DNA of 64,000 nt from an uncultured Phycisphaerales bacterium (GCA_963718665.1 OY970359.1:2240001-2304000), one strand, 5' to 3'. Counted from the stretch's first letter, positions 1 to 64,000 are shown. Program-made: numbers and translations. The notes: generated by a model from the letters alone, not told the origin.

Positions 1-1307
1 AAAGCGCATCCGTAGTTGTTTTCTGCAATAGTATTGTTTTTGGTAATCTTCAGGGCGTGTTCGAATAGTGTGAGGTCATTCTGCCAGTATCTTACCTGGG
101 TTCGCGTAAGGGCAGCCATTGAAGACAGTGCAGCCACCGCCAGCACCGCGGCGATTACTTTCCAGTGAGGGCGTTTGGATACAACGTCTTTGACAAACCA
201 CGCGATAATAATCAGCAAACCCAGCATCGGCACATACATGTACCGGTCGGCCATTCCCTGTTCGCCGACCTGAATAAGTCCAAGCACCGGAACGAGCGTT
301 CCAACATACCACAGCCAGCCGACCACAATGTATTTTCTTCGCCTTCCGGCATAAACGCTGATTACTGTCATCAGCACAAATAGTGATATGCAGATTAACG
401 ATACTGTATCCGAAATGCTTTTATGGGGATTCGGATATGGTACTGCCAGCCCGCTTGGCCAAAGCGTTTTACCAATGTAGCTTATATATGAAATGAACGC
501 ATTGGCAATACGGCAATCTAATGATATGTGCTCCAGCGTGGCGACCGCTCCTCCGCTGTGTTGCGCGATTATGGTTATAACTCCTGAAAGTGCTGTCAGC
601 ACAAGCATGGGGACTTTTTCAATTAGCAGTCGCAGAATAGTTGCTTTTTGGAAGCGGGCCGTGGCTGCGGTTGCTTTATTCTTGAACCGCGCAAGCCGGT
701 CTAATGGCCACCAGTCAAGCAGCAAAAGCACAAAGGGCAGCGTTATGACCATCGGCTTGGACATAAGCCCCAGTGTAAACACGAGCAGCACAAGCGAATA
801 CCTCGTGAAATTCGGCCGCTCAGCGTATCGCGCATATGCGAACATAGTCAGCATCCAGAACAGACCGCTTAACGTGTCTTTGCGTTCCGCTGCCCATGCC
901 ACCGACTCAACGTGAAGCGGGTGCAGCGCGAATACTGCTGCCACAAATGCGCTTGTCCATATCGCCCCCGTCATCTTCCGCATTGTCCAGAATAACAGCA
1001 AACTGCTGGCCGTGTGAATAAGAACGCTGGTGACATGATGGCCCACTGGATTCAGGCCGTATATTTCGCAGTCCAGCATATGACTAAGCCACGTCAGCGG
1101 ATGCCAGTTCGCCATGTATAGCTTCGTAAACGCCCAGATAACTGAATCTTGTGTTATTCCGCCGGTTACGTTGGGGTTTTCTGTTATATATGTGTTGTCA
1201 TCGTAGTGGACAAAATTGTTATGCCGTATCGGTTCATAGGCGAAAAGCGATGCAGCCACCAGCGCTGCCATAATCGAAAATAAAATGTGTTTTTGGCTTA
1301 ATCTCAT
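1..1307 (-). CDS. TMTC-like membrane glycosyltransferase (GT-C) / TPR protein, partial (runs off the window start)
   Basis: Not in the ORF track. Manual translation from ATG at 1307 gives MRLSQKHILFSIMAALVAASLFAYEPIRHNNFVHYDDNTYITENPNV...ANWHPLTWLSHMLD...HPLHVESVAWAAERKD, colinear with the paralog at 1308-3176. Confidence 0.85.
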   Translation of the reverse strand, partial: MRLSQKHILFSIMAALVAASLFAYEPIRHNNFVHYDDNTYITENPNVTGGITQDSVIWAFTKLYMANWHPLTWLSHMLDCEIYGLNPVGHHVTSVLIHTASSLLLFWTMRKMTGAIWTSAFVAAVFALHPLHVESVAWAAERKDTLSGLFWMLTMFAYARYAERPNFTRYSLVLLVFTLGLMSKPMVITLPFVLLLLDWWPLDRLARFKNKATAATARFQKATILRLLIEKVPMLVLTALSGVITIIAQHSGGAVATLEHISLDCRIANAFISYISYIGKTLWPSGLAVPYPNPHKSISDTVSLICISLFVLMTVISVYAGRRRKYIVVGWLWYVGTLVPVLGLIQVGEQGMADRYMYVPMLGLLIIIAWFVKDVVSKRPHWKVIAAVLAVAALSSMAALTRTQVRYWQNDLTLFEHALKITKNNTIAENNYGCA

Positions 1308-3176
1308 TTATTTCTCACGATATGGCTGTCCTGCCTCGTAAAGCTTTATTCGATTTTCAATCGCGACTGCTAAATCATTCTGCCCGGTTTCTCGCGCCAG
1401 CTTCAACGCTTTTTCGGCTGTCGCCTTTGCTTCGGCGAATCTGCCTGCCGCCGCAAAGCCGCTTGCCAGCGCATCCAGACATTCAGCGTCCTTGTCCCCC
1501 GTCAGTTCACAGGCGCGTTTTGCGTACCTGATTGCTTCATTTGTTTTCCCCGCCGCCAGCAGTGTAATTCCCAGTTGCTTATTAGTATCAGGGTCGCTCG
1601 GGTTCAGCTCCAGTGATTTATTGAAGTATTTTATTGATTCGTTATATTTTTTCTGTATGCCGAGCGCCATCGCGAGATTGTAGTAAAGCTCTGCAGTTTT
1701 ATGATTGCGCTTTATAAGTTCTTCATATATCGAGACTGCCTCGTCGTACCTTCCTTCTTTCAGATATATTCTGGCTAAGTGGATGAGAGCAGTGTCAAAC
1801 CCGGGGTTTATACGAAGAGCATTGCCAAAATGCTGCTCTGCCTCATCGAGACGGTCTTCATTGAACAAAGCACATGCATAGCTGTTTTCCGTAATTGCGT
1901 TGTCTTCCGTAACGCTTAAGGCGTATTCGAAAAGCGTGATACTGTTCCGCCAGTGCCGCACCTGCATTTGGGTAAGTATGAGCAAACTCAATACCGCTGC
2001 CACGCCCGTTATGGCCGCGATGGTTTTTAATTGGGGCAGCTTTGCGATTATGTCTTTGCCTGCCATGGCAATGATAATAAGCAGGCCCAGCATCGGCAGG
2101 TACATATAACGATTGGCCATCGCCTGGTCCCCGACCTGAACCAGCCCTATCATTGGAACGAGCGTGCCCGCAAACCACAGCCAGCCGACGGCTATATATT
2201 TTTTGCGGCGCCCAATATAGATGCTTATGGCCGATATCAGGATGAATAGAAAAGCACAAATCAACGTTGTAGTGTTTAATAAGGTTGAATGCGAGGGCGG
2301 ATAGAAAACAGCCAGGTCGCTGGGCCATACCAGTTTGCCGATGTATTTTACATAAGAGACCAACGCATTGGCTATTCGATGGTCTAATGTAACTTTATCC
2401 AGTGTGCCGATAGCTCCTCCGGATTGCTGCGCGATAACGGTTAGAACGCCCAAAATTGCCGACATTGCCAGCAAAGGCGTTTTTTCCGCAATTAGCCATC
2501 CGATTGTTTTTTGGTCTGGTCTGCTCCTTGCCTTTTTGTTTTGCTGATGTCCCCATTGAATCCTGTCTAATGGCCAGTAGTCCAGCAGAAGCAATACTAA
2601 AGGCAGTGTAATGACTATCGGCTTGGTCATAATACAAAGGCCGAATACTAATAATACCACGAGATATCGGCCGAATCCTGGTTTTCTGACGTAATGAATA
2701 TATGTAGCCATTGTCAGAAACCAGAATAAACCGCTTAAAACCGTTTTTCGTTCAGCTATCCACGCCACTGATTCCACCTGTAACGGATGCAGGGCAAATA
2801 CCGCCGCGACGAATGCACTTGCCCACATTGTCCCCGTGATGTTCTTGAGAATCCATAAAAGCAGCAGGGCGTTGACAATATGAATCACGACGCTGACTAA
2901 GTGATGTCCTGTTGGATTTAGTCCGAAAAGCCGGTAATCCAGCATGTGACTGAGCCACGTCAGGGGGTGCCAGTTCGCAGCGTATAGTTTTGTGAACGCG
3001 ATGATTATCGAATCTTGAGTTATCCCGCCGGTTACGGCGGGGTTTTTCATATACAGGTCATCGTCATAGCTGACAAAGTAGTTGTGTCGTATCGGCTCGT
3101 ATGCGACAAGCGTGGCGACAGCTATACCAACATATACAAATATGCTTATGTACTTTTGTTGGTGTTCCAAAGTCAC
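1308..3176 (-). CDS. TMTC-like membrane glycosyltransferase (GT-C fold) with C-terminal TPR repeats
   Basis: YDD acidic motif after the first TM helix; NWHPLTWLSH, HPLQVESVAWIAERK and MANRYMYLP motifs; about 10 TM segments; TPR-like helical repeats in the last ~200 aa. Confidence 0.85.
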   Translation of the reverse strand: MTLEHQQKYISIFVYVGIAVATLVAYEPIRHNYFVSYDDDLYMKNPAVTGGITQDSIIIAFTKLYAANWHPLTWLSHMLDYRLFGLNPTGHHLVSVVIHIVNALLLLWILKNITGTMWASAFVAAVFALHPLQVESVAWIAERKTVLSGLFWFLTMATYIHYVRKPGFGRYLVVLLVFGLCIMTKPIVITLPLVLLLLDYWPLDRIQWGHQQNKKARSRPDQKTIGWLIAEKTPLLAMSAILGVLTVIAQQSGGAIGTLDKVTLDHRIANALVSYVKYIGKLVWPSDLAVFYPPSHSTLLNTTTLICAFLFILISAISIYIGRRKKYIAVGWLWFAGTLVPMIGLVQVGDQAMANRYMYLPMLGLLIIIAMAGKDIIAKLPQLKTIAAITGVAAVLSLLILTQMQVRHWRNSITLFEYALSVTEDNAITENSYACALFNEDRLDEAEQHFGNALRINPGFDTALIHLARIYLKEGRYDEAVSIYEELIKRNHKTAELYYNLAMALGIQKKYNESIKYFNKSLELNPSDPDTNKQLGITLLAAGKTNEAIRYAKRACELTGDKDAECLDALASGFAAAGRFAEAKATAEKALKLARETGQNDLAVAIENRIKLYEAGQPYREK

Positions 3177-3198
3177 TGTAATGCGGCCTAATTTTTTA

Positions 3199-4842
3199 TT
3201 ATCGCGAACCTGATTTGCGGACGTTTTCTTTTATCCGCTGTATATGGCCTCTGCCCAGCCCCTTGACCTCACAGCCAAGCGCAAAGTATTGCTTTATCTG
3301 CTCATCGCTCAGTATCCCGAAGCAGTCGATTATCGCTATCGGCCCGCCTGCCCAAGCCACTATTTTCTTCGGCTCAAGGTTCAGGTATTCCTGATGCGGT
3401 ACTGCTAATATCAGCGCACCGACGCCCTTAATCGCTGCTGAAAGGTTATTTTGAACCCTGATATTTACCAAATCCTCCTGGTTATGGAAAAATCTCGCCC
3501 ACGAATGTCCCGGCGAGGGATATACGTTCTGCTGCTCTAATTCATACCAGTGCTCGACGTAAGGGTCATGGACCTGCATCTCTGCTCCCATCTCCGTCAG
3601 TTTCCGCACGACAATTTCCGAGCCGCTGTACCGCGTGTCGCCGACGTCCTGCCTGTAGCTCGCCCCGCAAAGCAGCACTTTTGCGCCGGCTATCATTTTG
3701 CCCATATTGCGAAGCGCATCGCGAGTCAACTCCGCTACGTGCAGGCCGCGGGTGTCGTTGACGTCAATCGCCGTGGTCGTCATCTTGAATATATCATCCT
3801 CGAAACCAAGAATATGCTTATACGCCCAGTAGCCCAGCCCGCCGTCTTTAGGCAGACAATAACCGCCTATACCCGGCCCCGGGAATATCATATTATTATG
3901 CGTAGGCCTCATCTTGATGGCATTGATGACCTTAATCAGGTCAACGCCGTTTCGCTCAGCGAACATACTCCATTCATCCAGAAACGCCAGCGTTGTCGCC
4001 CTGAATGAATTCTCAACTATCTTCGTCGTCTCCGATTCGATGGGCCTGTCCATAACCGTCAACGGAAAATCCTTGGTATTTAAAACCTCGTGCAGGAATT
4101 TCTCAACCCGCTTCCTCGCCTCCTCATTGCATCCTGAGCAAACCCTCCAGAAATCCCGAATCGACGAAACATAGTGTTTGCCCGGCATAACCCGCTCGAA
4201 ACTGTGCGCGAGCAATGGCTCCGTTTTTATACCGCGGGCAGCGAACGCCTTTTTCATAATCGGCCAGGCGATAAACTCCGTCGTCCCCGGCGCGACCGTC
4301 GTCTCAATCAGCGTCAGGCAATTCGCCTGCACTCTCTCGGCGATTGTCTTCATCGTCGCTTCCAGTGCCCCCATCTCAACCTCCCCAGTTCTCATATTCC
4401 CAAGGTCATGCTTGGTATAATCGCACTGCACGTCAACAACCACGCAGTCCGCCAGTTTCAGGCAGTCGCTGTTATACGTCGCGATGAGCGTCTTTTTTTC
4501 CAGCACGCACCGCTTTATCATCGGGTCAACTTCCGGGTCCTCCGCCTTGACGGGCGAGCGGCCCTCGTTGAGCATCGGTATTTTCCAGTAACTACGCGTG
4601 CTCGGCCTTTGGCAGCCGATGACGAATTTGCTGGACTTACCCGTCTTCTTATCGACCGTGTCTGCTATTATGGCCGCCATCACCGCCCCGACGAACCCAA
4701 CGCCCATTACCACGACGATTTCTTTGCCTTCCTTGCGGGCGGCCTCTGCCAGCGATTCCACTCTCTTGAGTTCTTTTGGGTATTCCTCTTTGTTAGGCAG
4801 TTGAAATTTTTCCCCTTCAGGGTTCATCGAATAGTCAGACAT
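3199..4842 (-). CDS. Nucleotide-sugar dehydrogenase (UDP-glucose/GDP-mannose dehydrogenase family), copy 1
   Basis: Rossmann GVGFVG, ETTVAPGTT, KIVENSFR, catalytic GPGIGGYCLPKD, C-terminal GASYRQDVGDTRYS. Confidence 0.9.
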   Translation of the reverse strand: MSDYSMNPEGEKFQLPNKEEYPKELKRVESLAEAARKEGKEIVVVMGVGFVGAVMAAIIADTVDKKTGKSSKFVIGCQRPSTRSYWKIPMLNEGRSPVKAEDPEVDPMIKRCVLEKKTLIATYNSDCLKLADCVVVDVQCDYTKHDLGNMRTGEVEMGALEATMKTIAERVQANCLTLIETTVAPGTTEFIAWPIMKKAFAARGIKTEPLLAHSFERVMPGKHYVSSIRDFWRVCSGCNEEARKRVEKFLHEVLNTKDFPLTVMDRPIESETTKIVENSFRATTLAFLDEWSMFAERNGVDLIKVINAIKMRPTHNNMIFPGPGIGGYCLPKDGGLGYWAYKHILGFEDDIFKMTTTAIDVNDTRGLHVAELTRDALRNMGKMIAGAKVLLCGASYRQDVGDTRYSGSEIVVRKLTEMGAEMQVHDPYVEHWYELEQQNVYPSPGHSWARFFHNQEDLVNIRVQNNLSAAIKGVGALILAVPHQEYLNLEPKKIVAWAGGPIAIIDCFGILSDEQIKQYFALGCEVKGLGRGHIQRIKENVRKSGSR

Positions 4843-4891
4843 TTATAACTCCTTTCCTATAAAGTTGAAGTGCGTATCAAACTTACCCCAA

Positions 4892-4919
4892 ATTTTACAA
4901 AATTCTCCCCCTATGGCAA
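4892..4919 (-). promoter_or_regulatory. Putative sigma70 promoter TTGCCA-N16-TAAAAT for dehydrogenase copy 1
   Basis: Consensus-like hexamers about 50 nt upstream of the ATG; a 24-bp core (4902-4925) is duplicated at 5992-6015. Confidence 0.55.
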
Positions 4920-4940
4920 GCTTTTCTCGTAGCGTAGCGA

Positions 4941-4972
4941 CCTGTCCCGCCGTAGCTCTTGGCGAAGGGGGA
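4941..4972. repeat. Short palindromic element (CCTGT-stem-CGTAG-loop-CGAAG-stem family)
   Basis: cctgtcccgccgtagctcttggcgaaggggga; related copies at 11212-11240, 13017-13048 (reverse) and 22538-22601 (reverse, nested). Confidence 0.6.
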
Positions 4973-5012
4973 AGACCCCAGAAATTCGTTATCTGGGGTC
5001 AAGTTGTGGTTT

Positions 5013-5035
5013 GTAGGGCGGGGTTTACCCCGCCA
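5013..5035. repeat. GTAG-type REP-like palindrome
   Basis: GTAG followed by the hairpin GGCGGGG-TTTA-CCCCGCC; second copy at 6080-6102. Confidence 0.6.
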
Positions 5036-5190
5036 AATTATCTGATTATCACCGCACCTAAACCAGGAAACAAAAACGCGGCGGGTTCGGAGTACGACCC
5101 GCCGCGAATACCGCTAAGAGAAAAGGACTGGAAATCTCCGTTAAACCATCGACTTTCCATCTATTCAAAGACGTTGGCGCTTTCAGAAAA

Positions 5191-5850
5191 TCATTCCTTT
5201 GCCCCGGCTTTTTTAAGCAGTTGCACGACCTCTTTGTGCCCTTCATGCTTCGCAACCCCTAACGCCGTTTTGCCATCTTTGGCTTTTACATTTATATCGG
5301 CCTTCGCCGCCAGCAGTAACTTGACAACCTCCTCGTGGCCCTCCTTCGACGCCACCCACAGGGCGGTTTCGTCGTTGGTTGTATCCTTCACATTGACATC
5401 GGCCCCCTTCTCCAGCAGGAGTTTGACAACCTTCGCATGGCCCTCCCTCGACGCTGCCCACAGGGCAGTTACGCTGTCGGTTGTCCTTTTCACATTAACA
5501 TTGGCTCCCTTCTCAAGCAGGAGGTTGGCAACCTCCGAATGGCCCTCATGCGACGCCACCCAAAGGGCGGTTGCGCCGTCGGTTGTACCCATATTGACAT
5601 CGGCGCCCTTCTCCAGCAGGAGTTTGACAATCTCCGTATGGCCGTACTTCGACGCCCACATCAGGGCTGTTTCACCAGTGGAACTCTTTGCGTTGACCTC
5701 GGCGCCGTCAGCCAGGGCGGTTTTTGCTGCCTTCAAATTGTCGTCCTTTGCGGCTTTAATCAGTTGAGCATTCTTGCCTGATACACCCGAATCGGCAAAG
5801 CAAGCGGTTGCAAAAGAAACACACACTATCAAAAACAGGATTCGTTTCAT
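5191..5850 (-). CDS. Secreted ankyrin-repeat protein
   Basis: N-terminal signal peptide (MKRILFLIVCVSFATACFA); about five 33-34 aa repeats of TAL-W-AS--GH-E-VKLLLEKGADVN. Confidence 0.9.
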   Translation of the reverse strand: MKRILFLIVCVSFATACFADSGVSGKNAQLIKAAKDDNLKAAKTALADGAEVNAKSSTGETALMWASKYGHTEIVKLLLEKGADVNMGTTDGATALWVASHEGHSEVANLLLEKGANVNVKRTTDSVTALWAASREGHAKVVKLLLEKGADVNVKDTTNDETALWVASKEGHEEVVKLLLAAKADINVKAKDGKTALGVAKHEGHKEVVQLLKKAGAKE

Positions 5851-5980
5851 AAAACTCTCCTTAATCTGGTATTTCTCATATTAAACGCCTGGCTACACGA
5901 CCAGGCCTTTCGATTCAACGTCCTTTGTTAAACCATAATATTTTGCCCCGGCGGTTCAAATCACCGCCCACCAAAATGAA

Positions 5981-6009
5981 ATTCTACGCAGATTCTCCCC
6001 CTATGGCAA
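5981..6009 (-). promoter_or_regulatory. Putative sigma70 promoter TTGCCA-N17-TAGAAT for the ankyrin gene
   Basis: Consensus-like hexamers; near-identical to the promoter at 4892-4919. Confidence 0.55.
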
Positions 6010-6079
6010 GCTTTTACTCGTCTGTCTGGAGGGGGTAATTTAGCCCCTCAGTTTATTGAGGGGTTACTCTGATGAGTTT

Positions 6080-6102
6080 GTAGGGCAGGGTAAACCTCGC
6101 CA
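6080..6102. repeat. GTAG-type REP-like palindrome, degenerate copy
   Basis: gtagggcagggtaaacctcgcca, similar to 5013-5035. Confidence 0.5.
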
Positions 6103-6289
6103 TCTTACCTAATTTGTCAAGAGCAAGGAAAATGGGGCATGCTAAAATAGACAATTGAACCAATTTCCCGATAAACCATCCCTTGTTTTCAGCCGATATA
6201 ATCTCTTGGCGAGATGTAGTCCCTCAACACCTGGCAAACACCACTCCGTCAAGAACAATCAAGACAATTTTACTAAAAGGTAAACGAAT

Positions 6290-7405
6290 ATGACAACTAT
6301 AGACCCGAATATATTCGAGGACAATTCACCTATCACCATTGCTAACAACTGGCTTAATCAAGAGAAAACAGTGGGCGGCAGCATAACTTTGCGGTGGTGT
6401 CGAGACGAGTTTTATAAATTTGAGGGCGGGCATTATCAGCATAAGACAAAAGACCAGATAAAAGGCGGTTTGTATGAATATCTAAGCAACAAGTCCTATA
6501 TAACCGCACGCAGAGAAATAAAAACTTACAATAGTACCAAAGCAAAAGTTTGCCGCATCCTTAATGCATGTAAGGGCCTATGCCGTGTTGACTCTAACGC
6601 CCCGGTCTGGCTTGGCAAGAACGAGAACAATCTTAATACACGTATGTTGCTTGCTTTTCGCAACGGGATTCTCGATATTGATAAATACGTGAAGGGTGAG
6701 ATTGTGTTATATCCGCCGACCCCGGACTTTTTTACTATGAACTCATTACCCTATGATTTCGACCAGAACGCTGAGTCAGAGCTATGGAACGGCTATATAA
6801 AAGACGTGTTTAATGGGGACCAGAAGAAAATCCAGTTGCTTAGTGAATGGATAGGTTACAACTGTGTCCCGGACATATCTCATAACAACCTAATGCTTTT
6901 CATTGGCATGACAGCATCCAGTAAAAGTACCGTTGTCGGGACTATGGAAGCTATACTCGGCGAATACCCCAACACCGCTCCATTTTCTTTCGATAATACC
7001 CGCGCGTTTAATTTTCTGGCAAGCGATGTGCTGTCGGCGACAGGCACAGTTTACTTTCCTATCACGTTAAAAAGAGCCAAGTCGAATCTTCAGAAGATGC
7101 TTCATATAGTAAAAGGTGATGTAATAGATATCCACCCAAAGTATAGACCGGCGTTATTATCAGTTAAATTTCCCTGCCGCTTTACCATTATGACGCGGAG
7201 TATGTCTGTGTTTGGTGAGTATGAACAGGAGATGATGGACATGGCGAATATTCTCGCGTTTTCTAATTCGTATGTAGGCCGTGAGAATCGCATGCTTAAA
7301 AAACAGCTTAAAGATGAGGCCAAATCAGGCAGACTAATTAACTTCGCTCTCCGCGGTCTAAAATCATTGTATCAGAATCAGGGATTTATTACCCCCGGCT
7401 ATTAA
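6290..7405 (+). CDS. P4-family phage/plasmid primase-helicase-like protein (D5_N plus degenerate SF3 helicase)
   Basis: LLAFRNGILD, PTPDFFTMNSLPYDFD and LLSEWIGY are typical of D5_N/P4 primases; the Walker A position reads GMTASSKST. Confidence 0.7.
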   Translation: MTTIDPNIFEDNSPITIANNWLNQEKTVGGSITLRWCRDEFYKFEGGHYQHKTKDQIKGGLYEYLSNKSYITARREIKTYNSTKAKVCRILNACKGLCRVDSNAPVWLGKNENNLNTRMLLAFRNGILDIDKYVKGEIVLYPPTPDFFTMNSLPYDFDQNAESELWNGYIKDVFNGDQKKIQLLSEWIGYNCVPDISHNNLMLFIGMTASSKSTVVGTMEAILGEYPNTAPFSFDNTRAFNFLASDVLSATGTVYFPITLKRAKSNLQKMLHIVKGDVIDIHPKYRPALLSVKFPCRFTIMTRSMSVFGEYEQEMMDMANILAFSNSYVGRENRMLKKQLKDEAKSGRLINFALRGLKSLYQNQGFITPGY

Positions 7406-7430
7406 CTAACAGGCCGTAAAGGAGTGAACA

Positions 7431-7814
7431 ATGAAAACTATACGAGTTATAGCAATTGCGATTAGTATCGTGCTTGCTCTCTTTTGTGGGTTTATTTCAA
7501 TTTTAGCTTTTTATCACGGTGTTGTTGATCCAGACCGCGACACTTGGTCCATATTTTTTGTGTTTGCTCTTGGCTTTATCGGCACGGGTGGTTTTCTTCT
7601 TTATGTTTATTATAAACCCCCTAAAATTGTAGCCGCCTTGCACAAGTCCAAATCCTATGCCGTAGAGGCGTTGCGTTTAGGCGGCAAACAGATGCTATGT
7701 GATATTATCAAGTGGACTATAATCATCATCGTAGCCGCCGTTGTGTTTCTAATCGTGCACCATATTCTCTGCGACGCGGACCCGGCTGCTGGGTCTCGGT
7801 CCATGGGTAGATAG
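7431..7814 (+). CDS. Hypothetical membrane protein (about 3 TM helices)
   Basis: AAGGAG RBS; three hydrophobic segments; directly follows the primase-like gene. Confidence 0.6.
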   Translation: MKTIRVIAIAISIVLALFCGFISILAFYHGVVDPDRDTWSIFFVFALGFIGTGGFLLYVYYKPPKIVAALHKSKSYAVEALRLGGKQMLCDIIKWTIIIIVAAVVFLIVHHILCDADPAAGSRSMGR

Positions 7815-8039
7815 AAGACAACATACGGGCTATCCCCGATTCAGTAAGCGTGCTTTACCCGACGATTGATGAGGCCAAACTTGAGTGCTTGAATGAATTA
7901 TTTGCTAAATGGTTATCTGGCATTGTTTAACAAACGAAAAAGGTATCAGCCAATCTTTGCCCTGCGAAGCGGGTTACGAAGGCCGGGGAGGTTGTCGAGG
8001 TTTGAAAAAAAACGGTTGCTGGGCATGGTTTACTCGATG

Positions 8040-8900
8040 TTATTTTTTTGTGGGTCTTCGGGCTTTCTTTATTGAAAGTCGTTTACGTTGTGACCATACA
8101 TCTTTATGTATAATTTTAGAAATAACTTCTTTTGTCTTCATTGGGGTATCCGGGTGTTCCCGAACCTCTTCGACTTTCTTAGCGAATTCCTGAATAAAGA
8201 TTTCACGATCTTTATATTCTTTTCCAACCCAGAACTTATATCGAGTCCCATCAGGATGTTCAATTGAGATGTATAAACCAGCATCATCATTTTTCGACTT
8301 TTTCTTTTGTCCAATAAATTTTTCGTATGCAGCCCATAATAAGGATGCTATAGATGCAACAGAACCGATTGCTCCAAGGACTATTAAATATTCAATAGCG
8401 GCAAAAATATGACGACCACGAACTTTATCTGGGTCAAGCCAGAATGTTTGAATATTATCAGCATTAGATTCGATAAAAGAGTAGATTTCCTCTGGTTCAA
8501 CTCTCTCATGTACATTAGCTAAAGATACCTGCAAGGGTACAGGATATTTAATTTTTTTTCCTCCCACTATAGGCTGATACAGGACAACGTATTTCTTTTT
8601 GATATTATCCTGCATATTTGGGGGGAGGCGGTTAAAATCGAGGAGCTGCACCTTAAACGGAAGGTCGCTTTCAACAAAAACCTCGTTGAGCTTCGGCAGT
8701 ATTTTTTTGGCGGTCTCTTTATCGCAGAGAACCGCCAAGTCCAGGTCGGAGGCGGGATGGTGAGACCATTTGACGCGGGAGCCAAAGGCCCAGACAGTAG
8801 CCGCGGGTATATATAATTTTAGCTGCTCCAGCAGATACTGCAAATGAGGGAGGGGAACTGCAATTTGTTCGGCAAGGGTTTGTAAATCAGACGGATTCAC
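8040..8900 (-). CDS. Minimal nucleotidyltransferase (MNT/MntA-type antitoxin) fused to a C-terminal domain with a hydrophobic helix
   Basis: GS-x10-DxD motif (FGSRVKWSHHPASDLDL) and SDLPFKVQLLDF in the first ~110 aa; AT-richer ~170-aa C-terminal extension. Confidence 0.8.
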   Translation of the reverse strand: MNPSDLQTLAEQIAVPLPHLQYLLEQLKLYIPAATVWAFGSRVKWSHHPASDLDLAVLCDKETAKKILPKLNEVFVESDLPFKVQLLDFNRLPPNMQDNIKKKYVVLYQPIVGGKKIKYPVPLQVSLANVHERVEPEEIYSFIESNADNIQTFWLDPDKVRGRHIFAAIEYLIVLGAIGSVASIASLLWAAYEKFIGQKKKSKNDDAGLYISIEHPDGTRYKFWVGKEYKDREIFIQEFAKKVEEVREHPDTPMKTKEVISKIIHKDVWSQRKRLSIKKARRPTKK

Positions 8901-9291
8901 CAGTCAAGCCCCGATAGAGATTAACGACGTCCTCGTAAAAACCTTCGGCGATATCCAAAACCGCCTCGGCCTTGTCGCTTGAATAATCGTGCGAGGTATC
9001 CTGACGGAATTGCAGGTAGTTGAACCATGCCTCCGGATTACTAATCAGGTTTCTCTGTGCAGCAAGACGGATAACCGACTTGGGACTGCCCGTGGCTGCC
9101 TCGGCAAAGCCCTCCTCTTCGAGATGTTTCTTGCAGATTTTCCAGGCGATTTCCAGAGTATATTCAAACCGCTTGATGAGCGAATCCTGAACCGCTTCCT
9201 GCTCGAGAGGCGGGCGATTGGCGTTATCGCGATATGCCTGTAACATCTCGCCGAATTGCTGTATTGCGGTTTTTAGCTGAGTATAATCCAT
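8887..9291 (-). CDS. HEPN-domain protein (HI0074 family), putative RNase toxin
   Basis: LIKRFEYTLEIAWK, SPKSVIRLA and an R-x4-H-x-Y motif (RQDTSHDY); overlaps the MNT gene start. Confidence 0.85.
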   Translation of the reverse strand: MDYTQLKTAIQQFGEMLQAYRDNANRPPLEQEAVQDSLIKRFEYTLEIAWKICKKHLEEEGFAEAATGSPKSVIRLAAQRNLISNPEAWFNYLQFRQDTSHDYSSDKAEAVLDIAEGFYEDVVNLYRGLTGESV

Positions 9292-9440
9292 TCTTGTATC
9301 CTAAGAATCACACCATTAACTATAAATCCTCTCGTTCACGGAGTCAAAATAAAAAGGGGGTAATAATAAATTGCGGATTTTAGATTTGGGATTTGGTGCT
9401 TTGGATATTGACCCGTCTTCTGTCCTCAGTTCTCTGTCTT

Positions 9441-11105
9441 CTATTTACCCGCCTTGCGAATCTGTTCCTTTATCCGTTGTATATGTCCTCTGCCTAATCC
9501 TTTGACTTCGCAGCCAAGCTCGAAATATTGTCGAATCTTATCGTCGTCCAAAATCCCAAAGCAGTCAACTATCGCAATTGGCCCGCCTGCCCATTCGACT
9601 AACTGTTTTGGCTCAATGTTCAGGTACTGTTTATGAGGAACAGCTAAAATAACCGCCTCGACTCCCTTAACTGCCCTCGGCAAATCCTTCTGCACACGGA
9701 GATTTACCAAATCCTCCTGCTTATGGAAGAATCTCGCCCACGACTGGCCCGGCGAGGGAAATGTGTCCTGCTGCTCTAATTCATACCAGTGCTCAACGTA
9801 GGGGTCATGAACCGACATCTCCGCACCCATCTCTGTCAGTTTACGCACGATGATTTCCGAGCCGCTGTATCGCGTGTCGCCGACGTCCTGCCGATAGCTC
9901 GCGCCGCAGAGCAGCACCCTCGCGTTGGCGACCATTTTGCCCATATTCCGAAGCGCATTGCGCGTCAGCTCCGCGACGTGCAGCGACCGCGTATCATTAA
10001 TATCAATCGCCATCGTCGTCATCTTGAATATATCATCCTCATACCCAAGGATATGCTTATACGCCCAGAAGCCCAGCCCGCCGTCTTTGGGCAGACAATA
10101 TCCGCCCACGCCCGGCCCGGGGAATATCATATTATTATGCGTAGGCCTCATCTTGATGGCCTTGATTACCTTAATCAGGTCAACGCCGTTGCGCTCCGCG
10201 AACAAGCTCCACTCATCCAGGAACGCCAGCATCGTCGCCCGAAACGAATTCTCGACAATCTTACTTGTCTCCGATTCGATTGGGCGGTCCATTACCGTCA
10301 GTGGAAATTGCTCGGTGTTCAGCACCTCGCGCAAAAACTTCTCCACCCGCTGCTTTGCTTCATCGTTGCATCCGGAACAAACCCGCCAAATATCGCGAAT
10401 CGACGAAACATAATTTTTACCCGGCATCACGCGCTCATAACTGTGCGCAAGCAGCGGCTCCGCCTTTAATCCTCTTGCCGCGAATGCCCGCTTCATTATA
10501 GGCCAGCCGATATATTCCGTCGTCCCCGGCGCAACCGTCGTCTCTATCAGCGTCAGGCATTTTTCCCCGACCTTACTTCCGATTGTCTTTATCACCGCCT
10601 CAAGCGCCGCCATCTCCACGCTGCCCGTCCGCATATTGCCCAGTTCCTGCTTGGTATAATCGCACTGCACGTCAACCACCACGCAGTCCGCCAGCTTGAG
10701 GCAATCATTATTATATGTGGCCGTCAGCGTTTTCTTTTCCGTAACGCATCGCCTTATCATCGGCGCAACTTCCGGGTCCTCCGCTTTGACGGGCGAATTG
10801 CCCTTGTTGAGCATCATTATCTTCCAGTAGCTTCTATCGTTTGGCAAATCGCATCCGATGACAAACTTATTCGGCTTGCCCGTTTTACCCTGAGCTCCGT
10901 CGAAGGGCTTCTTATCGACCGTGTCGGCTATTATCGCCGCCATCACCGCCCCGACAAACCCCACCCCCATCACCACGACTATTTCCTTGCCTTGCTTGCG
11001 TGCCGCCTCCGCCAGAGTTTCCACGCGTTTGAATTCCTGCGTGTAATCTTCTTGTCCCGGCAGGGGGTATCGTTTGCCTTCTGGACTAACCGAATATTCC
11101 GGCAT
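9441..11105 (-). CDS. Nucleotide-sugar dehydrogenase, copy 2
   Basis: Colinear paralog of 3199-4842 with GVGFVG and GPGVGGYCLPKD; carries an 8-aa insertion PFDGAQGK. Confidence 0.9.
   Translation of the reverse strand: MPEYSVSPEGKRYPLPGQEDYTQEFKRVETLAEAARKQGKEIVVVMGVGFVGAVMAAIIADTVDKKPFDGAQGKTGKPNKFVIGCDLPNDRSYWKIMMLNKGNSPVKAEDPEVAPMIRRCVTEKKTLTATYNNDCLKLADCVVVDVQCDYTKQELGNMRTGSVEMAALEAVIKTIGSKVGEKCLTLIETTVAPGTTEYIGWPIMKRAFAARGLKAEPLLAHSYERVMPGKNYVSSIRDIWRVCSGCNDEAKQRVEKFLREVLNTEQFPLTVMDRPIESETSKIVENSFRATMLAFLDEWSLFAERNGVDLIKVIKAIKMRPTHNNMIFPGPGVGGYCLPKDGGLGFWAYKHILGYEDDIFKMTTMAIDINDTRSLHVAELTRNALRNMGKMVANARVLLCGASYRQDVGDTRYSGSEIIVRKLTEMGAEMSVHDPYVEHWYELEQQDTFPSPGQSWARFFHKQEDLVNLRVQKDLPRAVKGVEAVILAVPHKQYLNIEPKQLVEWAGGPIAIVDCFGILDDDKIRQYFELGCEVKGLGRGHIQRIKEQIRKAGK
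10884..10907. repeat. Palindromic element inserted in-frame in a CDS
   Basis: The 24-bp CCCTTCGACGGAGCTCAGGGTAAA (minus strand) is absent from the paralog; related intergenic copies at 11252-11275 and 21318-21368. Confidence 0.7.
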
Positions 11106-11211
11106 TCACTGTTCCTTTCTGCGTTCCGTGTTTACATATTTAACGTCAATAAATCCCGCAGAGTTTACCCTCAAAAACCCGTCAGGCAAGGTTTTTTTAC
11201 CGCGGCGTTTA

Positions 11212-11275
11212 CCTCGGCGTAGTTCCTTAACGAAGCCGGGAAGCGTAGCGACCTGTGGTGAGCTAAGTCGAACCA
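11212..11275. repeat. Two adjacent short palindromic elements
   Basis: cctcggcgtagttccttaacgaagccggg and cctgtggtgagctaagtcgaacca. Confidence 0.55.
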
Positions 11276-11320
11276 AGCCGGGTCTTCCCCCCTGAACACC
11301 CAAATCTGAATTTAAAACCC

Positions 11321-11370
11321 CCTGTGTCCTCTGTGTTCTCTGTGGCTAATAATCATTAAAATCTCTGTGG
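11321..11370. repeat. 9-bp periodic microrepeat (CTCTGTG-type)
   Basis: cctgtgtcctctgtgttctctgtggct...ctctgtgg; reverse-complement copies at 19969-19997 and 22362-22390. Confidence 0.6.
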
Positions 11371-11376
11371 CAAAAT

Positions 11377-11404
11377 AAAAAAGCCCCGTCTTTCAACAGG
11401 GCTT
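11377..11404 (-). terminator. Rho-independent terminator
   Basis: AAGCCC/GGGCTT stem followed by a U-run on the minus strand, downstream of the 11439 stop. Confidence 0.65.
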
Positions 11405-11438
11405 CAGTAACTATCCGCTACACGCTACACGCTGCTTT

Positions 11439-11816
11439 TCAGTCCTCCGTCTTGCGTTCACCGTTGTTCTTGCATTCCGCCAGCTTGCCCGGCTCAGCGG
11501 TTTTCCTATAGCCCAGCGCCTTGATTACCTCCAGCACCTCAGTCCACGTCGGGAAGGGGCGGGCGTTGGCCTTTTTGTATTCATTGATGGCCATCAAAAA
11601 CTCGAACTGCTCATCGGACATTTGTCCTTCTTCGGCGCTTCTGCGGTCATCGCTCCTGCGTTTGCCCGGCCCGCGCCGGCGGTCAAGTCCGATTCTCCTG
11701 TCGAGTCCTGCTCGCCGGTCAATACCGACTCGCCTGTCAACGACACTGTCTCTGCGGTCCTCCTCGGTGTTGCATCCCACGGGCTGTTGCTCATTATTCA
11801 GTTCATTTGTTGCCAT
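11439..11816 (-). CDS. Hypothetical protein with tandem xGxDRR repeats
   Basis: Start placed at MATNEL behind AAGGGAG; repeats DRRVGIDRRAGLDRRIGLDRR; C-terminal QFEFLMAINEYKK..RPFPTWTEVLEVIKALGYRK domain. Confidence 0.75.
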   Translation of the reverse strand: MATNELNNEQQPVGCNTEEDRRDSVVDRRVGIDRRAGLDRRIGLDRRRGPGKRRSDDRRSAEEGQMSDEQFEFLMAINEYKKANARPFPTWTEVLEVIKALGYRKTAEPGKLAECKNNGERKTED

Positions 11817-11874
11817 TGCGTCTCCCTTGTTTATTGACTGCACGCCGTACGCTGTACGCCGTGTCCTGGTTTAA

Positions 11875-12255
11875 CTAATCCTCAAAGATGTCGCCTTCTA
11901 AGTCATCTTCATTCTCTTCATCGAGTCCGAAATCATAAAAATCATCGTATGCGTCCTGCGACTCGATTACCACGTGTGCCTCATCCACCATATCGTCCGG
12001 CACATACACCGCGAAGTGAGTACCCTCGCCGAACTCATTCGGCCTCTCCTTCACCATCGCTGGGATATCGTTGTTCTTCAGCAGTGTCTCGCAGTCCTTC
12101 GCTTCATCCAGCATGCTCGACGTCGCTACCACGACAAGCTCCTGCATTCCCCGGCTGTGATTTCGGCCGCTGCTCTTCGGCGCCGAATGCACCGATATCG
12201 AATTACTCGCTTGTGTCGATTGTCTCTTATGTGCCTTTTTCGTCTTCTTATTCAT
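11875..12255 (-). CDS. Hypothetical protein, DUF2007-like with acidic tail
   Basis: EAKDCETLLKNNDIPAMVKE...VYVPDDMVDEAHVVIE pattern; start at MNKKTKK behind GGGAG. Confidence 0.6.
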   Translation of the reverse strand: MNKKTKKAHKRQSTQASNSISVHSAPKSSGRNHSRGMQELVVVATSSMLDEAKDCETLLKNNDIPAMVKERPNEFGEGTHFAVYVPDDMVDEAHVVIESQDAYDDFYDFGLDEENEDDLEGDIFED

Positions 12256-12537
12256 TATTCCATCTCCCTGTCTTACATCTCGTTTCTCGTCGTTCGTAAT
12301 ACGTATTGCGTGGTCAGTTCGCACTACGCAGAACTCTCGCTAATTTCTTCGTCAATTACTCACCCCCTGTTTATCAAAAAATCACATCCTTTTTTAATTG
12401 TGCCGCCTTTACCTAACCCCTTGTCTATACTTGACTTACTTCGATATTAGCTATTGGCTGTTGGATATTGGATATTGGACATTGTGCGTTTATCGTGGGG
12501 GGGTGGACATTTAATGCTGTCCGCTGTCTGCAAAAAC

Positions 12538-12567
12538 GAAAAAGGCCACGCATTGCGTGGCCTTTTC
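12538..12567 (-). terminator. Rho-independent terminator of the csp gene
   Basis: AAAAGGCCACGCA-T-TGCGTGGCCTTTT perfect inverted repeat just downstream of the stop. Confidence 0.8.
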
Positions 12568-12588
12568 TCTGAGTCAATTGCTGGTCGT

Positions 12589-12798
12589 CTATTTCGGTAC
12601 TACGTTTGTCGCGCAGGGGCCTTTTTTGCCCTGGCCAACCTCGTACTCAACTACCTGACCTTCGCTCAAGCTTGAATACCCGGATGACTTGATTTCCGAG
12701 TGGTGAACGAACAGGTCTGGGCCGCCGTCGTCAGCTACGATAAACCCGAAACCTTTTTGATCATTGAACCATTTTACTTTACCTGTACTCACTAACAT
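12589..12798 (-). CDS. cspA: Cold-shock protein
   Basis: [15 protein letters not shown] (RNP1) and LFVHHSEI (RNP2); the true start may be GTG at 12792 given the AAGGAG spacing. Confidence 0.95.
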
Positions 12799-13016
12799 AC
12801 TCCTTGGCCTTTTAATCGGCCGTCAATCTATAATGCCTCTCACATTTTGTGTTTGGAATATCCTCGAGAAGCGAAAAGATATGCCCTACAAGTCAGTTAT
12901 TATACCACATCTTTCCCCCGCTGCACTATAAATAATAAAAAATTATTCAAAATTCCAAAAAAGAAAATGGGATTAGACGCTGATTAACCCAGTGAGATAG
13001 GCGAAGCCGCAGCGTT

Positions 13017-13048
13017 CCTCCTTCGTCCCTGGACTACGGAGGACAGGC
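13017..13048. repeat. Short palindromic element overlapping the 3' end of the HNH-AP2 gene
   Basis: cctccttcgtccctggactacggaggacaggc; its reverse complement matches the 4941-4972 family and contains the TAG stop. Confidence 0.6.
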
Positions 13049-13639
13049 TCCAGCCTTATCCTGAGGGAAGTTAAGTCGAGCAAATTCCCTATGGTATTCG
13101 AGAGCAGCTTTATCGTACGCAAGGGCGGCTTCGATTTCGGAAGTGAAACTGCCCAACCAAATTTTTTTCCCTTTATGTTTAATATTCGCATACCAGTGGG
13201 TTTTTTCAGGGCAAAGACATACCCCTTTATATTGAGACGAAGTATTTTTTGTTTTGCGTCTGTTGCACTGGTTTTGAGAATTGGTGGCTAAACGTAAATT
13301 GGCCCTGCGATTGTCGAGTTTGTCGCTGTTTTGATGGTCAACAAGAGTGCCTTTAGGGGCATTCATAATCTCTCTATGTATAAAGATGGTTTCTACTCGT
13401 CCGCATTTGGTTTGTTTGAGTATGCGAGCGGCATAAATCCGACCTTCATCGCCGCAGGCGGTCCATTTGAAACGGCCGAGGGTATAATAGACATCGACGT
13501 CAACGATGGTGAAGCAATTCTCGCCGAGGTCAATTTTGCGGAAGGTGTAGCCATAACGGAACAGGCGAAAGGCAAGTAGGGGTAAGGTGAAAAGAAAGTC
13601 GAGCCAGACGGGAATTGTTATAGTTAAATGTGCAGACAT
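13034..13639 (-). CDS. HNH endonuclease with C-terminal AP2 DNA-binding domain
   Basis: IHREIM...VDHQNSDKLDNRRANLR..N..N (HNH) and SQYKGV...WYANI...KIWLGSF.SEIEAALAYD.AA...EFARLNF (AP2). Confidence 0.9.
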   Translation of the reverse strand: MSAHLTITIPVWLDFLFTLPLLAFRLFRYGYTFRKIDLGENCFTIVDVDVYYTLGRFKWTACGDEGRIYAARILKQTKCGRVETIFIHREIMNAPKGTLVDHQNSDKLDNRRANLRLATNSQNQCNRRKTKNTSSQYKGVCLCPEKTHWYANIKHKGKKIWLGSFTSEIEAALAYDKAALEYHREFARLNFPQDKAGACPP

Positions 13640-13658
13640 AGTTTCCTCCAGAACAAGA

Positions 13659-13742
13659 AATTCTAATTTCTAAATCCTAATCTCTAAACAAATCCCAAAT
13701 TTCAAACAAACAACAAATCACAAATTGCAAATAACAAATGAT
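13659..13742. repeat. 7-bp periodic degenerate tandem repeat
   Basis: aaattct aatttct aaatcct aatctct ... caaatca caaattg caaataa caaatga. Confidence 0.65.
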
Positions 13743-14246
13743 TTGGAACTTGCCTGTTCTTGGCGTGAAACTTGCCCTCCCGGGGCGAGTACTCGGAAGA
13801 CGGAAGACAGACGACAGAGGACAGATTGGCCGGCCTCCGACCTCGGTCATCCGTCCTAGGGACCATAACGTTCCTCTATATATAAGGTGAAATTACACGC
13901 ATTTTAAGGAGTTACGAAACACGATTTTTTTGCCCAAAATCAGTAAGTTCTTGTGGGGGAAGGGATAAAAAAATATTTTAAAATCACCGATTTTTTTTGG
14001 GTATATAGGTAATTTTGGGGAAAAGCGATTGATTGAACTGCCCAGATTGACATTTCGCCGCAAATTCGAAAATCAAGAACCCGGCAATAAAGTTGCCGGG
14101 TCATAAAAATTGTAAAACCAACACTTGCCCGCCGTCCGTTTGGCGAGGTTTGCCGCCCCCTCGGTTTCGACCACAAGGGGGGTGGCAATTTGCCCCCACC
14201 CTTTGGCAAACTCTGGGGCCGGCTTCGTTCATAAACTGTTTTTTGT

Positions 14247-15122
14247 CTAATGCACGCCAATTTTCCAGACGCCTTTTTCAAGAAAAGCTTCTATGGTCTG
14301 GCGGTTTGCTTTATTTATCAAATTGGAGTGTGATAAGTTAAACTCTTTGGCGTATTCGGCAAGCGTCATAATGCGCGCGCTTTCCAGATACGCAAGCCGC
14401 TTGTAATAACTATTCGTAAGGGCTTTACCGACTATTTCCTCCATAATCCTTGTGGCGCCTTTTTCGTCAAATTCGTTAAACGCATCGTAATACATCTTCC
14501 TGTCAATGAATTTAATATTCACCGGCACGAATCCTTCTCGTATAAGCAGATAATTATTTATTACCCTTCCGATACGGCCGTTGCCATCGACAAACGGGTG
14601 GATGTATTCAAACGTAAGATGCAGCAGCGCAATGCGTTTTATAATATTTTCATGACTGTTTGCGTTATACGCCGCGAGCATTTTTTCCAATCTTCCAACC
14701 ACTTCTTTGGGGTCCGGGGCTATGTGGCTGGCAACTCGAACCCATTCGCCTTGCTGTCTAAATCTTCCGGCGACATCATCCCGGATATTTGCTATAAGCA
14801 TTTTGTGAAGCAGCAGTAAACCATCCAGGGTAAGCTCCTGTTCTTTGGCTTTTGTATCGATATACGAAACTACCCGCGCGAGATTTTTGGCTTCAAAAAT
14901 TTCTCTTTCGGTTATGTATCTGTCTAAGTTTATCTGCAAAAGGATTTTTTCTGTGTCTTCGAGTGTAAGGGTGCTGTTCTCGATGGCATTGGAGTTATAC
15001 ACCTGCTCGGCGACTTCCGCTTCGCTCAATAATTTTATAAGCGATTGTTTCCCTACAGACGCGGCATAATACCGCTCCCTGAGCCGATGGATTGTATTAA
15101 AAACATGCAATACCTTTGCCAT
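14247..15122 (-). CDS. Fic-family protein with C-terminal HTH-like segment
   Basis: Canonical HPFVDGNGRIGR, N-terminal YNSNAIENS, C-terminal MTLAEYAKEFNLSHSNLINKA. Confidence 0.9.
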   Translation of the reverse strand: MAKVLHVFNTIHRLRERYYAASVGKQSLIKLLSEAEVAEQVYNSNAIENSTLTLEDTEKILLQINLDRYITEREIFEAKNLARVVSYIDTKAKEQELTLDGLLLLHKMLIANIRDDVAGRFRQQGEWVRVASHIAPDPKEVVGRLEKMLAAYNANSHENIIKRIALLHLTFEYIHPFVDGNGRIGRVINNYLLIREGFVPVNIKFIDRKMYYDAFNEFDEKGATRIMEEIVGKALTNSYYKRLAYLESARIMTLAEYAKEFNLSHSNLINKANRQTIEAFLEKGVWKIGVH

Positions 15123-15128
15123 AATTAT

Positions 15129-15157
15129 ATTATACGCCTAATTCACGCTTTTGCCAA
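15129..15157 (-). promoter_or_regulatory. Putative sigma70 promoter TTGGCA-N17-TATAAT, leaderless, for fic
   Basis: TATAAT lies 6 nt from the ATG with no SD; overlapped by TTCACG-N16-CGTGAA. Confidence 0.6.
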
Positions 15158-15534
15158 CATAATCGTGAAAAAGTTACAAAAAACCGACTATTTTCACGCT
15201 TTTGAACTGTAATTACTCCCGCAAAAGCCGCCTTTGCCTATATCGACCATATCGGTGATATCAACGAAATGATCCTCTACACGCTGTCCGCTGAACGCCG
15301 TCCGCTGTCGCCCATTTTCTGTCCTCTGCCCTCCGTCATCTGTCCTCTGTCTTATCACGGCCTTCTACTATCGCTGCTTATCGACTACGAAAAATATATT
15401 TGAAAAATATCTCACCTCGCATCTGGCAAACCATATTCCTCAAGAACCTGCCTAAAACGCATTATCCTTGACTTTTTTACTGCCATGTTTACCATATGTT
15501 TGTATTTGTAATAAAATTAGGAGTATTGCCAAGA

Positions 15535-15798
15535 ATGGAATCGCGTACAATAACACTTACTAAAGCCGCTTTCGACCACGGAAACCTTAACATACGTTCC
15601 TGCGGCAAAAATTTCTTCCCCCAGGACGTATTCGGCAATTCCTCACGCCGTAAAGGCATAGGCGCCCCTATCATAATAAAAGCTGATGGGATTCTACGGC
15701 CAATCGAAACGGATATCCCTACAGATGTAAAAACCGGCAAACCTCGATGGATTTTCAGAAATAGATCTTGGGTAAAAGAATTGGATATTTTTGATTAA
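15535..15798 (+). CDS. Hypothetical protein, probably an N-terminal gene fragment
   Basis: Protein-like sequence from MESRTITL behind AGGAG; ends abruptly where base composition turns AT-rich. Confidence 0.5.
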   Translation: MESRTITLTKAAFDHGNLNIRSCGKNFFPQDVFGNSSRRKGIGAPIIIKADGILRPIETDIPTDVKTGKPRWIFRNRSWVKELDIFD

Positions 15799-15992
15799 TG
15801 GAAATAGTGGAACAAGACAAATTAGTGTTCTCAATCACTTTGGATGATTTGCAGCATGAGTCTTTAGAAAGAATTGGCAGGGTATTGACCGACGAAGAAA
15901 TCCACATCGCAAAGAAGGGTTTAGAATCTGGATTACTCACGGATATTGATACTGTTTATAAAACGATATTTTCTGAAATGATTGGGAAATGA
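15798..15992 (+). CDS. Small hypothetical protein
   Basis: Translationally coupled on both sides (TAATG, ATGA overlaps). Confidence 0.6.
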   Translation: MEIVEQDKLVFSITLDDLQHESLERIGRVLTDEEIHIAKKGLESGLLTDIDTVYKTIFSEMIGK

Positions 15993-16927
15993 ATATGGCA
16001 GCGCAACAATTAAGTCCTTCTGACTTATTAGCATCCCAATTTCTTGAAAAAGCAAAAGAATTTCAAGCAAATGTTGAACTTATCAGAGTTCTAAAGTCAA
16101 GAACCTATCATATTGGGGAGGCAAATGTTTTAGTTCGCGCTTCATCAGAGGGTAACAGAAGATATTTTTTTGGCATCAATTATATAACTGTTGAAGAAAT
16201 TGCGAACCTTGACAACCCATTTATTGCTTTCATTTGTGGTTCTATTAATAAAGTTGTAATTATACCAGCCAAAATTCTTTTCAAGCATTTACCACAAATT
16301 AGCCACGACAGAAACGGTGAATACAAAATCAATATTGATAAAGAGTTGAACATTGTTCTGGCAGGAAGAAATAATAGGATTGATTGCAGCGGATTAATAA
16401 ATAATTGGAATCTGCTTTTGTCTCCTCCTCTAATTAAAGAAGAAGTAAGAAATACAGTGGAGGAAAGCTTGCATTCCATTTTGCAAGGTCGATTGTTGGA
16501 AATTGGAAACATTCGCGGTTATCATACCTACTGTCCGGATAAATCTAAAAAGTTCAACGAAAAAAGATTAGAAGAAATCTCAACTCTGAAAAATTGCCCT
16601 CAGTTGCAGTTTTCAGATTACAACTTGCTTAGACAGATTGATGTTTTGTGGTTTCAAAATCGTGGAAGCAATTTCGTCCCTGAATGTGCCTTTGAGGTCG
16701 AATTATCAACCGGAGTTTGGGCAGGTGTTGGAAGGATGGCCACATTATTGGATTACAAAAATGTCAGCTTTTTCGTAATTGCTAATGACTCAAAAAAATA
16801 TAAGCAAGTCATGAATTCATTTTCTGAATACGAAAGCCGTTACAAGTTCATTGCGAATGACTTTATCGACGACCTTTATTCTGCCGAGCTCAATCTGAAG
16901 GAATTAAGAATTGAAATTGGCTTGTAA
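15989..16927 (+). CDS. Putative PD-(D/E)XK-like nuclease / restriction-associated protein
   Basis: C-terminal IDVLWF...AFEVELST motif; AT-rich; lies next to a REase fragment. Confidence 0.55.
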   Translation: MNMAAQQLSPSDLLASQFLEKAKEFQANVELIRVLKSRTYHIGEANVLVRASSEGNRRYFFGINYITVEEIANLDNPFIAFICGSINKVVIIPAKILFKHLPQISHDRNGEYKINIDKELNIVLAGRNNRIDCSGLINNWNLLLSPPLIKEEVRNTVEESLHSILQGRLLEIGNIRGYHTYCPDKSKKFNEKRLEEISTLKNCPQLQFSDYNLLRQIDVLWFQNRGSNFVPECAFEVELSTGVWAGVGRMATLLDYKNVSFFVIANDSKKYKQVMNSFSEYESRYKFIANDFIDDLYSAELNLKELRIEIGL

Positions 16928-17649
16928 AGTTTCAAAACTATAATCCCGAGCCCGCATCAATGCCTTTCCATACGAGGTTGCTTGGCAAAAGCCGTATGGC
17001 TTTGTTTTCTTTCATCCATTCTTTAAACACTAATTTCGGAACAAGTATTTTTGAGCCGGCTGCTTTAGCATTAGCTTCTTCAAAGTTTGCGAGTGCAGAA
17101 TCACAGCAAACAGCAGGAACACAAATTTATTCCGAGGCGCACAGAGTTATACAAAACATAATGGACGGTTTAGCAACGGCCAATGCTTCGCCAAACAAGC
17201 CACAGGAAATCAATGCAATCAGGGCTGTTTGCACACATGGCGAAATGAAAAATGTCAAACTTACGAAAGTTGACATTAAACTTGTTGCACAAAACGGTAT
17301 AATTTATCTATTCGATCTCAAGACAGCAAAACCAAACGCCGGTGGTTTTAAAGAATTTAAGCGGACACTGTTAGAATGGGTCGCAGCTACGCTTGCAAGC
17401 AATCCAACGGCGAATGTCCAATCCCTTATAGCAATTCCGTACAATCCTTACGAACCTGAACCGTACAATCACTGGACGATGCGAGGAATGCTTGACCTCC
17501 CTAACGAATTGAAAGTTGCAAACGAATTTTGGGATTTTATCGGCGGCGAAGGCGCTTACCAAGATTTGCTCGATATCTTTGAAAGGGTAGGAATTGAATT
17601 GAGACCTGAAATTGATGCTTACTTCACACGATACAACAGGCAAAATTAA
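16927..17649 (+). pseudogene. TdeIII-family type II restriction endonuclease, 5'-truncated
   Basis: MPFHTRLLG..RMALFSFIHSLNTNFGTSIFE, VD..FDLKTAKPN and IPYNPYEP recognised as TdeIII-like. In-frame KFQNYNPEPAS precedes the ATG at 16960 and then runs into the upstream gene, with a stop at 16912. Confidence 0.7.
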
Positions 17650-17709
17650 TCAGTGTCATCAGTGAAATCAGTGGCTAAAAAAATATTAGTGTCTTTGTGC
17701 CTTTGTGGC
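17649..17709. repeat. 9-bp periodic microrepeats
   Basis: atcagtgtc atcagtgaa atcagtggc and ttagtgtct ttgtgcct ttgtggc at the right edge of the island. Confidence 0.55.
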
Positions 17710-17868
17710 GAATCGCCCCCCCGATTAAAAATTTTGCATTTATAGGCATTTTTCTGTTGCAAAAGTAATAGCTATCCGACATATAAGAGAACAATTCGTT
17801 TGCCGGCTCAATGGTGTTGGCCGGCTAAATTAAGATTTTAGGTTTTTTTTTATGGAGGTTTTTTTAAC

Positions 17869-18054
17869 ATGGCAAAGCAAAAAGAAGTTTTGATTGTCGC
17901 CAGCAAAGTCAGAGCATATGTAAAGGGCAAGAAGATGATGACCTCATCTGATGCGATCGGCGCCATCAGCGATAAGGTCTATTGCATGCTCGACCACGCC
18001 TGCGAGAGAACAAAAGCAAATCGTCGCAGCACTCTTAAACCACAGGACCTCTAA
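17869..18054 (+). CDS. Bacterial histone-fold protein (Bd0055/HBb-like singlet histone)
   Basis: 61 aa, basic; EVLIVASKV..., M.TS.DAI, long central helix, R-x-T-x4-D (RRSTLKPQDL); GGAGG RBS; own terminator. Confidence 0.85.
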   Translation: MAKQKEVLIVASKVRAYVKGKKMMTSSDAIGAISDKVYCMLDHACERTKANRRSTLKPQDL

Positions 18055-18161
18055 TCTTCCGTTTTATTGCAAAGCAGGCAACTGTTTGGCAATGGCGGTA
18101 TTGGTCCGAACGTAACACCCTTAGTTTAAAGGGGTTATGTTCATAGAAGCAAAAAGCATAG

Positions 18162-18205
18162 AAAGGCCGATATGTCTTCGGGCATATCGGCCTTTTCCAT
18201 TTTTT
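18162..18205 (+). terminator. Rho-independent terminator downstream of the histone gene
   Basis: AAAGGCCGATATGTC-TTCG-GGCATATCGGCCTTTT followed by T-rich sequence. Confidence 0.8.
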
Positions 18206-18673
18206 CAGGGTTAAATCCCGTATCTGCCGGTTTTAATACTGCCAATCCCGGCTTAGTTATCACCCCTTAAAGCCGCCGAACACCCTCATTTCAAAAAATC
18301 CCGAAAATTTTCAAAAAATTTTACAAATTCTCATATTGCCTGGCTGCCCCGTACCGGACCGGTAAAATCCAATCGCGTAAAGCTCAAAGTGCCCTGTTAG
18401 CCAAAAAAACTCAACTGTAAGCCCTGAAAAGCCCGATTATTGTATCAGATAGCTTGTTTTCGGGTATGGCGTCCGGCTTTGTTTTTGGACGTAATTTAAG
18501 ATGGTCTAAGTTCCTGACGATACCGTTGGAGTAGGGTAATCGGCGGCTTAACGGTTTATTGGAGTATTTGTTGTTCCACACCGCTTTTTATGGAACGTGG
18601 TTATAAATCATTGCAAATTAAATAATTAACACATTACAAAATATTAACGCCTGTTAGGCAACGAGGTAGAACG

Positions 18674-19969
18674 ATGAAAGTTTTCATGCTTGGTTGGGAA
18701 TTCCCGCCGTATATTTCAGGGGGATTGGGTACGGCGTGTTATGGCCTGACCAAGGCGCTCGACCAGATGGGGGTTCAGATAACTTTCGTGTTGCCGACGG
18801 CGGTTCAAACGCAATATGCAAGTCATGTGAAATTGGTAAGCCCGGCAGTTCAGGTGGAATCGGCGGAGACGTCAGGGCGGGTGCGGCATCTAAAAAATGT
18901 CAAATTCCGGGCGCTTACCTCCCCGTTACAGCCATATCAAACAGCGAACAGCTACCGGAAAAGAATCGAGGATTCGCTTGCCCAGCTTCGCATGGCGCAT
19001 GGCAAGACAGACCAGTTTGTCGGCACGCTGGATTACAGCGGGGATATGTACGCGGAAGTTCAGCGGTACGCGGAGCTGGCGATACGGTTGGCGGCGAATG
19101 AGGAATTCGACGTTATTCACGCCCATGACTGGATGACGTACCCGGCAGGGGCGGCGGTGGCAAGGTTGACAGGCAAGCCGTTGGTGATACACGTTCACTC
19201 AACGGAGTTTGACCGCAGCGGGGAGCACGTCAACCAGATGATTTACGACATCGAGCGGATGGGGATGCACGTCGCGGACAAGATAATCGCGGTGAGCCAT
19301 CTTACGAGAAACATAATCATCAGCCGATACGGGGTAAGCGGGGACAAGGTCGAGGTCGTTTACAACGGGGTCGAGAGAAACGGCAATAATAACTGGCCCA
19401 TCGGCGATACCATAATCAACAGGGACGAGAAAATCGTTCTGTTTCTGGGCCGGATAACGATGCAGAAAGGCCCTGATTATTTCCTGCGGGCAGCCAAGAA
19501 GGTCCTGGAAAAGATAGACAACGTGAAATTCGTAATGGCCGGGTCGGGGGACATGATGAACCGGTCGGTCGAAATGGCCGCGGGGCTGGGGATAGGGAGC
19601 AAGGTTTTGTTTACGGGCTTTTTGCGAGGCGACGACGTTAATAAGATTTTCAAGATGGCGGACCTGTATGTTATGCCGTCGGTGTCGGAGCCATTCGGGA
19701 TTGCACCTCTTGAGGCATTGGACAACGATGTTCCCATCATAATCAGCAAGCAAAGCGGCGTTTCAGAGGTCATTCAGCATGCGCTTAAGGTTGATTTCTG
19801 GGACGTCGATGAGATAGCGAACAAGATAGTTGCCGTATTGAAGTATCCGCCACTGGGGATAACGCTGCGAAGCCACGGCAATTACGAGGTAAGAAAGCTT
19901 CGGTGGAGTGATTCGGCGGCAAAATGCGCGAGGATTTATGAAGATACGCTTGTTGGCGCGGGCGTGTAG
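18674..19969 (+). CDS. GT4/glycogen synthase-like glycosyltransferase
   Basis: MLGWEFPP..SGGLG, IHAHDWMT, GRITMQKG, SEPFGIAPLEA. Confidence 0.9.
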   Translation: MKVFMLGWEFPPYISGGLGTACYGLTKALDQMGVQITFVLPTAVQTQYASHVKLVSPAVQVESAETSGRVRHLKNVKFRALTSPLQPYQTANSYRKRIEDSLAQLRMAHGKTDQFVGTLDYSGDMYAEVQRYAELAIRLAANEEFDVIHAHDWMTYPAGAAVARLTGKPLVIHVHSTEFDRSGEHVNQMIYDIERMGMHVADKIIAVSHLTRNIIISRYGVSGDKVEVVYNGVERNGNNNWPIGDTIINRDEKIVLFLGRITMQKGPDYFLRAAKKVLEKIDNVKFVMAGSGDMMNRSVEMAAGLGIGSKVLFTGFLRGDDVNKIFKMADLYVMPSVSEPFGIAPLEALDNDVPIIISKQSGVSEVIQHALKVDFWDVDEIANKIVAVLKYPPLGITLRSHGNYEVRKLRWSDSAAKCARIYEDTLVGAGV

Positions 19970-20083
19970 CCACAGAGAACACAGAGGACACAGAGAATAA
20001 AGTAAAAAATGGAATACAGAGGCAATCAGGGTACCAGGGAATCAGGTAATTACGGTTAACACACTTTAGACGAGGGCAAAGGA

Positions 20084-21298
20084 ATGGCTTCGGTTTGCTT
20101 TTACTTTCAGGTTCATCAGCCGACACGGTTGAGGCACTACACCGTATTTGACGACCACAGCTATTATTTCGACGACCACAAGAACGCGGAGATTTGCCGA
20201 AAGGTTGCCAACAAGTGTTATCTTCCCGCCAACCGCCTGATGCTCGATTTGATTCGCAAATACGACGGTAAATTCAGAATCTCATACAGCGTTACGGGAG
20301 TTCTCTTAGAGCAACTTAGCGCATATTGCCCTGAAGTGCTGAGCACGTTCGATGCGCTTGCGAGGACGGGATGCGTGGAGTTTCTGGGGGAGACGTATTA
20401 TCACAGTTTGAGCTTTCTGTATTCGCGCAACGAGTTCGCGGCCCAGGTTAGCAAGCATACACAAAAAATAAAGGAGCTTTTCGGTCAGACGCCGAAGGTC
20501 TTCAGAAATACGGAGCTAATCTATAATAACGAGCTGGCGTCGATGATTGAGTCGATGGGATGTTTCGACGCGATACTCAGCGAAGGAGCGGACCATATAC
20601 TTGGGTATCGAAGCCCGAATTTTGTGTATAGTCCGAAGGGGTGCAGCCGGCTGAAACTGCTGCTCAAAAATTACCAGTTGAGCGACGATATTGCTTTTCG
20701 GTTTTCGAACAGGGACTGGGCACAATGGCCATTGACGGCGGACAAGTTCGGGCACTGGATTGGCAAGGTGAACGGCAACGGTTTTGTGGTGAACCTGTTT
20801 ATGGACTACGAGACGTTAGGCGAGCACCAGTGGAAGGAGACGGGGATTTTTGACTTTATACGACATCTGCCGGGCGAGGTTTTCAAACATCCGGACAATG
20901 ACTTCAAGACGCCGAGCGAGGTTGTGAAGGCATATCAGCCGATAGGGGTAATTGATGTGCCTCACCTGATAAGCTGGGCGGACATCGAGAGGGACTTGTC
21001 GGCGTGGTTAGGCAACGCGATGCAGTCGAACGCTATTCATGAGCTTTACCGGCTGGAAAAGAAGATTAAAGCGTCGGAAGACCAGAACCTTATAAATGAC
21101 TGGCGAAAAATGCAGACATCAGACCATTTCTATTATATGTGCACGAAGTGGTTCGCGGACGGGGACGTACACAAATATTTCAATCCTTATGATTCGCCAT
21201 ACGAATCATACATCAACTTCATGAACATCTTAGGCAACCTTCAGGGCCGATGCGCCAGGCATCAACAACAGGCGGTGCCGGCAGGGGCAGTGGCGTAA
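20084..21298 (+). CDS. Glycoside hydrolase family 57 (alpha-amylase-like)
   Basis: FQVHQP, ETYYHSL, FRNTELIY, FMDYETLGEHQ, QTSDHFYYM. Confidence 0.9.
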   Translation: MASVCFYFQVHQPTRLRHYTVFDDHSYYFDDHKNAEICRKVANKCYLPANRLMLDLIRKYDGKFRISYSVTGVLLEQLSAYCPEVLSTFDALARTGCVEFLGETYYHSLSFLYSRNEFAAQVSKHTQKIKELFGQTPKVFRNTELIYNNELASMIESMGCFDAILSEGADHILGYRSPNFVYSPKGCSRLKLLLKNYQLSDDIAFRFSNRDWAQWPLTADKFGHWIGKVNGNGFVVNLFMDYETLGEHQWKETGIFDFIRHLPGEVFKHPDNDFKTPSEVVKAYQPIGVIDVPHLISWADIERDLSAWLGNAMQSNAIHELYRLEKKIKASEDQNLINDWRKMQTSDHFYYMCTKWFADGDVHKYFNPYDSPYESYINFMNILGNLQGRCARHQQQAVPAGAVA

Positions 21299-21317
21299 GG
21301 TCATTTTAGATTTTCGA

Positions 21318-21368
21318 CCCTTCGACTGCTTCGACAAGTTCCCCGGCCTACGGATTGCCAGGGCAGGC
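21318..21368. repeat. Nested/degenerate CCCTTCGAC...AGGGCAGG palindromic element
   Basis: cccttcgactgcttcgacaag...ccagggcaggc between convergent genes. Confidence 0.5.
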
Positions 21369-21412
21369 GGGCGGATAAGGAAACCCTGAAATTCCTATGA
21401 CCAGGCAAGGAA

Positions 21413-22273
21413 TCAGTCCTTTTCGGACAGGTTGTCATTGAATTTACTACGATTGGCATCCCACCATTTTTTGGCTTGGTCGTAGGTGTCGAATTTCTGC
21501 GAGATGAGAAAATCAATCTCGGTTCTGACGTTGTAGCGGAAATCGGGTTCGGCGTCTTTGAGGCCTGTAATGAGAATATCCATAGCGGCAGGACTGGAGA
21601 CGTCAACGAGGGCAGAGACCGAGTCCTCTTTGACGTCCTCGTACGAGCTGGTGATGCCTGCCTTGAGAACGGACAGACAGATAGCAGGGTCTTTCTGGGC
21701 TGCGATCTGAATTGCGCGGGTCCTGACTTCCTGGCTTGAATTGCCGATGGCTGCAAGGAGAACATTTTCCACGGCGGGGTTTGTTATGGCGGAGCAGGCC
21801 TCGATTGCGCTTTTTCGGACTTCCGGTTCGCTGTCTTTAAGCGCCTTGGCGGCAACGTAAAGGATATTCGGGTCATCGAGGTCTTCTATCGAGAGCATTT
21901 CCATAGCGGTTTTGCGAACCTTGACATCGTTATCATCGAGGACTTTATAAACCATGCCCGCTTTTGATCCGGGGTGCTCATCGGCATACTTTGTTATAAA
22001 GGCGATTTTTTCTTCAGCGAAGTGCATTGATTCGTAAGGTTGAAAATCAGGGGGCTCGGGCAGGGCCGGCTTTGGGGGCTGTTCGGCGGCAGCCGGCGGC
22101 TGAATCTTGGTTTCGAGCTTAGGCGTCTTCTTCTCGCTCGATGCCGAGGATGGAGGCGTCTGGGAGGATTTACCCTGTTTTCTCGGACAGCCGGCTGCGA
22201 AAATCACCGCCAAGGCGAGCGTTACCATCAACCCTGTTTTAACAGCCATTTCAAACCTGAATATACGGTCCAT
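21413..22273 (-). CDS. HEAT-repeat lipoprotein
   Basis: Lipobox FAAGC, Pro/Ser-rich linker, repeats of L.D....VR..A. Confidence 0.8.
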   Translation of the reverse strand: MDRIFRFEMAVKTGLMVTLALAVIFAAGCPRKQGKSSQTPPSSASSEKKTPKLETKIQPPAAAEQPPKPALPEPPDFQPYESMHFAEEKIAFITKYADEHPGSKAGMVYKVLDDNDVKVRKTAMEMLSIEDLDDPNILYVAAKALKDSEPEVRKSAIEACSAITNPAVENVLLAAIGNSSQEVRTRAIQIAAQKDPAICLSVLKAGITSSYEDVKEDSVSALVDVSSPAAMDILITGLKDAEPDFRYNVRTEIDFLISQKFDTYDQAKKWWDANRSKFNDNLSEKD

Positions 22274-22537
22274 ATTTTATATTCCTCAAAAAAAGTTTGG
22301 CCACCCGCCTCGCCGCATAGCGGTGGGCGAGGTCTCGCCAGAGGCGGACAGAGATATTATAGCCACAGAGCACACAGAGAGCACAGAGAATTGTTTTTTC
22401 AGACACGGATTTACACTGCATTTACTCGGCTTTGCGTTCTGCGGCAAGGCCTTTTTCCCCGAAGTACACTTCTTTAAAAGGCCATTGCCTTGCCCGCGAA
22501 GGCCTTTGGCCTTCATTACTAAGCCGAGCAAATAACA

Positions 22538-22601
22538 CCCTTCTTCGTTGACCCTTCGCCGCGCTGCGTGCTATGTAGGGCAGGAACTACGCAGGGCAGG
22601 C
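22538..22601. repeat. Nested pair of CTTCG...CTA(C/T)G.AGGGCAGG palindromic elements
   Basis: Outer cccttcttcgttg...aactacgcagggcaggc encloses inner cccttcgcc...gctatgtagggcagg. Confidence 0.55.
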
Positions 22602-22902
22602 GGATTTAGACGGAAGACATTGCGGATTTTGATGTTATCGCCTTATGGCGCTAAGCTTTTTTGACCTGCCGGTTTTATCTTTGAATCGCCAAAACCAACA
22701 ACAAAAAGGGGCCTGACCTCTTTTCGCGCTTTTCCCTTTTTCCTCCCTTGGTTGAACATGGCTAAATACGGATGAGGATTTGGTTATTTTGACTCGCAAA
22801 AACAATTGACGATTCCGTTTGGCTTACGATAGAATACTTTCCCAGTCGAGTGGTTAATCTGTTTTGATATGAGAAGACATTTGTTGTTGAGAGGGACAAA
22901 AA

Positions 22903-24024
22903 ATGAGGAACATAACAATCGTCATTATTATCAGTGTTCTTGCGATATTTTTTGCAGGCGGATGCGCTATTAAGCCAAAACCGGCGGCTGTCGAATTAAA
23001 GTACGGTGATTTTCCGCCGGCACTTAGGCAAATGATTGACGATAGAATCAAGGAGGTAAATTCGGGCGGGGTAATATGTGTAGCCGGGAGAGTAAAGATG
23101 AGTGATGGGGCACATATCGGGAGCGGAAAAGATGTTAAAGTGAATTTCCAAGCCGGCTCTGATGAGCAGCTTTGGATATATGACGACGGGTGGTTTATTA
23201 TGGGGCGACCGGTTAAACATAACACCAGCTACGGACCGGGGAAAATTGTGATAAGTGCCTTCGGATATGACCCGATTGATGCGGCCATACCTATTCTACA
23301 GAAAGATATTACATACGCAGAATTTATATTGAATAAGACGCCAGCCGACAAACTGGCAGGTATTTCAGGTGTGATAACGAATGGGCAGGACCAGAGCATC
23401 GCAGGAGCAATGGTCAATATATCATTTCCGTTATCCTATAGTGTAGTGAATGAACAGCCGCAAAGGTCGATGAATACAGAGCCAAACGGACATTATTCGT
23501 TTGAGGGGTTATCCTCAACTGAATATCATCTCTGGATTCCGGCATTTGCCGGTTATGCAGGTATTGCTTTCGACGTAACACCACAGGCGGGTGAGAAGAA
23601 AATAGAAAATCGAAAACTATATAAAAATCGCAGTATTATTATTGATTATGTATATCAGGCGGACGGTAATCGAAGCTTTACGGAGGGAAATATTAAAAAA
23701 GGACAAGTTGAATGGAGTGTGGGGTCTGATGGAATGGATTTTTCAGAGGGCAGGGTAGTTGGTTATAACTACAATAGGACGATGCGAGACCTTGAAATGC
23801 GGCGAGATCAGGACAGGCTGATATTCCAGGTATTTTACGCCAACGGAAAAGGTAACGGATTCTACGATGCGGGGGAAACGGATTTTGAATCGGTTACAGA
23901 GGCGACAGAAAGCGGTTATTCCACCGGGTCCAAACCATGTTTAGTCGGGCACGTCTATGTTGTTCGCACATGCGAAAATAACTACGCGAAATTTATTGTG
24001 AGAAGCATTTCCGTGAACAAATAA
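22903..24024 (+). CDS. Lipoprotein with carboxypeptidase-regulatory-like beta-sandwich domain
   Basis: Lipobox FAGGC; ISGVITNGQDQSIAGAMV...TEPNGHYSFEGL; upstream TTGACG-N18-TAGAAT. Confidence 0.7.
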   Translation: MRNITIVIIISVLAIFFAGGCAIKPKPAAVELKYGDFPPALRQMIDDRIKEVNSGGVICVAGRVKMSDGAHIGSGKDVKVNFQAGSDEQLWIYDDGWFIMGRPVKHNTSYGPGKIVISAFGYDPIDAAIPILQKDITYAEFILNKTPADKLAGISGVITNGQDQSIAGAMVNISFPLSYSVVNEQPQRSMNTEPNGHYSFEGLSSTEYHLWIPAFAGYAGIAFDVTPQAGEKKIENRKLYKNRSIIIDYVYQADGNRSFTEGNIKKGQVEWSVGSDGMDFSEGRVVGYNYNRTMRDLEMRRDQDRLIFQVFYANGKGNGFYDAGETDFESVTEATESGYSTGSKPCLVGHVYVVRTCENNYAKFIVRSISVNK

Positions 24025-24201
24025 ACGGAGGGGATAATTTAGTTTTAAGTGTTGAGTGTTTAGTTTTGAGTTATGGAAGCGGAGTGGATAATTGTCGATT
24101 GGCGATTGACGATTTGCGATTGGGGGATGAGGAAAGAACTGTTTTTATGACCCCGAAGCAGGTTTCGGGACTAAACAAAACAAATTACTGCGATGAAAAA
24201 T

Positions 24202-25323
24202 TTATTCGAGAATGGAGGTGACGGTTTGTTTGGCAGCGCCGTCTGGTTTGAGGGTCTTTTCCATTTTGCCGGGATTTGAGGAGCGTGCAATGGCCTCATC
24301 TCTGGCGATGCAGCCCTTGAAATAAGCGTCGGCGATACTGTAGTCCATTGTCTGCATGCCGAATTTTCTGCTGGTTTCGATGACGTTGGCGATTTCGTAG
24401 ATGCGGTTTTCGCGGATGCAGTTTCGGACAGCCGATGTGCAGAGGAGGATTTCGGTGCAGGGGACCATGCCGGGCTTGTCAATTCTGCGGAACAATGTCT
24501 GCGAGATGACTGCCTGGAGTGTGTTTGCGAGCATCGTTCGAATCTGATTTTGCTGGCCTGCGGGGTAGATATCGATGATGCGCTCGATGGTTTGAGCGGC
24601 ATTTATAGTGTGCAGTGTTGAGAAGACGAGGTGGCCCGTTTCTGCGGCGGTTACGGTGGAACGGCAGGTTTCGAGGTCACGCATTTCGCCTACCATAATG
24701 ATATCGGGGTCCTGACGCAGGACGCGTTTGAGAGCGGAGCCGAAGCTTGGGCAGTCGAAGCCGATTTCGCGCTGTTCGATTATGCTCATCCTGTTTTCGA
24801 GGGCATATTCGATAGGGTCTTCGAGTGTGATGATGTGCTTGCGATATTTGGTATTTATGACGCCGAGCATCGAGGCGAGTGTGGTGCTTTTGCCTGCGCC
24901 GGTGTGGCCCGTAACGAGGACGAGTCCGCGCGGCAGGTCGGTGAGTTCTTTAACGATTGGGGCAAGGTGCAGGTCGTCGAGGTTTGGAATCCGATTAGGA
25001 ATCAGACGAAAAGCGATAGCGATGGTTCCTCTCTGGTAGTGAGCGTTGACACGGAACCGATGGCCATCGTCGAGAGTGGTTGAGAAGTCGGCGTCGCGGA
25101 GCGTTTCGAATTTTTTGAAGCGGTCCGGGCCGAGCATCGCAAGAACCATTTCCTTGGCGTGTTCGTTGCTGATGATGGGGAAATCCATATCAATAAGGTC
25201 GGTGTTTTTACGGAGAATGGGCGGCAGCCCCACGTTGATATGAACATCGCTTGCGCTTTGTCCAATAGCAGTCGTAAGTATTGTTTTTACGTCAACCATA
25301 AGCTCTCGCTCAGAACAGCCCAT
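24202..25323 (-). CDS. pilT: Type IV pilus retraction ATPase PilT/PilU family
   Basis: ASDVHI, GHTGAGKSTT, TLEDPIE, LRQDPDIIMVGEMRD, AAETGHLVFSTLH; alternative start at 25299. Confidence 0.9.
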   Translation of the reverse strand: MGCSERELMVDVKTILTTAIGQSASDVHINVGLPPILRKNTDLIDMDFPIISNEHAKEMVLAMLGPDRFKKFETLRDADFSTTLDDGHRFRVNAHYQRGTIAIAFRLIPNRIPNLDDLHLAPIVKELTDLPRGLVLVTGHTGAGKSTTLASMLGVINTKYRKHIITLEDPIEYALENRMSIIEQREIGFDCPSFGSALKRVLRQDPDIIMVGEMRDLETCRSTVTAAETGHLVFSTLHTINAAQTIERIIDIYPAGQQNQIRTMLANTLQAVISQTLFRRIDKPGMVPCTEILLCTSAVRNCIRENRIYEIANVIETSRKFGMQTMDYSIADAYFKGCIARDEAIARSSNPGKMEKTLKPDGAAKQTVTSILE

Positions 25324-25594
25324 TTAAATTATAAGATGTTTATTCAAAGGTACTTAGCGCAATACCAGTAATCCCGCATAATTTCATCGACATAAGGAGG
25401 GGGCGGCTGAAGGAGTTTATTGATTATTGATGATTGAAAATGGGTCCCCTGTTCAAATCCAAGGTAGCAGCACTCGGGGATGACGCTATCGCGTCAATTA
25501 CGCAGATTTTTGGAGTAGCCACCCCCGCCGTTTTGTGAAACAAAACGAGACGCGGGGGTCTTCGCTACGCTTCGAGGGCCGATAATATCGGGGA

Positions 25595-26413
25595 TTATGT
25601 TGGGTTATGTTTTAGAGCGATGCCGTAGAATCGCCAGACGGACTGGAAATCTTTATGGGACATTTTGATTTTGCCGAGGATGGGGTCGCCGATTATCACG
25701 TTTTTATCGGTGACATCGAGAATGGCGACGCAATGGTCGAGGAGGAAGGCGTCTTTGATGACGGCAAGGGTAACATCAGCATCTTTCAATTGATTGACAG
25801 AGTCGAACTGGCGGAATTGGCAATCGACGCCGGATGCGGCGTATCGGTCCTGGATGGCTTTGCAGAGCGACCAGGGCATAGTGCCAACGATGGGGCTTGT
25901 GTGGGAAAGGACGGCTAATTCGCCTTCCTGGGCGGGGAAGCCAAGTTTTCGAAGAGCAGTAACGGCGGCAGCGGGGCCGCAGGTGTAGGATGTTGATTGA
26001 ACGCAGATATTGTCGGCGTTGGTTATGGTTGGCAGATTGGCGAGGTCGTTTTTGAGTATTAAGGGCAGTGCGAAAGGCAGGACCGCGCCCCATGTGACGA
26101 CGCCGAGCATAAACAGGAAAACGACGGATTTTTCGATGCGGTTTGTGAGCCGGCCTATGAGGGTCATAGCACCCATTGTGACGGTAAGGGCGATAATAAT
26201 GAAGCGCAGACGGCCTGAGGAAATCCAGGCGAAGAGGGGATTGAAAGCGTTAAGGCCTGCGACGGTTATAAAGAGGAGCAGGAAGATGATGGCCAGGGGG
26301 AGGAAATAGCCGAAGCCCCAGTAAGGGCTTTTTAGACGCGAAAAGGAGCGGCCGCATTTGGCCCCTATGAACGCTGCGTATATGACGCCTGCTAATTCAA
26401 ACCACCCGCCCAT
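25595..26413 (-). CDS. Membrane-anchored C39-family cysteine peptidase (no ABC domain)
   Basis: About 4 TM helices, then QSTSYTCGPAA, DHCVAIL and IGDP; upstream TTGATT-N17-TATAAT. Confidence 0.8.
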   Translation of the reverse strand: MGGWFELAGVIYAAFIGAKCGRSFSRLKSPYWGFGYFLPLAIIFLLLFITVAGLNAFNPLFAWISSGRLRFIIIALTVTMGAMTLIGRLTNRIEKSVVFLFMLGVVTWGAVLPFALPLILKNDLANLPTITNADNICVQSTSYTCGPAAAVTALRKLGFPAQEGELAVLSHTSPIVGTMPWSLCKAIQDRYAASGVDCQFRQFDSVNQLKDADVTLAVIKDAFLLDHCVAILDVTDKNVIIGDPILGKIKMSHKDFQSVWRFYGIALKHNPT

Positions 26414-26602
26414 TTTCTTCCCCTCCGGCCTGTGCCGGGTTAAATAGATGCCCTAATGATATAAGCTGATGTTCCCTCACTCGCTTGATTTTGATTATAG
26501 CAGATTTGGGGACTTAAATCAAGGGAAATTAGTGGATTGCCGAATGTCGATTTCCGAAGCGGGCCCTGCGCTTTGCTGCGTGTGCGATTGTCGATTGATT
26601 AT

Positions 26603-27751
26603 TCAAAGGCGATTGACAGAAGCGGCGAGATAGTAGCGTTTTATGAAATTTTGTTCGGTTTTGGTGAGCGGGACGAGGCCGCCGAAATGCAAGGCCCAGA
26701 GGCGGACGAGTGTTGTGCCTGTGGCGAAATCCTTAACGATGGGAGCGTTTTTTTTGTCGGCGGCGATGAAAAGGCCGATGCCTTTGACGAGAAACGCGGA
26801 GACAGGTTTGCTGCCGTCTCGCACAATCTTTCTCATACCTGACGCCATTTTTTCCGGAGAAGGTGTTTCGACCCACATCGGGGTGCCATTGACATAGACC
26901 ATTTCTGCGGGTTCGAGGGGGCCCATGGCGAGGAGTTTTGCGGCATCGGGGCGAGTTAAAAAACAGGCTATTGTTTTATTGTAAATGAAGGTGATGGGGA
27001 GGCATTGGCCGGTTGTATTGAAGACGGCTTTTTGAATAGCGGATTTGACTGCGAGAATTTTTTTCGTGGCGGGTGGTTTGAGGCGTAAAGGTTTTAATTT
27101 GGGGAGATTATTTTTGCAGCGATTGAGGACTTTGTGCAAGAGGCGCATCGCGTCGGGGGCGTTTTTGGCAGCGACGAACAGGCCGTGTTTGGCGAGGAAA
27201 ATAATCGCGGGTTTTCTGCTGTAACGCTTTTCGTAGGCGGTTACGAGGTGTGATGTTTTTATCGCGAGCGGGAAACCGGGCGGAGCGTAGGGAATCCAGA
27301 GCGGGGGGTATTTTTCGGATTTGAAGAGTTTTGTGATTTCGGCACGGCCGTTTTTGGAATTGACATACGCGCCTACGACCAAGGGGTGCAGGTGGATGAC
27401 GCATTTATCGAGAAGGGCGTGCAAGTTGGCTTCAACAGAGGGGCGGGCTGTGCTTGCTATGCCGTCGCAGCAGTATGTTAGGAGTCGGGCGGTAATTTGG
27501 GGTTCTCGTTTGGCGGTGGGGAGTTTGGCGAGGCACTCATCATTGATGACGCCGTGAACTTTGTCGAGGCGGAGTTTTCGCCAGCCGCGATGGGCCTTCA
27601 TATCTTTGAGGGCGGTGCCGCTTGCCTTGATGAACATATATTTGCCGTCGCTGGTTTTGACGGAGGTGTTGCCGCCGGCGGCTTGGGTAAGAGCAGGGTC
27701 TTTGCCCGTTTCGTTGGATATTCTTATCAGATCCGAAAGGGCGTTATCCAT
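26603..27751 (-). CDS. Class II aldolase/adducin family protein (RhaD-like)
   Basis: GGNTSVK, IKASG, RPSVE..LH, IHLHP, KHGLFV; start MDNAL overlaps the upstream stop. Confidence 0.85.
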   Translation of the reverse strand: MDNALSDLIRISNETGKDPALTQAAGGNTSVKTSDGKYMFIKASGTALKDMKAHRGWRKLRLDKVHGVINDECLAKLPTAKREPQITARLLTYCCDGIASTARPSVEANLHALLDKCVIHLHPLVVGAYVNSKNGRAEITKLFKSEKYPPLWIPYAPPGFPLAIKTSHLVTAYEKRYSRKPAIIFLAKHGLFVAAKNAPDAMRLLHKVLNRCKNNLPKLKPLRLKPPATKKILAVKSAIQKAVFNTTGQCLPITFIYNKTIACFLTRPDAAKLLAMGPLEPAEMVYVNGTPMWVETPSPEKMASGMRKIVRDGSKPVSAFLVKGIGLFIAADKKNAPIVKDFATGTTLVRLWALHFGGLVPLTKTEQNFIKRYYLAASVNRL

Positions 27752-29426
27752 TTGACACAAGGGAAGCGTATCGTTCGAGGAGTTTTTGTTCGGCTTGGGC
27801 GGTCCAGATTCCGTTGCTGAGGCAGGCGGCGACGTCGGGTAATTTTTCGGTCATTTTGGCAATCATGGTGAGGGGCAATCCTTTGCAGGCGGGGTAGGCG
27901 ATAATTTTTCCGGCGATGGAGTGGTTTTCGATGGCACGAATTCCATCGCAGACGCCGTTGAGGCCGCAGACGGCAGCGACGGAGATATTGGTATCGAGGA
28001 CACCTGATTCGAGTTTTGCCAGCTCGCGTTTCATATCTTCGAGAACTGAGCCGCTTGTGCCGACGAAATACATTTGTTTTTCGATGTAGGCATCGAGGTT
28101 TATTTTGGCGGTCATTGTGTCAGGGATTCCGGCGAAGATATTGATGATGGCGCGTTTACCTGCGCTGAGGACTGCCGCGGCGGCAAGCTCGGGGGCGGGC
28201 GCCATAATGACGGCGTAGTCGGTGCCTTCGGGCATTTTGTCTTTGACGGGGCTGTATTGTTTATAGGGGACGTTTTTGGCGGCTGCCATTGGTTCGGCGA
28301 TTTTCAAAAGGGTAGCGAGACGGCCATCATCGGAGTCGCCTGCGAATATGCTGACGCCTTCGATGCCGCGGTAGATATTGCGAATGACGTGCATTGTGCC
28401 CATAGGGCCTGCTGCGCCGACGATATTGATTTTGTCGCCTTTTCGGACTTCGCTTGATTGGGGGATGTGTTTCATCGAGTTGGCGGGTTCGTAGTTGATG
28501 GTTCCTGTTATGCGGATTCCCGCATAATGAATGCGGCCTATCGGGACGGCGACGTCTCGTCCGAAACGTTCGCCGCAGAGGACAATATTGAAAAGTCCCT
28601 GCGGGCCGACTTTTGAGAAGAGGGCCTCGACCCTGTCGGGGTTGGCGCCGAGATAAATCACATCGTCGAAACTGGAGTTGGTCAGGCGGGCAATTTCGGG
28701 GCAAAGCTCCATATTAACGCCGGGGACTTCGGGAGGCCTGTATTGTGAGGCCCAGATTACTTTTGCGGGCTGCCCCCATTGTTTGAATAGTTCCGTAAGG
28801 TCATTGGGGGTTACAATTACGTCAGCGACAATGAGCATTGTGTTATCCGGCTCGATGCGCTGGGTTTCGTCGGAGGCATAAGCGTTTTCAACGCAGCCCC
28901 AGGGTTCGATGAGGGCGATTGCTGAGGCGCTGAGCTTTTCAGGCGCGGGAATGAGCATCGAGTTACCCTGCGGGGAGGTGATGACTCTTTCGTCCATAAG
29001 GACGTATTCTTGGAGCGCGCCTTCGAAATTGTAGCCAAAGGCGCTGTTGGATTGGGCGGTGGGGAGCCAGCGATAATCGGTCTCGACGAGGAAACGCTCG
29101 CCCGGTTGGAATTTAGTTACGCCTTTGCCGACCTCTTCGATTCGGACGACGGTTTCGTGGCCCGGAACGGTGGGTTTGTCGGCGGGGACGTAACTGCTGA
29201 TTTCCTGAAGTATGGCGGGGGTGATACCGGATGTTACTTCCGCTTTTCGAGGATGTGCGGCGAATTGCTTGATGAGTTTGAGGTCGCTGAAGCAGAGGCC
29301 GACCGCTTCGACTCTACAGAGGACCTGATGAGGCCCCGGTGTGGTGAGGGGTTTCGATTTGTTGAGGACCAGCTCGTTGGCCGCGACTAACTGCACGGCG
29401 TGTTGCGTCTTTGGCAAGTCCGACAT
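27744..29426 (-). CDS. Enlarged zinc-binding alcohol dehydrogenase (MDR; sorbose-1-phosphate reductase-like)
   Basis: GLCFSD, PGHE, GAAGPMG, GTSGS; 560 aa with an extra central Rossmann-like segment. Confidence 0.8.
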   Translation of the reverse strand: MSDLPKTQHAVQLVAANELVLNKSKPLTTPGPHQVLCRVEAVGLCFSDLKLIKQFAAHPRKAEVTSGITPAILQEISSYVPADKPTVPGHETVVRIEEVGKGVTKFQPGERFLVETDYRWLPTAQSNSAFGYNFEGALQEYVLMDERVITSPQGNSMLIPAPEKLSASAIALIEPWGCVENAYASDETQRIEPDNTMLIVADVIVTPNDLTELFKQWGQPAKVIWASQYRPPEVPGVNMELCPEIARLTNSSFDDVIYLGANPDRVEALFSKVGPQGLFNIVLCGERFGRDVAVPIGRIHYAGIRITGTINYEPANSMKHIPQSSEVRKGDKINIVGAAGPMGTMHVIRNIYRGIEGVSIFAGDSDDGRLATLLKIAEPMAAAKNVPYKQYSPVKDKMPEGTDYAVIMAPAPELAAAAVLSAGKRAIINIFAGIPDTMTAKINLDAYIEKQMYFVGTSGSVLEDMKRELAKLESGVLDTNISVAAVCGLNGVCDGIRAIENHSIAGKIIAYPACKGLPLTMIAKMTEKLPDVAACLSNGIWTAQAEQKLLERYASLVSNG

Positions 29427-29512
29427 ATTTTTAGTTAAGGCCTTTCAAAAATATCAACCGAATCAACTCAGCAATCGTTAGTTTATATATATTGGTCGAG
29501 TGATGCAATGTC

Positions 29513-30976
29513 TTATCGCTTTTTTATAATATTTTTTTGCGGCGGTGTGTTTTGCGGGCGGTATTGCTTCAGCGTAAACGAGCGGCGGACAAGATGTCTT
29601 GCCTGCGAGATACCGCCTAACTGCCCGGTTGCGCGGGCCTGCATCAGGATGTTGCCTATTGCGGTTGCCTCGACAGGGCCTGCTGTAACAATTTTTCCTG
29701 TGGCGTCAGCGGTGAGCTGGTTGAGCAGGTCATTTTGCGAACCGCCGCCTAAGACGTGCAGGCGGTCGAGCCGATTGCCGGTTACATCTTCGAGCTGATT
29801 TATTGTTTCGGCGTACTTTCGTGCGAGATTTTCGAGAATCGTCCGCACCATTAGACCTTTATCGTCGATGGTTTTTTGTCCAGTTTTTGCGAGGTAATCG
29901 TTTAGCCGATGTGGCATATCGCCGGGTGAGAGAAAACAACTGTTATCGACATCGATGGAAGCGGAAGCGGATTTTGCTTTTGCCGCCAGTTCGGTCAGCT
30001 GGTTGTATGAGAGGTCGATACCCTGTTTTTGCCAGTGTTTTTTACATTCCTGCAGGAGCCAAAGCCCCATTATATTTTTGAGCAGCCGGATTTTGCCATC
30101 GACGCCACCCTCGTTGGTAAAGGGATACGCGAAGGTTTTGTCGTTTATGACGGCAGCTGGGGATTCGACGCCCATCAGGGACCAGGTTCCGCTGGAGAGG
30201 TATGCCCATCTTGTTTTGTCGTCGGCGGGCACGGCGGCGACTGCGCTTGCGGTGTCGTGTGAAGCGACTGCTATAACGGGAATCCGCGGGCAGCCGATTT
30301 CCTTGGCGACTTTTTCCGTCAATGTTCCGATTATCGTCCCCGGCCGTACGACTTCGGGCATAATATCGAGAGGCAGATTCAATTTATGAAAAATTGTTTG
30401 CGACCAAATGCCTGAGCGCATATCCATAAGCTGGCTTGTGCTCGCGAGGGTGTATTCAGCAAAGGCGCTACCAGAAAGAAAGTACGAGACGAGGTCGGCT
30501 ATGAAAATCAGTCGTTTTGCTTTTGCCAGAACCGGCGAACCGGATAATCGCATCGCAAGAAGCTGGTAAACGGTGTTCAACTGCATAAACTGGATGCCGG
30601 TGTGCTCGTAAATTTCTCTTTGAGGCATCAGTCGAAACGCGGCATCAAGCATCCCGTTTGTTCTGCGGTCGCGGTAGTGATAGGGGTTTTCAATGAGGTT
30701 GCCACTGTCGTTGAGAAGGCCGAAGTCAACGCCCCAGCTATCGACACCGATGCTGGCGATACGGGGCGATTCTTTGACAGCTTTACTGATACCGGTTTTG
30801 ACTTCCGATATAAGCCGGGGGAAATCCCAGCGTAAGGACCCATTCTGTTCGACCGGCCCGTTGATGAATCGATGAATTTCCTCGAGACGAATTTTGTCTG
30901 ATGAGATAATTCCCAGCATCACTCGCCCGCTCTCGGCGCCGAGGTCAACCGCTATATATCGCTTTTCGTCTGCCAT
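29513..30976 (-). CDS. rhaB: Rhamnulokinase-like FGGY kinase
   Basis: AVDLGAESGR, GVDSWGVDFGLL, HDTASAV, SSGTWSLMG, FTNEGG, GPVEATAIGN. Confidence 0.88.
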   Translation of the reverse strand: MADEKRYIAVDLGAESGRVMLGIISSDKIRLEEIHRFINGPVEQNGSLRWDFPRLISEVKTGISKAVKESPRIASIGVDSWGVDFGLLNDSGNLIENPYHYRDRRTNGMLDAAFRLMPQREIYEHTGIQFMQLNTVYQLLAMRLSGSPVLAKAKRLIFIADLVSYFLSGSAFAEYTLASTSQLMDMRSGIWSQTIFHKLNLPLDIMPEVVRPGTIIGTLTEKVAKEIGCPRIPVIAVASHDTASAVAAVPADDKTRWAYLSSGTWSLMGVESPAAVINDKTFAYPFTNEGGVDGKIRLLKNIMGLWLLQECKKHWQKQGIDLSYNQLTELAAKAKSASASIDVDNSCFLSPGDMPHRLNDYLAKTGQKTIDDKGLMVRTILENLARKYAETINQLEDVTGNRLDRLHVLGGGSQNDLLNQLTADATGKIVTAGPVEATAIGNILMQARATGQLGGISQARHLVRRSFTLKQYRPQNTPPQKNIIKKR

Positions 30977-30989
30977 AGTTTATGTATTT

Positions 30990-32306
30990 TTAATCTTCAG
31001 GCGGGGCGGTGAGGTTGGATGCCGCTTGAATTCCCGAAGACATTTCCGGGATAATACCGAGTTTGACGTAGATTGGGCGGATATTTTTTCTCATGTCAGG
31101 TATTTTCAGAGCGAATACGGCAGCTCCGAGGACACACGATGAACCGCCGATGGCGAGGGTATAAGGGACGCCGATTTTTTCAGCGAGAATTCCTGCCAAC
31201 AAGCTGCCGAATGGCGTGGCTCCGATAAATGCCATAACATAGAAGCTCATAATGCGGCCTCGTTTGTCGTCATCGACGATAGTTTGTATGATTGTGTTGG
31301 TTGCGGCCATCTGTGTCATCATTCCAAGCCCGATTACGAACATGAGGGGCAGTGCGAGCCAGAGGGTGGTGGAAAATGAGATTAAAATGAGGCCGAACCC
31401 AAAGGCGGCGATGGCCAGAGGGATAAATTTAAGAAGTCCGCGGACAGTTTTTTTGGAGGCGAGGTAAGCCGCGCCGGTCATAGCGCCTATTCCGGCGAAG
31501 CTCATAAGCAGGCCGAAAGTGCCGGGGCCGCCGTGCAGCATTTTGTCCGCGAATACAGGCATAAGCACGTTGTAGGACATTCCCACCAAGCTCACAAGCG
31601 CGAGCAACAGGATGAGATATTTCAGGGGCGTGAAGCCGGAGACGTGGGCGAAGCCCTCTTTGAATTCGAGCAGAACGTGTTTTCTGGCCGGGTGTGTTTT
31701 TGCGGGAGTTATTTTCATCATTAGCAGGGAGGCGATGACGAAGATGAAGCTGACGGCATTAATGGCGAAACATACACCCTCGCTGGAGGCGGCGATGATT
31801 AGACCAGCGATGGCCGGGCCTATGAGGCGTGCGCTATTGAACATCATAGAATTCAGGGCGATGGCATTGCTGAGGTCTTTTTTGTTTTCCACCAGAGAAA
31901 TGACGAAGGATTGGCGCGTGGGCATATCGAAGGCGTTGATAAGGCCGAGAAAGACGGCGAGAAGAATAATATTCGGGATACCGAGGTGTCCTGTGAAGAA
32001 CAGGATTGCCAAGAGCAGGGCCTGGAGCATAGAAAGGGCCTGTGTGGCGAGGATGATGCGGTAGCGATTCCAGCGGTCGGCCATAACGCCTGCAACGGGC
32101 GCGAGAAGGAAGGCGGGAATTTGGGTTGCGAAACCGACCACGCCGAGGAGAACCTTCGAGCCTGTGAGGCGATATACCAGCCAGGGCAGGGCTATTTGCT
32201 GAGTCCAGGTGCCGACGAGAGAGAGAATCTGACCCATGAAGAAAAGGCGATAGTTCCTGTATCGCAGGGAACGAAAGATAATCTGATGTTTTTTCAACTC
32301 ATCCAC
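30990..32306 (-). CDS. MFS transporter
   Basis: About 12 TM helices, GVMADRWNR motif A, DMPTRQSF. Confidence 0.9.
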   Translation of the reverse strand: MDELKKHQIIFRSLRYRNYRLFFMGQILSLVGTWTQQIALPWLVYRLTGSKVLLGVVGFATQIPAFLLAPVAGVMADRWNRYRIILATQALSMLQALLLAILFFTGHLGIPNIILLAVFLGLINAFDMPTRQSFVISLVENKKDLSNAIALNSMMFNSARLIGPAIAGLIIAASSEGVCFAINAVSFIFVIASLLMMKITPAKTHPARKHVLLEFKEGFAHVSGFTPLKYLILLLALVSLVGMSYNVLMPVFADKMLHGGPGTFGLLMSFAGIGAMTGAAYLASKKTVRGLLKFIPLAIAAFGFGLILISFSTTLWLALPLMFVIGLGMMTQMAATNTIIQTIVDDDKRGRIMSFYVMAFIGATPFGSLLAGILAEKIGVPYTLAIGGSSCVLGAAVFALKIPDMRKNIRPIYVKLGIIPEMSSGIQAASNLTAPPED

Positions 32307-32430
32307 TTTATGCTCACCGGCACCGGCAATATCTATGCCGGCTGTTTTTATTTATAATCATCGGTCATAACCAATAAATAGTCAATACGCAGTTGCTCTT
32401 AGTCGGTGCGGGTTTATAATCTTTGTCACG

Positions 32431-33393
32431 ATGAGAGTTTTGATTTATGGAGCCGGTGCGGTAGGTTTGGGTTTGGCGAGCTGTCTGCTGAAATCAGGCA
32501 GCGAGGTTTACCTTATTGCCCGGCCGGATACTATTTGCGAGCTAAAACAGGGGGGCTTGAGCAGAACGGGCATATTCGGTTCTTTTAAAGCTGAGCGGGA
32601 TTCCTTTACAGCGTATCAATCTTTGAATGAAATCAGGAATACGGTGTTTGATTTTATTCTTGTTTGCGTCAAGTCGTTTGATTCGGCCTTATCGGCGGAA
32701 GATATTTCGAGGCATCCGGGTATTTTCAACGAGAATACAAAAATTGTTCTTTGTCAAAACGGCTGGGGCAACGCGGAGAAGTTTTTGGTGTATTTCCCGA
32801 AAGAGCGCATTTACAGCGCACGGGTGATTACAGGATTTACACGGCGAAAACCCAACGAGGTTGAGATAACGGTTCACGCGGACGCGATTCATATCGGCTC
32901 GCTTTTCGGCTGTGGACTTGAGTGCGTCGAGCCGATTGCCAGGGCAATAGCTGAAGGGGGGATTCCCACTGTAACCGTTGGTGATATTGAAAAGGACCTG
33001 TGGGCCAAGATGCTTTATAACTGCGCTCTTAATCCTCTTGGTGCAATTCTCGATGTTCCTTATGGTGTGCTGGCTGAAGATACTTACAGCAAGGACTTGA
33101 TGAATCGAATTGCCGGGGAGGTTTTCGCTGTTATGGGGGCGGCTGGTTTTAAGACGCACTGGGTGACATCGGACGATTTTCTGAAGGTTTTTTATGACAA
33201 GCTCGTTCCAGACACTGCCAAACACAAGTCATCGACTTTGCAGGATATCGCGGCAGGGAAAAAGACCGAAATCGAGGAATTGACCGGAGCAGTATTGATG
33301 CTGGCGGACAAGCACGGGGTTGATGTTCCTCATAATCGTGCGGTTTATGCGATAATAAAGTTTGTCGAGGCGAGGCGAAGCAGGCAATTTTGA
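32431..33393 (+). CDS. panE: 2-dehydropantoate 2-reductase
   Basis: GAGAVG, CVKS, QNGWG, WAKMLYNCALNPL, SSTLQD..GKKTEIE. Confidence 0.88.
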   Translation: MRVLIYGAGAVGLGLASCLLKSGSEVYLIARPDTICELKQGGLSRTGIFGSFKAERDSFTAYQSLNEIRNTVFDFILVCVKSFDSALSAEDISRHPGIFNENTKIVLCQNGWGNAEKFLVYFPKERIYSARVITGFTRRKPNEVEITVHADAIHIGSLFGCGLECVEPIARAIAEGGIPTVTVGDIEKDLWAKMLYNCALNPLGAILDVPYGVLAEDTYSKDLMNRIAGEVFAVMGAAGFKTHWVTSDDFLKVFYDKLVPDTAKHKSSTLQDIAAGKKTEIEELTGAVLMLADKHGVDVPHNRAVYAIIKFVEARRSRQF

Positions 33394-33521
33394 CAAATTA
33401 TCAACACCTTGCCTATTTTAAAGCGGGCAATAAAACGCTTATCGTGTAAAAAGACACTTGACAAAAGCGGGCTTTTTCAAGAAAATATAGCATAGTTGCC
33501 GATTGAATAAGGGGTGGGTTT

Positions 33522-34046
33522 ATGAGGCCGATGAAACTGACTAAACGAGTGCCGAGTGGCAGAGAAAAAGACCAGGCAGCCATAATCAAGCTTGAGCAGC
33601 TTCGTGAGAAGGTGTATTGCGATAATCCTTCTGTTGCGCGTCATGCGTCGTTTAACCTGTCGTGGATGCAGGAGGACGGATACGATATTCTCAAGGAAGC
33701 ATTATTCAGCACGGCTTGCAGGGCGACGAAAGGAGCGGCGGCATACGGTCTTCGCAAGATGCGGGGCAGGATGAAGAAGAACGGGATAGCCCTCCTTATA
33801 GAGGGGCTTAAACATTCCAATGAGGGGACACGTCAGGTTTGTGCGCGGGCATTGTTGCTGGAAAAAGAATCGAAGGAACAGGCGGCTCAGCAACGGCAAC
33901 AACCGCAGCAGCCGGATTCACAGCCGAAATTCAAGCCGAAATTTAAGCCGCAGTTCAAGATTTCTGAAATATCTCACAAATCGATGCGGGAAAGGCCCAG
34001 AAGCGGCAGAGAAAATCCGCCTCACGCTTCGAGATTTAACCGGTAA
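33522..34046 (+). CDS. Hypothetical HEAT-like helical protein with Q-rich/basic disordered tail
   Basis: Two HEAT-like units then QQRQQPQQP and KFKP repeats; upstream TTGACA-N17-GAAAAT. Confidence 0.65.
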   Translation: MRPMKLTKRVPSGREKDQAAIIKLEQLREKVYCDNPSVARHASFNLSWMQEDGYDILKEALFSTACRATKGAAAYGLRKMRGRMKKNGIALLIEGLKHSNEGTRQVCARALLLEKESKEQAAQQRQQPQQPDSQPKFKPKFKPQFKISEISHKSMRERPRSGRENPPHASRFNR

Positions 34047-34199
34047 AACTGACCCCCACCTCAGGCCCACCACACCGACGGCGGGTAAACGTGGTAGCTA
34101 ATCCTATAACTGGTTGAAATGGCACGTCCTATTTCGTAATATGTTTCCCGATTGACTATTTTATCACTATTCGTCGATTCTTAAATGCGGGAGACGATT

Positions 34200-35741
34200 A
34201 TGACATATTTAGCAGTTCCGATAGCAGCCAAGACATTGCAGGAAGCCGAGGAGCAGATACAGGCCGCGGTTGTTGCAGGGGCGGAACTTCTCGAATTACG
34301 CACGGATTATCTCGTGCAATTATCCGTTGAGCTTGCCCTTGGGGTTATCAAGGCGGCCAGGCAGCTTGCCCCGGGACTGCCGATTATTGTTACCTGCCGG
34401 GATTATCAGCAGGGGGGGATGCTTCGTCATCCGAATGATTTGCGAACGAACGTTCTTACCGCGGCGGTTCGGGCGGGGGCGGATTTCATCGACGTCGAAT
34501 ATGAGAATTTTATATCGGTGGCAATCGGCAGCAAAATATCGCTTGCGCTTTCGGCGGGGAGAGGGACGCGGTTGATTCTGTCGGACCATAACTTCCAGAC
34601 GAAATTCAAGAATATCACCAAGCATTACTGGGAGATTGCCAACGTATTTGCCAGCGCGATACCCAAGCTGGTTTATTCGGCGCATCATATCAACGATTGT
34701 TTCGATATTCTGGATTTGCAGCATAGCGTCAAGGGCGAGATGATTGCGTTTTGTATGGATGAGCCGGGGTTTGTGACGAGGATTTTAACCAAAAAGTTCA
34801 ACGGCCTTGTTACATTTGCCAGTATCGGCGAAAAGACAGCGACGGCGCCGGGTCAGCCGACAGTTGAGCAGATGCGAGACCTTTATCGATGGGATTCGAT
34901 AGACGCGCAAACGGAGTTTTACGGCGTGATTGGTGACCCGATTGCGCATTCGTTAAGCCCCGCGGTTCATAACGCGTGCTTTGTCGAGCGGGGTTTGAAC
35001 AAGGTTTATGTGCCTTTGCTGATTGCTGGCGGGCAGGCGGAATTCAACGCGTTTATGGATAATATTTTCGCTCGGCCGTGGCTTGGTTTCAAAGGTTTTA
35101 GTGTTACAATTCCGCATAAAGAATACGCGATAAATTACGTCAAAGAAAAGGGCGGCGTTATCGATCCGCTCGCAAAAAAGATTGGCGCGGCCAATACAAT
35201 CATTATCAACGGCTCACAGTTGTCTGCATACAATACCGATTGCGTTGCTGCGATTGACGCGATAATCGCGGGGCTTGGTATCGATAAGGCCGGCCTGCGG
35301 AAAATGCCGGTCGCAATGATTGGCGCGGGCGGAGCGGCACGCGCGGTTGTCGCGGGTCTGGCGGACGCGGAAGCGAAAATAAAAATATATAACCGCACAG
35401 TCGAGCGGGCAAAACACTTAGCCGCGGATTTCAAATGTGATTACGCGTCATTAGACAGCTTACATAAGCTGAAAGAAAAACTAATCGTCAACTGCACCAG
35501 TATCGGTATGCATCCGCACGTTGATGCGTCGCCGGTTGATGTGAACCTATTGCAAAAGCATATGGCGGTCTTCGATACCGTTTATAATCCGCCTGAGACG
35601 CTGCTGTTGAAGCACGCAAAACAAACCGGCTGCCATATAATCTCCGGCGTAGATATGTTTATTAAACAGGCATCCGCACAATTCAAGCTATTCACAGGTA
35701 TTGCGCCAAATACTGAGACAATGCGAAAAGCCCTTTCATAA
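34200..35741 (+). CDS. aroE: Bifunctional type I 3-dehydroquinate dehydratase / shikimate dehydrogenase (AroD-AroE fusion)
   Basis: ELRTD, IVTCR..GG, SDH, IPKLV, APGQ (AroD); HSLSP, SVTIPHK, AANT, NTD, GAGGAA (AroE). Confidence 0.9.
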   Translation: MTYLAVPIAAKTLQEAEEQIQAAVVAGAELLELRTDYLVQLSVELALGVIKAARQLAPGLPIIVTCRDYQQGGMLRHPNDLRTNVLTAAVRAGADFIDVEYENFISVAIGSKISLALSAGRGTRLILSDHNFQTKFKNITKHYWEIANVFASAIPKLVYSAHHINDCFDILDLQHSVKGEMIAFCMDEPGFVTRILTKKFNGLVTFASIGEKTATAPGQPTVEQMRDLYRWDSIDAQTEFYGVIGDPIAHSLSPAVHNACFVERGLNKVYVPLLIAGGQAEFNAFMDNIFARPWLGFKGFSVTIPHKEYAINYVKEKGGVIDPLAKKIGAANTIIINGSQLSAYNTDCVAAIDAIIAGLGIDKAGLRKMPVAMIGAGGAARAVVAGLADAEAKIKIYNRTVERAKHLAADFKCDYASLDSLHKLKEKLIVNCTSIGMHPHVDASPVDVNLLQKHMAVFDTVYNPPETLLLKHAKQTGCHIISGVDMFIKQASAQFKLFTGIAPNTETMRKALS

Positions 35742-35824
35742 AAGGCGCATGGCGGCGAAATAATTTTCTGTTCGTTGTATTGGCGGGTGGTTGTGGTATA
35801 ATGATGATGAAGGCGGTGAAAAAT

Positions 35825-36136
35825 ATGAACAGTCACGTAGAGATACATAGAGAAAGAATAGAAGCGTTTTGTCAGCAGCACAATGTTTGCGAACTTGGGC
35901 TTTTCGGTACGGTTCTTCACGATGATTTTCGCGCCAACAGCGGAATCGGGGTGCTGGTCGGTTTTAAGCAGGAACATATGCCCGAATCAGTCAAACTGGG
36001 CGAAATGCAGGATGAACTGGCGAAGATATTCGGTCAGAATGTTGACCTTGTGGAGCGTCAGGCCGTGGAGAAAAGCGAGAATTATATCCGCCGACGGCAT
36101 ATCCTCAAAGCCATTGAGCCGATTTACGCAGGTTAA
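35825..36136 (+). CDS. Orphan MNT-family nucleotidyltransferase-like protein with degenerate active site
   Basis: LFGTVLHDDFRANSGIGVLV..., ELAKIFGQNVDLV, NYIRRRHIL; DxD is replaced by GxG. Confidence 0.7.
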   Translation: MNSHVEIHRERIEAFCQQHNVCELGLFGTVLHDDFRANSGIGVLVGFKQEHMPESVKLGEMQDELAKIFGQNVDLVERQAVEKSENYIRRRHILKAIEPIYAG

Positions 36137-36282
36137 AGCGAGCAAAGCCGGCCCATCCTTAAAATCAATGCCGATAGGGCGTTTTCATATCAGCATAAAA
36201 CTTTGCTAAAAGTTACTGTCATTGTCTTTCAATAACCAAATGTGTATAATCCCCGTTTTGATAACATTAATTGAGGACGAAA

Positions 36283-37503
36283 ATGGCGAAGAAAGAAAAG
36301 GTAGTATTGGCGTATAGCGGCGGGCTGGATACGAGCGTTATTTTGCCCTGGCTGAAAGAGACGTATGGTTATGATACAATCGCGTTCGCGGTGGACTTGG
36401 GGCAGGGCGATGAGCTTTCGGGTATAAAGAAGAAGGCGCTCGCAAGCGGCGCATCGAAATGTATCGTCAAGGATTTGCGAAAGGAGTTCGTCGAGGAATA
36501 CCTCTGGCGGCTGCTAAAATCCGGGGCGATTTATGAAAATGGATATTTACTCGGGACGAGCATTGCGCGTCCCCTGATTGCAAAATATCAGGTTGACGTT
36601 GCTCACGCGGAAGGGGCTATGGGCGTTGCTCACGGTGCGACAGGCAAGGGCAATGACCAGGTGCGTTTCGAGCTGACGTATATGGCGCTTGACCCGACGC
36701 TGAAAATCATCGCGCCGTGGAAAGACCCTAATTTTAAATTGACCAGTCGCGAGGCGGCGGTTGATTACGCGAATAAGCACGGGATACCGATTGACCAGAG
36801 CAAAAAGAAGATATATTCGCGCGACCGGAATATCTGGCACATCAGCCACGAAGGTGCGGACCTCGAAGACCCGGCGAATGAGCCGAAAGATGAGCTGTGG
36901 GTGATGTCAGAGCCGGTTTCGAAGGCGCCAAATAAGCCGGATTACGTGGAGATTGGTTTTGAGCAGGGCGTTCCTGTTAAATTGGACGGCAAAGCGACCG
37001 ATAGTGTGAAGCTTCTTGAAACGCTGAACGAAATTGGCGGCAAGCACGCGGTGGGGCAGATTGATTTGGTCGAGAACCGTTTAGTCGGAATGAAATCGCG
37101 CGGGGCATACGAGACGCCAGGCGGGACGATTTTGATGACGGCTCACAAGTCGCTGGAGACGCTGACGCTCGACCGCGAGACGGCACACTATAAGCAACAG
37201 GTATCGCTGAAATACGCGGAGATGGTTTACTATGGCCAGTGGTTCTGTCAGTTGCGCGAGGCGCTCGACGCCTTTATCGATGTTACTCAGCAAAACGTTA
37301 CAGGCACGGTGCGGGTGAAACTTTTCAAGGGCCGGTGCACGCCTGCGGGAGTGAAAAGCCCGTTCAGCTTGTATAGCGGCGCTTTAGCCAGCTTCAAAAT
37401 GGGCGCGGAATACAACCAGACCGACGCGATTGGTTTTATTCGGCTGTTTGGTTTGCCGATGCAGGTTGCGGGCGCGGTGCGCAGGAATACTAAAAAGAAA
37501 TAA
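36283..37503 (+). CDS. argG: Argininosuccinate synthase
   Basis: LAYSGGLDTS, HGATGKGNDQVRFE, ENRLVGMKSRG.YETP. Confidence 0.97.
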   Translation: MAKKEKVVLAYSGGLDTSVILPWLKETYGYDTIAFAVDLGQGDELSGIKKKALASGASKCIVKDLRKEFVEEYLWRLLKSGAIYENGYLLGTSIARPLIAKYQVDVAHAEGAMGVAHGATGKGNDQVRFELTYMALDPTLKIIAPWKDPNFKLTSREAAVDYANKHGIPIDQSKKKIYSRDRNIWHISHEGADLEDPANEPKDELWVMSEPVSKAPNKPDYVEIGFEQGVPVKLDGKATDSVKLLETLNEIGGKHAVGQIDLVENRLVGMKSRGAYETPGGTILMTAHKSLETLTLDRETAHYKQQVSLKYAEMVYYGQWFCQLREALDAFIDVTQQNVTGTVRVKLFKGRCTPAGVKSPFSLYSGALASFKMGAEYNQTDAIGFIRLFGLPMQVAGAVRRNTKKK

Positions 37504-37520
37504 GCAGTGAGCGGCGATAA

Positions 37521-38765
37521 ATGCAGGGAAGCGAAATAGTAATGCCGATGTGGTTCTGGATAGTATTTCTTTTTGCTATCGGCTGTTGCGTCGGCAGTTT
37601 TTTGAACGTCGTTGTTTATCGGGTTCCTCGCGATAAGTCGCTCGTAAAGCCAGCGTCGGCATGCCCGTCCTGTGGAAAGCACATTCGGTTTTACGATAAC
37701 ATACCGCTTTTTTCCTGGCTGGTTTTGGGGGGCAGATGCCGGTATTGCAAGACGCGGATTTCGCCGAGGTATTTTGTTATCGAGATGCTGACGGGCCTTG
37801 TTTTTGTCGGCACATTTTTTCTTTTCTTTAATTCCGGATTGCGTCACGGGATACCGGCGTTTTTATCAGGCGGCTGGATTCTGTACCTGATTTCCGTTGT
37901 TATGCTTTCCGCGCTTATCGCGTGCTCGGCGATTGACCTGGAGATGTGGATTATCCCGTTGTCTATCTGCTGGTTCGCAACTGCGGGGGGGCTGATTGGC
38001 GGGGCGGTTGCGCCACTGCTCATTCATCCGGCGACCATTCGCCATTATTTCCTGCTGCCTACAACCACCGATTTAATATTTGTCAACCATACCACGGTTG
38101 CCTCTTTGTCCGTTGGGGCGACAATCGGGCTGGGCATATCGATGTTGCTGCTGGTAACGGGAATTATAAAGAGAAGTTACGATTTTTCCGGGATTCAGGA
38201 TTTGTCTGAAAATTCTCAAAATTCTGAAAAGCCGACCGGCTCATCCCCTCAACCGGGTTTGGGGCAGGATAATTCGTCCTCTGATGTGGAGTTTAATGAC
38301 CGCATTGAGATGTTACGGGAAATGCTTTTTCTGCTTCCCATAATCGTATGCGCGCTGGCTGTTAACCGGCTTTTGGGCGGGTATTCGCCGCTGCATCATT
38401 GGTGGGTGGTTTTTTCGCAAAGGCCTGTCGTTGAAGGGTTTATGGGAAGTTTGGTGGGGTATTTTGTGGGCTGTGCGGTTGTCTGGGCGACGCGGATTTT
38501 TGGCACACTGGCATTCGGGAAGGAGGCGATGGGGTTAGGCGACGTTCATTTGATGGGTGCGGCAGGGACTGTAATCGGGCCTTTGTTTATAATTATCGCT
38601 TTTTTTGTTGCGCCGTTTTTCGGACTTATTTGGGCGGCGGTGCAAATGTTTTCAAAAAAAACCAGGCAAATTCCTTATGGTCCCTTCTTGTCAATGGGAA
38701 TAGTTGTTGCTATGATTTTTCACAATGGTATTATTGACTATCTGAAAGTTGTGTTTGGCAGATAA
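37521..38765 (+). CDS. pilD: Prepilin peptidase (A24)
   Basis: [16 protein letters not shown]...CRYC zinc motif, [19 protein letters not shown]. Confidence 0.88.
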
Positions 38766-38803
38766 GAAAGGAATCGCTTTAATATTTTTAAGGAGGCACA
38801 GAA

Positions 38804-39463
38804 ATGCAGTTTACAAAGAGCAAAGTGGCGTTACTGGTTGCATTAATAGCTGTTACGATGTTATCCGGCTGCACCGACTGGAAAAAGAAATCCGATGCGC
38901 TGAACGTCGAGAACCAGAATACAAAAGGATTGCTGGAACGTGAGAAGGCGGAAAATAGCCAGATGGCCGACCAGCTCGCGAAAGACCAGCAGACCATTCA
39001 GGACCTGCAAAAACAGATTGTTGAAAGGAAGAGGAGCCCCGCTGACGCGACCGGATTCGGCGAGGGTTACGATGTGAGCTTCGATGCGAATGCCGGGACG
39101 ATTACGGTAACACTTCCGAACGCGATTTTGTTTGACCCGGGCAAGGCCACGCTGAAGGGCGCTACAAGTAAAGAGCTTGACCATATTTATTCGGTGCTGA
39201 AGGCCAAATACCCCGGCAGGCATATTGAAGTGGCGGGACATACTGATTCTGACCCGATCAAGAAATCAAACTGGAAGGACAACCTGGAGCTTTCCTCGCA
39301 GCGCGCGATGGCGGTTGCCAGATACCTTAAAGAAAAAGGTATTGCTGAGAACAAGATTGCGGCGACCGGCTATGGCGAAGGAAGACCAATCGCGACGAAT
39401 TCAACAGCGGCAGGCAAACAGAAAAACCGCAGGGTTGAAATTGTTGTTCATATGATGAAATAA
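38804..39463 (+). CDS. OmpA/MotB-family peptidoglycan-binding lipoprotein
   Basis: Lipobox LSGC, coiled coil, GHTDSDP, NLELSSQRA, NRRVEI. Confidence 0.9.
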   Translation: MQFTKSKVALLVALIAVTMLSGCTDWKKKSDALNVENQNTKGLLEREKAENSQMADQLAKDQQTIQDLQKQIVERKRSPADATGFGEGYDVSFDANAGTITVTLPNAILFDPGKATLKGATSKELDHIYSVLKAKYPGRHIEVAGHTDSDPIKKSNWKDNLELSSQRAMAVARYLKEKGIAENKIAATGYGEGRPIATNSTAAGKQKNRRVEIVVHMMK

Positions 39464-39500
39464 CACAATCGGCCTGTTGCTGAAAATCTGCAGGATTACC

Positions 39501-39536
39501 AAAGCAGCCCGTTAATAAGCGGGCTGCTTTTCTTTT
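39501..39536 (+). terminator. Rho-independent terminator between the convergent ompA-like and comEC genes
   Basis: AAAGCAGCCCG-loop-CGGGCTGCTTTTCTTTT. Confidence 0.7.
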
Positions 39537-42091
39537 GCGGTTGTATTGATAATTCCCTGTTTATTTATACAGACAGTTATAGCCCCGTTTTTTCCGGTGT
39601 AGTACGATTTCAGTCCCGACCGCGGCCCGATGACCTGTCTTTTTTCATAAGAAGATTCGCTGCAACTTGCGATGGTAACAGCCGCGCCTATTTGGTCTAT
39701 GAATGTCGGCTCAGTGGTTTTGGCGGAGCCGTGGTGGGGCATTATTAAGACGTCGGCTTTGAGGTCAGGATACAGCCGGAAGATTTCATTTTGCGCAAGT
39801 TTTTCGATATCTGAAGTCGCGAGTATTTTCCTGCCAGCGTAATCAATCATCATCACAACTGATTTGTTATTTGCGTTGATTTTGTCGTCTTCATAAATTG
39901 CTTTATTTGGCCAGATGAGTTTGACTGTTGCCGGGCTGGTTATTGGAATTTTGTCTTCTACCGGTTTTATCTTAATACCTTTTCGTAGCAGTTCTTCACG
40001 GAGCAATTTAACTGTGGCTTTATTTTTTTGGTTTTCAGAGGAAAGGTCATCTGAGTAAATAGCATTTGTTTTACAGTTATCCAGCGTTTCGAGCAGGCCG
40101 TTAATGTGGTCGATCTCGGGATGGCTTATCACAACGGCGTCGATTGTTCTTATGCCGCTGTATCGCAGGAATGGCGTCACAACTCTTGTTCCCACGTCGC
40201 TTCTGCTCAATGAGCCGGCGTCGAACAGGATATTGACCCCACCCGGCAGTTGGGCCAGTATTGCCTGGCCGTGGCCTACGTCGAGAACTGTAACGGTTAG
40301 ATTATCCCCGTGCGTCCTTTGCCACCAGGGCAGCGCCAGCGAGACGACGAGTATGATGGTTGCTGTTACGCAAATGATATTTTTGAGTACCTGTCGGCGC
40401 AGGGGGAAGAAGAACGTGAGTATTGTCAATGTGTAGAATAATAAAATCACCGCGATGTTTGTTTTTCCCGTGAGCATTTCGGATATGTTCAGACCTGCGA
40501 AAAGTTTGACAATCCAAATCAGTAAATTTGACAGCCAGTTAATTATTATTCCCATCACCGCGGAAACGCTCGGCAAAAAGAACGCCACAATCAGTTTCAG
40601 GTATCCTAAAAGAGATATCAGTCCAATGAGCGGAGATACGAGCACCGTCCAGATGGTGGTGAGATACTGGATGCCGTAGAAGTGATACAACAGTATGCCG
40701 ACGTTTGCGAACCATGCGGCTAAACTTACTGCGAAGGCAGATGTGATAAGTGATACGATTTCAAAAATAACCCGGCTTGTCAGGTTTCGTTTTTCCGGCT
40801 CGGCGAACCAGCCGGAAGTTGTTTCGGTGAGGAAGTTTTGAACTGGTTTTGAAAACAGCAGGATGCCGAGGACTGAGACGAAAGAGAGCTGCCAGTCCGC
40901 CTGGAAGATACCTGTGGGTTTCATAAGCAGCAGGACGACAGCCGACAGGGCGAGAGAATTGAAAGGATTAGACCTTCGGCGGAATATGAACGAAGCGCAA
41001 AACGCGAAGCATATTACCGCGGCCCGTAATGCAGGCGCATTTTCCGGGACAACCATCAGGAAAAGTACGGCGGCAATAGTGCAAACAATCGCGCGGCCCG
41101 GCTTCATAAGGCCGGCGGTTTTGCAAACCCACCAGACGAATCCAATCACCATCGCAAAATTCATCCCCGAAAGGCAAACAAAGTGCAGCAAACCCGTTTT
41201 GCGAAAGGCGTTATAAGTTTCTTTGTCGATATTTGTCCTGTAACCCAGGACAAGGGCGAGGAGCAAGCTTTCCGATTGGTCCCGCGGATATGGTCCGCCC
41301 AAAAGCGAGTTAACAGCAATCCTGCTCAACCAAGATTTTGCTTTGGTATATAGCCCTGTGGTGCTGGCGCCGTTGCTTAATAGTTCGATTGCCTGTCTTG
41401 AATCTGCTGAGCCGGCGACAAAGACGCCATTGCGAGCCATATATTTGGCCATATCAAACTCGCCGGGATTGGCGGGGCCGTCAAATTTGTTCAGGATACA
41501 ATATATTTGGACACGGTCACCTTCCCGCAGGTCGAAAATCGGTTCATTGACCCTTACCCGGACAAGTCCGCTTGTTTTTACCCAGCCGGTGGTCGCTTCT
41601 GCTTCGGTAAGTTCCAGGTAAAAACTGCTGCTCTGGTCGGTGGGTGTGAATTTTGAGAATTTCCAGTCGTTGCTGTCGATATACGGCTCGGTAACAATCA
41701 CGCCTCGCACAGTTGCCAGGTTCGGCTTGCTGCCTACGAGATTTCGGATATCATTCGGCGGTGCGCTATTGAAGCTTGCCATGCGAATTGCTCCGAGACA
41801 GATGAAAAGGATAACTGTAAGGAAAGGTAGCGTAACGAGATTTTTTGTTCTCATCACGGGCCATATAATAAAAAGTACAGGTAACCCGATTAGTATTGCC
41901 GCGAAGGTTATCAGCAACGAAGACCAAACCTGAATCGGTGCGGGCAAATGGTCTTGTATGATTATTCCGGCAATGAGGCCAATAGCACAGAATACAAGCG
42001 GGGCTGTGCTGACGCTTTGCTTATAGTAATATGCCGGGCCTCGGTCGAACTGCCTGTCGATTTCCGCCAATTTTTGCTGTATGTTGTCCAA
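39512..42091 (-). CDS. comEC: DNA internalization competence protein ComEC/Rec2
   Basis: OB-like N-terminal region, GLLHFVCLSG, WQLSF, LDVGHGQA, SHPEIDHING, HHGS. Confidence 0.92.
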   Translation of the reverse strand: MDNIQQKLAEIDRQFDRGPAYYYKQSVSTAPLVFCAIGLIAGIIIQDHLPAPIQVWSSLLITFAAILIGLPVLFIIWPVMRTKNLVTLPFLTVILFICLGAIRMASFNSAPPNDIRNLVGSKPNLATVRGVIVTEPYIDSNDWKFSKFTPTDQSSSFYLELTEAEATTGWVKTSGLVRVRVNEPIFDLREGDRVQIYCILNKFDGPANPGEFDMAKYMARNGVFVAGSADSRQAIELLSNGASTTGLYTKAKSWLSRIAVNSLLGGPYPRDQSESLLLALVLGYRTNIDKETYNAFRKTGLLHFVCLSGMNFAMVIGFVWWVCKTAGLMKPGRAIVCTIAAVLFLMVVPENAPALRAAVICFAFCASFIFRRRSNPFNSLALSAVVLLLMKPTGIFQADWQLSFVSVLGILLFSKPVQNFLTETTSGWFAEPEKRNLTSRVIFEIVSLITSAFAVSLAAWFANVGILLYHFYGIQYLTTIWTVLVSPLIGLISLLGYLKLIVAFFLPSVSAVMGIIINWLSNLLIWIVKLFAGLNISEMLTGKTNIAVILLFYTLTILTFFFPLRRQVLKNIICVTATIILVVSLALPWWQRTHGDNLTVTVLDVGHGQAILAQLPGGVNILFDAGSLSRSDVGTRVVTPFLRYSGIRTIDAVVISHPEIDHINGLLETLDNCKTNAIYSDDLSSENQKNKATVKLLREELLRKGIKIKPVEDKIPITSPATVKLIWPNKAIYEDDKINANNKSVVMMIDYAGRKILATSDIEKLAQNEIFRLYPDLKADVLIMPHHGSAKTTEPTFIDQIGAAVTIASCSESSYEKRQVIGPRSGLKSYYTGKNGAITVCINKQGIINTTAKEKQPAY

Positions 42092-42183
42092 GTTCTCATC
42101 TTCCTAATAATTTATGGAAGTTTGGAAGGGTGTTTATAACCGGATATATTCCTTCAGTTTAAAGTTTGCTTCCGTTGTCGCCT

Positions 42184-43605
42184 CTATTTGTTTGCCGGCA
42201 AAATCGTCCACGGCTGGGGGGGCAAATTCGGCAAATATCCTTTGAGTCGGCTGTACTGGGGATGCTCGGTTAGAAAATCCACCGAGTTGAAATCCCTGTC
42301 GCAGGAGCTGCCCCATTTGGCCCATAGCTGCCAGTTCTTAGCCATTTTGGAATCGACAACCTTGCCGTCGATTGCACCACTGGGTCTATATGGTCCTCCG
42401 CTTGCCGGCACGGAACCATCGTCCAGCTCAGAGTGCCCGCATATGGTCCTCGATGACCGGTTTTCTTTTTTCAGGTAAACGTCATAATGGTCAGCCAGCA
42501 GAGTTTTGGCGATATCTGCGGTTATCCTGCCGTAATTTTCCTTCATAAGCTGTTCCCAGCGGACCCGCCTTGAAACGCATGGATTTCTTACATCGTCATA
42601 AGTAGCGCTTGTTTCTTTCCTTAAAATCTTTAGGTCCTCCGCGACGTTTGAGCCGGTGAAGTACCCATTGGTTTTTTTCTCGAGGTTATGATATTTCAGT
42701 CCAAGCTCCAGCCGGGCGATTTCGCCTGTATTTATATCACCGATTAACCATGAGTTGGCGTAGGCGCCGCTGTTTTTGTCAATCATTATCTTTGCCCACT
42801 CATTGATGTCACCGGCATACTGCATTGCCTTTCTTGCCCGCTCAAAAACGGGCGTGCCTTTGGCGTCAAATCCCTTGAAGCCGCCGATGGTGGTCTCAGT
42901 GCCAATCAGGCCCGCTGAGGTTATAAAAAAATCCGTCGCGCTGTATATGCAGGGCCCCCACGTCTGCATCAGTATGCGATTACCCTTCTGGGGGATGATA
43001 TCCACGATAATATTACAGAACTGCAGTTCCGTATACGAGGCCCATGAGTCGTGCGCCATCACTATGGAGCCATCTGCTGTGGCATCCCCTGTGGCTATAA
43101 ACGCGCTGCAGCCGGGGCCATCGCTGCGAATTTTATCTTTCTTCTGTGGATACCAGTACCACGCTATATCAATGAACCCGTTCATTAAAAGCATCTGGTC
43201 GTATGTTATCTCTTTGCCTGCCGCCCGTGCCCCAGCCGTCATACCCTGCATTTCCTCGACGTATTCCTTTGATACCTTGTCCTTGAATAACCTGGCTGCT
43301 GCCTTGACGAAGAAATCCAGTTTCTCACTTGTTTCAAACTCCTGCACGTATGCAAGCGTTTTGTTAAAGTCCTCTATTTCATTTGCCGTAAGATACCCGC
43401 GCTGAAATCCTCTTTCAAATGGAGCGCCCTCGATATGCAGAAAAATCCAGCCGTTTTTGTCATACCGGTATGCCTTGCTGAGCCATTGTTTTTGCTGCGA
43501 GGCGTTTTTGACATCCCCTTGCGATACGTTTACTGGTGAACACGATTGCATTAAAAAGGCAGATAACAACAGAAGACAAGCCAGGAATCGATTGTTTGTG
43601 CCCAT
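42184..43605 (-). CDS. Ntn-hydrolase lipoprotein (C45 peptidase / phospholipase B-like)
   Basis: Signal peptide ending MQSC; GCSAFIATG nucleophile motif; MAHDSW, ETTIGG, NSGAYANSW, GAIDGK. Confidence 0.75.
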   Translation of the reverse strand: MGTNNRFLACLLLLSAFLMQSCSPVNVSQGDVKNASQQKQWLSKAYRYDKNGWIFLHIEGAPFERGFQRGYLTANEIEDFNKTLAYVQEFETSEKLDFFVKAAARLFKDKVSKEYVEEMQGMTAGARAAGKEITYDQMLLMNGFIDIAWYWYPQKKDKIRSDGPGCSAFIATGDATADGSIVMAHDSWASYTELQFCNIIVDIIPQKGNRILMQTWGPCIYSATDFFITSAGLIGTETTIGGFKGFDAKGTPVFERARKAMQYAGDINEWAKIMIDKNSGAYANSWLIGDINTGEIARLELGLKYHNLEKKTNGYFTGSNVAEDLKILRKETSATYDDVRNPCVSRRVRWEQLMKENYGRITADIAKTLLADHYDVYLKKENRSSRTICGHSELDDGSVPASGGPYRPSGAIDGKVVDSKMAKNWQLWAKWGSSCDRDFNSVDFLTEHPQYSRLKGYLPNLPPQPWTILPANK

Positions 43606-43650
43606 ACTATTTATCTCCTTTTTCTGACTGGTTCAATTTCTGTCAGGCGA

Positions 43651-44067
43651 TTATAGCTGGATGTACTCTTTGGGCTTGAAGTTTGTCTCCATTGTCCAGG
43701 TGGTTGCCTTGCCGTGTTTGAGGCAGTAAACGACGAGGACATCGTAGCCCTCCTTATCGACCCATTCTTTCAAAAACGGGAAATCCTTTACGACCTGTTT
43801 TTTGAGCTCAAGGTCTTCAATTTCTTCAACCGAGCCGGAAATACGTATCTGGCGTCCCTCCGCGGCATTGTAGAAACACAGCTCAACATTTTCATTTTTT
43901 GAAAGCTGCCTGTGCAGGTCTTTGTTCTCGCCTGTATTAAATAGAATGCCATTTTCGTCTGCCCGGTAGAGCATCATCATCCGGACGTACGGCTTATTAT
44001 CCTCAGCCGTAGCCAGCGCAAAAACAGGATTTTTTTTGATTAGCTTGAAAACCTGTTCTTTTGTCAT
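43651..44067 (-). CDS. Pyridoxamine 5'-phosphate oxidase family (FMN-binding split barrel) protein
   Basis: LATAEDNKPYVR, K..QL..N.NVELCF, QIRISG. Confidence 0.85.
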   Translation of the reverse strand: MTKEQVFKLIKKNPVFALATAEDNKPYVRMMMLYRADENGILFNTGENKDLHRQLSKNENVELCFYNAAEGRQIRISGSVEEIEDLELKKQVVKDFPFLKEWVDKEGYDVLVVYCLKHGKATTWTMETNFKPKEYIQL

Positions 44068-44083
44068 CGCATTATTCTCCTGA

Positions 44084-45358
44084 TTATGATTTTGCGATTC
44101 GTTCCAGTCCGCCCATATAGGGCTGCAGGACCTTCGGCACCGTAATCGAGCCGTCGGCGTTCTGGTAAAGCTCCATGATTGGTATCAGGACTCGCGGGCT
44201 TGCGATGACGGTGTTATTAAGCGTGTGGCAGAAGAGGTTTTTCTTTGTCGCGGTGTCCTTGTATCGCAGGTTCATTCGCCGGGCCTGAAACTCGTAAAAT
44301 TTGCTAGCGCTGTGGGTTTCGCAGTAATTATTCCGCGAGGGCATCCATGCCTCGATATCGTATTTTTTCGCCTGGCCTCTGCCGAGGTCGCCCGTGCAGA
44401 CCGCGACGATGCGGTAGGGCAGCTCGAGGGCTCTCATTACGACTTCCGAATTGCTTAAAATTTCCTCGTGGAATTTGTTGCTTTCCTCAACGCTGTTTTT
44501 GCAGATTACGACCTGCTCGACCTTGTCGAACTGGTGAATTCTGTAAAGGCCATAGGTGTCTTTGCCCGCGGCGCCCGCCTCGCGTCTGAAACAGGTTGAC
44601 ATCCCCGCGAACTTAATGGGCAGCTCCTTTTCTTCCAGTATCTCGCCCATTCGATAAGCGGTCAGCGGCACTTCGGCTGTCCCCGCGAGATTGACCTCGT
44701 CTTTTTCCATTCGATAGGTCTGCTCTTCCGAGCCGGGGTAATATCCTGTTCCTCGCATCGCCTCATCGCGCATCAACAGCGGCACCGACATTGGCGTATA
44801 GCCCCGCGCAATCATCACATCCATAGCGAATTGCAGCACCGCCCAGTGCAATCTCGCGCCGTCGCCCTTGAGGAAATAACTTCGTGACCCCGCTAATTTT
44901 ACTCCACGCTCAATATCGATTATTCCGAGGTCAACGCCTAATTGAACGTGGTCTTTGGGCTTGAAATCGAATTTGCGAACCTGTCCTTCTCTTCTTAATT
45001 CGACGTTTTCCGTATCGTCTTTGCCAAGTGGTACTTCGTCATCCGCGGGCTGGGCGACAAGCAGCATCAGCGAATCTGCTTGCGGCTGTAACTGTTTTAC
45101 TTTTTCTTCGAATTGCGATTCGTCGGTCTTGAATTTGGCTAATTGGGCGAGAGCGTTTTGTTTTTCGTCGCCTGTGAGTTTGGGTATTGATTTGCCGACA
45201 CGATTTTTTTCTGTGGTGATTTCCTGCAAGCCCTTTTTGGCTGAGAGCAATTCTGCGTCAATCGCCATCAGCCGGTCGATATCAACCTCGATATTTTTGT
45301 TTTTCGCCGCCTGTTTGAATCGTTGCGGGTTTTCTCTTATTTCCTTGATATCAATCAT
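44084..45358 (-). CDS. serS: Serine--tRNA ligase
   Basis: N-terminal coiled coil, GTAEVPL, CFRREAG, RIHQFDKVEQ, HTLNNT. Confidence 0.97.
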   Translation of the reverse strand: MIDIKEIRENPQRFKQAAKNKNIEVDIDRLMAIDAELLSAKKGLQEITTEKNRVGKSIPKLTGDEKQNALAQLAKFKTDESQFEEKVKQLQPQADSLMLLVAQPADDEVPLGKDDTENVELRREGQVRKFDFKPKDHVQLGVDLGIIDIERGVKLAGSRSYFLKGDGARLHWAVLQFAMDVMIARGYTPMSVPLLMRDEAMRGTGYYPGSEEQTYRMEKDEVNLAGTAEVPLTAYRMGEILEEKELPIKFAGMSTCFRREAGAAGKDTYGLYRIHQFDKVEQVVICKNSVEESNKFHEEILSNSEVVMRALELPYRIVAVCTGDLGRGQAKKYDIEAWMPSRNNYCETHSASKFYEFQARRMNLRYKDTATKKNLFCHTLNNTVIASPRVLIPIMELYQNADGSITVPKVLQPYMGGLERIAKS

Positions 45359-45371
45359 TGTCTTTTCGCCT

Positions 45372-46694
45372 TTAGTCCCGATATTTTTTTACAATGACGA
45401 CGTTATTTTGGCCTCCGAAGCCGAATGACTCTTTCATTGCGATATTGACCTGCATTTTTCTCGGCGTGTTAGGGACATAATCCAAATCCAGCTGCGGGTC
45501 GGGGTCGTTGAGGTTTATTGTTGCGGGCACGGTACCATCGCGGATTGCAAGGACGCAGGTAATCAGTTCCGCGCCGCCGGCCGCGCCGATTAAATGGCCC
45601 ATCGAGCTTTTGATGCTGCTGACAACTATCTGTTTGGCGTGTTCTTTGAATACGGCTTTAATTGCCTTTGTTTCTATCGAATCGTTTTCCGCGGTGCTTG
45701 TGCCGTGGGCGTTGACGTAATTTACATCTTTATAAGTTAGACCAGCGTCCGCGATAGCCGCCTCCATTGCCTGAATCGCTCCGCGTCCTTCCTCGTGCAT
45801 ATCCGTAACTCGAAACGCGTCCGAGCTGCTGCCGTAGCCGATGATTTCCGCGAGTATTTTTACGCCGCGTTTTTTCGCGGAGGTCAAGCTTTCCAGTATC
45901 ACAATCGCCGCGCCTTCGCCCAAGACGAATCCGTCCCTGCTGGCGGTGAATGGTCTCGATGCGGTCTGCGGGCTGTCGTTTCTTTTCGATAGGGCAGTGA
46001 GCCGATTAAAGCCTGTCTGTCCCAATGGGTGAATCATCGAATGTGCGCCGCCCGCAATCATAATATCGGCGTCGCCCCTGCGAATAGTCATTGTCGCTTC
46101 GCCGGTTGCCTGGGTACTTGCCGCGCAGGCGGTCAGGCAGCTTCGTATTGGTCCTCTTGCGCCGGTGAGCATCGACAAATGCGCCGCGGGCATATTCGCT
46201 TCCTGCTCCAGCTCGTGCATTGCTCTCATTTGCACCGCCGCGACGTCGGTCCACTTTGTCCAGTCCATAACATTTGTCTGGTTATCCCAGCCCGCCGCGA
46301 TTGCGCCGAAGAATGCCTCGTGATTTGCCGCACCTTCGCCCGCGCCGAGATAAATTCCGATTCGTTTGCGGTCGATACCGTCTGTCGGGTTTTCGGTTTC
46401 GACGTTTATGCCCGCTTGTCTGCACGCCTGTACTGCCGCGCCGACGGCGAATTTGCTTCCACGATTGCCGTTTTTATGCAGGTCGTGATTTTTTACGAAC
46501 TTCGCGACGTCGTAATTTTTCACTTCTGCGCTGAAAGTTGTCGGGAAGGTCGAGGCATCGAAAATAGTTGTTTTTGCGACGCCGCTTTTGCCTGCCAGGA
46601 CTGCCTGCCACATTGTTTCAATATCGTGTCCCAGCGGGCAAACTATGCCCATTCCGGTAATTACGACACGCTCTTTTTTTTCATTTTGTATCAT
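45372..46694 (-). CDS. fabF: Beta-ketoacyl-ACP synthase (FabF-like, intact Cys-His-His)
   Basis: RVVITGMG, LTACAAST, NAHGTST, KSSMGHLIGAAG, SFGFGGQN. Confidence 0.88.
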   Translation of the reverse strand: MIQNEKKERVVITGMGIVCPLGHDIETMWQAVLAGKSGVAKTTIFDASTFPTTFSAEVKNYDVAKFVKNHDLHKNGNRGSKFAVGAAVQACRQAGINVETENPTDGIDRKRIGIYLGAGEGAANHEAFFGAIAAGWDNQTNVMDWTKWTDVAAVQMRAMHELEQEANMPAAHLSMLTGARGPIRSCLTACAASTQATGEATMTIRRGDADIMIAGGAHSMIHPLGQTGFNRLTALSKRNDSPQTASRPFTASRDGFVLGEGAAIVILESLTSAKKRGVKILAEIIGYGSSSDAFRVTDMHEEGRGAIQAMEAAIADAGLTYKDVNYVNAHGTSTAENDSIETKAIKAVFKEHAKQIVVSSIKSSMGHLIGAAGGAELITCVLAIRDGTVPATINLNDPDPQLDLDYVPNTPRKMQVNIAMKESFGFGGQNNVVIVKKYRD

Positions 46695-46698
46695 TATT

Positions 46699-48015
46699 TT
46701 AATTCTCAAATTTTTTGAGTATGACAGCGGCGGTTTGTCCGCCGTAGGTGTAGCCGCAGCACAGGGCGTAGTGAATATTCGCCTTTTGTGCCGTTGTTAC
46801 GATATTGAGATTGCAGCCGACAGCTTTTTTAACGCAGTTTTTCGCTGCTGGTATAATGCCGTCTCTCATCGCTAAAACTGTCGCGACAACATCAAGTCCG
46901 CCGCAGGCAGCGCCGGTATTGCTGAGCATACTCTTCGTAGGCCACACGGGTATTCGTTTCATCTCTTCGCCGATTGCCGACTCAATTCCTTTCGCCTCGG
47001 CGAGGTCATCCTGTAGAATACCAGTGCCGTGCGGTATTATCAAATCGATATCTTTTGGCGATATGTTCGCTTGCGAGAGCGCCTTTTCAATCGCTATCGT
47101 TAATCCATATCCATCCGGCTCGATATGCTCATACACCGAGTTAATGCAGGCGCTTTGACCTGTGCCGATCACTTCTGCGTAAATTTTTGTGCCGTGTCTG
47201 GTCGCGTTATCGAGATTTTCAAGCACGACGATTCCGCAGCCGTCGCCGAATATCGAGCCGGTTGCTCCTGAATCAAAAGGTCTGCATGCTCCTTCGGCAT
47301 CGTCGTTGTGCTGATTGGTAGTCCGTTTAATTAAGCACTGGCGCATTATCAATACGGGGTTCACTTTCGATTCCGCACCGCCTGCCAGTGCGATGTCACT
47401 ACTGCCCCGTGCGATGACCTCTGTCGCCTCGGCTATCGCGATATGTCCCGAAACTTCTGCGCAGGTGATTGTGTTGCTCGGCCCCTGTATGTCGTGAATG
47501 ATACCGACGTGGCAGGCCAGCATATTCGGCAAATACTTCAACAGCCACAGGGGCGTTACCAAGTCGAGACCATCTTTGCCCCATTTTTGAATGTCGAATT
47601 TGCCGTCGGACAAGCTTTTGGCGACAGCCGGTGCGAGCTCGCAGGGGTCGCAGCTAATCAATCCTGCGCCGATATTGATTGCCATACGCTGCGGATTGAC
47701 GTTAATTTTCTGCTCGTCGATGGCTTTTGTAATTAAGCCGCTATCCCTGACCGCCTCATCCGCGGCGATTACCGCAAGCTCAATATCCTTCGACATCAGC
47801 TTGGTCGCCTTGCGGAATGATTTGGGGACATACTGCTGGATTTTGTATTCCTCGACCTCGCCCGCCAACTGGCAGGTAAATTTCGCGGGGTCGAATTTCG
47901 TTATGCGTTTTATACCTGATTTGCCCGCGCAAAGTCCCTCCCATGTCCGGGCCGATGTCAACCCCAGCGGGCTTACCGCTCCAATTCCTGTTATCACCAC
48001 ACGGGTCCGTCCCAC
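46699..48015 (-). CDS. Ketosynthase-like protein lacking catalytic residues (chain-length-factor-like)
   Basis: KS fold (RVVITGIG, RPFD, PHGTG), but GPSNTITCAEVSG places Glu at the catalytic Cys position and TKSMLSN has Asn for the second His. Confidence 0.8.
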   Translation of the reverse strand: MGRTRVVITGIGAVSPLGLTSARTWEGLCAGKSGIKRITKFDPAKFTCQLAGEVEEYKIQQYVPKSFRKATKLMSKDIELAVIAADEAVRDSGLITKAIDEQKINVNPQRMAINIGAGLISCDPCELAPAVAKSLSDGKFDIQKWGKDGLDLVTPLWLLKYLPNMLACHVGIIHDIQGPSNTITCAEVSGHIAIAEATEVIARGSSDIALAGGAESKVNPVLIMRQCLIKRTTNQHNDDAEGACRPFDSGATGSIFGDGCGIVVLENLDNATRHGTKIYAEVIGTGQSACINSVYEHIEPDGYGLTIAIEKALSQANISPKDIDLIIPHGTGILQDDLAEAKGIESAIGEEMKRIPVWPTKSMLSNTGAACGGLDVVATVLAMRDGIIPAAKNCVKKAVGCNLNIVTTAQKANIHYALCCGYTYGGQTAAVILKKFEN

Positions 48016-48027
48016 AGGGTTTGTCTC

Positions 48028-48507
48028 CTATTTGTCGGCTTTCTGGAAAACCGCTCCCTGCAGAAGCGATTTGAACATATCGGTGAACACAAAGTTCTCC
48101 TTCGGGAATTCTTTGCCCGCAAGGTTCTGGTCGATATGACTGAACATCAGGTCGATGTCGGCTATCGGTTTGTCGCCGCATGTGATTGTTCCGGTTGTGC
48201 TGGCGGCTTCAGGGGCTATCAACTCAATCTTCGCAGATAACCTCAAAGTATCACCCGGCCTGACGTAATCGTGGAAAACCGCCTTTTTTATCTTCGCCAG
48301 TATGACCTTTTCCTGGAAATTTTTCGCTTCGCCCACCAGTATGCCGGCTGTCTGCGCCATTGCTTCAATCATCAGGCATTCGGGCATAACGGGAAAGCCG
48401 GGGAAATGGTCGTGCAGATGCTCCTCGGCAAGCGTTACATTCTTTATCGAGACCGCACTCTCGCCGCTTTTGAACTCAACGAACTTATCTATCCAGATCC
48501 AACGCAT
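48028..48507 (-). CDS. FabZ/FabA-like hotdog dehydratase, variant
   Basis: IDK, KNVTLAE, DHFPGFPVMPECLMIEAMAQ, VRPGDTL. Confidence 0.85.
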   Translation of the reverse strand: MRWIWIDKFVEFKSGESAVSIKNVTLAEEHLHDHFPGFPVMPECLMIEAMAQTAGILVGEAKNFQEKVILAKIKKAVFHDYVRPGDTLRLSAKIELIAPEAASTTGTITCGDKPIADIDLMFSHIDQNLAGKEFPKENFVFTDMFKSLLQGAVFQKADK

Positions 48508-48515
48508 AGCCCGGC

Positions 48516-48544
48516 ATAATAAGACAATTTCCCCGATTTCTCAA
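48516..48544 (-). promoter_or_regulatory. Putative sigma70 promoter TTGAGA-N17-TATTAT, near-leaderless
   Basis: The -10 hexamer lies 8 nt from the ATG at 48507; no SD. Confidence 0.5.
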
Positions 48545-48662
48545 GCAAATCTTTGTTAGCCGCTCCCTACGGTCAAGTTATGCACAAAAACAAGATTTGG
48601 AAGAAGCTGGGAGTATAGTAATCCGGGTTTTTGTGCAGAAACGGCCTCAAGGAAGATAAATC

Positions 48663-48691
48663 TTGACAGTTAAGGCCGATTTTCGTAAAAT
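48663..48691 (+). promoter_or_regulatory. Putative sigma70 promoter TTGACA-N17-TAAAAT for the GH9 gene
   Basis: Near-perfect consensus 145 nt upstream of the ATG. Confidence 0.65.
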
Positions 48692-48836
48692 CATTGGTAT
48701 CACACCGGGTATCGCATGGGAAAAGTATGTTTTTTAGCCGTATAGGTGGGGTTTTTCAGTTCAGATATACCTTCCGCGGGAGCCAAAGCCGTTTACAACG
48801 AAAAGCAGTTAAAAAAACGCATAAAAGGGGCGGGTT

Positions 48837-51353
48837 ATGAAAAGAACAGCGTTAATCATTTCAGCTTTGTCATTAATAATTATTTCCACTGACGCATTCG
48901 CAGCCAAACTTGTCTGGCTCAAAGTTGTTGACAATAACTACATTATGGCCCAATTCAAAGACGGGGATGCATGTTTTTTAGACAATGCGCAGGGGCAATA
49001 TGCCTATATGGGTGATCATTTCTCGGGTTGGGATTGGGTGGTGAGTTACGGAAGCGCACTGAACTTAACAAATGCCACCGCGACCGCTAACTGGGTCATA
49101 ACATCAGCCAGTGATGCGAATTACGGCTCAACCGGCCTGAATCCGACAAACTGCTATCGTAAATCAAAACTCAATGGTGCGTCTGAAGGTAACTGGGGCA
49201 GCTACGACTGGATTTATACATATACCATGGAACACAATATTTATTTGAAATTGCCATATTCTCTTGTGCAGGGGGATAGCTATACCGTTACAATAAATGC
49301 AAATACAAATTCCGACACGCTGAGCCCGAACATTACTTTCGATATGTTCAACAGCCCATCGGAGGCGGTGCATGTAAATCTGGTTGGATATCTTAACGAT
49401 GCCAGCACAAAAGCCGTCGATTTGTATATCTGGATGGGAGACGGCGGCGCGCGTGACTACTCGTCGTTTGTCGGTAAAAAGGTTTATATATACAACGTAA
49501 ATACCGGCGCCAGCCAGCAGGTGGGAACTGTTGCGCTTTGGAAAAACAGCGGCTCGGACGTAGGAGGTTATAACCTTACGATGTCAAATGTCTGGAAAGC
49601 TGATTTTACCGGCTTTAATACTCCGGGGACATACCGCATCGCAATAGAAGGAGTGGGGTGCAGCGAAAATTTCGAGATTAAAAAATACGCTTATTTTGAG
49701 CCGTTCAGGGTCAGTACAATCGGCTATTTTTATATGCGTATCGGCCAGGAAACTAATTATCCCGGGATGCCCGTTCCCCGCCAGCCCCTTTTTATTCCCG
49801 GTGTATCGCCGGCAAGTACGATAGTTTATATAACTAATATGTCACCTCTTAACTCGAGCTGGAGTGATGGTTTTTGGGACAATCCATCCGCAATAGCCCC
49901 TTATGTGACAGGCGCCCAGAACAACAACGCCTATGGGGGACACTCCGATGCAACGGACTGGGACAGGAATCAGGGGCATATTTCAAACATTTATGACATG
50001 CTGCTGCCCTATTTTCTTACCGACGGCAATTTGAATGATGATAACCTGCAAATAGCTGAAAGCGGCAACGGCATTCCTGATATCCTGGATGAAGCAAGAA
50101 ACGAGGTTGATTTCTGGCTTAACTTGCGCGATGGAAACGGATACAGTTACGGACTTACTAATCCTACCAGCGAAACCACTCCGATTCTTTACCAGGCGGG
50201 AACCACGCCGATATCAGCATGGGCAAGTGCCGCAAACGCGGCAATGCTGGCTAATTGCTTTATGCTCGCGGGATTGAATGATTTGAGGGATACGTACACA
50301 AATGCCGCAGTAACAGCTTACAATTACGCCTCAAACCTGCCCGACCAGATGCTTAGTACAACGCTGGGTATCGGTGATGTAACAATCAGGGGCAAAGACC
50401 TGAAAATGACGGCTGCAGCGTTTCTCTACAATGTGACCGGAAATACCGCTTATGAAGACATGGTCAATTCACTGAGCGAAGTTACATCAAGCACCTCGAC
50501 GATATGTAATGATTCGAGTTATGATCAACTTTGGGCAACTGCCGCCTATCTCAAAACCAAACAAACTGTTCATTATCCGACTTTATTCAGCAATATGAAG
50601 GCATCCATTATTAATGAAGCTAAAAATCAGGAAGCAAATTATTCTAACTCCCGGCCAACGCGCAGGGCTACGGACAATAACACAGGATACTTTAAGACCG
50701 AACAGAACGTGCAAAGGTGTATAGTTGCCCATGCGGTTGCCGACAGTAATTCGGATAAAACATTATTCGAAAATGCGATGGTACTGGAAGCTGACTGGGA
50801 GCTTGGGCGCAATTCCATGAATAGGATTATAATGACTACCGCCTGTACTAACCTGGCAAGCAAGCGAAGTATTGAAAATATGTACACTACCGGCAGAAAT
50901 GACGGCTACCCCGGTCTGCACCCCGGACATACACCCTATTTGAATACCGACGACTGGGATTCTTCGAGTACAGGTATGACTGGGAATAAGCCGAGCAGGT
51001 TGACTGCTCTATGTTACCCCGCTTACGGGACGACGTCCACTACCGGCTGGCCGAAAGCGGAAGGTTATTTCAATGATAGATATGTATGGGCCCATTCGGA
51101 ATTTACGCCGCAACAGACGATGCGGGGCAAAGCGGCCCTCTACGGCTATTTGTATGGTTTATATAAACTACGCGCTGATTTTGACGGCGATTCAAACGTG
51201 GACATGGCGGATTTGGCTGTCTTTGCCAGTTCCTGGTTAAAAGTCCCCGGCAATGCGGGCTACGATTCGCGTGCAAATCTTTACGTGGATTCGTCCGGCA
51301 TAGTGGACTTGCGTGATTTTGCTGTCTTCGCGAATGAATGGGGCGGAAACTAG
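48837..51353 (+). CDS. Secreted GH9 glycoside hydrolase with N-terminal Ig-like domain and C-terminal dockerin-like repeats
   Basis: Signal peptide; VHVNLVGY, ADFTGFNTPGTYRI, GGHSDATDWD, ESGNGIPDILDEA, HSEFT; C-terminal ADFDGDSNVDMADLAVFA..W duplicated motif. Confidence 0.85.
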   Translation: MKRTALIISALSLIIISTDAFAAKLVWLKVVDNNYIMAQFKDGDACFLDNAQGQYAYMGDHFSGWDWVVSYGSALNLTNATATANWVITSASDANYGSTGLNPTNCYRKSKLNGASEGNWGSYDWIYTYTMEHNIYLKLPYSLVQGDSYTVTINANTNSDTLSPNITFDMFNSPSEAVHVNLVGYLNDASTKAVDLYIWMGDGGARDYSSFVGKKVYIYNVNTGASQQVGTVALWKNSGSDVGGYNLTMSNVWKADFTGFNTPGTYRIAIEGVGCSENFEIKKYAYFEPFRVSTIGYFYMRIGQETNYPGMPVPRQPLFIPGVSPASTIVYITNMSPLNSSWSDGFWDNPSAIAPYVTGAQNNNAYGGHSDATDWDRNQGHISNIYDMLLPYFLTDGNLNDDNLQIAESGNGIPDILDEARNEVDFWLNLRDGNGYSYGLTNPTSETTPILYQAGTTPISAWASAANAAMLANCFMLAGLNDLRDTYTNAAVTAYNYASNLPDQMLSTTLGIGDVTIRGKDLKMTAAAFLYNVTGNTAYEDMVNSLSEVTSSTSTICNDSSYDQLWATAAYLKTKQTVHYPTLFSNMKASIINEAKNQEANYSNSRPTRRATDNNTGYFKTEQNVQRCIVAHAVADSNSDKTLFENAMVLEADWELGRNSMNRIIMTTACTNLASKRSIENMYTTGRNDGYPGLHPGHTPYLNTDDWDSSSTGMTGNKPSRLTALCYPAYGTTSTTGWPKAEGYFNDRYVWAHSEFTPQQTMRGKAALYGYLYGLYKLRADFDGDSNVDMADLAVFASSWLKVPGNAGYDSRANLYVDSSGIVDLRDFAVFANEWGGN

Positions 51354-51515
51354 GGACAGATATCTATTGTTAATATTGTGCTTTTGCGCAGCCCTACAGC
51401 GTCTTGTTTTGCGTAGCGAAGCAATGACGTTTTGCGATTTGCTTATAATTAAGACAATCGGCAGGATTGCTCAGGCAAAACCTGCCGATAAGGTTCAAAA
51501 ACAAGTGTTTACGTA

Positions 51516-51911
51516 TTAAGCTGCCTTCAGCTTGCTCTGGACGTAGTTGACAATCATACCCACTGTGAACAAATCGGGTAATTTGCTCAGTTCCGGGTTT
51601 TTCGCGAATTCGCTGACGTCGGTATGCGGCATTTTGGCCTTTAGTTCAGCGACGCCCTTGGCGGTCAGTTTGCCGTTACTTACAAACTCGGGGTTATTCA
51701 TCAGCGTTTCTGCAGGGAACAATTCTTCTCTTGCGATTTTAATTCCGAATGCCTTTTCCAGGCGGAACACTATATCGAGAAAATCGATACTCTCCGCTCC
51801 CAGGTCGCCCATCAGCGTTGCTTCGGGCTTTACCTCGTCGTCATCGACTCCGAGGGCGTCAACCATCACTGTCTTAACCTGTTCCAAAACCTGCTCTCTG
51901 TCCATAGCCAT
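51516..51911 (-). CDS. Enlarged acyl carrier protein (131 aa)
   Basis: DLGAESIDFLDIVFRLEKAFGIKI phosphopantetheine-site motif; about 40-50 aa insertion before the final TV..IV.YV helix. Confidence 0.88.
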   Translation of the reverse strand: MAMDREQVLEQVKTVMVDALGVDDDEVKPEATLMGDLGAESIDFLDIVFRLEKAFGIKIAREELFPAETLMNNPEFVSNGKLTAKGVAELKAKMPHTDVSEFAKNPELSKLPDLFTVGMIVNYVQSKLKAA

Positions 51912-51936
51912 ATCAACTTATCTCCTAACTGTTGCT

Positions 51937-52404
51937 TTATTTCTTCAGCAATTGCCAGCGTTTTTTCATCTCGCTGATAATGTTGGCATCTACCGCCGCT
52001 AAACCCGAATCGTTTTCGGCGAGATTAAAATGTCTAAGGCCGAATCGGGCCTCGACAATCTGTTCGCCGTTTGATACGCCTGTGCCCGTGAAACTGCTTA
52101 CGTTCTCCTCGATAGTTTTTGCCTCAACCGAGTATTCTATCTGCATTCCAGGCGCCAGAAAGGACTTATATTTAACATTTCTGGCCTCTTCGAGCAAGAC
52201 CATACTATGCGCAAAGTTTTCCGTCGTCCGAACCAGCCACGACGCTGACTCGATGAGTCCTTCGAGTAGCAATACCCCCGGCAGCACTGGGAAGGTCGGG
52301 AAGTGGTCCGCCAGATATTCTTCCGCCAGCGAGACGCTTTTGACCGCCTTTATCCGTTTGCCCGGCTCTATCTCAACAATTTTATCAATCAGTATAAACC
52401 GCAT
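51937..52404 (-). CDS. fabZ: FabZ-like 3-hydroxyacyl-ACP dehydratase
   Basis: FILIDKI, DHFPTFPVLPGVLLLEG. Confidence 0.85.
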   Translation of the reverse strand: MRFILIDKIVEIEPGKRIKAVKSVSLAEEYLADHFPTFPVLPGVLLLEGLIESASWLVRTTENFAHSMVLLEEARNVKYKSFLAPGMQIEYSVEAKTIEENVSSFTGTGVSNGEQIVEARFGLRHFNLAENDSGLAAVDANIISEMKKRWQLLKK

Positions 52405-52469
52405 AGTTGGGGTAATTGTAGCTACCAGGCGGGCATTTTCCAGAGTTTTTTTACCACTCCTGCTGTCTC

Positions 52470-53573
52470 TCAGCTTACCGCAGAGATGTCACAACGAACG
52501 CTTTCGCTATTTGCCGGGCAGTTGACCTTACGCAGGGTATCTTCGAGAATCTCAAAAAACTTGGCGTTGTCGGGCCAGATAATCTGGCTGTTCTGACTGA
52601 CTGGCTCGTCGAGCGATGTTAGATATGTGCTCAAAACATCCTTATCAAGCCGTTTGCTCCACATCCCCAGGCCTAACCTCTGGATATAGTGCGAGTTGAC
52701 GGTTTGTTCATACTGACCGATTACGGGTAGCAGCAACATTCTTTTTTTGAAGTACAGGCACTCGCTGATCAGGGAGAACCCTGCGGTCGCTATTACCCCG
52801 CGACAACCGGCAAGGTCGGCGAGAAAACCTTCGGTAGATGTCTTTTTGAACAGGCAGTTTTTGTCTTCACTGTCTTCATCGAAGCCGTAAATCACAAACT
52901 TTTGGCCGGGGAACTGCTTGAATGCTTCAAGCAGTTGTGCCTTTGCTGTTTTGTCAGTTGAGTAGATGATTATGTCCTCGCCCTTTTCGGGATTCATTGA
53001 GCAGACGACAGGCCTGACGACCGGCGGCGCCAGTATTGTCGCCTTATTCTTCGTGGGCACAGAGAAGAAATTAATGATAATGTAAGCCGCGGCGCCGAAG
53101 TAGTAGAGTCGCGTTACAGCCGTCGAATTCAACCTTGCGAACCAGTCGCCGGTGTGTTCAATCCTGCAATGCGTCAAGAAGTGCTCGTGGTCGATGCTGA
53201 TAAACGGGACATTATTTCGCCATGCCCACCACGCCGAGAACGGTTCAAAATCAGTGATGACGAAATCCGGCCTGAAGCGTTTGAATTCATTTTCATAAAG
53301 CTGCGTATTTTTCGTGTGGCCTCCGCCAAGGAACGCGCCGGCGTTTGTGAAAAACGTTTTGACGTGCCGGAGCCGGCAATGGTCGTAAACCAGCGACATA
53401 CCCATTATTTCTTTGACCTGCTCGCCGAAGTACTGCCTGAGGTATGAGTAGCTTTTGCGTGAAGCGGCAAATATGACATCATGGCCTAAGTCAATTAGGT
53501 GCTGCCCAATCATGTGTGAGCGACTGCTGTGGCCGTAGCCCTCGCCTGCCACGCCGTAGATTATCCGTGCCAT
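52470..53573 (-). CDS. GT-B glycosyltransferase (MJ1255/VC2487-like)
   Basis: IYGVAGEGYGHSSRS, ITDFEP, TAGFSLISE, GQYEQ..N. Confidence 0.85.
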   Translation of the reverse strand: MARIIYGVAGEGYGHSSRSHMIGQHLIDLGHDVIFAASRKSYSYLRQYFGEQVKEIMGMSLVYDHCRLRHVKTFFTNAGAFLGGGHTKNTQLYENEFKRFRPDFVITDFEPFSAWWAWRNNVPFISIDHEHFLTHCRIEHTGDWFARLNSTAVTRLYYFGAAAYIIINFFSVPTKNKATILAPPVVRPVVCSMNPEKGEDIIIYSTDKTAKAQLLEAFKQFPGQKFVIYGFDEDSEDKNCLFKKTSTEGFLADLAGCRGVIATAGFSLISECLYFKKRMLLLPVIGQYEQTVNSHYIQRLGLGMWSKRLDKDVLSTYLTSLDEPVSQNSQIIWPDNAKFFEILEDTLRKVNCPANSESVRCDISAVS

Positions 53574-53646
53574 CGGCTGCTCCTGTTAATAATGTTTCCG
53601 GTAACACCTCGATATGAAATAAACAGCGTATGTTTAGTAGAAGGAT

Positions 53647-54540
53647 TCACTCTGGTTGTTGAGAATCACCAATCAATGTTTGGGTGATTCTGGCTCCTTC
53701 CTGCGACCAGTCAAACATTTCGACGTTTCCATCCGGCCGAATGACTATAAAGTCATTGGTCTGCCCCGTCCAGGAGCCGCTGTTAAAATACCAGTCGTCA
53801 AATCGCCCAACCTGATGAGTATGGCCCACAATCGCAACGTCATACAGGCCGGCAGCCCTGTCGTGATAATACCGCATCAGCATTTTCCGCGTCCGTGTTG
53901 TTCTTACCAGGGCTGTTATTCGTTCGTTCGGCATTGCGCCGCGGCATTCCTGAACGACGTCGTTCATCTTTCCACTGAGCCATGACCACACCATCAGCGC
54001 CTGTTCCCCCATTCCCAGAAACAGTTCGGTTAAGCCGTCATTCGAGAGTATGCAAGTGTCGGTCTGGAAACTGAGCACATGCGAGACCTTGCCGAATATG
54101 CGACCCCAGTTGCTTTCGTCCCCTGGAATCAGCGGGTCAACTTCATGGCCGTGCATAAACTTGAACTTGCGAGGGCCTATCACACGATAAAAAGCGTGCC
54201 TGGCACACCTGAAGAATTTATGCGGGACTTTATTTGAGCCGATGTAGGGAAGCACCTCTGAATCGTGATTACCTGGGACATAAGTGACGTCTAAACCCGA
54301 AAGCAGCTCAAGCAGGTTTTGCCTCTCTTCGAGTATTACATCAATGCGATGCCGCCACAGTTCGAAAAGGTCTCCTGTGATGATTAGTTCCCCGTTGTTA
54401 CGGTCAACGTATTCGAGGAAGGAATACAAGAGCTTTTCTCTGCCTCTGTGGCTGAGATTGTCTTTTCTCGACCCGTCTCCTATATGCAGGTCGCTGATAA
54501 CAAAAATGGGTTTTTCAGCGATAATCGTGGTCTCCGGCAA
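53647..54540 (-). CDS. Calcineurin-like metallophosphoesterase (LpxH-like)
   Basis: SDLHIG, GDLFE, GNHD, HGH, GHTH, NSGSW. Confidence 0.85.
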   Translation of the reverse strand: MPETTIIAEKPIFVISDLHIGDGSRKDNLSHRGREKLLYSFLEYVDRNNGELIITGDLFELWRHRIDVILEERQNLLELLSGLDVTYVPGNHDSEVLPYIGSNKVPHKFFRCARHAFYRVIGPRKFKFMHGHEVDPLIPGDESNWGRIFGKVSHVLSFQTDTCILSNDGLTELFLGMGEQALMVWSWLSGKMNDVVQECRGAMPNERITALVRTTRTRKMLMRYYHDRAAGLYDVAIVGHTHQVGRFDDWYFNSGSWTGQTNDFIVIRPDGNVEMFDWSQEGARITQTLIGDSQQPE

Positions 54541-54822
54541 TCATTTTGTTGTCCGTCGCATACTTTTCGCACAAGCATTCCCTGCTCTTATAATTATCGG
54601 AAACAAATGTTAGGGGAATGTTTATATGGTGTTAATTGCGGGTTAACTTGTTGGCTTTAGGCGGGATTGACCTGCGATTAACGATATTCGCCGCCCAGCC
54701 GCTACAGACCGCTTAAAATGAAACTGCGAATATGACCTCAAGATTTTCCCGACATTTTTTGCTTTGAGATTACGGTATTGAACTCTGGAAACGTTTTCGA
54801 AGTATGTTATACTTATTTAATT

Positions 54823-55302
54823 ATGAAAGTTCGCAGTGCAAATGTTACTGATGTAAAGGCCATACACGCCCTGATAAATTGTTTTGCGGAGCGTGACCAG
54901 ATGCTGTTTCGCTCGATGGCCGATATCTTCACAAATCTCCAGACCTTTCTTGTTGTTGAACTCGATGGTCAGGTCATCGGCTGCTGCGCACTTGAGGTAA
55001 TCTGGTCGGACCTTGCGGAGATAAAATCATTGGCTGTTCACGAGTCGTATCAGGGCAAAGGAGCGGGGGCGATGCTCGTAAACGCTGCGGTTGAGCAGGC
55101 GCGTCGGCTGGGAGCGCCTAAAGTATTCGGCCTGACTCTCAGGCCGGAGTTCTTTGGCAAACTTGGCTTCCAGGCGGTCAACAAGGATTCATTGCCAATG
55201 AAGGTCTGGAGCGATTGTGCCCGCTGCACGAAACAGCAAAACTGCGACGAAACAGCCGTGGTTAAGCTTATTGAGGGAAGCAGTTGTCCTATTCGACAGT
55301 AG
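54823..55302 (+). CDS. argA: Short ArgA-type GNAT N-acetyltransferase
   Basis: LAEIKSLAV, QGKGAG, VFGLT, LPMKVWSDC..C....CDE. Confidence 0.75.
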   Translation: MKVRSANVTDVKAIHALINCFAERDQMLFRSMADIFTNLQTFLVVELDGQVIGCCALEVIWSDLAEIKSLAVHESYQGKGAGAMLVNAAVEQARRLGAPKVFGLTLRPEFFGKLGFQAVNKDSLPMKVWSDCARCTKQQNCDETAVVKLIEGSSCPIRQ

Positions 55303-55306
55303 GACG

Positions 55307-56269
55307 TCAGCCGACTTGTCTTCGCTGGAATAACGCCACCGCCAGTGCTAATATACCTCCCGCATAGCAAATCGCGTATATAGCGGTAATCAGCACATAT
55401 TTGATGGGCAGTGTGCTTCCCTCAACAATAGCGTCGCTTATCCAGAAGACCTGAAGATTAGGAATGGCGAAATAGCATATTTTTGCCCAGAGGTGGGTTT
55501 TGGCGAGGGCACCGAAAGCCCAGTCAGAGACAAGGCCCAGAAGGAAGACGCCTACGCAGGCCGAGAGAGTTACCACGATATTGAACCGGCAGGACAGGGC
55601 TACCGCTAATGCCGCGATTATAACCGCCGCCAGAAAGAGCAGAACCGAGCCATAAGTATCAACCGCGTTAATATTGTTATTAGCAGGGTTGAACTTCCAG
55701 TCGCGGTCGAAGAAAATCAGGAAAATCAGCGCAATTGTGCCCAGGCCAGCCAGTAAAACCATAGCTGTTGAGGTGGCCTTCCAGTCATAAGTATAGTTAA
55801 AGAAAGCAGTTAGAAGGCAGGTAAGAACGAGAATGGTCCCTCCGGCTGCTAATACGGTATAGTCGTTGTTGGAATCAACGTTTTCCAGAACGCCGTTCCT
55901 TATCGCCATTATCAGTGCTAAGGTACAGATGTAATGGGCCATAGCGACAGCCCCGGTAACTCCCAGGAATTTGGCTAAAATAAATATGGGACGTTGCACG
56001 GGCTTGCTTAAAACGGTCATAATGGTTTTATTCTCGATTTCCTCCGCCACAGCCCCTGAAGCGGAGAAAATTGCTATGAACAAGCTTGCTATGAAAAGCG
56101 TAGATAAGCCCAATTCGCGCAAAAGCTTATTGTCGTCATCCAGTGTGTACATCGAGATTGCCGGACTGACGAAAAACAGCAGCAGGGCGGCGATGATAAT
56201 TATCGCATAGACCGGCTGGCGTATGGTTTCTATGAAGGTATTTTTTGCTATTGTAAATAACTTTGTCAT
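55307..56269 (-). CDS. ABC-2-type transporter permease
   Basis: IAKNTFIETIRQP, EIENKTIMTVLSKPVQR..FILAKFLG, PNLQ.FW, FQRRQVG. Confidence 0.85.
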   Translation of the reverse strand: MTKLFTIAKNTFIETIRQPVYAIIIIAALLLFFVSPAISMYTLDDDNKLLRELGLSTLFIASLFIAIFSASGAVAEEIENKTIMTVLSKPVQRPIFILAKFLGVTGAVAMAHYICTLALIMAIRNGVLENVDSNNDYTVLAAGGTILVLTCLLTAFFNYTYDWKATSTAMVLLAGLGTIALIFLIFFDRDWKFNPANNNINAVDTYGSVLLFLAAVIIAALAVALSCRFNIVVTLSACVGVFLLGLVSDWAFGALAKTHLWAKICYFAIPNLQVFWISDAIVEGSTLPIKYVLITAIYAICYAGGILALAVALFQRRQVG

Positions 56270-56454
56270 TCTCAACGACCTTTCTGGAAATCACGGTTTT
56301 TCAACGTCTTTTGAGTTTTAGGCAAGGTTTTTTGCCTAATTTTGGCGATATATTCTTATATGTTATAAAAACCGGCTTGTAAATAGCCGGGAAATACTAT
56401 ATCTATATGCCCTTTGCTTTTAGGGGTTCGTTAGAAACTTTAGGAATTTGATAA

Positions 56455-58518
56455 ATGACAACATCATCAAGACCGGCAAAGCTTGCTGCAATTGTGTCGC
56501 TGATAATCAGCGTCATCTTCTTTGTCATTACGATTCTTATCGGCAGATGGAGCGGTTTTGTATCCGTCTATTCAGAGAGTTTTGTTCCGCTTGGTTCGGC
56601 TTTAATCTGGCTGGTTTTGCTTATCCAGTTCCATCAGCGAGCCCTTGCCGAGCAGGAAAAGCTCGATATGAGCGAGCTTGTCGGCGAACACAGGGCAGAT
56701 AAAATCTTTCAGCAGAAAGGCGAGCAGGCACAGCTGTTCGCAGTCGCCCAAAAGCGTCTTGCGATACTTGAAAGGTGGTTCCTGCCGATTTTCTCATTTC
56801 TTATCGCCGCCTATCAGGCGGCCATAGGCCTGTATCTGCTCAGGGGTGTTTCGGATTCGAACCCGGCTATCGGCCAACAGCCGCTGTTGTGCGCGGTTTG
56901 TATGGTCGCCATTGCGTTTGTGAGTTTTCTGATGTCGCGTTACGCGACCGGGATGTCAAGGCGGCCGGAATGGAAACCGTTGCGGGCGGGAGGTAGTTTC
57001 CTGCTCAGCTCGGCGATTTTGTCATTTGCACTGGCGATAGCGCTTGCGCTGGTTCAGTTTAAATTAATCACCGTAATCAGGGTGATTGACTATTTGATTC
57101 CAATCCTGCTTATCATCCTTGGCGTCGAGAATCTGCTTAACGTTATATTTGATATCTATCGTCCTCGCCTGACTGGTCAATACAGCAGGGCGGCGTTTGA
57201 CAGCCGGCTGCTTGGGCTGGTCAACGAACCGGGCGAAATACTTCATACTGCCACAGGCGCAATCGATTATCAATTCGGATTCAAAGTTTCCCAGACATGG
57301 TTTTACAAACTTCTCGAAAAAGCCGTTGTGCCACTCTTTTTCTTCGGCGCTATTACGCTGTATCTGCTTAGCTGCGTCATCGTTATTAATCCGAATGAAC
57401 AGGGGGTAATCGAACACTTCGGTAATCCTAAAGACGCCAAAGGCAATGTCTGGCTGGTCGGCCCGGGCATCCATTTCAAAAGGCCCTGGCCTATTGATAT
57501 CGTTCGAATATACCCCACGAGCGATATAAAGGAACTGCAAATCGGCTACGTGCCGAAAACAGACCCCAAAACAGGGCAGATAATTCGCGAACCGTTGCTA
57601 TGGGGCAAGGACCATTACAAGGAAGAATACAACATCCTTGTTGCGAGCCGTCTCGGCACGGAGAAAAGTTCGCAGGGGGCGGTGCCGGTAAGTTTGCTCA
57701 AGGCAAATATCCCCGTGCATTACTGTGTCAAAGATATTTACGCGTTTCTTTATAACTATGACAATCCGGAGAGGCGACTCGAAGATATATGTTACCGCGA
57801 ACTTGCGAGGTTTGCCGCGAGCTCAACTATTGAGGTTGACGATGAGGTTGCTTTGCAGACCAGCTTGCTTGGCGCAGGCAGGTCACAGGCCAAGCAGGTT
57901 CTGACGCAAAATATCCAGGCAGCCGCTGACAAGGCGGGTCTTGGGGTCGAGATTGTTTTTGTGGGCCTGCAGGGGATACATCCGCCTACACAGGTTGCCG
58001 CCGACTATGAAAAGGTTATAGGCGCGATTCAGAAAAAACAGGCGATAATTCTCCGGGCGGAGGGGGAGCGCAATCTTACCCTTAGCACGCTGGCCGGTTC
58101 GGTCGAGGGGGCATCCGACCTTTACGTTCTGGCATCGGATTATCAAAAGGCAAGGCAGGAAAATAACCGCCAGCAGACCGATGAGATTGCCGGCCGGCTG
58201 GATAAGGCGTTTGGCCAGGCGGACGGCGATATATTCTGCATGCTGCGGGAGGCCCAGAGTTACAGGTTTGAAAAGGCGACTATCGCCCGCGCCACCGGCG
58301 AACGCTTCGACAGCCAGGTAAAAGCATACAGGGCTGCGCCGGAAATTTACAAACGCCAGCAGCGTCTTATCGCGCTGGAGGAAACGCTCAAACCAATCAG
58401 GAAATATGTTATTGTCGCCGACCCGAATGACGCGGAGACATTTATTGTTGACCTTAAGGAAAAATTAACGCCGAGTTTGTATGACATCGGCGGTGTTCAG
58501 GAGAGCAGTTCACAATGA
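56455..58518 (+). CDS. Multi-TM SPFH protein (HflK-like) with N-terminal membrane domain
   Basis: About 7-8 TM helices, then GVIEHFG...PGIHFKRPWPID SPFH core, IHPP.QVA..YE.V..A and YRAAPEIYK coiled-coil region. Confidence 0.82.
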   Translation: MTTSSRPAKLAAIVSLIISVIFFVITILIGRWSGFVSVYSESFVPLGSALIWLVLLIQFHQRALAEQEKLDMSELVGEHRADKIFQQKGEQAQLFAVAQKRLAILERWFLPIFSFLIAAYQAAIGLYLLRGVSDSNPAIGQQPLLCAVCMVAIAFVSFLMSRYATGMSRRPEWKPLRAGGSFLLSSAILSFALAIALALVQFKLITVIRVIDYLIPILLIILGVENLLNVIFDIYRPRLTGQYSRAAFDSRLLGLVNEPGEILHTATGAIDYQFGFKVSQTWFYKLLEKAVVPLFFFGAITLYLLSCVIVINPNEQGVIEHFGNPKDAKGNVWLVGPGIHFKRPWPIDIVRIYPTSDIKELQIGYVPKTDPKTGQIIREPLLWGKDHYKEEYNILVASRLGTEKSSQGAVPVSLLKANIPVHYCVKDIYAFLYNYDNPERRLEDICYRELARFAASSTIEVDDEVALQTSLLGAGRSQAKQVLTQNIQAAADKAGLGVEIVFVGLQGIHPPTQVAADYEKVIGAIQKKQAIILRAEGERNLTLSTLAGSVEGASDLYVLASDYQKARQENNRQQTDEIAGRLDKAFGQADGDIFCMLREAQSYRFEKATIARATGERFDSQVKAYRAAPEIYKRQQRLIALEETLKPIRKYVIVADPNDAETFIVDLKEKLTPSLYDIGGVQESSSQ

Positions 58519-59408
58519 AAAATATAACAATAACCATCTTTATCGTTCTGCTTTTTGTCATTTTGGCTCTTGTATTCACGATGTTCCAGGTGCGAGAGAC
58601 CGAATCGGCACTGGTGATGACCTTCGGCAAGGCCACGCGGCAGATAACCGAGCCGGGTTTGTATTTCAAATGGCCTCCGCCAATCGAAATGGTTCAGAAG
58701 TTCGATTCGCGGTCGAGGGGTCTTGTGGCTGAGATAGGCGAGACGCCCACGAAAGGGGCGGTGCCGATTATTGTCAACACGTTTATCGTCTGGCGTGTTG
58801 CCGAGCCGCTTGCGTTTTTTAACGCGGTCGGGACCATTTCGGAAGCCGAGAACAAGCTGATTACCCAGATAAGCGACACTCAGAACAAGGTAATAGGCAG
58901 GCACGATTTCTCCGAATTTGTCAACAGCGACCCTACAAAAATAAAGCTCGATGAAATCGAAAAGGAGATGTTGGCTGAGATTCAGAAGGCCGTGCGAAGC
59001 GACTATGGGATTGAAATCAAGGCGATTGGCATCAGGCAGCTTAAAATCAGCGAAGACGTCAGCAAGGACGTGTTTGAGCGGATGAGGGCTGAGCGGAATC
59101 GCAGGACCGAGGCGACAATTGCCGAGGGCAATGCCGCATCCAAGAAAATTGTTACGGACGCTCTTTCAATGCAGACCGAGCTGCTCGCGGCCGCTGAGGC
59201 CAGGGCCAAGGCCATTCGCGCACAGGGCGACGCCGAGGCCGCCCAGTATTATAAGCTGCTCGAACAGGACCCGCAGCTTGCTATGTTCCTGCGTGATATC
59301 GATGCGCTCAAAAAGATACTCGAACAAAGAGCGACGGTTGTTATAAGCGCGGATACCGAGCCGTTCAAACTGCTCAGGCAGATGCCGGACCTGAAACCGA
59401 AAGAATAA
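58515..59408 (+). CDS. hflC: HflC-like SPFH protein
   Basis: FQVRETE, EPGLYFKWP, VFERMRAER, AQGDAEAA; ATGA overlap with the upstream gene. Confidence 0.82.
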   Translation: MKNITITIFIVLLFVILALVFTMFQVRETESALVMTFGKATRQITEPGLYFKWPPPIEMVQKFDSRSRGLVAEIGETPTKGAVPIIVNTFIVWRVAEPLAFFNAVGTISEAENKLITQISDTQNKVIGRHDFSEFVNSDPTKIKLDEIEKEMLAEIQKAVRSDYGIEIKAIGIRQLKISEDVSKDVFERMRAERNRRTEATIAEGNAASKKIVTDALSMQTELLAAAEARAKAIRAQGDAEAAQYYKLLEQDPQLAMFLRDIDALKKILEQRATVVISADTEPFKLLRQMPDLKPKE

Positions 59409-59441
59409 TTGCTGTTTGTTTCATAGGCGGATTTGAAAGAT

Positions 59442-60749
59442 ATGACGGAAGAACACGGACACCATCACGAGCACGAACATAATCACGCGACCCCGGATGA
59501 CGCAGGCCAGGTGCGGCAGGCGGACCCCGGCTATGACTACCTGTCGGGGGCGTTGAAGGTCAGTTTCGCCGTTCTCAAGGTCATAATGGTCATACTGGTG
59601 ATACTGTTTTTGTTTTCCGGTATCCGGACGGTAGGGCCGGGCGAACGAGCGATTGTTCTGCGGTTCGGCAAAATCAGCGGAGTCGGCGAGGCACGGCTTC
59701 TTGGTCCGGGATTGAAGCTGCTTTTGCCCTATCCGATTCACGAAATCGTTCGAGTTCCTGTCGAGAAAAAGGTTAACCTGGCAATCAATTCGTTCTGGTA
59801 TTATCAGAAACCCGGCGATGAGATGGGTGACGCGGCCAACCAAAAATCATACGCGTTGCCGACGCTTAATCCCCTTAGCGACGGCTATTGTTTGGTAAGG
59901 GGCGAAAAACAGGAGGGGGCCGCAGCCGTCTCCGAAGGCAGCGATTATAATATCCTTCACTGCAAGTGGGTTTTGACCTATCAGATTACCGATGCGGAAA
60001 GATTCTACAAGCACTGCTATGTGCAGGACGACCATCTTTCCGCCGGACAGAATTACTCGGACATCATTGAGCAAAATATAAACCCGATGCTGGAGAATGT
60101 TTTCTCCGACGCGGTTGTCGCAACAATGGTAAATTACACAATCGAAGAGGCAATGTTTGAAAAGGTGGCTTCGGTTACGGATAGGGTCAAGGAGCGTCTT
60201 CAAAACAAGCTCAACGCCTTAGACAGCGGCATTAAAGTTGTTTCGGTTCAAATCCGCGATATAACCTGGCCCAGGCAGGTAGGGGCTGCCTTCCAGGCGT
60301 CTTTAACCGCCACCCAGGATAAGCAAAAGGCAATCAGCGAGGCAAAGCTAAACGCGGAAAAGATTCTCAATGAGACCGGCGGCCCGATTGCCGGCGAGCT
60401 GCTTGCCTCTCTGCATGATAGTTCCTATGACAAACAAAAACAGGAGCAGTTGTGGGGACAGGTTGCCGGCAGGGCACAGGAACAAATAGCCGATTCACGC
60501 GGCTATCGGACAAAGGTCGTCGAGGACGCCAGAGCGAACGCCGAGTACCTGCAAAGGATACTTCCGGAATATCGAAAGTATCCCAAGCTTGTCATACAGA
60601 GGGTCTATCAGGACGCGATTGAGCAGGTTCTTCGCGACGCCGATGAGAAGACGGTAATTGAGCCCGCGCAGCACGGCAAAGCAACCGATGTCAGGGTTCT
60701 CATCAACAGGGACCCTGGGATAAAGCCGAAATCCGAACCCGGAAAATAA
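59442..60749 (+). CDS. hflK: HflK-like SPFH protein with His-rich N-terminus
   Basis: HGHHHEHEHNH, single TM, VLRFG...PGL....PYPI, P.QV..AF, EY.KYP. Confidence 0.78.
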   Translation: MTEEHGHHHEHEHNHATPDDAGQVRQADPGYDYLSGALKVSFAVLKVIMVILVILFLFSGIRTVGPGERAIVLRFGKISGVGEARLLGPGLKLLLPYPIHEIVRVPVEKKVNLAINSFWYYQKPGDEMGDAANQKSYALPTLNPLSDGYCLVRGEKQEGAAAVSEGSDYNILHCKWVLTYQITDAERFYKHCYVQDDHLSAGQNYSDIIEQNINPMLENVFSDAVVATMVNYTIEEAMFEKVASVTDRVKERLQNKLNALDSGIKVVSVQIRDITWPRQVGAAFQASLTATQDKQKAISEAKLNAEKILNETGGPIAGELLASLHDSSYDKQKQEQLWGQVAGRAQEQIADSRGYRTKVVEDARANAEYLQRILPEYRKYPKLVIQRVYQDAIEQVLRDADEKTVIEPAQHGKATDVRVLINRDPGIKPKSEPGK

Positions 60750-60778
60750 ACTTAGTGAGGAATCCTGAGAGATAAATA

Positions 60779-62713
60779 ATGGCCCACGAACATCTGCATT
60801 TTAAGGACGATATAGCAGTCGAGCATACGCACGGCAAACAGGTTCGCGTCAGTTTGGCGCTGCTGGGGACGCTGGCAGGGGGGACGCTGCTGCTAAGCCA
60901 CTATGTAAGCAAATGGTTTGTTTACGGCCCCGATGCCTTCCAGACCGAGATTCTCGCATTTGCGGGCGCAATCCTGCTTGGCTCGCCTATCATCTGGCAC
61001 GCAATTAAAAGTTTAGTGCACAAAGAAGCCCATATGGATGAGCTTGTGGCCCTTGCGATACTTGCCGCCATTGCCACGCGGCAATATCCTGCCGCCTGTG
61101 TAGTTGCGTTCTTTATGTTACTTAGCGAACTGGTCGAGAGCAGAACGGCCCTTGGTGCGAGGGCATCGATTGAATCGCTCATTAAACTCACCCCTCAAAA
61201 GGCAAATCAACTGCATCCCGACGGCAGCGAAACCGAAGTTATGGTCAGCCAGATTAAGCCAGGTGATATTGTTCGGGTAAGGCCCGGCGATAATATCCCG
61301 GTCGATGGCGACGTCGTAAAGGGTTTAAGCTCGGTCAATGAGGCCACAATTACCGGCGAATCGCTGCCCGTTGACAAAGTTCCCGGTATGCAGGTTTTCG
61401 CGGGCACAAGCAATCTTACGGGTGCTCTCGATATTACCGTTACCAAGGCGGGCAAAGATACCACCTTAGGCAAGGTCCAGTCGCTGATTTTGCAGGCCGA
61501 GCATACCAAGATACCGATTATGCGGATTATCGACCGCTATGTTAAATGGTACACCCCGACCGTTCTTATGATTGCAGGTATTGTCCTGTTCTTCACGGGC
61601 AATATCAACTATGCCATTACCATTCTTGTAATATCCTGTCCTTGTTCATTGATTTTGGCGACGCCCAGCGCGATGGTTGCGGCGATATCCGCTGCTGCCC
61701 GCCTTGGCATACTCGTCAAGAACGTTGCCGACCTCGAAGCCGCGGGCAAAATCACTGCGATGGTCTTCGACAAGACGGGAACCGTAACGACCGGCCGATT
61801 ATATGTAACGAAACTCACTCCTGCAAATGGCGTTGAGCCGTCAACACTGCTGTCGCTGGCTTCCTCCGCTGAAAAAATGAGCAAACATCCCGCGGCAAGA
61901 GCTTTGCTTGAGGTCGCCAAACAGGCAAATCTCATTTTGCCCGAAGTGGATAATTTTCAGGAAACACCCGGCAAAGGCGTTTCCGCCAAAGTAGCGGGCA
62001 GCAGGGTAATCGTCGGCAGAGATTCTTTCCTCAGGGAAAACCAGATTAATATGTCAAATGTTACTCTGCCGTCTCTGCACGAGGAGCAGGGTTTCAGCAC
62101 ACTTTTTGTTGCTTTGGACCATAATTGCATTGGGTGGATAGGCCTTCAGGATAAAACCAGGCCCGAAGCGAAGGAGGCCGTAGCAGACCTTTTCGCACTT
62201 GGCGTCAAACGTGTAACTATGCTCACGGGCGACAGGGACGAAGTCGCAGGGCGAGTCGCGGCAGAACTCGGCTGCACCGATTACAAGGCGCATTGCCTGC
62301 CCCAGGATAAACTGGCTATTGTGGAAAAAATCAAAAAAGACGGGCACACCGTCGTTGTCGTGGGCGACGGCATAAACGATGCCCCCGCGCTTGCCGCGGG
62401 CGACCTCGGCATAGCGATGGGAGCGGCCGGTTCCGACGTAGCAATCAACTCCGCCTCAATCGCGCTGTTGAGCGACGACCTCAAACGACTGCCCGCACTG
62501 GTACAGCTTTCACGCAGAACGCGTTTTGTTATCAACTCAAACCTTGCCTTTGGCGTCAGCTTTATAATCGTGGGCATATCGCTGTCGTTTTTGATTCTGC
62601 CGACAACGGCGGCGTTCCTGCATTTCGCAAGCTCTCTTGTCGTTGTCTTCAACAGCGCCCGCTTAGTTCGTCACGGCGAAGAACTTCAGCACCATACGGG
62701 TGATGCTGCGTAG
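60779..62713 (+). CDS. Heavy-metal translocating P1B-type ATPase
   Basis: TGES, SCPCSLILATP, DKTGT, SKHP, GDGINDAPAL. Confidence 0.93.
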   Translation: MAHEHLHFKDDIAVEHTHGKQVRVSLALLGTLAGGTLLLSHYVSKWFVYGPDAFQTEILAFAGAILLGSPIIWHAIKSLVHKEAHMDELVALAILAAIATRQYPAACVVAFFMLLSELVESRTALGARASIESLIKLTPQKANQLHPDGSETEVMVSQIKPGDIVRVRPGDNIPVDGDVVKGLSSVNEATITGESLPVDKVPGMQVFAGTSNLTGALDITVTKAGKDTTLGKVQSLILQAEHTKIPIMRIIDRYVKWYTPTVLMIAGIVLFFTGNINYAITILVISCPCSLILATPSAMVAAISAAARLGILVKNVADLEAAGKITAMVFDKTGTVTTGRLYVTKLTPANGVEPSTLLSLASSAEKMSKHPAARALLEVAKQANLILPEVDNFQETPGKGVSAKVAGSRVIVGRDSFLRENQINMSNVTLPSLHEEQGFSTLFVALDHNCIGWIGLQDKTRPEAKEAVADLFALGVKRVTMLTGDRDEVAGRVAAELGCTDYKAHCLPQDKLAIVEKIKKDGHTVVVVGDGINDAPALAAGDLGIAMGAAGSDVAINSASIALLSDDLKRLPALVQLSRRTRFVINSNLAFGVSFIIVGISLSFLILPTTAAFLHFASSLVVVFNSARLVRHGEELQHHTGDAA

Positions 62714-62751
62714 AATACCTATATACAGGCCTGACGGGATTAGCTGAAATT

Positions 62752-63963
62752 ATGGAATATGCGATTGAAACATTTTCTCTTACAAAGATTTTTTCCGACT
62801 GGTGGGGCCGCAGCAGGGTTATAGCCGTTGATGACCTTAATCTGAAGGTTCGCCCCAATGAGGTTTATGGTTTTCTCGGCCCTAACGGCTCAGGCAAAAC
62901 AACCACGCTCAAAATGCTCCTCGGGCTGCTTCATCCCACAAAAGGAAAGGCAATCGTTCTCGGGGGCGACGCCACCGACCCGCAAATCAATCGCAGAATC
63001 GGTTTTTTGCCTGAAGAGTCGTATCTTTATAAATACCTGACGGCCCGCGAAACGCTCGATTTTTACGGCCAGCTGTTCAAACTGCCCGCGAAAGTCCGCA
63101 GGATGCGTATCGAGGCGCTGCTGGATATGGTCGGCCTGAAGGCCGTCGCCAACAGGACCATCGGGACATTTTCAAAGGGTATGGCAAGAAGAATCGGTCT
63201 TGCCCAGGCCCTTATAAATGACCCTGAGCTGCTTATTCTCGATGAACCAACCACAGGCCTTGATCCCATCGGCACAAGACAAATCAAAGACCTTATCCTC
63301 GAACTCGCCAAACGCGGCAAGACGATTCTGCTTTGCAGTCACCTTCTTGCCGACGTCGAGGACGTATGTAACAGAATCGCGATTCTTTATGGTGGCAAGA
63401 TTCAGGCGGAAGGCGACGTCCGCGAATTGCTGCGGCACTCCGATAAGACCGAAATTCTGACCGGGCGTTTAAGTCCGGCGGTAATCGAGAAAATAAAGCA
63501 GACGCTTGCCGAAGAGCACGCGGAATACACCATCGGCTCGCCGATAGACAAGCTCGAAACGTTCTTTATCAATATTGTGGCCCGGGCACAACGGCAGGCC
63601 GTCCCGACAAGCGGTGCGGAGAGCAAGACGCAGATTAGCAATTTTCTTTCCGCCGGGATTAATGACCGTGCGAGCCGAGAAGCGATACTTAATCAGCTCG
63701 TTTCCGCCTCTGACGAGCGACCGGCTGTTACTGATACGCAGCAGGTCAAATCTCAACCGGCACCGTTGTCGCCGGCTGACGAAAATCTGCTCAAAGAGCT
63801 GACCGAACAGACCGATTCAAAACCGGTTGTTATCCAGCCGACACAAACCAAACCCGCGCCGGCGCAATCCGACCAGCCGAATAAGAGCGTTCTCGACGAA
63901 TTAACGGGCCGGTCTAATGCGGATACAAAGAACGCTCAATCCGGAGATTCCACAAATGCGTAG
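62752..63963 (+). CDS. ABC transporter ATP-binding protein with long C-terminal extension
   Basis: GPNGSGKTT, FSKGM, LILDEP, SH; low-complexity C-terminal ~100 aa. Confidence 0.9.
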   Translation: MEYAIETFSLTKIFSDWWGRSRVIAVDDLNLKVRPNEVYGFLGPNGSGKTTTLKMLLGLLHPTKGKAIVLGGDATDPQINRRIGFLPEESYLYKYLTARETLDFYGQLFKLPAKVRRMRIEALLDMVGLKAVANRTIGTFSKGMARRIGLAQALINDPELLILDEPTTGLDPIGTRQIKDLILELAKRGKTILLCSHLLADVEDVCNRIAILYGGKIQAEGDVRELLRHSDKTEILTGRLSPAVIEKIKQTLAEEHAEYTIGSPIDKLETFFINIVARAQRQAVPTSGAESKTQISNFLSAGINDRASREAILNQLVSASDERPAVTDTQQVKSQPAPLSPADENLLKELTEQTDSKPVVIQPTQTKPAPAQSDQPNKSVLDELTGRSNADTKNAQSGDSTNA

Positions 63964-64000
63964 CATCTGGGCCGTTGCTGTCAATATGATAAAGCAGGCC
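63956..64000 (+). CDS. Probable ABC permease, N-terminal fragment (runs off the window end)
   Basis: ATG at 63956 overlaps the upstream stop; MRSIWAVAVNMIKQA resembles the start of the permease at 55307-56269 (MTKLFTIAKNTFIET). Confidence 0.55.
   Translation, partial: MRSIWAVAVNMIKQA

Follow-up and report, generated by a model that had tools for sequence, protein, structure and literature searches.

An HflK-HflC-HflK trio beside an HmtA-type P1B-ATPase and an ABC module in an uncultured Phycisphaerales bacterium: a probable SPFH cage with a metal-transporter client

We analyzed a gene cluster at one end of a 64,000-nucleotide stretch of DNA (here, the window) from an uncultured Phycisphaerales bacterium. 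All genes of the tightly spaced set named in the original prediction were confirmed at their coordinates, and the Pfam domains agree: Band_7 in K1, C, and K2, E1-E2 ATPase and HAD in the pump, ABC_tran in the ABC ATPase, and ABC2_membrane_5 (E 7e-7) in permA. The features are as follows.

55307-56275, minus strand: permA, 322 aa, divergently transcribed ABC-2/GldF-like permease, second membrane subunit of the ABC module
56276-56454, no strand: intergenic region between divergent genes; a -35/-10-like pair is conserved (alignment with six same-order relatives)
56455-58518, plus strand: K1, 687 aa, CDF-fold domain and HflK-type SPFH, orthologue of PA2439
58515-59408, plus strand: C, 297 aa, HflC-like subunit, orthologue of PA2438, overlapping K1 by 4 nt
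59433-60749, plus strand: K2, 438 aa, HflK-like, orthologue of PA2437, with an alternative ATG at 59442
60779-62713, plus strand: P1B-type ATPase, 644 aa, HmtA clade
62752-63963, plus strand: ABC ATPase, 403 aa, with a C-terminal tail of ~110 aa
63956-64000, plus strand: first part of permB (NosY-related permease, periplasmic insert), which runs past the window to C1:2305333
C1:2305410-2307230, after permB and outside the window: eighth gene, a 606-aa membrane-anchored TPR-like alpha-solenoid

From K1 through C, K2, the P1B gene, and the ABC ATPase gene to permB, the intergenic gaps are -4, 24, 29, 38, and -8 nt. The locus consists of two joined modules, one formed by K1, C, K2, and the P1B pump and the other by the ABC ATPase, its two permeases, and the TPR-like anchor. 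A promoter and terminator scan listed no sigma-70 consensus site in the divergent region, and neither a conserved palindrome nor a conserved regulator box was seen among seven upstream regions (the window and its six same-order relatives). Three Fur-family genes are present in this genome.

The extra N-terminal domain of about seven transmembrane segments predicted for K1 was recovered as seven hydrophobic segments, six of which form a CDF-fold bundle (residues ~1 to 245), while the seventh, after a linker, anchors an HflK-type SPFH domain and coiled coil. In the AF2 model (pLDDT 92), the bundle matches SLC30A10 (VIA; Z 15.9, rmsd 2.9 over 179 residues), and YiiP/ZnT proteins fill the top Foldseek rows. 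K1 is collinear with an intact CDF-HflK fusion (P0183), and Glu225 in TM6 is conserved (62/63). At the H/D-x-x-x-D columns of TM2 and TM5, it reads V-P-L-G-S and F-L-L-S-S, and the metal site is lost. Sequence and model together show K1 to be the descendant of a CDF-HflK fusion whose metal site has since decayed. None of the 41 K1 proteins with a P1B gene in the locus has both HxxxD ligand motifs; among the 15 whose locus lacks one, 4 have both and 2 others are ArsP fusions. The four genomes with an intact CDF site gave no P1B match at E 1e-40. The nine remaining genomes, in which the K1 site is lost and the fetched locus is pump free, all have a strong P1B match elsewhere, split in two in one case.

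The three SPFH proteins are shown by sequence and predicted structure to be HflK/C homologues, with E. coli HflK as the best PDB match of both K1 and K2. Each falls below its NCBIfam cutoff: K1 and K2 score 84.9 and 130.5 bits against TIGR01933 (cutoff, 159.4), and C scores 132.7 bits against TIGR01932 (cutoff, 134.4); canonical planctomycete hflC genes score ~220 to 290. The helical insertions suspected in both HflK-like proteins are borne out by residue counts between fixed anchor columns: K1 has 99 where other K1 proteins and the fusions have 56 (+43), and K2 has 100 rather than 71 (+29). K2 begins with a cytoplasmic His tract, HGHHHEHEHNH. Of 52 planctomycete loci, 17 encode such a tract on K2; in proteobacteria it is C that carries one, in 67 of 78 loci.

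By sequence, the K1-C-K2-P1B module is orthologous to the zinc starvation hmtA locus of Pseudomonas aeruginosa, PA2439-PA2435 (PaFlo5-7). The published layout, PA2439 to PA2434, is PaFlo5, PaFlo6, PaFlo7, PA2436, HmtA, and PA2434 (PMC4542158, PMC8531726, PMC13086221); we made the comparison through the Pseudomonas paraeruginosa locus L198, whose six genes match it. The planctomycete HMMs each score their own proteobacterial counterpart best, at 310 to 366 bits over nearly the full length, membrane domain included, for K1 and 292 to 309 bits for C. The claim that no functional description of this arrangement exists had overlooked this locus. The gene arrangement is already in print, and the SPFH trio has already been deleted (PMC4542158, PMC8531726, PMC11761036, PMC13086221). 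The locus is bound by Zur and induced by zinc limitation (PMC4542158, PMC8531726), and depleting zinc raises expression of the orthologous genes 5.6- to 14.4-fold (PMC4542158, Table 2); in one study, adding zinc failed to repress hmtA mRNA (PMC8531726). The paFlo5-7 deletion gave weak phenotypes in standard media, and the available part of that account contains no metal-stress test of the mutant (PMC13086221). We found no paper linking the SPFH proteins of this locus to the pump.

A neighborhood survey found the linkage conserved far beyond this genome, in planctomycete and proteobacterial loci. The trio occurs in 55 of 60 fetched planctomycete regions, of which 43 also have the P1B gene, 34 the ABC gene, and 24 all eight genes; in proteobacteria, all four core genes occur in 77 of 80 loci, and an ABC-module permease or anchor gene occurs in 0 of the 80. 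Related sequences in these counts are not independent, and all trees are FastTree only. Band_7 is fused to P1B domains in 30 of 37 hits, to ArsP_1 in 2, and to a CDF in 1; the fused P1Bs form a clade separate from the window pump and thus offer an analogy within the family. Some trios have a transporter fused to HflK (a CDF with its site intact, an ArsP permease, or a P1B), and others have a separate HmtA-type P1B beside an inactive CDF. Each trio type seen is shown by sequences and models to carry one apparently live metal transporter.

The window pump (TIGR01525, 555 bits) has CPC in TM4 and His615 and Asn625 in the last helix; across orthologues, column counts are 53/63 for CPC, 60/63 for the His, and 63/63 for the Asn. 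With L198, it falls in an HmtA clade of 60 rows (SH 99). The predicted His-rich termini are present but modest, and they are not conserved (N-terminal in 7 and C-terminal in 4 of 38 planctomycete orthologues). This is the only P1B found in the genome, which also encodes two ABC-3 permease genes; by motif, we take its four other P-type ATPases to be of the KdpB, P3A, MgtA, and P2A types.

The ABC module had been drawn into one system with a periplasmic client to be metallated or exported. It proved to be a separate and commoner module, found across Planctomycetota mostly without the trio, and its partner looks like a TPR adaptor rather than a metalloenzyme. The anchor family occurs in 218 of 301 genomes of the phylum. 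The anchor itself, which has no Pfam match, is modeled as almost entirely helical (pLDDT 90.7), with structural matches of the TPR type only (Z up to 10.5). permA resembles permB and also adjoins ABC-permB-anchor in trio-free genomes (L101, L104-L106), and the GldF model matches 5 of 27 permA family members; the permB family profile matches NosY (E 4.9e-13) over its first 123 positions only. An apparent frameshift in permB near C1:2304350, with two extra bases in the contigs of four of four runs, is an assembly error; close relatives encode 465 to 475 aa. We found no described function for this module in the literature.

The ABC module may be a mere neighbor of a genuine cage-and-pump unit, an HmtA-type cassette having been inserted once into the permA/ABC-permB-TPR operon found throughout the phylum and inherited with it. 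We consider this somewhat unlikely. It accords with the module being trio free in all 17 anchor-centered loci that contain its ATPase (20 examined), with two loci that have exactly the window layout minus the cassette (L105, L106), with the absence of the module from proteobacterial loci, and with splits in G038, G180, and G008. On the other side, the linkage outlasts several rearrangements: the pump has moved upstream of permA, and the ABC genes stay with the trio when the pump leaves. The tail of the ABC ATPase, built of short amphipathic repeats, also counts against it. Counted from Walker B, 33 of the 34 trio-linked loci have at least 202 aa, whereas the 17 unlinked loci all have 120 to 164 aa, and none of them has the long form. 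Short-tail ATPases nest at three separate places among the long-tail rows, in genomes without K1, so that the tail was lost where the trio was lost, and 43 of 44 genomes with a match to the tail have a linked-type K1. Exceptions are L060 and G015, short despite a linked trio, and G164, long with no K1 match. By sequence, then, the tail is shown to track the presence of the trio.

Alternatively, the trio may be another form of HflK/C that has kept its role with FtsH, the inactive CDF domain and His tails forming a metal-sensitive adaptor that either protects the pump or ABC permeases from proteolysis or delivers them to the protease. As noted, ftsH is absent from the window, and it occurs in 1 of 140 loci. 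Canonical gamma-proteobacterial hflKC does not lie beside ftsH either. It sits with hfq and hflX (PMC13086221), so independence from FtsH is unreadable from a missing neighbor. This genome has a single ftsH (C1:1788611), and the check for a separate canonical hflKC, which the original prediction had called for, found the trio to be the only HflK/C-like set; it could thus serve FtsH, which counts against a dedicated cage. That E. coli HflK is the nearest solved relative of both K1 and K2 points the same way, as do the metal dependence of FtsH, a zinc metalloprotease (PMC13086221), and the naming of the P. aeruginosa genes as HflK/HflC, FtsH interactors (PMC4542158, PMC11761036). Against this stand the many genomes in which canonical hflC and the trio coexist (e.g., G259, G286, G245, G107, and G278) and the P. 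aeruginosa mutants: loss of hflKC altered pyocyanin and swimming, and neither change was seen in the paFlo5-7 mutant (PMC13086221). That three unrelated metal transporters are covalently fused to such proteins is also explained more simply as client attachment. We think a role with FtsH improbable.

We consider it probable that the SPFH cage has a metal transporter, and not FtsH, as its dedicated client. The comparative signs are the fusions of P1B, CDF, and ArsP to HflK, the loss of the CDF site wherever a P1B is encoded separately, and His tracts that shift between subunits. They favor the predicted cage organizing a metal transporter, although the prediction's claims of FtsH independence, of one system including the ABC genes, and of no prior description are not supported as worded. 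Counting against the reading are four ABC-linked loci where pump and trio are unlinked (L040, L052, L053, L055), the weak phenotypes of the paFlo5-7 deletion, the hmtA mRNA unrepressed by zinc, the lack of a conserved upstream regulator box, and, for the ABC link, its absence from proteobacterial loci. K1, C, and K2 would assemble at the inner membrane, on its periplasmic side, into a ring of the HflK/C type that serves a transition-metal transporter, here the HmtA-type P1B-ATPase. The inactive CDF domain may tether or position the pump inside the ring, and the cytoplasmic His tails on K2 (on C in proteobacteria) may gather Zn2+ or Cu near it. The pump would drive metal outward into an enclosed periplasmic chamber, where it would be kept from dilution and handed to envelope proteins under metal scarcity. 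We give outward delivery somewhat less than an even chance, and the report of HmtA as an importer (PMC8456098) conflicts with it. In this lineage, the NosY-like ABC module and TPR adaptor would dock on the ring through the ATPase tail, which is plausible but falls short of probable, and could serve a periplasmic recipient as an ATP-driven handling station in the manner of NosDFY. Taken whole, we propose only tentatively a second widespread HflK/C-type cage class with a metal-transporter client and a sealed periplasmic chamber over a CDF, ArsP, or P1B exit, joined in Phycisphaerae and related planctomycetes by the tail-docked NosY-like machine and TPR adaptor in a station of eight proteins for loading envelope proteins with metal.

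The same anatomy could run in the other direction, the cage gathering periplasmic Zn or Cu, the pump importing it, and the His tails receiving the ion. HmtA has been described as a Cu and Zn importer (PMC8456098, reviewing Lewinson 2009), and the Zur binding and zinc limitation response of its locus fit uptake, as do the neighbors of the module: ABC-3 (ZnuB/MntB-type) permeases in L041 and L072 and, in Paraburkholderia, a metal ABC operon. Against uptake, the interchangeable partner SO_0444/ArsP is annotated as an exporter, and the genome has its two ABC-3 permease genes and no other P1B. CDF proteins transport in the export direction, and this interchangeable partner thus counts against uptake as well. 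We regard import as unlikely.

The family bears on what SPFH cages contain beyond AAA+ proteases. For a dedicated metal-transporter cage, it supplies clients that are genetically defined, in some cases through covalent attachment, and that belong to three unrelated families of transporters, which makes the question testable. The reading would also offer a possible explanation for the unexplained SPFH genes in the P. aeruginosa zinc starvation operon, suggests that the odd reported direction of HmtA deserves remeasurement with its partners present, and touches an ABC module common in Planctomycetota.

Among known systems, the hmtA locus shares the order long HflK, HflC, HflK, P1B, the pump clade (SH 99), and His tails; the window adds the four-gene ABC module and the insertions in K1 and K2, bears its His tract on K2 rather than C, and has neither PA2436 and PA2434 counterparts nor a conserved regulator box. 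The E. coli HflK/C cage, closed or open, has 24 subunits and surrounds membrane clients (PMC13220708). The trio shares the N-terminal anchor, SPFH domain, and coiled coil of HflK/HflC-FtsH (PDB 7VHP, 7WI3, 9CZ1/2, and 9PAW) but has three subunits instead of two, subthreshold NCBIfam scores, and the CDF-fold domain; where the canonical unit is hflK-hflC, with or without hfq-hflX, three SPFH genes followed by transporters are found here. With CDF transporters (YiiP, ZnT, SLC30A10), K1 shares the six-helix membrane fold, but its TM2 and TM5 HxxxD ligands are gone, and a linker and SPFH domain replace the cytoplasmic C-terminal domain. P1B-2 pumps (ZntA/CadA) are marked by a TM5 Lys and a TM6 Asp. 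The window pump has His615 and no Lys among the counted TM5 columns and thus lacks this pair, while it shares CPC in TM4 with them (PMC13460109). It has CPC and HFASS where P1B-6 (FezB) has SCA in TM4 and HNxxT in TM6 (10.1101/2020.01.10.902569), although 40 of 63 relatives have HN. NosDFY, which delivers Cu to nitrous oxide reductase, is a precedent for ATP-driven periplasmic metal handover (PMC13685413), and both systems combine an ABC ATPase, permeases, and a large periplasmic partner. Here, the two permeases differ from each other, the partner is a TPR-like solenoid and not the NosD beta-helix, no nosZ or nosL lies at the locus, and the NosY likeness of permB, in the N-terminal part only, is common to many ABC-2 permeases. 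In ferrosomes (FezB) and mycobacterial effluxosomes (PacL with CtpC/G/V), P1B pumps are likewise organized by dedicated membrane partners (10.1101/2020.01.10.902569, PMC13460109), a precedent that, with the HN pair, might suggest a membrane-bound metal store on an SPFH scaffold; this is very unlikely, as the trio is homologous to HflK/C and no resemblance to Fez or PacL was noted, SPFH proteins are mentioned in neither paper, and CPC stands where P1B-6 has SCA. Compared with these systems, the window has an unrelated scaffold and a pump with different P1B motifs.

We use module A for the trio of HflK/HflC-like SPFH proteins (K1-C-K2) and the adjacent P1B pump, and module B for permA, the ABC ATPase, permB, and an anchored TPR-like protein. 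The seven genes in the window were confirmed at their predicted positions, with plus-strand gaps of -8 to 38 nt, and their predicted domains held in domain and family profile searches. Past the window, the host genome (2.6 Mb, 94.6% complete) continues with the remainder of permB and an eighth gene encoding a 606-aa protein with a single N-terminal anchor. As assembled, permB appears frameshifted, but two extra bases are present there in contigs of four out of four runs (three studies, one possibly the source; low-share runs were left out), so the gene is intact and a pseudogene is ruled out. Of five P-type ATPases in the genome, the window pump was the sole P1B type found. A Zur-like half-site 5' of K1 was not conserved, and no further conserved neighbours were found except synteny among kin. 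An ArgA-like GNAT acetyltransferase gene (54778-55302, plus strand) is convergent with permA across a 4-nt gap and also adjoins permA in three other loci (L084, L086, and L087), probably through synteny among kin. Elsewhere in the window, 45372-52404 (minus strand) holds what we take to be a type II fatty-acid-like cluster (two ketosynthases, two FabZ-like dehydratases, and an acyl carrier protein), split by an opposite-strand gene (48837-51353) for a presumably secreted, glycoside-hydrolase-like protein of 838 aa. Beyond the window, C1:2317099-2318660 encodes a 299-aa nucleotidyltransferase-like protein and then a 229-aa two-TM protein, a pair that presumably resembles a CBASS cyclase with a Cap15-type effector.

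The linkage is kept well beyond the source genome, as a gene-neighbourhood survey showed. K1 matches occurred in 120 of 301 genomes of the phylum, many through the SPFH part alone, and close K1 homologues belong to Sedimentisphaerales according to source labels; no viral contig gave a pattern match for K1. Among 60 regions fetched around the best full-length K1 matches (the window's own included), 55 contained K1-C-K2; the pump was also present in 43 of these, the ABC ATPase in 34, and the full set of eight genes in 24. Many of the regions stop at contig ends, and the labelling HMMs were built from the very loci that they label. Gene order varies, with the pump sometimes before permA and permA in either orientation, and in four loci the trio keeps the ABC genes but the pump is encoded at another place in the genome. 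One genome (G001) has two module-type pumps (L116 and L120), both apart from the trio. Another (G007) carries two copies of the locus (L045 and L046): one has the ABC module but lacks helical insertions, and L046 has insertions, no ABC genes, and an adjoining alkaline phosphatase gene.

Module A also extends into Proteobacteria. The best plasmid matches of the window pump adjoin HflC-like genes, the order HflK-HflC-SPFH-P1B recurs in four annotated regions (Paraburkholderia, Burkholderia, Klebsiella, and Rhizobium), and each planctomycete HMM gives its top score to its own proteobacterial counterpart. Among the best 80 of 288 confirmed matches in a scan of named genomes, 77 loci had all four core genes and 3 end early; permA, permB, and the anchor gene were found in none of these 80. 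In a FastTree phylogeny of 80 pumps (row L143 dropped), module and proteobacterial pumps form a single clade (SH 99), and SPFH-fused pumps form a separate one (SH 98). Among the pumps of L037, L088, L089, L064, L036, L041, L047, L049, and L117-L119, the TM4 motif drifts in some lineages (TPC, LPC, CPS, CPG, or VPA), and L047, L049, L118, and L119 have another residue in place of the last-helix His; these changes hint that the substrate differs or that transport has been lost.

K1 derives from a CDF-HflK fusion that has decayed. For residues 1-312, the AlphaFold2 model (pLDDT 92) matches the fold of CDF transporters (Z of 15.9 versus SLC30A10 and 14.2 versus ZnT3; first unrelated row, 10.9); the top Foldseek rows were all YiiP or ZnT, none at an E value of 0.001 or better, and residues 1-290 found no usable match in the ESM Atlas. 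Over its whole length, the K1 profile can be aligned with the intact CDF-HflK fusion P0183; at the four CDF ligand columns of this alignment, K1 has hydrophobic or small residues. Although the inactive domain no longer has the canonical metal site, its sixth helix carries an almost invariant acidic residue, Glu225 (window 57127-57129; Glu in 85 and Asp in 2 of 87, and Glu in 62 and Asp in 1 of 63). Another hit, P0187, is an apparent single-chain HflC-HflK fusion whose tail seems frameshifted.

When 56 full-length copies of the trio's first gene were compared, both HxxxD motifs were kept in 0 of 41 with a pump in the locus versus 4 of 15 without, and 2 more of these 15 carry an ArsP_1 permease instead. 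The four intact-CDF genomes (87 to 93% complete) gave no P1B match at an E value of 1e-40; for the remaining nine genomes, whose K1 has lost the CDF site and whose locus lacks a pump, a strong pump match lies outside the locus, in one case split in two. Searching with the fused region of L070 returned 37 matches (30 P1B-SPFH, 2 ArsP-SPFH, 1 CDF-SPFH, and 4 others). By the motif, genome, and fusion counts, the trio thus goes together with a single, apparently live transporter of metal that can belong to any one of three families.

Both HflK-like proteins carry a helical insertion in the coiled coil:

57970-58280: K1 coiled coil, which holds the insertion
60270-60575: K2 coiled coil, which holds the insertion

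The insertions, at about E. coli HflK residue 278, occur jointly in K1 and K2 of one subclade (22 of 58 planctomycete K1 rows) and in none of the proteobacterial rows. They do not mark ABC linkage: the insertion is missing from 16 of the 37 K1 proteins whose locus contains ABC-module genes and is present in L046, which has no such genes. His tracts (at least 4 His per 15 residues before the anchor), whose counts are rough owing to start-codon errors, occur in K2 in 17 of 52 planctomycete loci and in C in 67 of 78 proteobacterial loci; their topology would place them on the cytoplasmic side.

Module B also exists alone. Relatives of the anchored protein occur in 218 of 301 genomes of the phylum, and 17 of 20 anchor-centred loci from genomes without a linked trio have ABC-permB-anchor, with permA present in 4 of the 17; the layout of L105 and L106 is that of the window minus module A. 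The nearest solved relative of permB is NosY, which, in the available text of PMC13685413, acts within NosDFY, where copper passes from NosL to nitrous oxide reductase. For permA, a profile search brought up no solved relative that was credible. The anchored protein is modelled as a TPR-like solenoid; fold searches returned generic TPR/solenoid matches only, and the ESM Atlas hypothetical clusters only. Past Walker B, the ATPase has at least 202 residues in 33 of the 34 loci linked to the trio, against 120 to 164 in all 17 unlinked loci. Four rows with short tails fall among long-tail rows, at three places, and K1 was not found in their genomes. Among the matches listed, spanning 147 genomes, the tail was matched in 44, of which 43 have linked-type K1, and unmatched in 103, of which 2 have it (one at a contig end). 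Since both thresholds were picked after the data were seen, close kin match the tail more readily, and kin are non-independent, a tie between the modules through this tail is suggestive only. In the family of L041 (3037-6451) and L051, the module stops after the ABC ATPase and is followed by a ZnuC/ZnuB-type ATPase and an ABC-3 permease, with the anchor gene elsewhere (L102).

We lean, with moderate confidence, towards a putative three-subunit cage formed by the trio, in which the inactive CDF domain of K1 would hold the pump and cytoplasmic His tails would feed it. Metal might then be delivered outward into the chamber, leading to metallation of envelope proteins. Outward delivery is favoured because the interchangeable partners of the trio are exporters and because the orthologous Pseudomonas aeruginosa hmtA locus is induced by zinc scarcity: in the available text of three reports, its promoter is bound by Zur and its transcripts and proteins rise on zinc depletion (PMC4542158, PMC8531726, and PMC11761036), although in one of them added zinc did not repress hmtA mRNA (PMC8531726). 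Import is a live rival, as the accessible part of a review describes HmtA as a Cu/Zn importer (PMC8456098), but the exporter partners speak against it. A complex prediction of K1(1-312) with P1B(15-636), run with alignments, gave no answer either way (score, 0.14; mark, 0.32). Metal-related matches among 65 neighbouring ORFs (63 of the 108 selected neighbours, plus two from L198) were ABC-3 permeases in two loci and, in one locus each, ArsP_1, alkaline phosphatase, M28 peptidase, M23 peptidase, metallophosphoesterase, ribosomal S14, and a DksA zinc finger; the rest mostly had unrelated names or none.

The trio may instead serve FtsH, around which E. coli HflK/C build a 24-subunit cage, closed or open, according to the text available (PMC13220708). 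The host genome and others hold only the trio, as far as a soft hflC search tells (TIGR01932 missed the host's own C at an E value of 1e-20). However, several genomes have canonical hflC in addition to the trio, and ftsH lies within 1 of 140 loci, which argues for a separate job. The distance to the host's single ftsH (∼0.5 Mb; the genome has one further SPFH gene) says little.

Our literature search, within papers and main text free of subscription, found nothing on SPFH cages with metal-transporter clients, a CDF origin of PA2439-type proteins, or the eight-gene form. The P. aeruginosa trio has been named PaFlo5-7, with only weak deletion phenotypes, in a paper whose available text lacks the words ATPase, hmtA, and copper (PMC13086221). 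The original prediction knew of no functional description of the arrangement, but its four-gene part is already in print as a locus: in Pseudomonas paraeruginosa (L198), the order K1, C, K2, 144-aa gene, pump, and 181-aa gene matches the six-gene layout of PA2439-PA2434, as published in the portions available (PMC4542158, PMC8531726, and PMC11761036).
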